NCBI GenBank assembly: GCA_046563655.1
Contig: CM102286.1
Location: 4,030,001 to 4,094,000, forward strand
Direction: 5' to 3'
Source of the DNA: Yuukianura sp. NJ FZ-2021
Taxonomy: Eukaryota
Length of the DNA: 64,000 nt
The notes below the pieces were generated by a model, which was not told where the DNA came from, made no database searches, and saw only the letters and a list, made by a program, of their open reading frames with translations. Position 1 is the stretch's first letter, and every line of letters begins with the position of its first letter. The position numbers and the translations under genes are program-made. This document shows, piece by piece, positions 1-64,000 of the stretch.

Positions 1-2082
1 ACTGCTTCTGCGCCCAACGAAGTAATCAGTTGCGTTCCATTAATCAGAGCCAAACCTTCCTTGGCTTCCAATTTAATTGGAGTTAGGTTATGGGCTTCCA
101 GGACCTACGTTTTCCAAAATATTTTAAAATCCTAAAATTGTAAAATGTTTAAAAATAATATGTAAAAAATGGTCAAGTTTTCTAACATATTTTGCTTCTC
201 CCCATCCTGTTTCGGGACTCCACATTTTTCCTTCGCCCATTAATCCCAATGCCAAATGGGCCAACGGCGCCAAGTCACCACTGGCACCTACTGTGCCTTG
301 TGCTGGCACCCATGGGAGACAAGACGCTACGAAAAATAGGCAAATCAAAATAGTAATACTTGCAAGTATATTGATTCACAGTGTATCTTTGATAATGCAA
401 ATAATGTTTGTTTAAAATAAATTAATGAAGAACCATTGAAAGCGTCAATTAGTTGATGTAGAGTCTTGAGTTGAATTCCACTGTAACCCTTGGCGAGAAC
501 ATTAATGCGAAGAGCCAGGAGCATGCGCGTCTTCTTGGGAGACAATGGTGGTCCAACGCCAGCAGAATGAGAACGAATTAAGTTAACCTGCAGTTCACTA
601 GAAAAAGTTTTAAAAAAAATTACAGACCAGAAAAGAAACTCAACATTTTCTAACGTTTGAAATTTGTGAGATGCTTACACAAGCTTTTCCTTTTCAATTA
701 CTGTTCGTGCGAATTTTCCAAAACCGGTTGTAATTCCATAAACAACTGAAAGTAATCAAAATGTACTAAATTTCATATGCGGTACCTTTTGTTTGTGCAT
801 CAAATTTACATGTAAATATAACTAATGTTTTTGGACAAATTTTACCTTTGCTTTCAGTCAAAATTTTTTCGACTAAATTTCTGGAGGCCGTTACAAGGCT
901 TTCGGATTCTGTGCTTAGCTTTGGTTTGCCAAAAATATCTTAATTAGAATATTAATTTCAATAAACTGAAATTTATTATATACCAGTCACCTTAATTTTA
1001 TATCGGCCTTTTCCTAGTTGCCTTAAATCATCTGTTGAAAGACTGTTGCCGTCCATTTTCAAGTACTGACACATGGGAAACACAATTATTTGTATTCGTT
1101 GCTGACTTATGTGGTACAAATTAGAAAAAAAAGTTACCTCAGTCGGCTGCTGGAAATTCTTCACTCTGTGGAAGCCACTTTTTAAAATATAGTTTTGGGC
1201 CTAACTTCGTTTTAGTAGAAAGTTAACTTTGCTTACACTTGTTCCGGTACAAACATAATTTCTGTTGAAGCCAACCCTGGATCTGGCCAATCACTTTCCA
1301 GAACTGTAATAAGCAATAAAACGACACAAAATGTCAAATTTTTCAAGCCGCGAAAACATAATGTAAACGTCGTTATACTTAACGAGCAACACATATATTT
1401 CGTTCTATTCAAACACAAAGAATAACGCGAGTTCAATTAGCCGCCTTCATATTTTTTCGTTCATTTTTCGCGGAAAATTTAAACACTCCACTCCCACTTG
1501 CTCATATTGTACATATTGACTACGTTTCTCACATTCCCCCAACTCAAACGCCATTCTCTTAATGCCAATTTTAAATATGGTGGTTGGAGGACAAAATACG
1601 TAATACCGAAAACTAATGCGCGGCATAATCACTGTTAGTAAAAACTTTATACAACCGAAAATATATAATATGTTAATGTTAATGCTCACCAACGGAGACA
1701 AAGTCATTGTCATCGAGCACTTCGTTGATGATGTCCTGTGGATCCAAAATGGCCCCGCCGCGCGTTTTCCGAATTTCCGAAACAACTTCCTTCCGACTCG
1801 GCGCATGCTTGCTTGTCTTTAGCTTAAGGTATCGCTTCAGCGCCTCTTCGCCCAACCACCGGATGACCCCCTTTCCTAATGACAAAAAAAAATATTTTGA
1901 TGCTAAATACTAACAAAATCACTAAATTTTTTAATTACAGGAAAGGAAATAAGTACCAACCATCTTTGCATGGAATCTGAAGCCATTCATCACGTACCTA
2001 AGAAACAATAGTCAGAAAAATAGAATTAATTGATATTAAAATTAACCCTAACTCAACATCTTACCCGAGCCGAGATTTTCAT
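1..2082 (-). CDS. HAL: Histidine ammonia-lyase (histidase), 5' portion; runs off the left edge of the window
   Basis: Phase-consistent GT-AG exons 2082-2065, 1997-1961, 1875-1690, 1303-1237, 1165-1138, 1065-991, 918-846, 745-679, 597-434, 326-187, 104-<1. Translation includes [19 protein letters not shown] and [23 protein letters not shown] (Par3/HAL N-terminal domain), [35 protein letters not shown] (MIO-forming ASG) and [11 protein letters not shown]. Confidence 0.97.
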
Positions 2083-3731
2083 TATTATACTAAAATTTTA
2101 AAAACAGTAAAATAATACTAAAAATTATATAAGCTAGCCCTAGTATTTGTCACAAATACTTCTGGACACCAGCTTTCTTTGAGTGTCGAACTTGTGCCAA
2201 TTTTGTTCTATACGCTGTCTTCGACGTCTCCACGTTATCTCAGAACACGCCAAGCGGATTTCGTCACTTTATTAACTAATCAGTGCCTTTGAAAAGTCAC
2301 TCCTCCTGACCCTTCACCTTGCCCTCAAGGTCATACTTTATCCTGCCCTAAAATGGCAATTTATATGTCGCTGTCCTCAAAAAAATTATTTGGCTCATGT
2401 TAACTCAAGCTTAGTTTCTTGAAAGTACGAAAGAATTCTTCCAGATACAGCCGCTGCCTCATCTACTAAAGCTTCGCTAAATACTCCTTTTAAACATCAA
2501 TTCCATCAATTCATGTTAATGGTTTAGTTGACATGAACTCCAGCTCATGGTTTTTCAACCGTGTCAATGTTTATCTGAGCAAGATTTCGCAACTGCTTCA
2601 TTTCCACTGATTTTTCCTTGTTAAACACTTTCAATGAGTAGAAATTATGACGAAAGCTTTAGTAATTATACTTAAAGAATAGTAATTAGCAGTATTTTAA
2701 AATATCCAACCTGAAAAATAGTTGTAGTTTGCAAATCTGCTAACACATCCTTTTTTGTTTGTAGCAAGCATATCAAAAACATATTTCATTTTTAAAAAGT
2801 TCTAAATAATAAAACGTTTCCTACAAACGGTTTTGAAATGCCTTGTGAAAGCTGTTTATGGAATGCTATTAACTTAGAACGGGAAATAAGAAATGGAACT
2901 AATTTTAAATTCTTAAGATTAAATGGCTTAAATTCTTATGCTAAGCTACTGCAACTACTATAACTCTTTTAGAATGTCATCCATTTTAAAAATGCATTAA
3001 ATTTCGCCGAATTGAATTGTACGCCGAAATCTCCGTGGTCATCTAAACTTTTATTATCATCATCGATTCTAAAACTAGATTCGTTGTAGTTGCTGAATAA
3101 ATTAATAACTGAACAGGATTAGTTGACAATTGATGTCAACTTTTGTTTCACCTGGCAGGTCACTTTTCATTTCAGAATGAAGAATCCGATTTTGCCCATA
3201 CATATGCGAAATGGGTTGGTAATGTGTGAGTAACTCCTTGTTGGACAAAGATATTTACGTTTGGATTTGAATGGTGATTTGATTACGTTACGTTTTCCAC
3301 TTGTGGTGACGGATAATTTCTTGTTTGAATTTGTTTACATTCTTCATTTAATCAGTCGCTAATCTTCCTACTGGAAGAGTAAAAGTTAATTCGTTCTTGC
3401 TTGATTCGAGAAGTATAGTGTAGTAATCCCAAAGTAAAGGGAAATTCGTTCGTGAATCGGGATTAAATATTGTCGAAGTTCAGTGGGGAAGCGGATTAGT
3501 TTAGGCTTTGGGAATGAACTCTGAGGTAGTAAAACGATTTAGAAAATTTAAAAATGCACATAATTTTTAAGCTTAAGTACAGTACAATGTTAATCTAATT
3601 CTAATGGTATAGACGAGCTTGACTTGACTCCGACTCCATGCACTGGAGAAGAGGTGTGGGAAACGACTGATTGTAAATTAATCTAAATTCATTTTTGGTA
3701 TTGTAGGTTTTCGTCTTTTTGGAGATCAAAA

Positions 3732-6700
3732 ATGCCAAAGGGCCGCAAGAAGGAGAACGGAAAGAATAACAAAAAGGAGGAAAAAAATCAACCCAAAATC
3801 ACAGAGTTCTTTAAACAAAGTCGCACAAGTCCGCAGACCGTAATGGACGTTGAGTCCGAACCGAAACGTGGCCGTCCCGTTCTCAGAGGACGCAGAAATC
3901 GTCGCCGTGAAGGGGAAGGAAATCCGCCTGGAATTGTTTTGGACGAAATTACTTTAGATTCGGATGATTCAGACGACAGTGGCTGTACGATGCGTCGAGA
4001 AAATGCATTGATACCAGAGCGCCGAAAAAGCGAAGAAGTCAAAAATAGTACAATTACTTCTTCTACTAGCGGTGTAGTTGATCTGTGCTCACCCAATCGA
4101 GCCCCGAACATGAAAAAATCTCTTGTGGTATCCGAAACCGAAACCGGTAATGACACTGACACTACTAGCTAAACTAAATACTCATTTTACAGTAAAACTA
4201 AAACTAAAATAAATCTAAACGTAACATAAAGAGTATATCTTTATATGACGTCAAAAACTAATTCGAAGAACTGGTTGGTGGACAGGTATTAGCTCTGAAG
4301 ATGAAGATAATTCCGCGAATCCGCAAATACTGAAAGACTCCACTCAACCGCTTTCAGCCCATTCGACCTCAGAGCAACCTACTTCAGCGGAACTAATTCC
4401 AGCCCAAGCTACTCCAGCACAATCGACTTCAGCGCAGCCCACTGTGTTTGCTGTTTTTGATACTTACGAGGAAGCTGCTAAACTGGCGAATACTTTGAAT
4501 AAGACCTATTGCGAATCAATTGCCTTGGAACAAGCAGAAGACCTGGATCCAGATCCATTCGACGATGATGCAAACGATGTATTGTCAAACGTGGATTTAG
4601 ATAAAATAAATGAATCTGCAGCAGTGTCTCCGTATCCAAACTCTACGCCCGTTAAATTAATTGGTCTATCACCAAGTAGCAGTAGTCCGTCACTACTCGA
4701 ATACTCAACCTCTCCTAATCGAATGTCTCCGAAAGCCAAAGTAACTCATCTCTCTCCTGTCCGTCACGCCAGAAAGTCTCCTAAGAAGAACCTCTTTAAG
4801 CTTCCGTTTCCAGCTCCACCAAGAGCACAACAAGCTCAATCACCGGAAGCCGCAGCAGCCAAAACTCCCGTCCAACACATACTCTCGCCGCGTAGCACAA
4901 TTTGCCCAGAACGGAAAGAAATTGAACTGATGGAAAATTTTCTGGAAATTCTCAAGTCCGTGATGTCGGGCAGTGAATTCAACCTATTCACAGCTTCAGA
5001 AGCATCCTTATGCCAAGACTTCCAGAAACTTTCTAAAGGAGCAATGTGTCTGTACTTACGATTGTACCAGAGAAGCCTCGTCTGGTACAGACAAAGCAAG
5101 ATCACCTACACATCCATTGCTGAAGATTTGGCGCCGCTTTTTGCAGAGTTAAATAAGGCTGGCTTTTTATCAGAATTGAAAGGTTTGTGTTATCATCAGT
5201 TGATTTTTAACAAACGTAAGCCAGTAACTGTAAATCTCTTGTTGCAATGACTTCTAGGGGAGCCAGTTTTTCCAAGCTTGGAAACCATGCTTAAGTTTTT
5301 GGACAAGGAAGAAATGAAGCTTTTAGGAAAAGACATGAACTTGAACTGTGCAGCACACAACCGTAAGGGCACTCTCATGACTGAACTACTGAAGATGACC
5401 AAGACACAACGAACGTTATCAAAAACAGATCTTTCTCTGGTTCTAACAAAAAAGTAAGCAACTTACTTTACAGAAATGCTAATACTGATTGTCAGAAAAG
5501 AAAAATTATTAATTTGATTTAGACTCCTGCATCGTCTGGGAAGCACTTTTAAAGTGTCAGACAAGTCCCGAAGTGTGTTTTCACGCGTATTTGTGTTGTA
5601 TTCACTTCCACGGTACTGGGAAGACGAAACGCAATTGGGACCAAACCATTTGCTTACCATGCAAAATGTGAGACAAGCGAAGATGGATTTCCCCATCTAT
5701 CGTATTTCTAAATCAAGAAAAATTTATCGGGACCACGACGATCTTGTTCGGTAACTTATTGCATATAACTCTGGGTGAATTTGAAATATTTGTTCTTTTT
5801 GAACTGTTGTGTTCTCTTTGAATAGATTCTGCGAAGGAATAGCTTTACACTCTCAAATTCAAGCCAGCATCGAAGCTAAAGACTGGGCAGCAGTTTCGTC
5901 AATTCTGCAAAATGTTTTGCACAAACTTTCAGCTGCCATCACTCCCGAGACAATCGAACACGATGAAAATCTACCTTCTTTTCTTCGTATTTACACAGCA
6001 GGAAGCGTACTGACAAGAGCCGCTTGGCTCGGCGTGGAAGCTTATCAAAAGTTGAAGCGATTTGAGGAAGCAAACAAAGTAGTTCGCCTTTTGTTGACTC
6101 AGCACTCGAAAATCTATTTGACACATTACCGTGGAAGATGGCACGAGAGGTTCATTCTAAATACGAAGCATTTGAAATCAACACTTGAAGAACTGAAGAA
6201 CGCTGTTATTCAAGCGCTTTCAGATAAATTTGTTCTGGAAAGCCATAGACTTAATTTTACTTCCCGGCTTCGAGGAATTCAACAACAAGAACGGAAGGCG
6301 AAAGCAGCTTCAAAGAAAAAACGACGACGACGGGTCATCGACAGTGATGAGGAGGATTTCGATAATTCTAGCACAACCGCTGAGGCTGAACCAATGGACC
6401 AAGATTTAAATGACGATGAAGAAATCAGATTGGCGTATCCAGATTTCCGTATTTTCGAATCAAGCCGACCGATTTCGGAGATAATTGTTGAGGCCGAACA
6501 GCTGAGATTGTAAGCTACAACTAAATTGTAAGTATCTGAAGCAAGCTTTCAAGAGTACTCATTTGTCGTTTTGGTTGTGAAGGGCTGGAGATGGTGAGCG
6601 GGTCTACGGCAAATCGTCGTTTTTAGGCAGAGGCGGTTCTACTCAAAGTATTTCTTCAGTAGAAGAACGGGCTCTTAGTATTTATGCAGAGCGCGGCTAC

Positions 6701-7515
6701 CACTGGGGTAAGTTTGTTTTAATTGATTACTGATTTGTTATGATTTTTTACCTGAAAGTTTGTATTTTAGGTGTTCATGCGGAAGGCTCAGTTCCAGTCA
6801 CTATTTTCGGTTTACTTTTTTGGGATATCATCTACATGGACCAAGACGTTACTGATGTATTTCGATGTCAATTCCAACCTTTTCCACTGGACTTGCATTT
6901 TGACGAGTTTTACATGCATCGTGAACAACTAATCCAGCAACGGTTGCATCAATTACGCTCTACGTGGTGTCTCAACGACGCTTTCCAAATTATGAAGGAC
7001 AACTGGACGAACAATCGCAATAAGCTTAGTGTGGTTAACTGGAACGTTTTTAACTCGTTCGATCAAGTGCAGGTTCGTCCTTTTAATGCACGGATTTTTC
7101 CTACGATGCTGAATTTCAATTGGTATTTTAAAAGTTTTTAGTTTTTAAAACATTTTTATTTTCCAGAGTTTGGTCAAAAGCATGGGGCTTGCTTTAGTTG
7201 CAAACATTACGGAACGTCTCGCCAGTAACTACAGGCATTATAACAGTGGGTTTCCCGATTTGGTGGTTTGGAATGACAAGGAATGCGTGTTCGTCGAAGT
7301 CAAGGGGCCTGGTGACAAGCTGTCCCCGAAGCAAGTGGTGTGGTTGGACTACCTAATGTCGATTGACGCCAAAGCGGAAGTGTGTCGAGTTAATTGTAAG
7401 TAACTATCTCGAGTTAAAACATATGACTGGAGAATTGCCTGACTTATACGTTATACCGTGTTCTCTTGAATTTTATTTAGCTGTTAGCAACAAACGAATC
7501 CGTCTGGAAAACTGA
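3732..7515 (+). CDS. FAN1: Fanconi-associated nuclease 1 (SAP-TPR-VRR_NUC), about 1036 aa
   Basis: Exons 3732-4146, 4286-5182, 5258-5453, 5523-5750, 5826-6509, 6583-6707, 6771-7072, 7167-7395, 7481-7515 total 3111 nt in frame. Motifs: LYLRLYQR..WYR, RGRWHER, SVEERAL..Y...GY.WGVHAEGS, FGLLFWDII, PFPLDL and the nuclease core SGFPDLVVW..VEVKGPGDKLSPKQ. The first intron boundaries are the least certain. Confidence 0.95.
4340..4443 (+). repeat. Degenerate 15-bp coding tandem repeat in FAN1 exon 2 (TSAQP-like pentapeptides)
   Basis: Units such as acttcagcggaacta, attccagcccaagct, actccagcacaatcg, acttcagcgcagccc encode TQPLSAHSTSEQPTSAELIPAQATPAQSTSAQP. Confidence 0.6.
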
Positions 7516-8117
7516 AACCAAAAATTGTGTACACGACGAAGTTCATCTAATGCTGCATAACTAAATAATAAGTTGTCTTTTCCACTTTGTTTCTAAGTTT
7601 CATATTTCACAATTTCTTCATTAGTAGAATAGTAGTCTTACAATTACGAAGTCTATTAACTTCTACATATTGTAGTGCTGTATCCCTTATTAAAGCCACG
7701 AGATATTTTTTCGCGGAAGTTGGTTAAAACCTATAACTTCAATTAATTTTAATTCGACTGATGTAATTTACTCAACAATTTAATTCGACGTCAACGTACT
7801 AATGGGAATCAAAAATAATTTTTGATTTAAATTCTTAATGAATAAATCGTTTAACTTTTGATGCCCAATCGAGAAAACTATGACGTAATGTGGTGGTGTA
7901 GTAAGTGTGCACGGGGATGATGGACAGACCGTGTTCTTGCCTTTGGTTGACTTTGACTCGGCTTCTGCCTTGTGTCCTTTGCAATCTAACGGAGACTGGG
8001 AACGACAGTTCTGAGTTCTGTAGTGCACCGCGTGACATTTCATCTGCTGCAGAGGTCAAGGTCATTGGTTTCCAGGTTCTTCTGAGAAGTGTCCATTTCA
8101 TAGGTCGTGTCATCTGA

Positions 8118-10491
<2,374 letters not shown>

Positions 10492-10554
10492 TGAGAAATT
10501 TCGTGTTTAGTCCTCTTGTTTGCATTAAATTTAAACTTGAACAATGGTTTAATT

Positions 10555-11638
10555 TTACTCTGATTTCTGCACTTTCTTTTTTTTCAAGTAAGCTACGAAG
10601 AAGAATTTGGCAAAGAGGGCAAAGTAGCTAGCGTACATGAGAAGAGCATAGTAGACATGGCTTGTTTCAGTGGAACATGAACGCCCAAAATATTTTGCAA
10701 GTAAGATGTACAAATTTACTCCAAGGCCGCCGACCATTTGGAGCAGTTGGAGTGCCGTGATGGACATCGCCAGGCGTTTTGGTATCTTTACTTGCATTGC
10801 CTTTAGGGAAAAACATACCAAGCATTTTCAAATTTACGACAATTTTTAGTATTCCTAACCACAATTTGAGTTATTCAAGTGTTCTGCGTACCTTAAGAGC
10901 ATAGTAGGAGTACATCAAGGAATGGACGCCATAGTTCATCACTCCAAACCAAACAGTTGAAGAATTGACAGCACTGGCGGTAAGCCAAACATAGCAGAGA
11001 ACAGTAACATGATGGTAGTAATGCAAGAAAATCAAAGGCTGCTTCCGGAGAACAATGAACAGCGTGTCACCAAGTTCAACAATTTTGCTCAATCCGAAAG
11101 CCGTACCCCAGAACATGGTGGCAGCATTTCGAGTATCGCTGAAATTTTCAAGACAAACAAAAATTTACATCTATTTAGTCCTCTTGTAGCTAATTGTGTC
11201 TTACGTTCTGCAGATTGTAGTGTAGAGACCATCGTCTTGACTCAAGTCAGTCAGAAATCCTGGAAGGCATCGTAGGAACCCAAGGATACTGAATACTGCC
11301 AGGCCAGTATTCCAGAAGAAAAGTGTTTTGCGGAGGTTGAATGGTGTGCGGTTTTTGAGAAGATGCTTGATTCCAAAAATTGTGAACAAGTAAACTACGC
11401 TGGCGATGACAGCGACATGCTCGTTGTCACCATGCCACTTGATCCAGAAGTTAAAATCAACTCGCTTTTCGATCTCCCAGATTTGCATGAAATCGGAGTC
11501 TCTGCTGACTCCATCTTTTGGATAAGACTCTAGTCCAGGTCTGTCCAGAATCCTGCTGGATCCATTTTCTGGAAAGCTGGATAGTACTGGTGATGATGTG
11601 ATGATGGTGGAATTGAGTGGTGCTTGAAGACACTCCAT
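10555..11638 (-). CDS. Very-long-chain fatty acid elongase (ELO/GNS1/SUR4 family, ELOVL6-like), about 308 aa
   Basis: Exons 11638-11205, 11138-10892, 10800-10555 (927 nt). SKIVELGDTLFIVLRK, histidine box FLHYYHH, MNYGVHSLMYSYY, ITALQLLQM, YASYFALFAKFF and a Lys-rich C-terminus KKKKVQKSE. The start is taken at the first in-frame ATG; an upstream exon is possible. Confidence 0.95.
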
Positions 11639-13007
11639 GTTGGCTGGCTTCTGCGCACTTCCAAAAAGATGGCTCAACCAAACCCTCAAAATTTCGACTG
11701 CGTCGGTTCTAAATTGAAGGAACTGGCTTTTATTGGAAGACAAGTCTAAGGTTAGAGTAAACCAAATTGGATTGACTTACGAGTCGTAAGTTACGACACT
11801 CCAGCACTAAACGCCCTCCAGCCTTGATTCTTATTAAACTTACTTGCTGCGGGAATGCAGTGGCGAAATTTTTGCTTTCCCACATCCTATAACAACTCAA
11901 TTCACACGGATGTAAGTTTCGTTGCCAAGGATTTATGGGGTAAGTTTTATTCAAAATTTTGCGAAACGATGCTTGAATTTCTTTTCAAACTTTATTATCC
12001 TGTTTTACTCAACTGCTTTGCCTTTTTAAATTGCTTTAGATTTGCGATTTTTTTTTACATTTACCAAATGAAAGAATTGAAGTGTAAGGTAGTAGAAAGT
12101 TTCACAACACGCCGGAATCAGGAAGCTAAATAAGTCAATTAACAACGCTTTTTTTTTCTAAATAAAAGGCTTCTTGGTAGAAGTTTTTTTTTACTTTGGC
12201 CAGTAAAATTGTTAAATTATTCAAGTAAAAATTTCCCCATAATTTCCATCACGTAACTAACTTCCAGCAATTGCGGAGTTCCGAATTTCGAAACTCTTCT
12301 TTTCTCACTCGTCTAAAATAATTTGAATGATTTCGTACAATTTAACATTTTTTTTACTTACTTTCCGGTGTGAGCAACAAAGTTCATGGTTATTTTTTAT
12401 CTTTGTTTTTTTCGCAATAATCGTTTAGACGTTGGGAATTGTTTCGACAAAGTTTTTTTTTGTACGGGTCAACGTAAGATTACTCGAATTAAATTTTTAT
12501 CTTAGCTACCATCTGCGAGAATTTTAGTGAGCAGGCACAGGCTATATTTTAAAGTAAAATTCATCACCAAACAACGGACGGAACTGTGAACTGGACGGAA
12601 CTGTGTAATGCCGTTTTTCATTAAGTTGGAAAGTTTTTTTCCTCAGGCTTTTCTGTTTAAAAGCGGTCATTATTCACGAATCAACTAAAATTTGACTTCA
12701 CGGTAACACAGCAGAATGGCAGATTTCAAATTGGACTTCTGCATTCCACAAGTTCGCTTTCTACCGTTTAAATCCAATGACTAAAAAACTCAGGATGACG
12801 CCTGTCAAAAGTAAAGTGACTAATATTTTATTCGAAATTGGGTACACGAACGTTATTGATATGCAAGTGTAAAAAGTCATTGCGCAAATGTAGGACATTC
12901 TTAAGGCAGCTAATTACATTGCATATTCAATCTTATTTACATTGCATATTCAATTTATAAATGTCATTCTTTCGTTGCATCCCAGAGTGAAAGTGAAGCC
13001 CTTACTG

Positions 13008-13014
13008 TATAAAA
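13008..13014 (+). promoter_or_regulatory. TATA box of the diapausin-like gene
   Basis: TATAAAA about 65 nt upstream of ATG 13076. Confidence 0.6.
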
Positions 13015-13075
13015 GACGACAGAGAATGCCTAGAATGATGCAAGAACTATCGTACACTTCGACTAAACAGTGAGC

Positions 13076-13359
13076 ATGGAGTCGTTGTCCAACCGAGTTT
13101 GTGTCGTGCTTGTTTTACTTGTAATTTTAGGTAAATTGTGTCAAAAATTTGAAAATTTTGAATTTTGTTGGATTTTATTTGGGAAATTTTTAATGCAGGA
13201 TTGTCCTCATCAGTGGATGGGATTTTTGTGCCGCAGTGTGACTCTGCCTGTCCCCATGCAGAAGCAATTACAAATTGCTGTAACCGATTAGGATATGGAA
13301 AACAAGGACATTTCTGCTACTCTTCTAAAGGTTCAGCCTGGTGCGAGGACAGTTTCTGA
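13076..13359 (+). CDS. Secreted six-cysteine diapausin-like (antifungal) peptide, 71-aa precursor
   Basis: Exons 13076-13130 and 13199-13359 with a phase-1 intron after the signal-peptide core. Protein MESLSNRVCVVLVLLVILGLSSSVDG-IFVPQCDSACPHAEAITNCCNRLGYGKQGHFCYSSKGSAWCEDSF. Spacing C-x3-C-x8-CC-x11-C-x8-C resembles diapausin. Upstream TATA box and downstream AATAAA. Confidence 0.8.
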
Positions 13360-13456
13360 AAACTCATCCGGGTAAAACGCCCACTTCAACGCATGACATT
13401 TCTAATGTTTTGTAGTATAGTAGTTGGCTAACACGTACTTAAGATAAACAGTCCGA

Positions 13457-13462
13457 AATAAA
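13457..13462 (+). terminator. Putative polyadenylation signal of the diapausin-like gene
   Basis: AATAAA about 100 nt after the stop codon at 13359. Confidence 0.5.
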
Positions 13463-13941
13463 ACTTCTTTCGATTCAAACACAAAAAATTATTAAAGTTG
13501 ACGAATGAAGACGTGGCACAAAGACAAATGCATCTTTATTATAGCAACTTTTGCTCTGTCATTCAGTCTATAGCATATTGCACTGGAAGTTGATTTTAAA
13601 GTTTGGTAGATTTCAAAAAATTTCAAAATGTTTGGTAAAATATGGGTTGATAGACGGAAATACAAATTTCAATTCGTTGACATTGAAGGAAGAAGCAAGA
13701 TTTAAGTTGAAAGAAGCCTTTTAGCTGTATCTTTTGTAAAAATATTGTAAGCTCTTTTTTAAAAACACATTTTACACATTTTTTAAAATATCGCTTGTAA
13801 ATCAACGCAATACTTTCATTTCTAAGTTTATTTGGAAACATGTAGCACATTATTTGGAATTCCTTATTGCAGCATTTGGATAAAAAAATACTAGTTCCGG
13901 CACTTTTATGAAAAACCTGGCTTGATTTGAAGCTAACAAAC

Positions 13942-15228
13942 ATGGCTGATGTGGAGATGCAGAATCTGTCCAATCCGGCACAAGTACAACCTGGACAAGA
14001 ACAGGAAACGAATTCTAAAAAATATGAAGACTTCCATGACGGAATGTTCCTTTGGACCAAGGAGTTTAAAAATATGTACTTCTTGAAGATTCGATTCTTC
14101 ATCACTGCTTTGCTGTACACATCATACTTCCTAGTGTTCTTCATCCGGTGTAGCTCATGTTATGAAACAAAAGAAGGCATCATAACATTCTTCACCATGT
14201 TCGTCTACCTACTTCTGCGCTACTGGCATCTCAAATGTGAAGTCAACTACAAATGGTGTTCCTGTTGCACAAAAGGCTGCGGAACCTGTACATGTTCCAG
14301 AATGACTTCATTTATGCATATCCTTGTAACAGCCATTTTTTTGTGGATTGCTATGAGCGTGGCACGCCAGTTTGACTACGTGGAACCACCAATTGCTGGA
14401 TTCAAAACGTCATTTGAGTGTATTCGATACGAACAGTTCCTGCCTGCATTTATTCCTTGCAAGAATGTCTACGCATTTCCATTTTACTTGTTGGCGGTGG
14501 ACTTTCTGTTCAAAATGGTTCCAGCATCTTGGGATTTTAAAAGCGAGAGGGCATCTACATGCGGAAAAGTTCTGTCGTTCATCTTCAGCATCTTCTGTGT
14601 CTCAGCGTACGTCGGAATCATCTTCTGGATCATTTGGAACTGGATTTGGGACGATTACTACCTGGTCATAGTTACAGCAGCGCTACTTGCCACGCAGCTT
14701 TGGGGTTGCTATGCAACAGTAACTGGAAAATACTTGTTTGGCTACTGTTCTCTGGCTTTGACTTCAGTGCCTTTGCTTGCCATTACATCAATCGTTGCTC
14801 TGTCCTTTCATTACCAACAGAATTGCAAAGTTCCATTGGTCCATGAGGAATTCCTGTCTTCGCCGCCGCAATTTGGCTTTGCATTGGATTGGGAAATCTG
14901 GCTATTTGTTGCCACTGCTCAACTAATTCATGTCCTGCTGCTTGTGTTTGCTTCCTTACGACGATTAAAGAAGGAGGAGGTTAAGTGCCTCTTAAGGTGT
15001 TTCATGTGTTATTTTTTCCCGATTATTCTTGTGACTATTTGCGGCTACGTCGTAGCGGCCCAACCAATAGACCTATGCTGTAGAAAACGCCCCGAAAAAG
15101 TAAGAAGTGACAGAGAACTCTTGGAGAAACGGGTTAAAGAAGCAATGGATGCAAACAAACGGCGCGAACGAGAGGAAGACAGGCGAAAGGCATGTATAGA
15201 TGCACTGGCACGACAATCAGGACGTTAA
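13942..15228 (+). CDS. Intronless Cys-rich multipass membrane protein of unknown function, 428 aa
   Basis: 1287-nt ORF from a good-context ATG (aaacATGG) with about 9 hydrophobic segments, Cys clusters (CSCCTKGCGTCTC, DLCC) and a charged helical C-terminal tail; flanks are AT-rich. I recognise no family. Confidence 0.8.
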   Translation: MADVEMQNLSNPAQVQPGQEQETNSKKYEDFHDGMFLWTKEFKNMYFLKIRFFITALLYTSYFLVFFIRCSSCYETKEGIITFFTMFVYLLLRYWHLKCEVNYKWCSCCTKGCGTCTCSRMTSFMHILVTAIFLWIAMSVARQFDYVEPPIAGFKTSFECIRYEQFLPAFIPCKNVYAFPFYLLAVDFLFKMVPASWDFKSERASTCGKVLSFIFSIFCVSAYVGIIFWIIWNWIWDDYYLVIVTAALLATQLWGCYATVTGKYLFGYCSLALTSVPLLAITSIVALSFHYQQNCKVPLVHEEFLSSPPQFGFALDWEIWLFVATAQLIHVLLLVFASLRRLKKEEVKCLLRCFMCYFFPIILVTICGYVVAAQPIDLCCRKRPEKVRSDRELLEKRVKEAMDANKRREREEDRRKACIDALARQSGR

Positions 15229-15534
15229 ATGAGGATATTCCACTAATTATTGAAATATAAGTTAAATTGTTACTTCTGGTTAAAAAGTTACTTGTAAACT
15301 AAGACAAAAAATTTCTACACAAATTCACAGATTATACGAGTTAAAATAATACAAATATTCTCAACGTATAAATATTTTGATTCTTATTATTCAATTCAGG
15401 TGTATTTTTTTCCTATTTGACTTTCTCCGATTCAATTATCATTTATTAAGAATTTTAACATGTTGAAGCTAGGTGTTAAGCATTTCCGAATTATTGCACA
15501 AGCACCGCTAAAATGAGTAATGTATATTGTCAGA

Positions 15535-16138
15535 TTTTTGAGGTTCAGACCGAGATAGATTTGTGTTGAGAAGTATTGTCACAGCAATGTTGGATCATTT
15601 TAACAAAGAGACGCCGGAGCCCAGCAGGGTAGTTTGAAAAAGTACGCGAGTCCCTAGGAAATCGTCGATCATTGCTTTGAACAAAAGGAATAAGTTCTGT
15701 CTGTCGTGTATGAAATATTCCGTATCATGTACATGGGATCAGGCGGAGAAAGCGACCAAAGTCCCACAGTCCAAGTGTACTCATGTTCCAGGGTCGCAAT
15801 AAATCTTTCAACGGTGAAAATCTACCGTAGGTTTTCCTAGGCCTGGAGACCTCTTCCGGTTCAACTGAACATTTTGAAAATTGTCGACTTTTCTTTAGTT
15901 GCGGTGAAAAGCCAAAGCTGTTAGAAAGCAGCTTTGCAACGGCTCAACGTCATTCCAGCTAGAACATTCAGCTAGATTTTGCTGTCTTCAATATGACGGA
16001 TGCTTCTGCTCGATGACACAAAACCACTTTGTAATATTGTAGCATTGGTGACTTTGAGTTGACAACGACATAATCCGACTTTTGCTGTCACGTCTGACCG
16101 ATAGCGACAATAAAAATTACGAAAGACGTGATGGCCAT
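15535..16138 (-). pseudogene. Possible degraded gene for a secreted protein
   Basis: Exon 16138-16099, a 72-nt phase-1 GT-AG intron and sequence from 16026 give a signal-like MAITSFVIFIVAIVVLCHRAEA, followed by stops and apparent frameshifts. The downstream ~500 nt is GC-richer than its flanks and has only fragmentary frames. Confidence 0.25.
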
Positions 16139-19100
16139 GGTTTGTATTTTTCTACTTAAGTTGCAAATTGAAGTGAAATCAAGCAAAACTTCATTAAAGA
16201 TGCTGACTTCTGGAAATCTCAGAACTTTTCTGAACGTCTGCTTCACCGAATTCACAAATTGCTAAAATTAAGTAAGATTAATTGCTAAATGCCAGTAATT
16301 AAAATGACAAAGTAGAACAATGAAGCAAAGCGTGCCTTCAGAGAAAGCAAAATTTAATCAGAAAATGTAGCATTAAAAAATGTTCATCATATAAAAAAGG
16401 TTTTTTTTTAAATCTTCAATAAATTGAAACTTGTTTTGTATATTCAAGGAAAGTATAAAGCATTAAGCATGTACTCGGTTTGAATTAATTTTTTTTTAAA
16501 TAAATGGTCAAAATTGAAAATAAGATTAGTTTTGTGAAAATTTTAAAAATTCGCCGCAAGAATTGGTTAAGAACATTTCCACTGACTCCGTCGAGAAGTA
16601 AATTGTCCATGAATATTTAGCACTGTGTTCCTTGGGGAGACATTTATGGAATTACAGTCACTTGAAGACTCAACAATTTAAAGTTTTAATTTTATACAAT
16701 TTCTTCATCAAAGATCTTTGTTCATTCTCTCGCTTCTTCTGAAAAGGAAATGAGCATTAGAAGTCAAGGAAAGAGAAAGTTAGGCCGCAGAACAGGCTAC
16801 TAACATCGCCTTGGCTTTCTCTGGCGTCGAAAGTGGCTTCACTTTTTCGAAGTTCCCGCTTTCTGCTGCCAGGTTTCTCCAGGCTACCCGCCAAACTTAA
16901 AAAAGTCTTTTCCAAAATTAAATTAACTTCTTTTGGGCTGGGTTCTCCGTTCTTTTAAGCTCTAAGTTTCCTGTTCTGTCTCTTTTCCGTTCTGTAACTT
17001 CTATCCGTGCTTTCTCTTTTGGTCCTTTTTATATTTATTGAAGACGCAGAACTTTTATGGAACCAATTCATCTCTGTTATGTCCCAAGAAAAAGGCTGAT
17101 TAGGAAAGCTTAACGATTGCTGGCGCAAGCACCAACATATCCCCTACCACCAGTACCGTCAGCATCAGCACAAAAATAAGGGCACCAGTACTAACTTGGT
17201 CCAGTTGGACATGACCTTATAAACTATGCCTTTATAAGCTTCCCATCTCTGAGGTCTTATCCCTACTTCTTTTCCAAAAACTCGCGTCCAAAATTTTCGA
17301 AAAACAAAGTTTTACGAACCGAGGACGATGAAATGCTGCCAGCTCCGACCCAATTCCAAAGTTGTTCTTGGGGCTGACGACAGGAAGAAAACTGTGTAAG
17401 AAACATGAGGGGAAGAAGATATAGTGGTGCTGAAGAAGTTCAAAGTTTTTCATTTTCAATGATTTACTTTCTATTACTTTCCATGAAAAAATTTTACTTG
17501 CTTATGTCACAAAAGTTCCAGGTTACTGAAGATCTTACAAACTGAAACGCCTGTTCTGTCGACACCGCGTTTCCATGACTACGGCCTGAAGTAGGACGGT
17601 TGAGATGGTCTGACAGGCTTAAAAATGATTGATTCTGAAAATGTTCCCGCATCATAGCAGGCCTTCACTCTCAAGTGTCACAGAGTTCTACATTTCTGCA
17701 TCAGAAACGTGCGGGAACATTCTAAAACTTGAGAAAAAAAAATTCACCTGAAATTGGAGCTTTGTGATCATTAGAGCCGGGTTGTCTTCGGTTACGGATG
17801 AAAAATGAACCCGGGTTCAATCATTTCCTAACAATTTAACCCGATTTCGTTTGAACAAAACTTTTCAAAAGTTTTGAAATCATTAAAACCGTAATGTTAA
17901 ACCTGTTCCAAGCGGCAGACCCACAGTAATAAATGGGAAAATTTTAAACCCTAAATACTAAAGTTCAATGGTTTCAAAATCGTAGCAAAAGAAAATTGAC
18001 CTAACTAGTTAATTGGAGCTAGATGCTAGAGTTAACTCTGCTGAATTCTGTTTTCAGTAACTTTCGATGAAACACCATAAATCACGTACAGACATACGGA
18101 CATCTGGTACTGCATTTTTGTAATAAATAGTTTCACTGTTTAATAACAAAAAGAAAGTTTTTTCTTGGTTTCTTCTTCTAGTGAAAAATAATTGAAGATA
18201 GGCGGTAATCCTAACTTAAGCTGGTGACCAAGAGGAAGTACTTTCTGTGAAGAAAGTTGTGAAAGTTTCTTAGAATCCAAGAAGAATGAAATCGTTATTT
18301 TGGGCTTAGGAAGCTAAGAACTTTTGGCCTATGACAAAGAAACCCTCCGCTTCGTTGCCAAAAGTATTTCATCATTCCAACAAATATAATAAAAATTTAA
18401 TCCCTATTCTTCTATTGTCTGGCTAGCAAAAAAAAAAGAGGATTCAAAAAAGTACTTTTTAAGATTTATTGCAATTTTAAAACAGGAATTACAATCCAAA
18501 TCCAAGTGTTGAAATGTTCAGAGATGCTTAAGATTTCTACATTCTTTTTAGTCATTTCTGAAACTTTTTAATCAAAAAATGTAAGGCGACCAAAGATTGG
18601 CTATTGTACATCTGCAACAATTTAATTTTCGTGTAAAAAAAATGTTGGATGTTTCAGCGGTTTTGTGACTTTCAAACTTTTTTGCCCAATGCTTTTGATG
18701 GAGGTGACTTCAAGTAACGAAGGCAGTAAAGTAACACAAGGAAATGCATGGTGCCATGAACTTGAAGAAAAGATAGTTTTCCCTCAAGGAAAAGTTTGAC
18801 AAGACAAAATTTTCTTGGTGTCTTTCTGGCACGATCCTAAACGAAGTGTACCAAAAGTAATAGGAGGACTATGCCACAGCTCGAATTGGATAAAAACGGG
18901 ACGGAAAAAAAGTAAAAGTGAAACAGGAAAACGAAAAAATTTTGTCGTAAAGTTATCCTTTGCTTTCATTTTGTAACTCTGTGGTTACAAAGTGAATCTA
19001 CAGTAACATGGAGAACACTCAAAATTCTTCAGCTCAAATTTTCGCTGTTGTTCTCAATTCCAATTTTTTATTTGTACTTACCTTCTAACCTTAAATAATT

Positions 19101-19341
19101 TAGCGACTTTCCATGAAAACTTAGAGTTGTGAAACTTTAAACAAGGGAAGTTTTAAACATAAAAAAGGCGGACTGCAATTTTTTTTTCAAAATTAATTTA
19201 GAGAATTAATTTAATCGCATAATGTCTGAATGTTCTGTATTTCACAAGACTGTCGCCAGCTTAACAAATGAACCGGAATCATGAAGTTAGATGGATAGAT
19301 ATGGGAAAGGGGTGCTGAAAGACAAGGGATCGATATCATTG

Positions 19342-19525
19342 TAATAGAAACGCCAATTCCGTCACACGCCATTTGTTACGGTGTTTCTTATGGTGGAGGA
19401 CGGGATAAACTTTGACTTTCTACACTTTCTCTTCCCGCGCAAAAAGAAACTTTTGATTTTCAGTTTCATTCAAAAGTTCCCACAAGAAGGAACCGCACCC
19501 TCCCACTTTCTCACTCCTGACTTTT
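19342..19525 (+). repeat. Interspersed repeat family A, copy 1
   Basis: taatagaaacgccaatt..cacac.ccatttgt.ac..ggataaactttgac..aaacttt..aaggaac..ctcact..tgacttt is colinear with 39056-39270. Confidence 0.8.
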
Positions 19526-20652
19526 ACGTATTCCAAAGAAAATTGAAAAAAAAAGTTTTGTACAATAAAGTAGACGTATTTGTGTGCATTTGAGATTCGT
19601 GTAAGGAGATTGGACTTTAGAAAAGAAACTTGAAACATCAAATTTAGAATGGACTATGAAATGATTTTGAATTGAATTATTCTGGAGAAACTTCTCATGT
19701 AAAAATTGAGTTTCATGTTTGAAACGGCATTGTGCCTTAGGATTTACCTTTACCATAGGTTCTTTTCATCCCATTATCATATTTCAGCTTAGTACACAAA
19801 CACAAAGAAAATTTAACACCTTTAAACAAAAGGCTCAAGAGGATGAACCGGATTTGTGAAGATTAGGAAATGTTCGCAAATGTAACACTAAAAATAAGTC
19901 AACACAATGTAGTCAACATACCAATTTCGCACTTAGATACAACAAGAAGATAGGTTTAGCATTCGCGAGTGTGTAAGTGCGATCATTACTCATATTTGTA
20001 TCAAATATTTTTTCTAGTATTTTTCGAGTTTCAAGAAATCTTTCAAATCTTTCACTTTTTGTCCATAATTGTCATAAGTTTTCGTGTTACTGTTCTCTCT
20101 TGAATTTTGATCATTTGGCTCTTTACACATTTGTTTAAATGCAGTCGACCAAATTGCATATAGAAAGCGTCACTGAGGGTGCTGTGTGCTAACTTCTTTT
20201 ACTTTTCCGGAACATGAATCTGCACAGAAGAGTAGCAGAAAATGAAGCTGTTGTGTTCTGCTTTGGCGAAGAAGGAAGAATTATGTCTACTTAACAATAC
20301 ATTACGAGAAGCTGTTTCCTCCAGAACCAGAAGAAGCTGCTGTCTTCCTGCCTTAAACCCCGTTCATTTTCTATAGTTACTCAAAATGGGCTTTGACTGG
20401 AGCATTCTTAAGCCCACTCCATTTCATGGTTACTTAGATTTTTGAAAAAAATTTTCAAACCCGCTTTTGATAATTTACTTGTTTGTTTGAATTCAGAACT
20501 TATTTTTTGCCGCTAGGTGGATACTTTATGTTATGGTGTGTATAAATGAACTTATTCGATGGCTACAATAGGTGGGTATCACGACAGCGGGTATCACGAA
20601 AAAAATTTGAACGGGTGGGTACAGGCTGGCCACCCAAGTTTAATTCAACCCA

Positions 20653-21700
20653 AAATTTTTATTTGCACGTTCGAAACTAACTCTAACCTTTGTGAAATAC
20701 TTATTCAAAAATATTTGCGTTGGATTACACGATTACTAGTTTAGCAACACTTTCGTTTGTTCTAATTTTCATTTCGCCAATTAGCACAAGCATGAATATA
20801 AGTTTTTATATAAAATGCAGTGTTTCGTTGAAGTAATAAAATGATTTTGAATTTTCCGCTACGTATTTCGTTTGTTCTTTGACGAAATAAACATGAAGGT
20901 AGGACTGAACCTCTAAACACTGAAGCTTTCACTGCCTCGTAAAAATCGGCTACATTGGCAAAAGTGGATTATTGGTATTCCTGTCACAAGTCGTTCTGCA
21001 CTTAGGTTTTCCCTCTCTTCGAATCCAGCTACCTGAACAAAATTTTGGTAGGAAGAAACCTAGTACCAAGATTTTCTGATGAAACATTTAGATTCACGTC
21101 TTGTAACAAATTTACTATTGAACTACACAAGACCTGAGAAGAGATGTATCCAGTGACAGATCATGTCCAGGGTATGTCGGATGTAAGCTTTGTACCTCAG
21201 AGCTATTTTCTTCTGTTTCTAGGTTTATGGACACTTTCAGTTTGTTTCGATATTTCTCTAGAGATTACAAACCAAGATCAGAAACTAGTTTCAGCAGAAA
21301 AAAAAGGAAAACGATTTGACAGATGATGCTATTTGTGAGACTTTCAGTTTTCCGAAACTGAATTCTTCGTAATTGTCAGTTTTGACCTTAGTTTTCACAA
21401 GGATTTGTGCTGGTTTGTGTTTTGAAACGACATGCCATCACCATAAAATCCAACGGTTTCCAAACGGTTATAGTAAATCTGAGATTCTTTGAAAGTGGAC
21501 TGCAATTTCTTGAGCTAAAAGCGTCGTCTCGACCGCCGTTTTCGTATACTCTAAAGACATACGAACGCGAAATTTTTATTTGCACGTTCAAAATCATTTT
21601 TCGAAATGCTTATTCAAAAATATTTGCACGGCTATAACAATTTAGCGACATTTGCTTTTGTTCTGACTTTCATTCTAGTGCATTTTAGTACATGACTAAA
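20653..21700 (+). repeat. Pair of diverged ~130-150 bp direct repeats (20653-~20800 and 21570-~21700)
   Basis: Both contain aaatttttatttgcacgttc..aaat.cttattcaaaaatatttgc..tttagc.aca..tttgttct.a.tttcatt. Confidence 0.8.
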
Positions 21701-23072
21701 GCATCAGACATGTTCATAATAATTACTGCTGAAGTTGTATCAAATCGCTTGTAACTAGTTTCCGTAACCCGTAAAATTGTACAACAAAAATAAGTTCAGA
21801 GGCTAGGCGTTGCAATTTCTGGAAATTTTCAAAGATTTTTAGGAAATCTAAGTTTAAAATCGACGTTTTATGGTTAAAGCTGTGCTGCTGAGTTTTAACT
21901 TTCTCCAGAATGCTTCAATTAAACTCTGCTTTGTACCCACAGGCGGAGAAAGTATTTACAAAGATTTACCAGCCGACTTAACAGCAAAACTTTTCTTGAG
22001 TTGAACTAGTTGAATTAAAAGTTTCAAAAGTTCAAACGTAATGGCTTTTGTTGTGCACAAACACTCTCAGTTTTAGTTTCATTTGGTCTGCAAAACTTAG
22101 TTCAACTTTAAAACAATAAACCACTGCCCTCTGTGTTGAAATTTGAAAATTTTAGCGGCTGTTACATTTTGCTTAGAATTATGCATGTTCGCATGTAGGA
22201 ATCACAACTTATTGGAGTTTGACAACAAATTCATTTGCTTCTCTAGAACAGATAACAACCATTTTTTCAACTAAGAACGAAGGTAAATGAAGTGGAACGG
22301 AAGAAGATCCGTTCCAGGAGATTTCTTTAAGTCTCAAGTTTGTGTAAAAAATTTTTAGTTTGAGTGCCTTTAGGAACGGTGTAGTAAGAAGAGTTGCTAA
22401 CAATTTATTCAGAACTTGAGAAAGCAGTTCTGCTGAACTTTCTGCTCGTAAGTCTTCCTTTTGACTCTGAACTAAAGCAATCCCTTGGGAAAATGAAAAG
22501 CTGACACCAACAGTTTCCACCGATATGACCAGACAGTCGCATCTCATCTGTTGAGGGGGATCTTAGCAACATGGTTTCTATCTGTCCAAATTCTCAATGT
22601 TTTTGGCATAAACCAAGAAATCTGCGAAGAACACAATTTTAAAAATGTTAAGGCAAATAAACTAAAACGTGGAAAAAAAATAAAAGAAAAATTTTGCCAT
22701 AAAATTACGCTATGCTGGTAGTATACAGGCCCTATTTTAACTTTATAAAAGTAGTTTCCGCTATTGCAAAAGAAGTGAAGCACATTGAAATAATTTAGCG
22801 TGAATTCCCTTTTTTTCTCTCAATTTTGAAATTACCAAAATTAATTTCAAATATAGCATTGACGGTTTAAAAAATCATGCCAGAGCCGGGCTCCGATACA
22901 AAAGAAAGGCGTTTCCTTAAGGTTTTACCAACTAGACGAATTTGGCAAACACGATTTAATAGACGAAAGTATTCTAATGTATTTTCAGACGCTCGTTTTA
23001 GTGGAATTCCAGACGAGGCGTAGCTGCCTAGCTTGAGTAGTTTTAGCGATTAGTTGAAACAGTACATTCAAA

Positions 23073-24443
23073 ATGTTGTCTGAAACATCTACGAAATATA
23101 TTTTGAAAACGTTCGATGCTGGATACTACTGGAAGGTCTACACCTTCAGCATTATATTAACGAAAACAGGCTACGTTGCAGTAAACACCCGAACCTTAGT
23201 CCGTAAGGTTTTTACTTTAGCATGTTTATGTATAAACGTAGGGCTCATTGGAGTATACTTCTACGGTGGAGCTCTATTACTGAAAACAGAAGGAATACAT
23301 CCAATACTTGTCGTAGTGGCGGGATTCATTGGATTGACGCTCTTGTTCATTGGCTTACAACTTTGGTACCTTCTGTACATGGACGATATATTTTACATAG
23401 TGTCAACATTTCTTCGATTTCACATCAAACTACGTAATTTCGAGAAACTTTAAATCAAATTCCGATTTATGCTAACATTTCAAACTTGAATGTTTTGAAT
23501 TTTTTTATACATAGGAAAACTTTACCGAGAACCAATACATTCCAAAGGACCCGATGGATATGAAAACGTCTCGAAATTTTCGAATTTAGCTTTAGCGTAT
23601 GCACGCGTGCTGGTGACTCCAGTGATACTAGGATGTTTCGTGGTTATCAAGAGCGATATCAGTGAGCTTGCTTACAAAACCATTGAAAGTATTCTGGAAG
23701 TTGTTTTTGCAACAACTTTGCCTCCATTGATGGTCTACCCTGCATTGGTAGCTGGAACTGTTCTGGGTTGTTTGGCTGCAATCAACGGTTCATTTGCTGT
23801 TTCTATGTTCATCAACTGCGCTCTAGTTTACGTGAACGCAACACGTTTATGGCTACGAAAGTTATGGTATGTTTTATATATTGCAATAGCTTATAATTGC
23901 AACATGTTATAATATGTGTGATCATGTTCGTATTACTTACATGATACATGATATGCATATACCTATTTTTTTAGCATTGATAATGAGAACACTGAAACCA
24001 TAAGCGAACAAAATGGAAATATTTATGCATGCCATCAAGTCATGAACGCCATGACCAATGAAATGTTTGCCGGAGTCGTAGAACTTGCTATGTACGTTTC
24101 AGAATGTGTTGTCGTAGCTTTTATGGTCTGTTGTTTCAAATTCTATGCTGCTAAGTATATCATCTTAACACAGCAGCTTATCGCTATTGGATTCATTATT
24201 GCGTATGTCCTGAAGGGATTGATGCGCATGGCTATACTTTGCCACACTACATCTACAAATTGTATTAGAATTAGCAAAAGTTTATGCAGAACCAGCAGCT
24301 ACAGTGGCAAATTTTGGAACTCCAGAAGGCCGATCAGTCTACATGTCGGGACGCACTTTATTTTGGACACCAACGAGTACATCCTCAACGTATTCGGAAG
24401 AATAATTTTGGAAAATTTTATCCTCATCGTTCTAGCATTTTAG
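23073..24443 (+). CDS. Divergent chemoreceptor-like multipass protein (GR/OR superfamily), 393 aa
   Basis: Exons 23073-23433, 23515-23866, 23975-24443 (1182 nt; intron phases 1 and 2). About 7 hydrophobic segments; C-terminus RPISLHVGTHFILD..ILNVFGRIILENFILIVLAF fits the GR/OR TM7 region. Confidence 0.75.
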
Positions 24444-25157
24444 TGTTCTGATTTAAGTAAAATGTTAAGTAAAATGCATCGTTAAACAAAAAAAATTTGT
24501 ATCGTTAAATTTTTTGCAAAGATAAGTTAAAACTCGAATTCTTTTTAGTTGTAAAGAAAGTTTGTCGTTGTATTTTGAGAAGAAAGTCTCTACCTATGTT
24601 GTCGATATTGCAGAAAAATTGAAAGAAAAATTGAAGCAGGATTTTGGAATTGTGCCAAAATAAAAAGTTTGAGAGCAGGGACACATCAAAGTGTTAAATG
24701 GTGTCAACATATTCCAAGGGCCTTCAAAATGTTACACCCAGAACTATTACTCTTCTTGTGTGGAAATGATCAAAATTTGGCAGATCTCCGACTTTTCATC
24801 GATCATTGAACAAGGTTCTTAGTAAAGGCGGTGTTGATTTCATATGGAATATTTTCGGTATGTACTATTCCATAAAATATTTCTTAGATATATATTTGTC
24901 CTAGGACTTGCGGATACAAATCTTTACTTTCCTTAGAATCTCACGTAGCTGTAATAAAGCTATTATTGCTTTGCAGGACTTCGAGATCAATCGAGTAGAA
25001 GACGGGCGACAAGAATCTCAACATCTACCATGCAAGAATACTTCATTTTTTTTGCTATTCCAATCTTTTTGCTTTCTAAAATTTGCAAAACGTGGGTTGT
25101 CCACCACAGCTTCTCACAAAGAGCCTTGTGTACCCGCTGCAGTAGTAACAAAACACT

Positions 25158-25245
25158 TTCATTTTATTTTAACATTTCATTTCTTCATTTTCATTTTATT
25201 TAATTTAATTTCATTTCATTTAACAACATTTAGTATTTAATTTTA
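25158..25245 (+). repeat. Degenerate (TTTCA/TTTTA)n simple repeat
   Basis: tttcattttattttaacatttcatttcttcattttcattttattaatttaatttcatttcattt. Confidence 0.6.
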
Positions 25246-25253
25246 ACAGTTTT

Positions 25254-25463
25254 AAAGCCTCCCGCGCTCTACCCAAAAAAGTTTAAAGTTGATTTTCCCG
25301 CCAAAACTGAAGTTACTCAAAGTAAATCGTATTGGACCCTTAAATCTTGTACTCCCAATGAGAGCAAGATAAGTGAGTCTAGAGTGAAAGCAAAAGCAGA
25401 TGGGACGATGGGTGCAGCGGAATAATCAAAACTTCCAGAATCAACATTCTAATCATCAGTCTT
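25254..25463 (+). repeat. Interspersed repeat family B, copy 1
   Basis: aaagcct..ttgattttcccgcc..aactgaa..ttactcaaagt..agtga.tctagagtgaaag.aaaa..aataatcaa...tccaga..taatcat.agtct is colinear with 34750-34938. Confidence 0.8.
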
Positions 25464-26700
25464 CATTAAATGTTTGCAGTGAATAGATGAATTTTTTGCA
25501 AAATACGCTTGGGAAAAGTTGTGGCTGGAGCTACAGGGACACTGGAAGTGGCAGTGGCTTGATCAATTCGAAATTCCTACCAACTACTTTAGTTTAAAAG
25601 TTATTTCATGAAGGGTTTTCGAGATGCATTTGACATTAAATAACTTTCTCTTTCCTAATGTTTCTAAAGTAGAGTTTGACAAAATGGGGCCAAAGTGGTT
25701 GTGGAAGTTGGGAATGCGTTTGGGTAACGCTTTGCCATGAATTCCAACGAAAGTTTCAGAGACAATGTGACCGGAATTGAGCAGGACATCCAGCACATGA
25801 CTTCCATTCCTTTTAAATGACTCGGGAAATGATGAAATTAGAGTTTGCAGAAACTCATTTCTAGGAAAGCTTAAGTCGTTAGGGAATGAACGAGGTCAAA
25901 AATGAGGTTTTGTGACAATTATCTCCGGAGTTCACTGCGGAAACCCTAAAACTGCTTAGTTAGAAACAAAATTTTGTTCTTTTTAGGTCAATCTGAATTC
26001 CTAAACCTAAAAATTGTACTGGAATTTTTTTCTAGCACAAAGGTAGAACCAATCCGGAAAAATTTACAATCAAAACAATTTTTAAAACACCTTTTTTAAA
26101 CTCTAAATATTTTATACACGTTAAGAGTAGGCTTCAAGGACATTACTTGCCAATCAAAAAAAAAGCCTTCCATGTAGTTCCAATTGACTTGAATTGTTAA
26201 TACAATTTTTAATCTTTAATTAAGATTAGCAACGGGAGCAGTAAATTAGAATCATAGACGGCAAGGTGATTTAGAGTTAATCAAGACCCCATAAATTCCT
26301 ATCCTCTTTTACGCGTTCCTTTCCAAAACAGAGCTTAATTTTTTAATGTTTTTGATTTTTTTTTGAAACCGTGATGACATATATACGCTTTCGTTTTTTA
26401 TATTTTCGCCTTGAGCGTTAATAAACGATTTAAAAATACGTTTGCTTGCGCCTTTAATTCATCACCTTCACGTGTTTAATTTTCTACCACGCACTCAGAA
26501 TTATTGAGTTCCATAAAAACCGTGAAATGCATAAATTTAATCACCTCATTTTCACCTCCAGTTCGAGTTTCATTAAAAACTTTGAATTTTTAATTTTAAA
26601 AAGGCTTTTTTTGATACATATAAGTCCAGCATTGTTTGAGGACGCGTTTTGATTCGTTTCCAGAAGGCTTGCTAAAATTGCTGCTATTTAATCCCTTAGA

Positions 26701-28125
26701 ATGCTTGGGAAAAAATCGTTCAAAATCATCAACGCTTTGATTCGCGTCGGAAATATTTTGAAGTTGACAACATTCCGATGGGATTCGACAGAGTACATGC
26801 TGACGACAGAAGATCCTGTGACCGATATATTTGGATTGGTCAAGATCAAGCGCCTAGGATTCAAACTAGTCAACTTGTTGACCTTAGTCGCAATGACCTT
26901 TGGAATATTTCGTACAATCAAGGCACACGTTGTCTACGGAATGTCATTTCAGGATGTTATGTTCCAAGTTTTTATTTCCAGTGTTTATTCTCTGGGGTGC
27001 ATTGTATCTCTCTGTAATATGCTAAAACTTGACGCACTTGCAAATTTTTACAGCCTATTCATCAGATACGAAAAGAAACTCACAGGTTAGACGCTTAGCG
27101 GCAATCTTAACTTCCATTTATGTTAAAACGAACTTTGTACTTTTTAAAACCTGGGTAACTTTCCAAGGAGACTTTTGTGCCGTTCCATTCTAGCATTGCT
27201 CAATATATCTAAATTTCAGATTTGCATCAAATCCGACCAGTACGGGACAGAGCCCTTCCACTGATGATCTTCTTTCTGTTTCTGGCGTTATGCGAACTTC
27301 CGGCTCTTATGATTTTGTATTCTGCAAATTTTAACAAACCTGTATATTTGGGTTCCCTGCGATCCTACATCCCACGGGAGTACAAGGTCATCCGAATCTT
27401 AGCCTTCACTTTCTTTTTTCTAGTCGAAGCATGGGAAATGGCCGCAGTCGTTTTCAATTGTCTTCTCTATGCTTTTGTTTTTATTATTATGCTTCAATCA
27501 GGAAGATTTTGGATTGAAGAATTGAAGTAAGTCATAAAAACTGCTTCCATAATGTCAAATTGATAATAATAATAAGACATGGCAATAAATTTTTATGTCC
27601 AGGCCAACGGAAAGTTCAGACGAAAAAAGAGTCACTGATGAACAGCTACGCAATCCGGCGTCAATGGAATCTTGCTACCGATGTTGGCAACTGATTTTCG
27701 TTATGGTCAATCACGTGCCGGATATTGCACTTTGCGGGCAGCACTTTTTGGTGGCACTGCTGCTAATACTTTGTGCTTTTTCTACAATTGAATTCTGGGG
27801 AATGCATAACCTTGAATCCATTCCAGCCTTTATTTCATACGGCATTTTTCCCGGTGGTACGGCGATATTTTTTATTTGGATTTTGATGATACAACCGCAG
27901 GCAGCCGACATTCAAAATGCAACGCAGGAGCTAAAAATTCATTGGCGGAGGCATTTGCGCTTGAATCGAATAGCGGAAGGCAGAGGGTCAAAAGAAAATT
28001 TTATTTTGTCATGTCGTGACATTTTGGTGTATATTGGTCCGTTCTTTAGTTACAAAACGTCAACAATGCCACAAGTACAGGATGAATGTGTCGACAAAAC
28101 AATCACGCTTCTTTTGGGCTTGTAA
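26701..28125 (+). CDS. Divergent chemoreceptor-like multipass protein (GR/OR superfamily), 404 aa
   Basis: Exons 26701-27085, 27220-27526, 27603-28125 (1215 nt; intron phases 1 and 2, as in the 23073 gene). About 7 hydrophobic segments; C-terminus SCRDILVYIGPFFSYKTSTMPQVQDECVDKTITLLLGL. Confidence 0.75.
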
Positions 28126-31100
28126 AGGTACCACATTCCAACAATTTGTTCTTTATAAAATTTTGCGCACAACTTTATTGTTACTTGTGCCTAATTCGTG
28201 CATTTATCGTTTGCAATTTTGGATTCAGCAAATTGTTAACTAGAAATAAATAGTTTTGCTTCGGTAGTGTCCTAAAAGTGGCAAAATGTTCTTGAATTTT
28301 CATAACTACATCGTCGTGTCGTTTTGTTTTCTCGTTTGTTACGGCATTAGACATTTTGTCGTCTGACATCCAACTGTCTCTTCCATTACACATTATAGCA
28401 AAACGTTGTTGGTTTAGATTTAGCAGCATAGGATTTTACGGTAATGGAGTCGCATTTCCTCGTTTACTCGTTTCCGTTTAGATGCATTTTCTCCACAGGG
28501 GAATCGTATAAAAAAAGCAAAGCACAAAAATTTATGAAAATTATACAGGTCCCATGAACACTGAACGAGAAAACATTATATTGTTACCACAACTGGAACA
28601 TTCTTGCGTCTTTGATCTTACTTGACATGAGTATAGAAGTGGTATACAGCCGTGAATATTTTGAAAAAAATTGAGCACAACTTACCATGCAAAAATCGTG
28701 ACCAACTACTACATACTTCAACGAGAAAACAAAAGGCTGAGAAAAATCAGGAATTGGGATTCAAAACAGGAGTGTGGAAATCCTGGTATTCGTGAACTTC
28801 TTTCAGGTAACTGATACGTAAGGCGCCTAACATCAAAGAGGAGCGGAGGCTGAGCTGGAGCGAAGTGACAGGAATACGAATTCGTTTTTCATGTTTCGCT
28901 ATTTTGAAAAAAAAAAGAGAAGCCTAGTTTCATAGGGAACATAACAAGCGGATTTATAGTTACTTGGGAAGCGGAGAAAGCAGAAGGGCTTTTCAAGAAG
29001 ATTTCAGTTTTCATTCTAAAACTTCCACTTGTGTATTATGTTTTATTATGGTAAATTTTCAAGACTTCCCACTGCTTTCGATCCAGAGAATTTTGATAAC
29101 AACAGCTATTAGCATTCCAGCTAAACACGCTGCTAGCTCGAAAGCAGCGCTTATTTCAAAGGAAGTTGAGCTATTAAAGCTCCACTCCATTCTAGAAGTT
29201 GGTTGGTGCAGAAAAGGTAGTTTGGTAAAGTAAGTTTTAATGTAAAAGATAAACCGAGAATACCGTAAAGTTCATGCCATTTTGAAGTGACATGGTGTAA
29301 ATTTCGTAACATACTTATGTCACCCTACTTACTATTAAATTTACGTTTTGAATTTATTTACAAAAGCTTTTAATAAATACCTGCCTGGAACAACTGCTGG
29401 ATAACGTGGTTTCAGCTTAGAAAAGTTACGAGGTTCAGGAGAAAGCTCAAAATTTTCACATTCTTCATGAACATTTTCAACACACGCGATTTGGAAATGA
29501 AAATTTTTCAAAGCAGAAACAAAATGTAGTTAAATTATTCCAAATATTTTAGTGAAATTTGATTCTTTTGTAAAAAATATTTTCGACGCACTTCAAAAAC
29601 AACTCTTGAAAATGTGCGATTTCCGTGAATACTCAACAAAAAAGAAATTCTCCATGATGTAGTGGATGTGACACTATGAGTGAAACGGAAACTAAAACTT
29701 TCTCCATAATGTGTTACACGCTTAACATAGAAATTGTCGTTTTTATGAAACCGGAAATTTCAAAAAACTCAAAAAAAGTCCCGTTTTCAGGGACTGCTTC
29801 CGCGTTGGAATTCTTTGTCATTTTTCAATTTAATTGGAAATATTTTCTCTGTCAAAGAAAGTGTCTCCCGCAGTTCATTTTTTTTTGCAACTCAAACCCA
29901 AACACCCACTTCTTTTAGAAAAGAAAAATTAGCCGAAAGTGTGCGTATCACAAGAAGATAGGTTCACTCGTTTGACTTATTTCCAAGTCAAATTGTTACT
30001 TTTACTTTTAAAATAGTCTTAGTACACGCGTATTATTCTTTCTAAGGCTCCGCTTTCTAGTGAAAAGAAAGTCGTTTCTCCAAGAAGACAGGATCAAGAT
30101 TTATGCAAAATCCAAAAAAAAGAAGCCTATTTCTTCTGAACTTTTCCCTTGTTCTCGTTAGCTCTTTTTTGATTTTTAAGCAGCTTTTTGGTTGGCATTC
30201 TTTCTTTTCTCATGGGAACTCCAACGGCCTGGTTAACTACTGTCATCGCCAGTTCAAATGGAATCTTCACTAGAACAGTAAACGCCTCGTACACTTTTGT
30301 TTTTGTAAAAATGTTGCCAGAACAGCAGAAACCAGTTAGTTCCAAGCTAATGAAGAAAATGAGTTCTTGTAACTACGGCTATTGTTCATGTTGTCACGGA
30401 GTATCCATCAGATGCAGAAATTTCTGGAAGAGACGCAAACACGAAGCATAGGAAGTTGTCTTCGCTTCAGGAAATGTCTAATGGAAAAGAATGGGTTCTT
30501 CTCCTGTTTTACTCTAAATTTGTATGAAAACGTGCAGAAATGACAAAAGTTTTGAGAAAAAGTTAACCACGAAATACTTGGAAGTTAGAGTTAGGAAGAA
30601 GTTTTTAAGTAAAAATAGGAAAGGAGAAAGTTTTCGGGAGAAAGAAAATAATTGAAGGAAATCAGAGATGAGGAGTAGGAAGGGAATCAGAAATTGTGAT
30701 ACAGTGGTAATGCTAGAGAAAGTTTCTTTGGAGATTAAGTTAGGCTTTCCTGGAGAAGTCCAACCTCAGTAATCATTTAAGTAGGGAAGAGGCTGCAAGG
30801 AAGATCAAGGAAAAAGATGATTTTTAAAAATGGGAAGTTTCTAGAGATGAAGATTGAAGTAAAGAAAAACGCGGGAAGATTTCTGTCAAATCACATCCCT
30901 CTCCCTTCCTTTTAGTATATACTTCTTCCTTTTCCTATGAATATTGTATATGGCGGAAGAAATGAATTTTTTTGATAGCTGAACCGAGTAAACCAGTGTG
31001 AGAGATTGCAATCCTGTTTTATAGCAAAAGATCTTCTCTCAGAATCTCGAGATGTTTCGGCTACTAAAAATCCTTTGCTTTCTATCTTCCATCTGATTTT

Positions 31101-33297
31101 ATTTTTTCTTTGCTTTTCTTCATTCCTTTTCCCCCTCTTCCGCATTTTTTTGTCCGAATTCGGAAAAGCGTAGCTTGTCGCTTAAGATTTTCTGTCAAGA
31201 AGAAGGATTAAGATGAAACTAGATTTCCTTTCTCCCCTCCCTCTCACTTTCATTACCCCATTTATAGTTTCCGTGCCTGATCCATATCTTCTTATTGCAA
31301 AAAACTCTTGAAAAATACTGGCGGACTTTCACCATAGAATTGTCGACGGTTTCATTTTCAAAGAAAAACTTCATTTTTAGACTACTTTTGCAAAGACTTC
31401 ATTTTTTAAGCTGAGACGTGCTCACCCACTTTTCTAAATGCACATTTGCAAAATTCACTACTCCATTTTTTACTTTTTATGTTATGATCCAATTGTGCCA
31501 AATTGGATTTTTTGCACTTTAACAAAGTAATTGTGTTTTTCTATAATTGCAACACAGAAAGTAAATTACGTCTTGCTTAATATTGCTATTACGACTGGGT
31601 TTATGGCAAAAAGGAGACGGACTAAAATATTAAATTTTTGGCAGATTTGCGAATATAGAATTCAAAATTGTATTGGTCTTGATTAGTATGAAAATCTTGA
31701 AAGGCTGAAAACGATTTTCGGCTTGTTTTGAAAACGAAACTAAAAGTCAACGAACTGAGACTGCAACTGGAGCTTTGAACTTGTGTAGCTTTGTGACTTG
31801 AGGAATGAAATCAAGTGAAAACGGATTTTCTTAACGTGAAGAAATGAGGCACAACGCCAGATATCCAGTTTCTCCCAGAGGAAAAGGAAAAAAAAAGAAA
31901 GCACTTTGGTGGAGAAAAGTCTTAAAGTGAGGATAGGGTTCATTTTGTTTCATTGTTCAGCCGAGAAGCAGATGCCCGAGTCCTTTGCACAAACCAAGTT
32001 AAAGGCCAAAGACGTCCGGTCTTACCCAAGCCAATCTCGAGTTCCTGGAAGGCTACTTACTGGCAGTACTGCTACTGTTTGGCCCACTTTAATCCACTTG
32101 GCTCCCTGTAAAGAAACTTTGCTTTCCTCCAGTGAAAGGACCGAGAAAGCAAGGAAGTGGTAATTTTTCTCCATGTCACTTTCCTTCACTTCCAGTTCCT
32201 TCCTAAAACTCCCATCTTCCTGAATCATTCGACTTCAATTGTACGGTGTGTGTTAAAGGGAGAGTGGAGAGATAGTGTGTCCAGAAGATACTGGTCACTG
32301 GAGACAACATAACTTGATTCCAAATGAAGTTATTGCCCATTAACTCAACTTAATAGATCCCAATCCGCGAAGTATCTTTTTCCTAAAAACGCTCGTTTTT
32401 CTTCATAAACATCCAAAACCATTAACATGCATCTTTGTTTCCTTTTTTTTACATTTTCACATGCAAAACTTTCAATAAAGCTTTCTACACGGTAGAAGGA
32501 AGAAACATTTTGGCTTTCTTTGGTTCTGAGTTTTGCTTTCTCCAAGGTTTTTGAAATTTTTGTTCTGAATTATTAAATTATTGCAGTTTTTCTAAGCTTG
32601 TTCTGAAAACCTTCTACATTTGAAAGATGGCGCTCTTCAAACTACCTTAGAGCTTATGATAACTAGTGAAAGTAGGCCATTACTATTTCGAGTACTGCGG
32701 AAGATCCAGGCACGACCAAACCGAGCTTGGCGCCGAAAGGAGATACTTTGGAAACAGAAGTGTCGTGTCAGTAGAAAAGTTATGCTGGTTTCTGCTGCTA
32801 AGCTCAGGAGAACAGTAGGAGACAACATAATTAGAATTTTGATGAAGTGGTAGTTGCCTGATTAATGAGAAACTAGGAAACTAGTTAATCAAGATACACC
32901 ACTTCACTACGTTTGCTTTTCATATTTTACATTAAAGTTTCAGAATGAGTGTTCTCAGTGATACAGTTTCTGTTAATTTTGGGCGAGAACCGAGTGAATG
33001 TTTGCAGATTTTGAATAAATTATGAGATGTGGTAAGAAGATTCTTCCCTGATGACAATAGTAAACCACTTCTGTCAAGAATTGAATGCAGGAGACTTTCG
33101 GACTTTTAATTCTTAGAAAATGGCGGAGAATGAGTAAGTTAAGTTTAAAAAGTTTGTAAAGCACACTACGATAGGAAAAGAAATTGAGTCCAAGAGGCAA
33201 AATTCAAATTTTAATCAACTTCTGGTTTTTTTTTAATTTTTTTTAATTTTATTTAATATTTCAGTATATATCAAATTTATTGTCAGTTCCATGGGTA

Positions 33298-36200
33298 TTA
33301 GAAAATGAATTCAGGGTTAACCCCTGTAAGGACACTTGAAATGACTTGCAGCAGAATAATTCCAATAAGTCCTAAAATACAAAATGAAAAACTGCTTTAA
33401 AATTTTAGTTTTTATCATGCATGCTTTGAAGGTTTTAATAATTTTGTATCTGGTGAATTACGAATTTTTGCAGCAGCAGTTTTGAGATGTGACGAGTTTT
33501 TACCAAGTCTTCGCTCATGCCGGTGCGTCACATTGTTGCAAAAACTGAACATGGCCAGGAAACCCGTAGAGTCAAAAACCGAATTTGACCTAAAGGTCAC
33601 GCGAAAAAACTTTCCAGAGGATTGAATTTGAAAAGATTTCAAATTTCCGCATGTCCTTTGGTAATTGGAGTCTGCCCGCATGTAATTTGAAAATTCGACA
33701 TAATCCGATGCCGTTGTCTCGTCACAACTATACGAACCGGAATCAAAAATGAACCAACATTCAACATTTAATATTTCAGCTAAGCATAAACTGCAGGTTT
33801 TCAAAAAAACTTTCTCCAGCCACAACTCCAATTTCAAAAAAATTCAAAAACAAAACAGAAATAATGGGGGTAATGTTGATGATGTATACTTACGGATGGG
33901 AGCCCTGGAGGTTGAATTCCTTGAACTCAATGTCTACATGTTCAGAGTCCTGTCCGTAGAAGAAGTAATGACATTCCGTATCCCTGGGATAAGGACCCGG
34001 ATGGTTTGGACTACTAAAAGTTCCGTTGGGACTTCCGCTACTGTTGAAGACAAATGCGCATGGGTAGTCCTTCAGTTGACGTCCCACTTGAACCCCAAAG
34101 TCTGAAAAAGTGGAAAATTTCATTTCGGTTGCCCTGCGGTTCCTGTCGGTTTTCACGAAATTTTGGAAATGTCATCATGTCAGGAGAGCACTTGACATGC
34201 TAAGCTACCTTGAACAAAGAAGTAGTGAGCACTAAAGCCTCGACTGCTCCGTGACGACTTTGGTGCGTTGAACTCCAGAGTTAAACGATGTCCATTTGAC
34301 ATCAGAGACAACGGGGTATTGATTCCGCAAAATTCTTCTAATTTGGCCAACTCTCCTTTGGAATGAGCAAATACCGAAAGCGTATCTTCTCCATTGCAAC
34401 TTAAAAAAAAAAATTTCAAAAAAATTAAAAAAAAAATCACTTCATTGACACGAGTTTTTACTTTGACAGACTTTCACTTTTCTCTCAAATCCTATTTATA
34501 TTTTTGAAAGGGAATTCAATTACTTCTTTTGGGTTTTGTCGGAGACGAAAAAGTTCAAATCCGTAAAGAAGATTTGGACGCGTTCTCTGCCGTGCCCAAT
34601 GAACGTGTAAGTGCATTGTGTTTTTGGTGGATACGGATGTGGATAATTGGGTGACATGAAAGTTCCGTTCCGGCCGCCGTCGCTTGTGACAACTTGAGAG
34701 CACCGTGGAACCGCTGCTAGAGTAACAAAACACTTTCATTAACACCCTCAAAGCCTCTCTAGCTTTCTCCGAAAAGTTCCAAATTGATTTTCCCGCCGGA
34801 ACTGAAACTCTTACTCAAAGTGGATGCTTGTGTGAGCCCATCTTGCTGCCCACTGTTCGGGATGAGTGAATCTAGAGTGAAAGGAAAACAAGCGGAGTAG
34901 CAAATAATCAACCCTCCAGATTATAATCATTAGTCTCTATAAAAGTCTTCATGGGAACATTAGTAGCCTAGGAACCTAGCATAATCTAAAAGTATACATA
35001 ATGTAGCAAATGAGGCCAGAGGAAACACAATAACTTAATGGGCTAGTGAAAACTAGCGGGAAAATTTGAAGCCTTTAAGTACAGAAACGTAATGTTTGGA
35101 TTAAATACCAAAGATAAACTGCGGCGGTGCTGGTAGAGTGCTAGTGGGATGCTGGTTCTCTTCTTGGAAATTGTCGAATTGGATTTTGACAAAATGAAAG
35201 GACGCTTTGAAGCCCGTGTTTGGATGTTCTGAATTTGCCATGAATTCAACCAGAAGATCAGATCCAGTCGACAGAACCTGTGGTTGATGGGACACAAAGG
35301 CTTAACGTTGTACAGTAATGTGTTTCGTAAGCTTTTCACTAAAAAGAAATGGTGGAATTAAAGGCTAGTCTCAGCTCACTTCCAAGCCGCCTCGTAGGTC
35401 GTTACAGATGAGAGAGATCACAGTCGATGTCGTCGGAGATGAGCCATCCAGAACACGAATCACATCAGTCTTGTTCAAACAACTTAAACAAGAAAAATCT
35501 AGTGGAATTAGAGCATTTGGGGAAAGCATTGGAGAAAATCACGCTCGTTTGAATTTAAGTGTTCTGAATACTGTTCAAAGCACCGCCAAAAACACACTTT
35601 GAAACTAAATTTTCATGATACCTTGAATCCCAGGGTTGTAGATCAACAGTTTCAAAATTTATCTTCACTCGTTCGTGTAAACTACACAAAATGTCAAAAA
35701 ACATGAAGTGAAATGATGTTGTTGGAAAAGTTTGTTTGAGAAAGTTGAGTTTAAAATTTGAAAAAAGTTTGGAAACTTTTGCAAATTGAGTGTTGTCAGT
35801 TGGGTTTACCTGGCATGAAAAAAGTAGGAGCACTTAACGTTGTGCGGGTAGTTTGACGGGTAGTTTGGTGAGAAAAAGTGGCCATTTGAAGGAGTGTCGT
35901 TTGCATGCTGGAACTGATAGTCACATTTTGTACCAGGAACAAGTCGACCGTTAGATTCAAATTGACCTAGGTAAGAAAAATGAAGTTTTTTGAAAAAAAC
36001 TCCGTTTTTTAACAAAAAATTGTCCTAACTTACTTGGCATTAACCGAAACGTTGCTCCTAACTAATTTTCCGTGAGAATTTAACGCGAATTTTTCCTAAA
36101 ATGTAGTCAGCGATTTGTTGCATGCGTATTAGTTTGAACAATTTCTAGGCTTTACGTAAACGTAACATATTTTTGTAATGAGAATGTTTACACAAAAAAA

Positions 36201-38789
36201 ATGTTTTTTTTTATCATTTAGGAGTTTGGCAAAAAGACTTCCGCAATCCTCCGCTAACGCAAGTGTAACTTAAGTTTTTGAAATTGCACTAACCGGAGTC
36301 AACAAATTTGAATTTGCCAACGAATCCGAATGGTCTTGCGCTACTTTTCTTGTGCTGAATTTGAAACTGGTTTCCAGATGCGGAATGGAATTGGATGATG
36401 AGGTGTCGAGATGAACTAAAAAATGATTGATTCCGGGAATGCCCACAAAGTAAACTGTTCCACGGTGTCAGTTCATTCACTCCATCTTCTTCAAGGTGTA
36501 GAAAGAATTTCAAATAGTCTCCAGCTAAGCACCTTCAAAACACATCCATTTGTCACCATTAGCTCCTTACATCTTCAAATTAGTTTTTTCAAAGAGTTAC
36601 ACGAGCGGAACGCTTTTCCCTTTCAGTTCAAAATCTTCTAAGCCTAAACATAAAAAGTTGATTTCTATTTCATCCTGACATCGTTATTCAATAATAACAA
36701 AGGAAATTCCTTAAGGCCATTTTCTATTTTATGTAAAGAAAAAAGCAAAAGTAAATTGCGTACACCTCACCAGCCCCGGGCTCGTTCTCTTTACGAGCGG
36801 GGAAAGTTATGAAAGTCCCTGAGATCAAAGATGTGAGTCGAATAATGTTAGTTATATGGAAGAGAAAGAACGCGGGAAAAGTCGAAAAAAGATGAGATTC
36901 TTGGCATGTTACAATGGAGTTGGAGTCATTCCATTGCCAAGTATTTTTTTCCATTCGAAATACAATAAAAAACTCATCCTAGAAACTCGCTTTCAGTGTT
37001 TCACTTTCTCTTTCTTCCTATTCTTCCATTTTGTCCGAAAACGACACAATTCGAACAGATTTTTTTCAAAGAACAGAACAGAAATTTGTTGTAACTGCTG
37101 AGCTATTTGAAGATTTTGTTGAACAATTTAATTACTCAACCAATTTAATTGTTCCTGCTCTGATTTCCGACAATTGGAGACAGACGTCGTAAATTTAGTG
37201 CAGAGTACAATGAAAACCTGATTCATCGCACGCGCGCCTAAACTTAAACTTTCTCCTCAATTTCTTCCTGCCTTCTCCACAGACTAGACAGGTCGTTGAA
37301 ATGCACTGAACCGATCCAATTTATTCTCATTCAAAAAACAGCGTAGTAGAAGCATACAAGGATCGTGACTCAACGTCAGGAAAAGTAGGGAAGAGTAAGA
37401 AGCCTCAGCAAATTTTCAATACCGCAACCTTATTCACTTCCTTCACAAATTTAATTTTACCGGCTTTTCAATTTTGAAGTTAAAAATCAGAGCAAAATGC
37501 AAGTCAACCAACGTAAATTGCAAACACACTGAATGATTTCACAAATTCCAAAGATTTTGGTTACCGTTAAAAATCCAAATACTGTAAAGTTTATCGAAAA
37601 GAAAACTCCAAAAAATATCTTTCGTTTTTTTGACTTTGCTTTGCTGTTCGACTTTTCCGCGTCCACCAAAATTACAAAGAACAAAAGAAGATCACTCTCA
37701 CGCTCTTCCTCTCTTTTTCCAGACAAAGAACTTTGACCAGTCGATGAGATTGTATTTTGTTGCAAACTTTGGCGAACTTTGTGTACCATGTAATAAGACG
37801 ATGTAATGTCAAAACAAGAATTCGGAAAAAACGTTGTCTGTCCGGAAGGAAGGAAAGACAGGCGCTGGAATTGGAGAGAAAGTTTTCCTTTGAAAGTAGA
37901 CAAACTTTAGTTACAATATTGAACTTTGTCCATTTCCAGCCGTAGGGAGTCTGGTGTCAGAACAGGAATTTTCACTATGGTTTTTGGTATTTGGTGAAAC
38001 AGTGGGTTTTGTGCATATGGTGGATACTGGTCAATAGGATGATCGTAAAGTGTTGGCAATACTTTAAAAAGAGGGTGGACATACTTACCCTGCTGGAGTC
38101 GATGTTTGGGGGAGATTAAAATCTTCGAGTAGAACTTGAACGATGTGATCCCTTGGAGCTTGGAAGGAGTACAGAAGACACCGGATTCCGTTGGGATAGT
38201 TTCCCGGGTAGTCTGGACTACTAAACACTCCCCACTCCTTCCCAAATGTACTTTTGAAACGAATGCACTTACATCCTAAAAGAACAAAATAATTAAAATA
38301 GTTATGTACATTTAGAAGAAAGTTGGTTCAAAGTTCAACTAAGAATTTAATAACTTCAGCAGCACTTGGTTTAGCCGCTAAGACGCAACAAAATTTTTAA
38401 TTTGTTTTTGTTTATCTTTGTTTTACAAGCAGTACCACAAATAAAAAACCGTGAAACCGTAACCGCACACAAAGAAATTTTGCTTCCAGCAGTTTATTTT
38501 TAATCGTTTGCTTTCTGAGTTTGGCGCCATTTTTGAACTAACTGTCAGATACTTTGAAGTTATATCTGGCAAATGGATCAAAAAATTTAAAACTTTGAAA
38601 TAATCCTATGCAAAGTTTCAAACTTTGTTTAGTAATTTAATACTTTGATATGTTCTTTGTAAATTAGACAATAGGTAACACACAATGAAGCTTACCAGGA
38701 TTAATTGCAGATGAGAGGAACGTGAGGATGAATAATACGCCTGTCGTCCATTGAATAGAGTTGAAACTTGGAGTTGGAAAGAACATCAT
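33298..38789 (-). CDS. sol-1: Suppressor of lurcher 1-like four-CUB-domain protein (iGluR auxiliary subunit), about 646 aa
   Basis: Twelve phase-consistent exons: 38789-38696, 38275-38089, 36532-36294, 35966-35810, 35681-35622, 35482-35380, 35277-35109, 34716-34524, 34399-34209, 34101-33894, 33727-33462, 33371-33298 (1941 nt). Signal peptide, then INPGCKC..TFGKEWGVFSSPDYP..CLLYSF; four CUB domains (FSSPDYP, FFSPNYP, FMSPNYP, FSSPNHPGPYPRDTECHY); hydrophobic C-terminal tail. The last donor site is uncertain. Confidence 0.88.
34750..34938 (+). repeat. Interspersed repeat family B, copy 2 (inside a SOL-1-like intron)
   Basis: Same ordered blocks as 25254-25463; lies in intron 34717-35108. Confidence 0.8.
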
Positions 38790-39055
38790 CCCACAGTTTT
38801 TGAAACCATTTTCTAAAAAAATTCTTCACAGGTTCTGAAAAGTTGAACAAAAGTTGAGACAAGGTGTATAAGTAGTGAGACAGCACAGGAAATATCAGTC
38901 TTGTATTAATTTTCCTCTGAAATTTTGAATTTCCAAACTCATTTTCATCGTGTCTGAGAATCAGTTTGACTAAAATATACCTGACAACTACTTTAATTAA
39001 AAACTTTTTCAAAGTGTGGAGATGAAAGATGAGTTAAGAACTCGATTAGGATTTT

Positions 39056-39270
39056 TAATAGAAACGCCAATTCTCTCACACTCCATTTGTCACAGTTTCT
39101 GTGATGATGAGGGAATGGATAAACTTTGACATCAACCCTCTTCCACAGTTTCCTCAAAGGCTCCAAAAAGCCGCCCAGCAAACTTTTTATTTTAGTAGGT
39201 TCATCTTAAAATCCTTCAGTTGCCACACAAAAGGAACTCCTCTAATGCTGCCCACTCACTTTTGACTTTC
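39056..39270 (+). repeat. Interspersed repeat family A, copy 2 (just upstream of the SOL-1-like ATG)
   Basis: Same ordered blocks and orientation as 19342-19525, with indels. Confidence 0.8.
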
Positions 39271-42200
39271 ACCGCCAACTTTCTCTTCACCAAAAACCCT
39301 AACTTTCGGAGCTCCCTTTGAACAACAAGCACAAACTCGTACGCTTTTGGTCAAATAGAATTTCCACTAAACAAAATACTTTATCTTTATCAAAACTTTA
39401 AAGTTTTCCGCCCTTTATTTAGACAATTATTTTGTGAGTAGCTCAAATTGAATAGTTGAAAGATTAGAATTCAATTTATTTTCTGGAGCTTTATTGCCTA
39501 GAGGCCTCTCAAGTGTCCTGATTTATCTCCAAAAGCCCCGCGGAAAATGGAGACGGAAAACTCAAAGTCAAGTAATTTGAAACCAAAGAGAAAATGGAGA
39601 AAGTCAGGGCTTTCACCATGCGTTTACTTTAGTCAACGTGCAAACATGTTCAGACATAATTAGTTCAACACACAAATAAATTCCGAAACTCTTTTGAACA
39701 AATAAACTTTGACATCGTCACAATTAACAGTTCATACTCGTCAGCTCGTCTGAGTATAAATCTCAGCTTAGTATTCCCACCTTCAACCTTTGCTTTCTAG
39801 TGTGCGTGTAGTTGAAAGGAAAATCTTACATTTTATCTGTAAATTTTATACTTTTAAAAGTTATTGTGACGTAAACGGCCAACATTTTTTTCTTTACCAA
39901 ATGTTGTTAAAGTAACTAAACCTCTTTACATCCAGAAATGGGTGACACTGTAACTCTCTGCGTTTCTTTCCTAAGCTCTGTCATGCTACCAAGAAAGAAT
40001 TATTCCTGCTTAAGGATGCATTATGGAGGTATCGGCTTTCCTCTTCCTTGAAATTTTCCATCTTAAAATCCACATTTCCAAGTCTACACCGCACTTTGGG
40101 AGTGTCAAAGCCTCTTAAGTTTACGTTCCCAAGTTCTACTCTGGCAGTAGGCTACACTTAAGCCTTGGTTTTCACTCGTAAAGACCCGGGCTTTCCAAAA
40201 TTGTAGAGACAGTTTCACCTACATAATAATAAATGCCACACCAGAGAAATTGCCTCTTCTACCCATTTTCCAAGAAACTCACTAAAAGAGAAAGTTGAGT
40301 ACAATATTGAATTTGCCTCGAAGGAAAGTGATATTGTTACGTTGAGGTTCAATGCTTTCGAAAACACGAGGCTACTATATCATTTTCTTATTGTTTGCTT
40401 ACAGTTAATATTTGCTTCACTTTCTTGCACAATTCAATACTTTGGAGACAGATCCACACCGTGCGATATTTGATCTGGTATAACCTTTCAGCCTGGATAC
40501 ATTACCAGAGATTTTTTTGGTTGAATTTCGGTTAAAAAAAATGAAATCACAAACCTGAGAACAATGAGCGTTGAAATTCAGAAGTTCGTGAAGCACTCTG
40601 CTTGCAGCATTTTGAAATCCAAATCAGTCAAAATTTGCAATTTTTGGCTTTACACAAGCGTCGCGTTTTGCTCTAATTGTTTTATTCTCTTGTTCAGAAT
40701 TTTTAGAAATCCGTTTTCTTTGAACTAGGAGACATGATTTTAATCTCACTTTCCAAACTTGAGCTGAATTTTAAAGTGTTTTTGGGCGCAACGACTCTTG
40801 ATCTTCCTAAGGTTGAACTGAACGTAGAAAGTTGGCGCGAATCCCTTTAAAACCTTTTGCTTTCACAAGAATAGTGAAAGTAGTCGCACATTACAACCCG
40901 CGCATCCTCTTCACCCTTCTTTCTTCCTCCATTCTAACACACTCACGTTATTAGTATTCTACTGACACGCTCCTACCCCACTTAAGGCTCACTGTGACTC
41001 CAGGTCACCTACCTGCATAAATTTCAGTTCAAAGAACTCTACTCCGATTTTTTGAAAGTCATTTCATATTCACAGAGTGATGCAAATTACATTTCAAACG
41101 TATTTTTCATTACTAACTTGATTCCTCGTAATGGTACATGTCATTGATTAGAATTTTCTTTTAGTTCCAATTTGTTTGACATTTTAAAAAGTAGGGCAAT
41201 GCACTAGGCACGGAGGAATTCAAATTGGGGTGAACAGATTTTCACCAATTTTATGAAAACTTTTTTTTTTGAAATTTTGAATTTCGAAAGTTTTCTAACA
41301 CAAAGTCAACTCTGTTACACTGAGTTCTGAATCCCTATTTATGTTTTCAATTATACGTTTAAACTGATTCAGATTCGCAAAAATTTAAATTTGGAGCGAA
41401 CCAGGATGGGAGAAAGTTAAAAATTAAATTAAAAGTTTTTGAGTTTTAAACTTTCGAATTTTATGAAGTTGAACTCTTTGGCCCTCATCGTTCGGTAAAG
41501 TAAATCAAGAGCAAAAGTTAATCAGAAACATCGTAGTTCATTACCAGTGTGACTAAACTTTACCAAATGTTGAAATGAATGCGAATGTAACGAAAAAGTT
41601 GGACATCGCAAATTGTAAATGTCAATTTATGCAGTCTTACACCATCCCTTTTATTTTTCGCTTCATCAACTCCAGAACTTTTAGGCATCAGAGAAGTTAT
41701 TGTCAGCGGTATAATTTTGTTCAGAAACTTCTAATGCTGATGAAGTATGAGTAAAATTTTTTGTCTGAGCGAGGATGTGTCCCTCCGGAGTTACTTCGCA
41801 GTCAGCCTATTGCTTTTATGAAATGTTGCCATAGTTGAGTTCCAACGTTGTTCGCAGGCTTTGGTTCTGGTGAAAGCAGGGTAGGAATGGGACGGACTTG
41901 GGATTATTCAGAGTCATAAGGTACTCCTTCTGAACTTTCCAACCATTAGTCATTCACTTTGACTCAAACGGCGTTTGGTCTATCGGCAAATACTAATCTC
42001 GTGGGAATGTGGAAGCATCCAAACATGCGAACATTGTAAATAAGTTAGCACAAAGTTCAACGCATAGCTGACTGTGACTTACATATTTTGGACACTCCCG
42101 TGCTTAGGAAGATTGGCTTAATGGGTTAATCTTGTTGCATATTTTATTATTTACGGAATTGAACTTTAAGGAGCTACAATCACATTTACGACGCAACAAA

Positions 42201-44273
42201 AGGAAAAATATTGTTTATCATAAAATGCGGATCCAGATGATGCACACGTAACAACAGCTAACTTTTAGCTACAGCCAAGTAACTACTTGTAATCAAATGC
42301 AAAAAATAACTTTCGACCACAAAAACTCAAATCTTGACCACCAGAAAAATGCTTCCAAAATGGCGTCGCTTTATTCCTTGCACTTCGGGTATTATCGGTT
42401 TTGGCTCTTAAGGTATGAACTAAGGCTCTATCATGAAGATGGCGTACATAGCGAAAACGAGTGTTAGAAGTGTTAACAACAACATTAAAAATTCGATTCA
42501 CTCCTGGTTTTATGGATGCAGCTTTTTACGCCTAACCATCTTAAACCCCAGAAGCGTCGTCTTCCTTCGAAAATTTGAACAAGATCTGGCTCCAAAATTT
42601 GAAAAGTGCTTGAAGAATGACGACGCTCTCTAAGTTCCATTTCCGTTGACATTAATCATGTTGGAAATGAGTCATGCGAGGTTAGGTTTTTGTAGGGAAG
42701 GACGAGGAGAAAGGGGCTGCTTTCTGTGCTCCAGTTCTACTTTGTTCTAAAATGTTGAACTTGAATTTTGCACAGGAGCTAAAGAGTTGGCAGTGACCCA
42801 AATCCTAAGTATCACAATGTCTAATTCATTCCCAGATCCAATTTTAATTTTGATCACTCTCTCTACCTTCCAAACCACACCAGATCCTCACGTATGTCTT
42901 TCCATATGTTCATTCCGTCTCAAGTTCTTTTGGGATCTGGACTAAAAGTTTATCGGCCAGTCAGAGACGACGTCTGTATTGTTTTCTAGGGGAAAGTTAC
43001 TACCACAAACTACTTCAATTGACAGCTCTCAAGAAATCTGACGTACGAAAAACCACGAGGTAAGGCAACTTAAATCTGTCGTTTAGTTTTTAAAACTTCA
43101 AAAAATTTGTTCAAATATACAAACTTGTTTCTTATTTTAGGTGTTGACTGCCTTGAGTATGTATGCCAACGCCTGCTTAAGTTTGTAGTGTTGAACGGTT
43201 TATGTAAGTCCCATTTTTGAATATTCCAGAAACTTATTTTTGAACTTTTTGAAAGTGCGAAATGCTTGTTTAAAAATCTCGATATTCAAGGCTGCCTAAA
43301 GTTGCTTCATTTTAAAGTGTTTTAGCACTCTATTTTAGTAACTCTTAAACTTTATTTTGAAAAGAGCAAATTAAACTTTTGACTTGTTTTTGTTGAAACA
43401 AGAATGTTGGCCTCGACAAGATTTTTTAGCCTAGGTTCATTAGGTTGCTAGGATCCAGTCACTTTTAAAACAGAAAGCGACTGGATCCACCTGTCTAGTG
43501 TCAATCCACTCAAAAGATGCCTCTGACAGAAGCTCTTTTGTTCTCAAAAAACATGACATCAATTAGATATTAACTTTTTGTTTTTTCGTTTTTGCAGATT
43601 CGCTAAGTTGCTTTTCGGTTACAAGGTTTTTGGAAAGCAAATCGCAACACTCTGGATCCTGCTGTTTTTCGTCTCGCTAAAATTCCGCACGTCATTTCTG
43701 CAAAATTTCAGCGAAGCGCATGGAGCACAGACCCCAAGGAAGAATCTAGTTGAAAGTGATTGGTTCCGGGTGGTTCCAAACCAAAGCAAACGGAGGAACG
43801 GGCTTTCTGGGCTGGAAAATACAAAGAAAATAAACTTGGAAGCTGCGTTTTTTTTTGTTCCGAAAGCCAAGCAACCGTATCTCGGCATCTAATTCTTGTA
43901 TACTTACAAAAATCCATTGGTAAAACCAGATGCGAAATTCCTTGGAGGAACAGACTCAACGAAGCACTAAAATGGCACTGTCGGTGAGTTTTAGTTTCCC
44001 AAGTTCATCAATGAATTTTATGGTTGGCTAGTCCATTTTCTCTGTTCAGTTCATCAGGAACTTCGTCAGAGGAAGGAAGGCAGTTATTACTTTCACTTAT
44101 TTTCCTTTTCCACCTAACGATAACATGAACAGACTGCCAGAATTCATTTCAAAGTTGTTTTAAATTTTGTGCTAAGTGCAACTTTTGTTATTGCAACACA
44201 CTTTCCATTATCTTCATCTGTTTATACAGAGAAAGAAGCGACAAGGTCAAAGGCCACAAGCAAATTTGCCAAG

Positions 44274-47047
44274 ATGCTTCGAACACGCAAGAAAGACATC
44301 AACCTCAAGCCCAATAGAATCTTAGACAAAAGATCCAGTAGAGGAATGCTGTACGAAAATGAGGAACTTCGACTTCGAACAATCCACATTAATGATGAGG
44401 TATAGATCAAGGTTTTTCTTAGTTTAGAATAGTTTTTGAGAAAAGTTTTCATTAGGATTGTCGTAAATCTTGTGTTGTTTGAACAAAGGTGGACAAGGGA
44501 CAAAACAGTATCAAGAAACTGAAGAAGGAGAACGACCAACTGAAGCGAGAAATTTGGGCGCTGAGAGACGAATGTGAAAAGTTGGAGAGAATGTTAAAGA
44601 AAGTTTACAAGGCCGTTGAGGATAGTGGGACTTTGGAAGGACTCAAACTTTCCCCAGATACGCGGAATTCAATGCTCGACTTTCCCGTTTTTCGGAGAAC
44701 CGGTAGACTATATCGACGGGGAAGTGTATTCACTGAGGCTGAGTCAATGGGGGAATCATGTGATGAAGATGGAGAAGAAAGTATCCGAAAGCGGGTAGAT
44801 TCAAGTGCGTCTAGAGACACCTTTCACCAAACAAATGAACCAGAAGGAGGTGAAAGCAGTCAGGTCAACTTGTCTGAACTTGCTTGTTGTCCATTTGACC
44901 CTGCCTGTTGTGAAAGTGTACCTGAGCAAATGACAATTTCTGAAGCCGAACCAGTTTCTGCCGTCCAGGTTTCAGCCGTGGCTGAAATGCCAACGCCTGT
45001 TTCCGCGTCTCCTCCGCTGATGACGCCGACAATAGAAATCACGCCTGCGCCGTTCCCAGTAAATGAAGATGGCAATGACCAAGATTCCGGTTCCATTCCA
45101 GTTGAAAATGAATTTGTTGTTGAAGCGACAGTTGAACCTGACCAAGGTGAAGGTTCAGAAGATGCGATAGATTTGAGTGGTAAGAGAGACAACGATAGTC
45201 CAGGTAAATTCTTTACTCTATTATATTAGATTTTGAAAGTAATTTTAAAATTTGGAGTTTTTTTTTAAATTTGAATTCTTAAGCCAGATTTTGTTTTCAG
45301 AGACACTCCAGCGTCGTAGGGTGTCGGCGGGAAAGTGTGCGGGACTTTTGAAAACGTTTGACTTTCTCTCCGGCTCAAAGTCCGTTCCTAACCTTACCAT
45401 TACGGAAGACGTAACTTGTGATTTTCAAGAACAAGGTTTTAGCAGACAAGAAGTCGTTTGTGAATGGGATCCAAATGTGTTAATTGGTTACATTGAAACT
45501 GGAAATGGAGTTAGTGGAAAAAGTAATACAAAAATAACTGACTTCAGAGTGGAAGAATTGATTGACCAATTGGATATCGAGCTAGGATCTGATGGCCTAT
45601 CACAAGTCAAAAGTGTTCGACTCATGGGATCCAATATTCCTGGAACTCTTTTTGTTTCCTTCCGATCTTCAGAAGCATTCATGCCATTGGTAGAGAAAGG
45701 AATCATGGAGTTGCGCAATGGAAACATTCGGATAAGGCTGCTGGAAGCTTCCAAGAAATGCTCCCTGGTGCATTTGTTTTCGTTACCTTCGCAAATACCA
45801 GATTGTGATGTGATTAGAGTGTTAAATCAGTTTGGACAAGTAGTGGCTCCAGTGGAACGGAATTGTTATAAAGGTGTGGACATTTCGGAACGATTAGTGC
45901 GCATGTACTTGTGTAAAAAAGTGCCACAGAGTTTGAATATTGGAGGATATGAATGTCCTGCAAAAATTTCATCCCTTGGTCAAGTGTTACCACTTTCTCC
46001 AAAAATTGATTCTCCGGCAATTGCTACTGCTGATCAATTTTTTGCGGGAAAGTCGACAATACAATTTCGGTTCAACCAATCGCCGGTATCTTCCAAACAA
46101 GTGGCGCAACGCTTAGGTGGGGCCTCCAGACCCACCTTTTTGCCAACTCTCATTCCAGCCAACGCAAGGTTTTGATTTCACAATCTTTCACGCCGGAAAA
46201 ATGACTGTTTTGCAAACACCAAAACAGAGAAACACCGCTTTTTTTCTCATCACGAGCGTTTCCTTAAAAAACTTTCACTTTTTAAAATTTGAAGTGAAAA
46301 TGCAATCAAGTGCCTTTCATTAATTGCAAAATTCTTTGTTTTGTCTTGCTTTAAATTAATTCATCGCTGAGATGATGCCTCCATTGTACAAAATCCCTTT
46401 AGCCGCCGTTTTTATTTCATTTCGGAATTTTGAAAAACAAAGCCTGGTTGAAAACTGCCCAGACTCTTTTCTTCTACATTACAAAAATTCCCGTTTCTTT
46501 ACATTTTTTACTTTAATTGTCGCACATCATCTTTTTCACTTTAAAATGAAATGTCTTGTCGGTTTCAGCGAAATTGAATCAATTTTGTAGCTGAGCGGTT
46601 GGAACGGATTGTGAAAGATTGTGAAGACAGTAATTGTATTTAAGTGGAAGTGACAAGAGAACGCCATGTCCCTGCTTAGCCACTACTCCCTTGACCATTG
46701 CTGTGGGTGACACTGAAGGGTCCTCTCGAGGTCGAGCTACGACCTTACCAAGCCACCAACGCTCTACACCCACCACAACCACAACTCCGCCTGCCGCAGA
46801 AGTGTCGTTCTACAGAAGTCTTTCATCTGGCCATGACACTCGACGTCGTTCTTCTGCAGCCAGATTCCATCTAACTGGTCACATGAGAGGGGACTCAGAG
46901 GACGACTTCCAGGAAAATGATGACAGTGAGAATCGATCTCACACTAGTAATGTACGGCGGCCGTCGTCAACCAGACTCCAAAGTCAGCGTCTGGGCTCCA
47001 AAAAACACCTTCCATGGTTCTCATGTCTCGGCAATGGCTGTCTCTAA
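44274..47047 (+). CDS. Uncharacterised protein: coiled coil, acidic linker, LINE-ORF1/ZCCHC3-like RRM region and Cys-containing C-terminal tail, about 703 aa
   Basis: Exons 44274-44399, 44489-45203, 45301-46168, 46645-47047 total 2112 nt in frame. Coiled coil LYENEELRLRTIHINDEVDKGQNSIKKLKKENDQLKREIWALRDECEKLE; domain VHLFSLPSQIPDCDVIRVLNQFGQV..YKGVDISERLVRMYL..VPQSLNIGG; ends LPWFSCLGNGCL. The start could lie further upstream. Confidence 0.75.
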
Positions 47048-47298
47048 ATAGAAAATACACACGACTTTTTAAATTAAAAATTATTATGATGAAGTATTAA
47101 CTTTGTGACGAGCAGTATTATCCATGTCTTTTCAATTGTTTTATTGTTGGTATGTTTTCAAGTCGTCGTTAACGCAAAAGTATCGTCTCTTGCAAAACTG
47201 AGAAATAAATAAATAGAGCATTTTTAGTTTGTTTGACATAGTATTTTGAATTTAGAAGAGATTAGTTCTTCAAACTAACTTTTTCAAGCAGTCAAAGT

Positions 47299-47372
47299 TA
47301 GAATCATGATCGAATGATGATAGAATCATGGTAGAAGAATAGAATAGAAATAGAATCAATAGAATTAGAATA
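47299..47372 (+). repeat. Degenerate (TAGAA)n simple repeat
   Basis: tagaatcatgatcgaatgatgatagaatcatggtagaagaatagaatagaaatagaatcaatagaattagaata. Confidence 0.6.
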
Positions 47373-50300
47373 CCTACAAGATGTAAAAATAAAATAAAAT
47401 GTTGTTTAGCATAACAGACTCCGAAACTAGAAAGAAACTATAAAGATTTCAAAAGAAAGTAACTTTCTCCGTCGTCAAAAACTTTTCAAGAGTGCGACGG
47501 GGTCTATCTACCGGCAGAACTAGCAACTTTGTTCTAAACTTAAAACTTTTTAAATTTTTAGAGCAAGCCATCTTTCTGTTCAAACAGCAATCTCAACCGC
47601 TAGAAACCGTATAGACTATCATAGATGGCACAGGTAGCTGCACTCCAAGTTCTGAACTTGAGAAAGTATTAACTTTTGTTTTTGTTTAGAAAATAAGTTG
47701 CTTTCATGTTACAAGATGGCGGTGAAAGTTGTGAGTGGAAAGTACACATCCTACGCAGTTTTCTCCATATCGGGATCGAAATCTAGGTTAAGACGGCATC
47801 TTCCGAAAGTTCCATTTTGTAACTTTCTCAACTACTTCCCTATACTTTCACTTTCCATTTCTCCTTTGGCCATTACTTGGAGAGTTTGAATGGCTAAAGT
47901 TTTACTATTGGGGCTGTTCATGATATTGAATTATACGACGAGTTTTGTGGAGTGACTTATTCCTTTTTTCCTTTTTTAGAACTTTATTGAGGCCTTGAAT
48001 TTTCCTACTTTTTCTTTTTCACTTTGAACACGAGAATTAACTGAAAAGTTGTCGGATGGAGACATGGATAATTTTAATTTGAAAGTGCGTGGCGTGGGTG
48101 ATGGTGGTGAGTGTGTGGGAATGTTGAATATCTAAATATTTATGAGATGGTTTCTAACGTAGAAGTTTTCTCCCTCCAGGATTTGGTAATAGGATGGCTA
48201 ACTGGGTTTATGGAACTTTAAGGGCTCCTCCAGAGTCCCTCCGCAAGTGATCAACATATTCCTTTCTCGCTTCTTCCCATGTTTCTTTTCCTCCCCCGAA
48301 AAAAAGCCGGGTTCCTAAATTCGGGTAGCAGGAGATTTATGGATCTTTTTCCTCCAAGGACTTTTCCCTGTTATTCCTAAATTTTCTCTCCTCTTCCTTT
48401 TCATCTCCCTCTTCGCCAGTTTGTCACATAACCTACTCTTTCTTAAGAATCAGCCTTAAGCAACCTAACCTTAAAAACGTAGGACATCTTCACACATAGG
48501 GCACAAAAGTTCAATCTTAATAAAATCTCATTAACACTCTCCTGCTCTAGCCTAATCCCAGGTCGAAACGGAGTTAGTTAGACGGAATAGAAATGCTAAT
48601 TTTAGCGGAACTCGCAAAAGAACTTCTTCTTTGACTACTTTCCCGGTTAAAATCAAAAGTAAACTCCGGGTACCTTTGATTCCTCGACTCAAGCTCCTTC
48701 TTACGTCCTTTGTAATTGTAATTCCGGCTTCTGTTAATTTCAAATCCTACGGCTTTCAAGTTCTTTCACCTTGAAGTTCGTGCGTTTCAAAATTTAAATT
48801 GCATTTTTTACTTTTTATTCTTTCCCTCTTCTTCCGTCGTTGAAATTCCTGAAGAACGTTGAAGATGATTGAAGTGGGGAGATGATCTTGATTGACAAAA
48901 GGACTTGAGAATATATTGGAAGTTTTATGTCGGGGGGACCCAAGGCAGAGGTCGTTGAAGGGAGAAAGGAGGCAGTGCAGCTACTTTAATACTCGTAATA
49001 TCATTCTAAAACGGAAGCGAGCACTTCTTCTTCTGTTTATCCAAGAAAGCTCTTTTCTTCTTCAGACACAAAGGGGAATGCTCTCTCAAGATTCTGGAAC
49101 CTCTTTTTCAAATTTCAAGGACTTGGAAAACATTACTCTCTCCCCCGCCACGGCTGGAACTGGAAGCTGGAGGAGGAGCAATGCATTGCTTTTGGTTCCA
49201 AGGAATCCAATATGTTCCTCTGATTTATTAACCAAAGCCAAAAGAAGAGGCAGTGGTGGAAGAGAAATAAAGCTCTTAATTATGAAAAGAGAATTAACGG
49301 AACAAGGAACTCAAAAGGAACAAAAGGCACAAGGCGTTTGTTTTACATGGGTTTCCAGAAATGTGGTTTCTGACCAACCGAAATTTTCAAAAGTTGACTT
49401 TCACTTTCAGTGGTGTGAAAACCTACGTTGAGGAGTTGCGCTGAGTGCTGAATTCTAGTTTGAATTTTAAACTTGTTTTCTCTCCAATTTTGGAAAAAAA
49501 AATTTTTAAATACATTTTAAAATACTAACACATCGACAATTCATGCAAACTGACTGAATTTGAAAGCAATTCAAGTTGCGAGGAACGTTGTTCAACACTT
49601 CTCCGTATTTCAATGAATTTTGTTGGGTACGTAATTTTTTTTTCAAAAACCGAAGTAAATTAAGTCGAGTATTGTGACTTAATTCCATCCAATTGTCGGT
49701 GTACACCAAAAAGTGTATTGAATTTTGTTTTTGTTTTTCAAGATTTCGAAATTGAAAATTTGGGTTTGTTTTAAATGCCAATTTTGATGTTAGTTTTCAA
49801 ATAGGTTAAAGTTTTTTGGCATGATGCGGGAAGGATAGAGCGAAATCCGCTACAGTGTTGGAAGCTATGTATGCTATGCAGCCTTTAACGCCTAAACCGT
49901 TTGTTGGAATTTTCAGTTCCAGGCGTAATTTATGGGCGCTTTCAGGGATCTCTCGAGAGAGGCTTAGGTGCCCCCCTTCTTCCTCTTCTGGGAACTTCGT
50001 CTAAATAAGTCTCCTTGGAAGAGGAATTTATGGACTGGGACAGGCTTTTGACTGGGCCACTTTTCAGTGCTCCAATGTCTCACTCTGTTCCAGAATACAA
50101 AAAGAAAGGGAAAGTTTCACAAAAGTTTTTTTTGAGCATGAAGTTGAGTCGTCGGTTTGAAAAGCTTTCAAATTTACCACTGGTCAGCCCTCAAGCCACA
50201 TTTTCCTTGGCCTTTCAGAAATAAGGCCGCATTCACTTGAGTCGTTGGACCTCTAAAAGTTCTTGAAGGTGGAGGCACAAAGCTTTTGGACAAAAAAAGC

Positions 50301-53300
50301 GGCAAAAGTGAAAGCAAGAGAAAGTTGGAATTGGGCTGCTGGTGGCTCAGAGATCAACATCAGAGAAGATGTTGAGATCTAAAAATGTCTGTCAGGACGT
50401 AATGAGAACTGTCAGTCCCGTTTTTAAGTCCACAGTCAAAAGTCATCTGCGGGTTTATGACTCCCGGGTAGCTTTGGCATGTCAGCGGTCATATCGCCTT
50501 CGTACCTTCATTCAGGAGTTGGTAACAGTTGACCTCTTGGAACAAAAGGATTATTGGATCTTCCCAAATGACATTGGGTAGGAGAAGAAGTATCTCTCGG
50601 AAAGTTTGAAATTTGGTAGGGCTTACCTACAGTAAAAGTTGGAAACTTTTGAGATGATAAACGACGTTCGGCCCAGTTCCAATATCCAGAAGACTCTGAA
50701 GTACTACTGCTATGATTCCCTGGGAAAATGGGAAAGGAAAATTGTAGCATTTCAATTGACGGGTTCACATTTCCCCTGAGTCTTTCCGCTGCCACAACAC
50801 GAAGGCACTTCGTTCTCGCTTGGAAACATATCTATTTTCCAGGTGGAGACTCCAACTCTGTACTCCGCCAATCGTTTTGAACTGTGCAGTTAGATGCACA
50901 GGTTGGTTCTGTTTGAAATGGAACAGAGATCAGACCAAAATCACGCAAAGCAACCACGAAAAGAACTCGTTTGATTTCCTATTTTCTCCAAACGACCAGT
51001 GCAGTGTGTGTACGTCGGACGACAGTCCAGGATTTCCGGAAGGGGCAATTCTAGTCCCATGCTTTTCCAAGTGAAAGTTCTGTTTTGTTCAGTTTTGAAT
51101 TCAACTGACAAGTTAAAGTCACCCGAGTAGATTTATTGTGAAGGACATATAAATTAAACTGTCTTTTGTCATTTGAATAGTCCTTGGAAACAATGAACAA
51201 GTTCATTTGACACAAGAATTAAAAAGTCAGTATCCACCAAAACCTACAATTAATTTGAAAAATTATCTCAACTAAATTTTATCTTGTGCAGATTTGTGCA
51301 AGTTTATCTCATGAAATGTATCAGTTCATATTTTGAAAATCATGATGTCACTCCATCCTGTTCCCATGTGTCAATCAACCGCAGTGCTCAACGCTTGGGT
51401 TTGAATTTTGGCGGGCGGAAGGAAATGAAATTTTGAGGATTTCGAGAATGAGCGAAGGGTCAGTCGTGCATGTTAAATTGAAATTGGCGGGAAGGCAGAG
51501 GGAGCGATCAGAAAGTTGAAGTGACGCGTATATTCAGATCTGTTTTTCATCGATAACCCAAAAAAATTGACCTCTCCTCTATATTTTTTCCTCGTTTTTT
51601 TGGTTTTGGAAAGGCAAAACCGATGTGCCGTCGCTTTTCTGTCGACAGCCATTTGATAGCGTCGGACTTTCTCTTTTGTCACTCCACATTTGATTTTATT
51701 TTCTAAAGGCTCAAAGCGCGCGTAGAATCTGATGATTCAGGTCAGGCTAGCGTGGAGAGTTGGAAGTGAAAGTAAATGGAGAAAAGGAAAGTGCTTGTCG
51801 ATATTTCTGAAATACAAAATAAGGTAAAAAAAAAGTAGAGGGCGGGCATCCTGAATAGGGGAGAGGGAGAAATCACGGTGAAAGGCAGGGACGGACCCCA
51901 CTTTGACAAGGAAAGTAATTTCTCAAAAATAAAATATATACGCTTTCTATAGGTTTCTTTTGTATGGAAAATATTTCAATAGAACCAGCAGGTTGATTCG
52001 CACTACGAATTCTGTGCAAGCCACTTTTCCGATATTCCACTCTCAACATTTTCAACTCGCCTGACATAAGTTGTAGAATTCACTCACCAGTTGGCGCTGC
52101 TTTTCATCTTTTTTTTTGTTTTTAAATCAGTAAACCAATCGTTTCCGTTTTTGTTAACCTAAATTGAACTTTTCTAATCTTGTACCAGAAACAGTTAATC
52201 TTGGTCATAGGGACTAAAAATCTCATCGCTTCCACTGACCACTTTTTGTGATCAGCCGAGTCCCATTGAAGATGAAAAATTTTAGCACTGTTCCTTCTTT
52301 TATTCTTTTTCTTGAACTTAACGAAAAATTGGATCTAGAAAAAAAAGTTTGAGCCAAGTTAAGTGAGTAGTGAACAAAAAAAGTGGCGATTTTTCCTTGT
52401 CACTGAGACGTTTTTTGTTCTGGAAAAGAAAAGTCTGGTTTTTCGTTCTAAATGTGAGCTTGGTTGCGTCTAAAAAAGACACAGAAAAGCCTTTTCTATG
52501 ATAATTTATGAATCAGAGTTACTTTTTACAAAATTTGGGCAGTGAGAAGAAAAGAACCAGTGAAAAGGAACTTGCTCCAAAGTGTGAAAAAATTTGGACT
52601 TTCTTCTTCTTCTTTTTTTTTTTTGACGAAAAATGTGCTGGCGGGCGATTTTTTTGTTAGCAAATATTGGGTAGTGTTAGACAAAAGTGGTTGAGCAAAG
52701 AGAACCTATACTTGGAAACTTTTTTAAACAAAATTTGAAGTGTGCTGAACCGGGCAAGGCTTTGGAGATTGACTTTCTGCGCTCATAAATTAATGATGAA
52801 GACAGCAGCTTAATTCCACGGCGGGAGAAAAAAATTCAAATTCTGAAGGCGTCTCTATTTTTAGGCGTAGACTTGTGAGCTAGAATTTGGTAGTGAAAGA
52901 AAAAAGTACAAAAAGAAAAAAATTCAAGGTATTTTTTTTTCTTCAAAAAGAGAAAGTTTGTGATGAGTTTGAATGTTTTGGAGCCTTAAGTTTAAGATCG
53001 GCAGCTCTACTTTCTCTTTTAGTAGAAAGAGAACATCCATCTCATCTCTTACTTAGATAGAAAAGCGCGAAGTTTTGAAAATGAAGCTTCACCGTGTTCA
53101 AAACTTTTGTGATTGCTTCAGATGGAATTTGTTTGATGTGTTTAGAAATGGATTCGGAAGGAAATCCATCTTCGCTTTCTCCTATAGTCTTCTTCCTATT
53201 TATGGAAATGTGACAGGAATTGGCTCAAGTGAAAAGAAAGTGTATATGTGAGACTACGCAACTTTTAGGCTAACCTAACTTTCAGCTTCAAAATTTCCAT

Positions 53301-56300
53301 ATCTTTTCCCACCCTCTTCCAAAAGTCAATTGAATCTTCAATTGAGAACTACTATGTTATCTTAGACCTAGAGTTTGCTGCTCAATTTCGACTTTCTCTT
53401 TCCATAGTTTGTACATGGGAGAAAGGTATGTTATACCGCTCCTTGTCTCAGTCTAGAAAAAAAGAGAGACTTCATGATTTTTTCTTGTTCAAAACCTATA
53501 ACTGGTGCTGATTTGAAAAGAAGTAGGAATTTGGCGTTGTTGTATGAATCTAGAATCTAGGCTTGTAGCTCATGCCTTTTAGTAGGTTCGTGAGTCAAAG
53601 TCTAGAGCGGCGCAGTGAAGACTTCGGATCAAACCGTTCGCCAACAAATTCTCAAAAGCCTTCAGTTTCATTCTGAACGAGGTCGGAGGTTCCTGCGGGC
53701 AGTCATCTATTTCAAATTCTTCAAACAATTCCCGCTTTTTCATCAGTTCGTTGTTCACTGTGAAACGAAAGGTACTTTTTTGTGATGTCAGATTTCTGAC
53801 TGTAAGCTTTGTTTTTAAAGTTGACATTGATTGAAGTGAACAAAAATTTTATAAACATCAAATCAATCTCAGCGAATAAACATTTCAATTTTTCTGCCCG
53901 AAAAAGAAAACAAAACAGGATTTTGACGCAGTTTTCAGTCGCTTGGGATCCTTCATATTTACATTAGGGGGTAAGTGAATCATTCATCTCTTCGTTCTGT
54001 TTTGTTTAGTAATAACATACTCCCAGTCCTCTTATGCTTACTTAGTGTAGAGCGGCAGGGTTGGCGGGAATTTATTGTTTTCATATTTGAATTGGAGATT
54101 GTATTGTGTTCGTTGGAACTGCATTTCTCCTAATCCTGGAGAAAGCAAATGGAATTTATGCATTAAGCTACCGAAACTCAATTACCGCGCACTTATTTTC
54201 AAAACTCCTTTTTTAAAAAAAGATGTACCAGGAGACTACAGAACTAATCAGCCCAAGTTTTGAAGGGAAAGTCTGCGAAAGTTTAATCTTGAAAGAAGAG
54301 CTTTTGAGACATAGTCCATTTCCCAGGGCGCGGAAATCCACTAGCAGAGGGGGCTTTTTCTCAGAAATTGAGTCCGCGAAAGTTCAAAGTCCTTTACGAA
54401 GTCACTTCAATCCGCGAAAAGCTCCCGCGTCCAATTCATTTATGTAAATCCCTCTTCGAAATTTTGAATTTAGACTAAAGGGGATAAAGCCTTCCCTTCC
54501 AGATGAAATGCTCAGAGTTTCTTCTGTTCATAACTTTCTCTCCCTTCAATGATCCAAAAACATTTCAATACAAGTTGAATGGTCTAACTTTAGTCGGATC
54601 AACCGTAACTTCTTTTTTTTTTCAAAAAAGTAACAACATTCAGAAAAGACTGTAAACATTGAGACGCATTGTTTCTATCATTGGATGTGAATCGTCTCTG
54701 TTTCATATCTCCAATTTCCTTTTACGTTTTTTCGTTTCCGTTGCAAAACCAAAGGATTCTTGCTGTTGTTGTTACTCTTCTGTGTAAAGGGTAGGCGTAT
54801 GAACTTCTTTGAAATTCAACAAAGAAAACTTCTGCTTTCCCCAGTTTCCCATGGGAAATGGTTTGCAAGGAACGAAAAAAAGCCGAAACGGACAAAAAAA
54901 AATCATCTTCCCAGTTAGGGAGCAAGCAGAGGCTTTTCGGTTTTCCTACTGAAGAAAAAAGCTACACGAATCATTACGTTCATGTCCTGCTTCCAAACTT
55001 TTCTTCTTCTTTTTCTTCTTTTAACATGGAGTCAACTACCATTCAGTACTAACTTGGTGGCATTCACTGTTTTTGTTATTTGGTGCTAGTGGACCAACAG
55101 CACTACAGATCTATTCTTCCAGTTGAAAAAATTGGAAGAATACAACTGGGAGAGGAAAACAGAGATTTCTCTATTTCAGAAAAAACATAAAAAAAATCTT
55201 TGTTTTTTGAAATAAAAAGTCCAAGTCCAACAATAATACCCCAGCCTGCCTGACTCCTAAATCTTTCTATTTATGTCTTTCCAGTGGAGGCTACTGTCTT
55301 CCGCCTTCGTTTTTTCTTTTTGTTTCTTGTTTTCTTCTTTCGCTTGCTTGAAAAGAGTGTTGAACGGGATTGTTTCATTGGATAGGCCGCGTGTCTGTTG
55401 TTTTTCTACACTAATGGTTCCTCAATAAATAAAAAGGATTCAACACTTTATCATAGAAAATCAGAGTTTTCAGAGGGAAAAGCAAGGATAGATCTCTAGA
55501 GAGAAGACTTAGTGCCGTGACAGCGCTTAAGAAATCGAAAAAAAAGTCTTAAAAGGATAGAAAACTTAAAGTTACAGTGCTGGGCAGGATTAGGAAAAGT
55601 TTGTCTAGAAAGTTGGAGAAAGGAGCCTCCATCGATTTCTGCATTGAAGTGTTGGAGTCAGTCTCCGTGTCGCTCTTCCTCCGTTTCAAAGTGATTGATT
55701 GACTCGACTTGCACCTTCACCAGGAGCAACCATCAACCTCGGATTTCAAACAACCCACTGACTCACTGACTACAGTGACAATTTTCATTAGCTCCACGAC
55801 TGAAATTGAAAGCTTGAACATAAAACTTGTCTACTGAGTCACCGAACAAGAACAAAGTTGAAGAAATTCGACAAGTTTGTCGTTTTGTTCAACACAAACC
55901 TTTTCGTTGTTATCTGAAAACAGACACCTAACCTTGTCTTTTACAACGTAACTAATTCTTGGTTAAAAATGTTTTTCAGTGGGATCTCTGTGTTCATTAT
56001 GAACAAAGGTGAATTTTAGCTTATGTTGGTTAAGGTTGTTGTAGTTTAGTATGAAATCAAAACCTAACACTAACGCATTGAATTGTGTGGTTATGTTACG
56101 CTATAGATAGGGTTAAGTTTATGTAAAGGAAAAAGTTTGAAACGAAAGTGCGACGAAAAATTTGATGCTGAGGTTCTGTTTACACTAGTTTAATTTGCAA
56201 AGTTTTTCCAAAAGATTTTGAACTTATCTGAAAAAGGCTCTGTACACTGACTCAAACTTCACAGTCAAAGACAGTGGACTTCGCATGAGTAATATTATTA

Positions 56301-59300
56301 ATGCAAACGAGCACTTTCTCTTCAGCATCATTAATGCAACCGTCTTTCAAAAAAACGTGGAGGCGGGAGCATTCAATTTTCAAAATTAGCACAAGTGAAA
56401 ATTGAATTAAACATTTCCAAACTTGTCTCAATGAATCACGTCATACTTGGGTTAAAAGGAGAAAGCACATGCACAATCTGCATTTAACCTTGAAATTTCA
56501 ATTTTGAATTTATAAAACAAAAGTATTTGAGGAACTAGCAGCTTGTTCTTTCCTTGCCAGATTAACTCGTCGTGCTGATTGAAATAAATTGCAATTAGCA
56601 CAGCAAATGAGCCTTGTTTTAAATGAGATCTTTACAAATTTAGAAGTTTACAACCCAATTTGTCTCGCCTCCCCCTCTAAGTCAGGGGCTTGAGGAAGCA
56701 GGGGCGTGGGAGACTGGGGGGCGGAGGTGATGTTTCGTCCAGAATCAGACGCTGGAAGATCCAAGTGAAAGTTCCTGCTGTGCTGTTCTGATTTATGTTA
56801 AAGTGTAGAGAGCTAGAGTAATTGGGCAAGGCTCTGTGCACTGTAAATTAAGATAAAGGCAGCCAGCATAAGCCTTTTCCCGCGCCCTAAATGAGACACC
56901 ATTTGTCTAAAAACCTTCTATTACGATGGAATACTTGCTACTAGAAAGAGGCTTAGGAGAAAAGTAACTTGGAATTTGGCTATCCCAGAATTCCCTTGTC
57001 ATCCTTTGACTTAAAACTTGGGACAAAAGCTTTACACGCAAAAAAGTGGAATAAAACCTACGCTCCACTTTCACCAACTTTTCTTTTTTGAAAAAAAAAT
57101 CAATTCTATTCTCCTCGTTCTGTTGCACATCTTTTCATTTGTCAAAAGAAAAATAACAACCGCTCAAAAGAATTCGGAGAAAGCACTTCAAAAACTTTTT
57201 AAACATCCCCGGGAGTTGCACATTCACAAAGCGCATTATTTGCTTTCGTGACCTCAGTTCGTGCCGTTTTATGTTTTCGCAAACTTGTTTTTTTTTAGTT
57301 TCTGTTACGATTTTTATGCTTTGGAAATTGCAAAGTTAAGACAGACAGACACTTCCGTCAAGACGTTAGACTTTTGAAACCTCTGCGGGTGAACTGTTGA
57401 GGAATCTAATCTTCATCTAACGTCTTTCTAAGTGTCCTCAGCAGGAGCTCCCTCTTTCTTTAGTACAGAAAGTAATGAGAAACGGAGTAGCTCTGGAAAT
57501 GGCGGGAGATTTTGGGTTTTCAGTTTTCTGCTAAGCATTTTAGCCACCAGAATTAGAATCACTTTCTCCTAAAACTTATTTCTTTTGCGGCATCAAATGA
57601 GGAACGAACTAGAAGGAATAAAACGTTTGGACTTTAAATCATGGCGGGCGTAACTCCGGCGCCTCTCTTTCCAGTTTTAGCTTTCCATGCAGTTGAGTTT
57701 TGAAACTTCCGCTTATTCGGTATTATGTGCTGCTCTTAGTAGGAAAGTTGCAGTAGCAGAGGACGGAGCCTTTGCAGAAACAGTCGGTTGTTACCAGCCG
57801 ACTGGAAGTAGTTATCTTTATTCTAATTTTTATGAGCCTCGAGTCCAGTCTCCATCCACTCAGCTTTCACTTAATGGAAGAATTAAATTGTAGAGATCCA
57901 CTTTGTTTCTGGAGGGAAAGCACCGCGTAAGTCCCGAGTTCTAATGAAGAGTGACTCTTAATAATTTTGACGTGGAAGGACATTTTCAAGGGTGGCTTTT
58001 AAGGGCGGAAGAGGCCCTTTGCGTCCTTGTGACACTTGACTAATGATGACAACCCTGCTCACTTTCTCCATTTCACTCTGTCTTCATCTTTTCCCCTTCA
58101 CAGGAAGGAAATTGAAAAGGTTAATCTTGTTAGCCCATTGTCCTCGGTCAAGTCGCCTCCCTGGAGCCATGCCTCTGTCTTTGAACAATTCAAAAAATTC
58201 CCACATAGTTTTTCCTAGCTTTTTGTCTCCAAAAACTAATTTCGTAGAAGTTTTTACACTTTTTGAGACACTATTGTTCGCCGTTTTTGAAATTAATTTG
58301 AGTCACGTGGTAGGATTATGTTTTTTTTTTCAAAACAGAGTGGAGATTTCGAAAATTACCCGATAAATATGTATCAAGCTATGCTGTTTTTCTGGGATTT
58401 GGACCAAAATGTTATGTCTTGTTGTGTAGGCTTTTCAATAATGCGTGCTTTTAGTCTGTTTTAGTTTTGAAAACGACTAGAAATGTTAGTTAAGGGTCAA
58501 AGGGCAAGCGGAAGTGAGGGACAATTTTTCTGCCGAGCGATGTCAACCTCCATGACAAATTGGGAGCAACTGAAAAAAAAGCAAGTCGGGCGGATCCCCT
58601 CGCTGTTCCAAATCTGCAACTGTAACATTGGAAACAAATTCCTGTGTATACTACAAGACTAGATTCTTGGCAGCCTCACTTCCGTGAACGTCCCCTCGTG
58701 TAAATTAGTGAAGTACTGCTGGAAGTGGATAATGGAGTGTGACAGAGAAATGCATGCCAGAGTCACTTGAGCTCAAAATGCCCGCCTCCCCTTGTTTTCC
58801 AAATAAATGTATTGTTACTTAACTACAACAGTGAGTCAGAGCTCCACTCCCGTATTTTTTAATTTTTCTTTTCGCTTTGATGATCATTCCAAATCCGAAA
58901 AGATGCACACTGGATTCCCCTCAATAATTAATCCCACAAAGCCTTTTGCTATTCCTTCATTACTACTTTTGGAAAACAAGCAGAGTTTTTCAAGCTGAAA
59001 ATAACTTTTGTTTCAAAAAGTCCGCTTGGCTGTATCTCGTAGTTCTTCAATTTACACAAGCTAAGAGTTTCTGTTGTTTCCTTCCTTTTTTGAAAAAGTT
59101 TGTCTTTTGAAATTAAAAAATTCAAGTAGGCTAAGCACTACGAAAAGGAGGCCACTCGAGGATGACTCGGAGCTTTTCAAATTTGAGAAACACGAAGAGC
59201 ATGGAGCTTTCTGTATTTTTGGAACTCTCCAAAGTCAAGTGGGCCGAGTAAACAAAAGTGAATCTGTTTTCTAATCTTTTTTAAATGTCCACTTTTCTAT

Positions 59301-62300
59301 CTCGTCAAAATGGCGGGAGCGGGTAAGGACGGACTTTGAATTCTAAAACATCCCATTTGCCTGCCAAAAAGGGAGAAAAGTGGAGCGGGTTTTTTGAAAG
59401 TTTAGTTTACAAAAAAGATGGGTAATGAAATTACCTTTATCTCCAGATGAGCCATTCCGACAAGGATACGGAAAATCTCTTTTCTTCCACCAGCTAGCGT
59501 CAGCCTGGGTTGCCCACGTATGTAAACGACATTAGAAATGGGACTTAGTATGTGGAGTAACGCGTAATAAAAAAGCGGGAGGTTAAAAGTCCCGCGTTCC
59601 GCCAACCTAATGGATTCCTTCACGTTTTCCGTCAGCTTTCCTAATCCATTATTCTGCTAGTAGAAAAGAAGGAGGCTGGTTTCCTCCGAGTTGCAAATCT
59701 GAACCACTTTTGAAAATGAGCTAGGACACAAATCCTAAAAAACCAAAATCGAAAAAACGCTGGGCTTCGTTTTTTAAAAAAAAAGTGGTCAACAGAAAGC
59801 GAAAGTTGAAAACATGGATTTTGGGAGGAAATCACCACTTAAAAATAGTTGAACTGCTTTCTCCACTTATTGGAAATTTATTTTATTGTTTTGAGTCGCA
59901 AAAAATCTAAAGTAATAAACTTGGAAGCTTCTACTACATTTTGCCGCCGCTTGCAGGCGATCCCATTTTGAAAAATAAAACTTTGTGTGTGTGGATTTCA
60001 TGGTTTCTCCACTTACTCAAGTTGACTTGAATGGAAGAGCCTCCCTAGGACTATTTCCACTCCATGTCCAATTGAATTAAAAGGCTTTGATAATGTGAAG
60101 TTAAAATTGAATTTGTGAAAGTCGAAGTTTTTGCTTTCGTAGTATGAGGCCATTATTGAAAAGAGGTGAACGAAGTGTTGTAAGTAAGTGGATTAGAGAA
60201 TCCTCTTCATTGGATTACATCTCTAAAAAAAACTTTTGTGGGAAAAGACATTTTTAGGCAGAGAGAACACATTTGGTTTGAAAGAAAAGAAAAAAAAAGT
60301 TTTGAAAAAACATTCAAGTTTACTTCACCGAATTTTTGTTTACAACTTTCAAATTGTAAACTCCAAATCGGATGTTTCCACAACTTACAAAGTTTTACAC
60401 CAATATTTCATTTTGTAAAACTTTTTACGTGTGCTGTGACACACTTCAAAGTGTTGAAAATTCTCACACAAATTTTCTAAATTTATTTTTTGAAACTTCT
60501 AAACTAAAAGATTGAACATCGTAAAACATAAAAACACAAACCATTCGGAAAGTATCGGAAACAAATGTCAAAGAAGCCATGAATTTTTTTAAAAGTTTCG
60601 TCGTGTTATTTAAGTTTTTGACATTTTTTCTCGAAGATCTAATAATACGTCGTCAGAAAAGTGTGTGCGCTTCTTTGCATTAGAATTTCGTTGCATTTCT
60701 ACCATCGTCGCTTCAAGGAAAGAATATAAATAGAAAGTTCATTTCCTTGAATTTAGTTCCCGCTGGATACGTTGGAAGTGTTCAGTCAACTGGAAACTCC
60801 GCCCCCACGCCCCTCTGGTTGTAAAATTGTATCTTCCTGCTGCGGATTCAACCATACTTTTGGTTGAAGTCTTAACACAAGAAAAGAGACTCGCCTTACT
60901 TCAACCACCGAATGGAACAAAAAGCAGTTTCTTCCAAACCCCCACAAAGCCCTGCGGATTGCAAGCTTTCTGTTCCGCCAACTTTCTTTATTCTTTCTTA
61001 TGACTAAGTTGGATTTGAAGTCCATTTCTAAATCTAAAAGAGAAGGACGGAATTGGAAACAAAGGGGGAGTTCTTATTCCATTTGGGAAAGTAGTTGGTC
61101 GAGATTTGGCCTTTTGGCGGAATGAAACAAGGAAACAAAGAGAGAAAGCTAAAGAAAACTAAATCCCGCCAAAACTTATCTTGAACTTGGCTGGACTTTT
61201 CTTTCTTTATGGACTTTCTTTAGTTTATCAGAGTCAAACCTAAGTTCAAAGGACACTTTCCAGGAAACCACTGTCCATAGAACTCCGAAACCAGTTGTGT
61301 CCAACATCTTACTAGTTTAAGGGTGATGTGTATGTAACATCTGAGGGAGAAAGTCCATTTAGAACCCATTGGAACTTTAGGAAGAAAGTGTTGTTGCTAT
61401 CTCTAGAGAAATTATTCATTGGCCAAGGCCCCACTCCGGCATTCTTGCTGACTTTTCTCCGTTGATTGTACGACTGGGATTCGGCGAGAAAATAGGACTT
61501 TGGGGACTCATTGGAAACTGGAGATGGACCATCCTGGGGGGTTTTCCCTGGATTTGAGTCCTTCTCTAAATGTTAACTTTTCGTGTGACAAAAGTTGTGT
61601 GTGCCTTTAGCTTTTGGTATAATTACTAGGTACTTTTACTTTAGGCTTCTCTACGTGGAGGAGTAACACTTTCTCCACTTCAATTTCAATATAGAACGGC
61701 CGCTTCTCAGTTTTAGTTGAGGCGTTACGGCTAGTTAGAAAAGTAACTTTTTAAACTTTGGTCTTGGAACAAACTTCCCTCTGAAACTTCTCAGCAAACA
61801 AAGATCCTTGTCTTTCTAATTGAACTTTTAAGTGTAATAGGGCAATATTTTTAACCAGTCCCTTAAACCTGCTTTCTCTTCCACTCCAGAACGTTGATTA
61901 CTAAACATTTAACCCAATTCGGTAATAGGTTTGAACCAAATAGCTTTTCCGGAATGGTTTTTGCGCCGACGCTGCTGTACAATTGCTTTGGATTTTTCAG
62001 ATTTGTTGTCAAGGCTTATATTAGATTTTGCTTGAGTTGTCGTTGTTCCAGAAGTGCTAAAAAAGTTAATTGTTTGACTTAGGGTTAAGAGTACTAGAAT
62101 GTGAGTGGAATGTGATTAAGAACCTGCGGAAAAGCTGAACTCTCGTCGTGTGATGTTCGGAAGTGGTGGCGGTAAAAGTTGATTTAATTTCTGTCCCCAG
62201 TGACTCCTAGTTCGTTTGTGTTGAGTGAATTAAATGACTCTGTTCCAATGGGTTAGCTGCTGGGGAAGAAGTTTAGGTTAGGTTACGACGTAGGAAGATG

Positions 62301-64000
62301 CTCACTTTGATCTTGGAGAGTGTTTTGCAGAGAAGAGAAGGGGGATTTGAAGTGGAGTCGGAAGTCCAAGTTTTTTTAGATGTGATGAAGGGAGACTACA
62401 ACTTTCCCCAGTAAAAGCTCGGAGCTACAACACTACAACTCCTCAGTAAAAGGCTGTCCCCAAGTCCTTCCTTACAAGGTTAGACTTTGTGTAGAACTAG
62501 GGAGGATAGCGATGATGATAACATTTTGACGTCGTTTTCCCGCCGCAAGGCAAACATGGAGATGGAACTAACTTGGAGAGGAGAAAGTGGTCCAGGGACG
62601 TAAGGAGGCTGGAAGATGAAAGTGGCGGCCCTCTTTTCCTCTGATTTATGTGACAGTGGTCTCCGTAGAAGTTCGTTTCCTCCTTATACTGAATGGATGT
62701 CAATTCCTTGGGTAATGCCTAACTTTCATGTGCTTCAACGGAGGGCAGTGAAAGTCCAAATGGTTACGCTTCCTCCAAAAGAAGAGAAACTCCATTAAGT
62801 TATGGGAAATCATGACTAAAAGGATTCGTCTCTTTGTAGAATTAGAAGAGCTAGAAGGAAAGCCTTACTTTCTACCTTTCAAAAAGAAAGTCAAGAGAGA
62901 AAAAGACAAAGCGGGAAATTTGACAGTAGGAAATTGTTCGTTCCCTCTGGGGACAAGGCTGGTGCTGGAGATGAATCTGCCGCCATAATGGAATCCATGT
63001 CTATTCTCCCATATTTCAAAACACAAAGCCCTTTAAGTCTAAACTTACATTACAATGTCAGTCACCAACGAAAGTTATTACGTAAACTACAACTTTTACT
63101 GGAAATGAGAACAAAGGGAAACAGGAACTGATTTTTGAAAAGAACTTCAAAGTTGTTCAAATAAAGTTCTTCCCATTGTTCGTTGAGATAAACAAGTTTG
63201 AAGTTAATTTCTCAATAGATTGGATTTCCAAAAAAAAAATTAAATAAAATTAAAACTAGATCAAAATTCGTAAGAAAAATTCTTCCACCCAAAATCTATT
63301 TCTGTGCCCCACGCCTAAAGCAAATGCTCCGCGCAAGAGCAGCGTATCTCACATAGGGAAAATTTAGCATTTTCTCAAATACAGAAAAATTACTTTAAGT
63401 TGGCACTTTCGTTGTAATGACACTATTACGAGTCGACGTCTCCGCATCAGACAGAAAGTGAAAGACATTGGGCAATTGAGTGACAGGATTTGTGATTGCA
63501 TTATACTTGGCATCAGATTTTGCGAAAGATTTAATGTTTCAAATTTGTTTAGCCGAGGTTTTCTTTAAAGTATTTCAGTTTAGCCAGATGAAACTTTCTC
63601 GCATGGAAGGAAACGGATGAGCTGGAGAGTGATCTCCCGGTTTTTTTTTTCGGTTTTTTTCGGCTCGAAGGATATGGATGGGAAATGATGTGAAAAACAT
63701 GTTGGTTTCATGTATCTGGAGGATTAAGTCGACCACGTCAGACCAACAAATCCAAAGGCTTTTCCATGGAACATCCAAAATTCTTTCTCCATGGTTCCAG
63801 CGGTGCCTGGTTGTTGTGTAATGGCAGATAGCTCAAGCAGGACTTGTCTATTAGTTGTGAAGATTTTGAGGAAGGATAAGACCAGGCGGGAAGTTTTAAA
63901 AGGAAGAAGGAGAACAGTACTTTGACTCCTTGGCTTTCCTTTCATTTCCAGTTGGCAGCCCAATCTGGAAGGAGTAATTGACTCATTTCCATCCAACTGG

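Follow-up and report, generated by a model that had tools for sequence, protein, structure and literature searches.

The exon at 45301..46168 on the plus strand raises the question of whether a conserved arthropod gene carries a part of a LINE in its coding sequence. A first-pass annotation, made from the letters of the 64-kb stretch analysed here (the window, Yuukianura sp.), had proposed that this exon encodes a LINE ORF1-like RRM which was co-opted by a spliced host gene. This proposal has several parts, namely the exon and its splicing, the fold of the encoded module, its kinship to ORF1 proteins, the direction in which the module was transferred and the role it may play today. We have followed each of these by gene modelling, profile comparison, structure prediction and phylogeny. 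Exon 3 probably preserves, in its module, an ancient fragment of a transposable element that now serves its host.

The exon and its host gene

The gene model comprises four exons on the plus strand, joined by GT-AG introns of 89, 97 and 476 nt, with a coding sequence of 2112 nt that holds a single, terminal stop and encodes 703 amino acids. Exon 1 (44274..44399, GT donor at 44400) opens with the ATG and then encodes a basic motif, MLRTRKKDINLKPNRILDKRSSRGMLYENEELRLRTIHINDE, that is conserved at the N-terminus. Exon 2 (44489..45203, AG acceptor at 44487-44488, GT donor at 45204) encodes a four-heptad leucine zipper with leucines at residues 53, 60, 67 and 74, and thereafter an acidic Ser/Glu/Asp/Pro-rich linker; Pfam yielded only sub-threshold matches for this exon, to 20 families, mostly coiled-coil and leucine-zipper models. 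Exon 3 contains the whole tandem-RRM module in 868 nt, that is 288 full codons and a split codon at each end. It is bordered by the acceptor ttttcAG (AG at 45299-45300) and a GT donor at 46169-46170, its translation (45303-46168) runs through 288 residues without a stop, and its stop-to-stop frame extends over 308 codons (45249-46175) in a window with a G+C content of 38%. Exon 4 (46645..47047) encodes a Ser/Thr/Arg-rich tail leading to a C-terminal cysteine motif, LPWFSCLGNGCL (47009..47044, plus strand; family consensus LPWCGCWGNGC-x), which forms the very end of the protein before the stop codon at 47045-47047.

The exon as first described was borne out in its AG/GT borders, its open frame and its quoted peptide strings, all of which are found in the 288-residue translation. 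So was its in-frame fit to the upstream and downstream exons: the exon 2/3 junction codon is GAG (g at 45203, ag at 45301-45302) and the exon 3/4 junction codon is AGT (ag at 46167-46168, t at 46645). The 703-residue model protein is collinear with orthologues of springtail, cockroach, water flea, copepods and bugs, and this collinearity suggests that exon 3 is spliced to its flanking exons.

Searching with the N-terminal region retrieved 250 proteins at E<=1e-3. Among the 120 of these that were listed, the named ones are all from hexapods except Daphnia pulex; they carry the labels "uncharacterized" or "hypothetical" or automatic, composition-type names, and none of them has a precomputed Pfam domain. 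Copepod and aphid members were added by further search. No gene name was found for Drosophila melanogaster, only automatic names in other Drosophila species (15 of 33 members listed for the largest cluster). Over residues 1-81 the model shares 60-79% identity with 12 orthologues whose N-terminus is complete, the taxa compared being springtail, Daphnia, cockroach, beetle, lacewing, butterfly and fly, and the window protein has both the N-terminal motif of the family, K-P-N-R-x-L-D-K-R-S-S-R-G-M-L-Y-E-N-E-E-L-R, and the leucine zipper. At the opposite end, LPWFSCLGNGCL fits the family terminus L-P-W-C-G-C-W-G-N-G-C-x; a loose form of this cysteine motif lies within the last 30 residues of 200 of 205 family members, 149 of which end exactly in PWCGCWGNGC-x.

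Annotated proteins of Orchesella (CAL8125613.1), Periplaneta (XP_069694424.1) and Daphnia pulex (LOC124195637) combine N-terminus, domain and C-terminus in one shared order, with the domain in a collinear position (aa 337-618), and the domain also occurs in entries from Tigriopus and Lepeophtheirus. In all, the crustaceans with the RRM module are copepods and Daphnia, and the hexapods that have it are springtails, mayfly, cockroach, termite, stick insect and bugs. It was not found in any named holometabolan orthologue examined, these being predicted proteins in which an alternative exon may be unannotated. Since the holometabolan orthologues without the RRM module keep the leucine zipper, the zipper belongs to the host part of the protein. 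Among named matches the host gene is confined to Pancrustacea. Identity to the nearest database relative is 68% over the domain as compared to 59% over the whole exon, which indicates constraint on the domain. Judged by these sequence comparisons, the exon at 45301..46168 belongs to the coding sequence of a pancrustacean gene that is conserved and has no name.

Concerning the other parts of a LINE, the first reading had found no ORF2, CCHC knuckle or poly(A) tail nearby, and this was upheld. A tblastn search with LINE endonuclease-reverse transcriptase ORF2 gave a best E of 3.5 across the 64-kb window, the pattern C-x2-C-x4-H-x4-C is absent from all six frames of the 64 kb, and there is no A or T run of at least 12 between 40 and 52 kb. 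Exon 3 is flanked by host exons and is single copy inside the window, where the neighbouring genes are ordinary ones (FAN1, a pyridine-nucleotide disulphide oxidoreductase, ELO and CUB). The knuckle pattern does occur in one of the 205 family members, P0163, a fly protein without the domain; we considered it as a relic knuckle and rejected it, as it is an unrelated Cys-rich stretch with no RRM before it.

These findings bear on the explanation that exon 3 is a decayed or recent retroelement fragment which lies next to the gene or within one of its introns and does not enter the mRNA. Such a fragment is hardly credible, given full-length proteins of many taxa with the same order of N-terminus, domain and C-terminus, an open frame of 308 codons whose phases fit both neighbouring exons, the constraint seen in the domain, and the lack of knuckle, ORF2 and A-tail.

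Fold and kinship of the module

The AlphaFold2 model of the module (pLDDT 86.8, pTM 0.76) consists of two tandem RRM folds of a non-canonical kind. An RRM had been placed at 45543-45967; the fold itself was confirmed by AlphaFold and Foldseek, but it is made up of two tandem RRMs at about 45477-45974 and not of one. The first RRM-like lobe (45477..45746, plus strand; residues 10-99 of the fold model) follows the order strand-helix-strand-strand-helix-strand-strand, and VIA aligned it (residues 3-102) to RRMs of TRMT2A, U2AF65 (RRM1) and PABPN1 with Z 8.0-8.6. The second lobe (45762..45974, plus strand; residues 105-175) carries the motifs with the highest conservation, SLPSQIPD, NQFGQV, YKGVDISERLVR and VPQSLNIGGYEC, and aligned to RBD2 of musashi1 (Z 9.2) and to an RRM of RBM12 (Z 9.1, 2.0 A over 71 residues). 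In this second lobe a second helix is not recognised by DSSP, nor is it in the modelled coral ORF1, where strands and helices succeed one another in either lobe just as they do in the host model. Foldseek returned 111 PDB matches at E<=1e-3 with tandem-RRM proteins on top, and all 50 VIA rows listed are RRM domains or RRM-containing chains covering either lobe. No L1 ORF1p chain is among the Foldseek and VIA rows listed, an absence that on its own is no measure of kinship.

Pfam assigned no family to exon 3, its sub-regions or the tail exon even at E<=10, and Transposase_22 in particular gave no match in exon 3 at E<=10. RRM_1 (PF00076) matched neither the exon nor 27 orthologue domains at E<=1; 10 of 26 ORF1 relatives match it (best E 1.3e-5). 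When the PDB was searched by sequence with the protein on its own, no match was obtained. The host profile found weak matches to RRM RNP2 regions (E about 0.4-1), in addition to a flagellin-hook protein that was discarded as a repeat artefact; the ORF1 profile found retroviral nucleocapsid knuckles and weak RRMs, and no ZCCHC3 or type-I ORF1 structure. A link to ZCCHC3 had been suggested at the outset and is retained only as a weak, sub-threshold one. The ZCCHC3 RNA-binding domain models PF23057 and PF23058 do not match the exon at E<=10; PF23058 matches just two of the 27 orthologue domains (best E 0.0072, below the curated level), and the language-model leads from the ESM Atlas comprise the ZCCHC3 RNA-binding domain (0.83-0.84) next to PRE_C2HC (0.86), DUF4780 (0.86) and zf-CCHC clusters.

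Canonical RRMs have aromatic residues in their RNP1 and RNP2 motifs. In the host-only alignment (A1), the consensus strands are V-x-x-L-x-G-V-P-H and G-E-R-x-V-R, and the canonical aromatic RNP1/RNP2 residues are not evident in them. RNA binding by the double RRM is therefore predicted but not assured.

An exhaustive phmmer search of 1.84 billion representative proteins (cut-off E<=1e-3) returned 49 matches, 48 of which are genuine relatives: 42 are of the host type and six are ORF1-like proteins of a multicopy coral family. The remaining match, P0046, is spurious, with eight short aligned stretches and Pfam matches to fucosidase and cystatin. No ordinary cellular RRM protein is among the 49, and with 48 true relatives the exon goes far beyond a chance open frame. 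Matches to the RRM plus CCHC proteins have E-values of 4.5e-5 to 9.4e-4; in five of the six ORF1-like matches Pfam zf-CCHC directly follows the aligned region, and each of these five contains two C-x2-C-x4-H-x4-C patterns. Identity of the exon to the ORF1s amounts to about 23-24%.

Comparison of profiles strengthens this relation. When A1 was aligned with an ORF1-only alignment (A2) by hhalign, the two matched with a probability of 97.8% (E 1.1e-12) over 149 columns covering both lobes. The host-invariant residues P113, G129 and R148 fall on the ORF1-invariant P95, G111 and R132, and host P159 on the nearly invariant ORF1 P143. The alignment ends at the G-[YF]-x-C strand that directly precedes the knuckle, which is what truncation of an ORF1 would be expected to leave. 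In the reciprocal search the ORF1-only HMM scored the host proteins P0002 and P0003 with 47 and 35 bits.

With 126 clusters at E<=1e-3, the ORF1 family exists in many copies; its named members are from the corals Desmophyllum and Acropora. At metagenome loci its relatives are the first ORFs of LINEs. In L019, ORF1 lies directly upstream of an ORF2 that carries Exo_endo_phos, RVT_1 and zf-RVT; in L022, an ORF1 with zf-CCHC precedes an endonuclease (Exo_endo_phos) ORF2, and L025 and L038 are similar. Among 602 ORFs the host-only HMM found the ORF1s of L019 (E 3.9e-11) and L022 (E 2.9e-7), and tblastn with the L019 ORF1 against the window matched 45642-45956 (E 6e-5). These comparisons support a specific relationship of the exon 3 RRM module to LINE ORF1 proteins.

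A generic likeness among RRMs, or convergence, without any specific kinship to LINE ORF1, is by contrast very unlikely and largely refuted. It could draw on the missing Pfam family, on the low identity to ORF1s and on PDB profile matches to cellular RRMs that are about equally weak, but the search of 1.84 billion proteins led to an ORF1-like family and to no ordinary RRM protein. Nor does it sit well with a profile match that spans both lobes and brings invariant residues into register, with HMM matches in both directions, or with the same unusual second lobe, lacking a second helix by DSSP, in the host and ORF1 models.

One element of the original proposal had to be given up, namely the coiled coil plus RRM plan of ORF1p. 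The matching ORF1s are of type I, with the related domain beginning within some 10-20 residues of the N-terminus and CCHC knuckles after it, and the zipper upstream of exon 3 is a host part.

Direction of transfer and proposed function

For the phylogeny we sampled 57 host domain sequences and 72 ORF1 sequences. The host domains form one side of a branch against the 72 ORF1s with moderate support (SH-aLRT 76), and the window sequence groups with P0002 and P0003 (SH-aLRT 99). The position of all host sequences on one side of a branch supports a single origin of the host module. So far as the tree goes, the ORF1s sampled are the sister group of the host clade, which is not nested among them. Of the ORF1 relatives found, those nearest to the host domain come from corals and not from arthropods.

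This topology leaves room for a shared ancestor with the direction of transfer reversed or left open. An old cellular tandem RRM, native to this gene or to an animal gene of still earlier date, would then have been picked up by a LINE lineage and put before its knuckles, and the exon would not be a domesticated transposon part. We regard this as unlikely, though by far the most serious competitor. It accords with the un-nested host clade and with nearest ORF1s from another phylum; moreover, domain shuffling of ORF1 is known, and type-I RRMs across clades are described as alike in structure and not in sequence (PMC4120745). Against it stands the distribution of the RRM(s)-before-CCHC plan, which in the same account spans I, Jockey, R1, Tad1, plant L1 and L2 and is far wider than the arthropod gene (PMC4120745). 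As the named matches restrict the host gene to Pancrustacea, a coral LINE would have had to gain the module across phyla. In addition, the end of the alignment at the knuckle-abutting strand fits truncation of an ORF1, and the copy in the window is contained entirely within one exon. We infer that a LINE was the source of the module. What the first-pass annotation called a co-opted ORF1 module is thus upheld in its homology to ORF1 (phmmer, hhalign, host-only HMM) and in its residence in a conserved host gene, and becomes conditional where the direction of transfer is concerned.

The best explanation of the whole, and one we hold to be probable, is an ORF1-derived double-RRM exon that was captured by a host gene, the protein of which would tether or scaffold RNA or RNPs. 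In one ancient capture, before copepods, branchiopods and hexapods diverged, the host gene would have taken up the RRMs of a LINE ORF1 but neither its knuckles nor ORF2. The module would then have been inherited vertically under constraint, with later loss of the RRM module in Holometabola. In the protein, the basic N-terminal motif and the four-heptad leucine zipper may pair two chains, the long disordered linkers may act as spacers, and the ORF1-derived double RRM may hold single-stranded RNA or an RNP. S-acylation of the cysteine motif at the C-terminus, if it takes place, could anchor the complex to a membrane or the cell cortex, so that the protein overall would be a tether or scaffold. 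Membrane tethering, raised in the first reading as a possibility, survives in this altered form: the highest 19-residue hydropathy mean of the model protein is 0.94, hence there is no transmembrane helix, and the conserved cysteine motif is the sole candidate anchor.

A more far-reaching version is tentative and, to our mind, rather doubtful. The exon would exceed in age every LINE ORF1 domestication seen so far and would be the first host fusion of the type-I (RRM plus knuckle) class, predating the crustacean-hexapod radiation. Within a tether that is paired by its zipper and anchored by lipid, the module would hold the RNA, and this tether would localise RNPs or trap LINE RNPs, and Holometabola would have dropped the module while keeping the rest of the gene.

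Comparison with known ORF1 proteins and their co-options

According to the classification of Khazina and Weichenrieder, type-I LINE ORF1 proteins have one or two RRMs directly upstream of CCHC knuckles (PMC4120745). Exon 3 resembles them in its two tandem RRM folds and in a sequence that is homologous across both lobes as far as the pre-knuckle strand. It differs in having no CCHC knuckle, ORF2, A-tail or multiple copies in the window, and in the placement of the module in the middle of a host protein, with a leucine zipper ahead of it and a tail bearing the cysteine motif behind it. ZCCHC3 is described with the RNA-binding domains PF23057 and PF23058 plus CCHC knuckles (PMC10351740). By its Pfam names its plan of two RNA-binding domains and then knuckles is that of the ORF1 family related to exon 3, whereas the window, compared by Pfam models only, matches neither model at E<=10 and has no knuckles.

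Reported host fusions of LINE ORF1 are few, and those named in the account of Lyosin, namely L1TD1, Lyosin and three more, are all L1-type cases from vertebrates (PMC12129022). Full-text word searches of the literature, which can miss a report, found none on co-option of an arthropod or a type-I ORF1. If our reading is true, co-option of ORF1 also took place in invertebrates and in the RRM plus knuckle class, and it dates back to the base of Pancrustacea. The predicted RNA-binding module would moreover be the first functional handle on a widely conserved arthropod gene, and the clean contrast between the taxa that have it and the examined holometabolan proteins that lack it offers a natural comparison for its role.

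L1TD1 is a host protein descended from LINE ORF1 (PMC4161310, PMC11014241); as presented there it is a stand-alone eutherian gene from L1 ORF1, and so neither a fusion nor of type I. Closer parallels are Lyosin (MYL4), L1-RFX5, NUP42-L1 and USP4-L1, vertebrate host genes with an exonised L1 ORF1, which like exon 3 have an ORF1-derived RRM in one host exon, conserved under constraint and lost in some lineages, and of which Lyosin is thought to have lost native RNA binding (PMC12129022). In that report (PMC12129022) their source is a type-II L1 ORF1, with a coiled coil, one RRM and with or without a CTD, as compared to the type-I double RRM of exon 3. The plan of type-II ORF1p, L1TD1 and Lyosin, a Transposase_22 coiled coil with a single RRM and a CTD, does not apply to exon 3 with its two RRMs, and the ORF1s related to exon 3 have knuckles in place of the type-II CTD. 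The module of exon 3 is an internal exon, is found in the full-length proteins of orthologues and is common to copepods, Daphnia and hexapods. An event shared by these groups would be much older than the vertebrate L1 ORF1 exonisations.

The exon, its gene model and its surroundings

The 868-nt exon lies at 45301-46168 on the plus strand, where the first-pass annotation had placed it. A pyrimidine-rich tract and AG stand directly before 45301 and GT directly after 46168; the translation of 45303-46168 runs uninterrupted for 288 residues, within a stop-to-stop frame of 308 codons, and contains every peptide string quoted in that annotation. It is the third of four exons in our model of the host gene (44274-44399, 44489-45203, 45301-46168 and 46645-47047, all plus strand), whose introns of 89, 97 and 476 nt are all GT-AG. 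Both joins are in frame: the last base of exon 2 (45203, phase 1) forms a GAG codon with 45301-45302, and the spare bases 46167-46168 form AGT with 46645. The coding sequence of 2112 nt has a single terminal stop and encodes 703 aa. Splicing of the exon to its neighbours is a prediction that rests on comparative evidence. The window (38% G+C, no N) holds one copy of the exon.

No CCHC pattern occurs in any frame of the window, an EN-RT ORF2 finds no better match there than E 3.5, and the stretch at 40-52 kb is free of A or T runs of 12 or longer, in agreement with the earlier remark that ORF2, knuckle and poly(A) are missing nearby. Therefore the exon does not represent an element's ORF1 but a pair of ORF1-type RRMs within a host gene.

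The larger neighbouring ORFs match other domains. In a FAN1-like multi-exon gene (3687-7141, plus strand), ORFs 4249-5250 and 5803-6513 carry FAN1 HTH and TPR domains. Exons of a pyridine-nucleotide disulphide oxidoreductase (8858-10494, plus strand; Pyr_redox_2, Pyr_redox, Pyr_redox_dim) look like dihydrolipoamide dehydrogenase by our own reading of the domains. The minus strand carries a fatty-acid elongase (ELO) exon by domain match (11201-11776) and a CUB exon with a weak domain match (33415-33843, E 2.8e-4). A 438-codon open frame with many hydrophobic stretches (13912-15228) and two sets of adjacent open frames, each 131-178 codons long and with a membrane-spanning look (23058-24443, 26692-28125), all on the plus strand and without a Pfam match at E<=1e-3, might be divergent receptor-type genes.

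Fold of the exon product and kinship to LINE ORF1

The exon matched no Pfam family, even with the cut-off relaxed to E<=10. Folding of a 196-residue stretch of the window protein by AlphaFold, with an alignment of 27 host-only domain sequences (A1), predicted two lobes (mean pLDDT 86.8, pTM 0.76). Foldseek returned 111 PDB matches at E<=1e-3, headed by the tandem-RRM proteins HuR, FIR, hnRNP A1 UP1, HuC and Sxl; whole-model TM-scores to these are low (~0.3), as the packing of the lobes differs. With VIA-align against 48,161 chains, the two lobes gave separate RRM matches. Lobe 2 (model residues 103-186) reached Z 9.2 to musashi1 RBD2 and Z 9.1 to an RBM12 RRM (2.0 A over 71 residues), and lobe 1 (3-102) Z 8.0-8.6 to RRMs. 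Since Z values of 7-8 are common with this method, weight is carried by the uniformity of the list, in which the best 50 matches are all RRM domains or RRM-containing chains, and by whole-domain coverage. These lobe-by-lobe matches identify the modelled module as a double RRM encoded at about 45477-45974. The RRM proposed earlier at 45543-45967 is borne out in kind, with two domains instead of one and a wider extent.

Among 1.84 billion representatives, exhaustively searched by phmmer with the exon product, 49 proteins reached E<=1e-3; host and ORF1 HMM scores and end motifs sorted them into 42 host-type proteins, six of an ORF1-like family and one spurious match. None is an ordinary cellular RRM protein, which rules out generic RRM likeness. 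Five of the six non-host matches (P0037, P0043, P0044, P0047, P0050) have Pfam zf-CCHC directly after the aligned region, with two C-x2-C-x4-H-x4-C patterns apiece; none is present in the sixth, P0045. In the Khazina and Weichenrieder scheme, as given in passages of PMC4120745, an ORF1 whose RRMs sit directly ahead of CCHC knuckles is of type I. The ORF1-like family is multicopy (126 clusters at E<=1e-3), its named members coming from the corals Desmophyllum and Acropora. In an alignment of 26 members (A2), zf-CCHC was detected in 25 and RRM_1 in 10 (best E 1.3e-5).

Alignment of A1 against A2 with hhalign gave a probability of 97.8% (E 1.1e-12, 149 columns); the match begins with the first strand of lobe 1 and ends with the G-[YF]-x-C strand next to the knuckle. 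The host-invariant P113, G129 and R148 fall on the ORF1-invariant P95, G111 and R132, and host P159 on the nearly invariant ORF1 P143. Among 38 loci from a metagenome contig scan, one (L019) has a related ORF1 followed directly by a 1186-aa ORF2 with Exo_endo_phos, RVT_1 and zf-RVT; another (L022) has an ORF1 with zf-CCHC and then an endonuclease ORF2, an arrangement similar in L025 and L038. The host-only HMM, run against 602 ORFs, hit the ORF1s of L019 (E 3.9e-11) and L022 (2.9e-7), while the ORF1-only HMM scored host protein P0002 at 47 bits; by tblastn, the L019 ORF1 matched the window at 45642-45956 (E 6e-5). An AlphaFold model of a coral ORF1, confident over residues 1-160, has the element order of the host module, and DSSP likewise gives its second lobe no second helix. 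The exon module is very probably homologous to LINE ORF1, and the hhalign result and the reciprocal HMM matches uphold, with corrections, the core of the first-pass annotation, an ORF1-like module in a host gene.

Other elements were also seen near ORF1-like genes in the metagenome (L002:2-2197, L011:2935-3714): one such gene lies downstream of a Transposase_21 (tnp2) ORF, and a second CCHC-bearing ORF is present in another locus. Different mobile elements appear to be nested around the family there.

The host gene family and the history of the module

Long host-type proteins (~600-1400 aa) have three features in common: the N-terminus M-L-R-x-R-K-K-D ... K-P-N-R-x-L-D-K-R-S-S-R-G-M-L-Y-E-N-E-E-L-R with a leucine zipper behind it, the double RRM in mid-protein, and an invariant end, L-P-W-C-G-C-W-G-N-G-C-x. 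The window model has N-terminus, domain (aa 337-618) and C-terminal end in the order of its orthologues, to which residues 1-81 are 60-79% identical. In the window the cysteine motif lies at 47009-47044 (plus strand), where the protein ends in LPWFSCLGNGCL. The motif is almost invariant from copepods to flies, forms the exact terminus in 149 of 205 family members, and matched no Pfam family. The only knuckle-like pattern among the 205, in a fly protein, was rejected as an ORF1 knuckle, as it lies in an unrelated Cys-rich stretch.

When the first 110 residues of the cockroach protein served as query, 250 proteins were found. Among the 120 matches listed, named proteins come from hexapods and Daphnia pulex, names are 'uncharacterized', 'hypothetical' or automatic composition-type labels, and no precomputed Pfam domain is present. 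Orchesella dallaii CAL8125613.1 and Periplaneta americana XP_069694424.1 are among the named members of the family, to which a profile search contributed nine further aphids and the copepods Lepeophtheirus and Tigriopus. In cluster look-ups, the Drosophila members listed bear automatic names, with no gene name from melanogaster among them. The nearest relatives of the window protein are two proteins 59% and 62% identical to it, then springtail-like sequences. The DNA is probably that of a hexapod akin to springtails. In P0065 (Nilaparvata lugens LOC111056432) the domain model matched twice in tandem, at residues 360-460 (partial) and 468-611 (full), which points to an internal, partial duplication or to an artefact of annotation.

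Of 143 family members scored with the A1 HMM, 48 have the module, four score negligibly, Neuroptera among them, and 91 have none (two of these are fragments). Named proteins with the module are from copepods, Daphnia, springtail, mayfly, cockroach, termite, stick insect and Hemiptera; those without it are all from Holometabola (Hymenoptera, Coleoptera, Lepidoptera, Trichoptera, Diptera) except one louse entry, which its source marks as a possible contaminant. The simplest reading of these predicted proteins is that the module was gained before crustaceans and hexapods split and was lost once, near the base of Holometabola. In all named holometabolan orthologues among P0064-P0167, the motifs at both termini and the zipper are retained, whereas the A1 HMM finds no trace of the double RRM; its absence there may explain why the module escaped notice in Drosophila.

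A tree of 129 domain sequences comprised 57 host and 72 ORF1 rows, the latter sampled as every third coral protein plus ten named or original ones, the rest being left out, together with all ORF1-like locus ORFs with at least 70% domain-model coverage. One branch separates the 57 host rows from the 72 ORF1 rows (SH-aLRT 76), and a branch with support 97 unites the host rows with one long-branched ORF1. This fits a single origin and vertical descent of the host module. As the host clade stands beside the sampled ORF1s as their sister instead of branching from within them, the tree gives no direction of transfer; such a position would also suit transfer from host to LINE or a direction left undecided, readings that we consider unlikely. 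Capture from a LINE, i.e. domestication, is the probable course, because the RRM-then-knuckle plan, reported in passages of PMC4120745 for the I, Jockey, R1, Tad1, plant L1 and L2 clades, is far wider in range than the host gene, which among the named matches listed is confined to Pancrustacea, and because homology ends exactly at the knuckle boundary and the module occupies one exon in the window.

Possible function and comparison with known domestications

The leucine zipper of the window protein (Leu at aa 53, 60, 67 and 74) is kept in orthologues without RRMs and is thus host-derived, so that the coiled coil can no longer be counted as part of an ORF1 architecture. No stretch of the window protein is sufficiently hydrophobic for a transmembrane helix (highest 19-residue mean 0.94), which speaks against the membrane tether suggested earlier in that form; a tether, if any, might be formed by S-acylation of the conserved terminal cysteines, judging from sequence. 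We tentatively propose, as a possibility short of an even chance, that the zipper would pair the chains, the ORF1-derived double RRM would bind single-stranded RNA or an RNP, and the lipidated C-terminal end would fix the protein to membrane or cortex. Alternatively, the protein could act as a decoy or trap for LINE RNPs, an analogous role being discussed for L1TD1 and Lyosin in parts of PMC12129022. For RNA binding caution is advised: aromatic RNP residues are a mark of canonical RRMs, and by eye they are not evident in the host consensus (A1). Lyosin is regarded as having lost native RNA binding, according to passages of PMC12129022.

ZCCHC3, to which the exon had been likened, has two RNA-binding domains and knuckles, and the likeness amounts to a sub-threshold link; the passages searched in PMC10351740 call it 'gag-like' and do not mention an ORF1 origin. 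The published ORF1 domestications that we found are vertebrate and of the L1 kind (type-II), L1TD1 being a stand-alone gene, whereas the exon described here is from an arthropod and encodes a type-I double RRM. A full-text search of the main texts of the literature found no arthropod or type-I example, and we therefore rate the variant as new: a type-I double RRM, encoded by an internal exon and contained in the orthologues' full-length proteins, in invertebrates. The host module is probably much older than the known ORF1 domestications.
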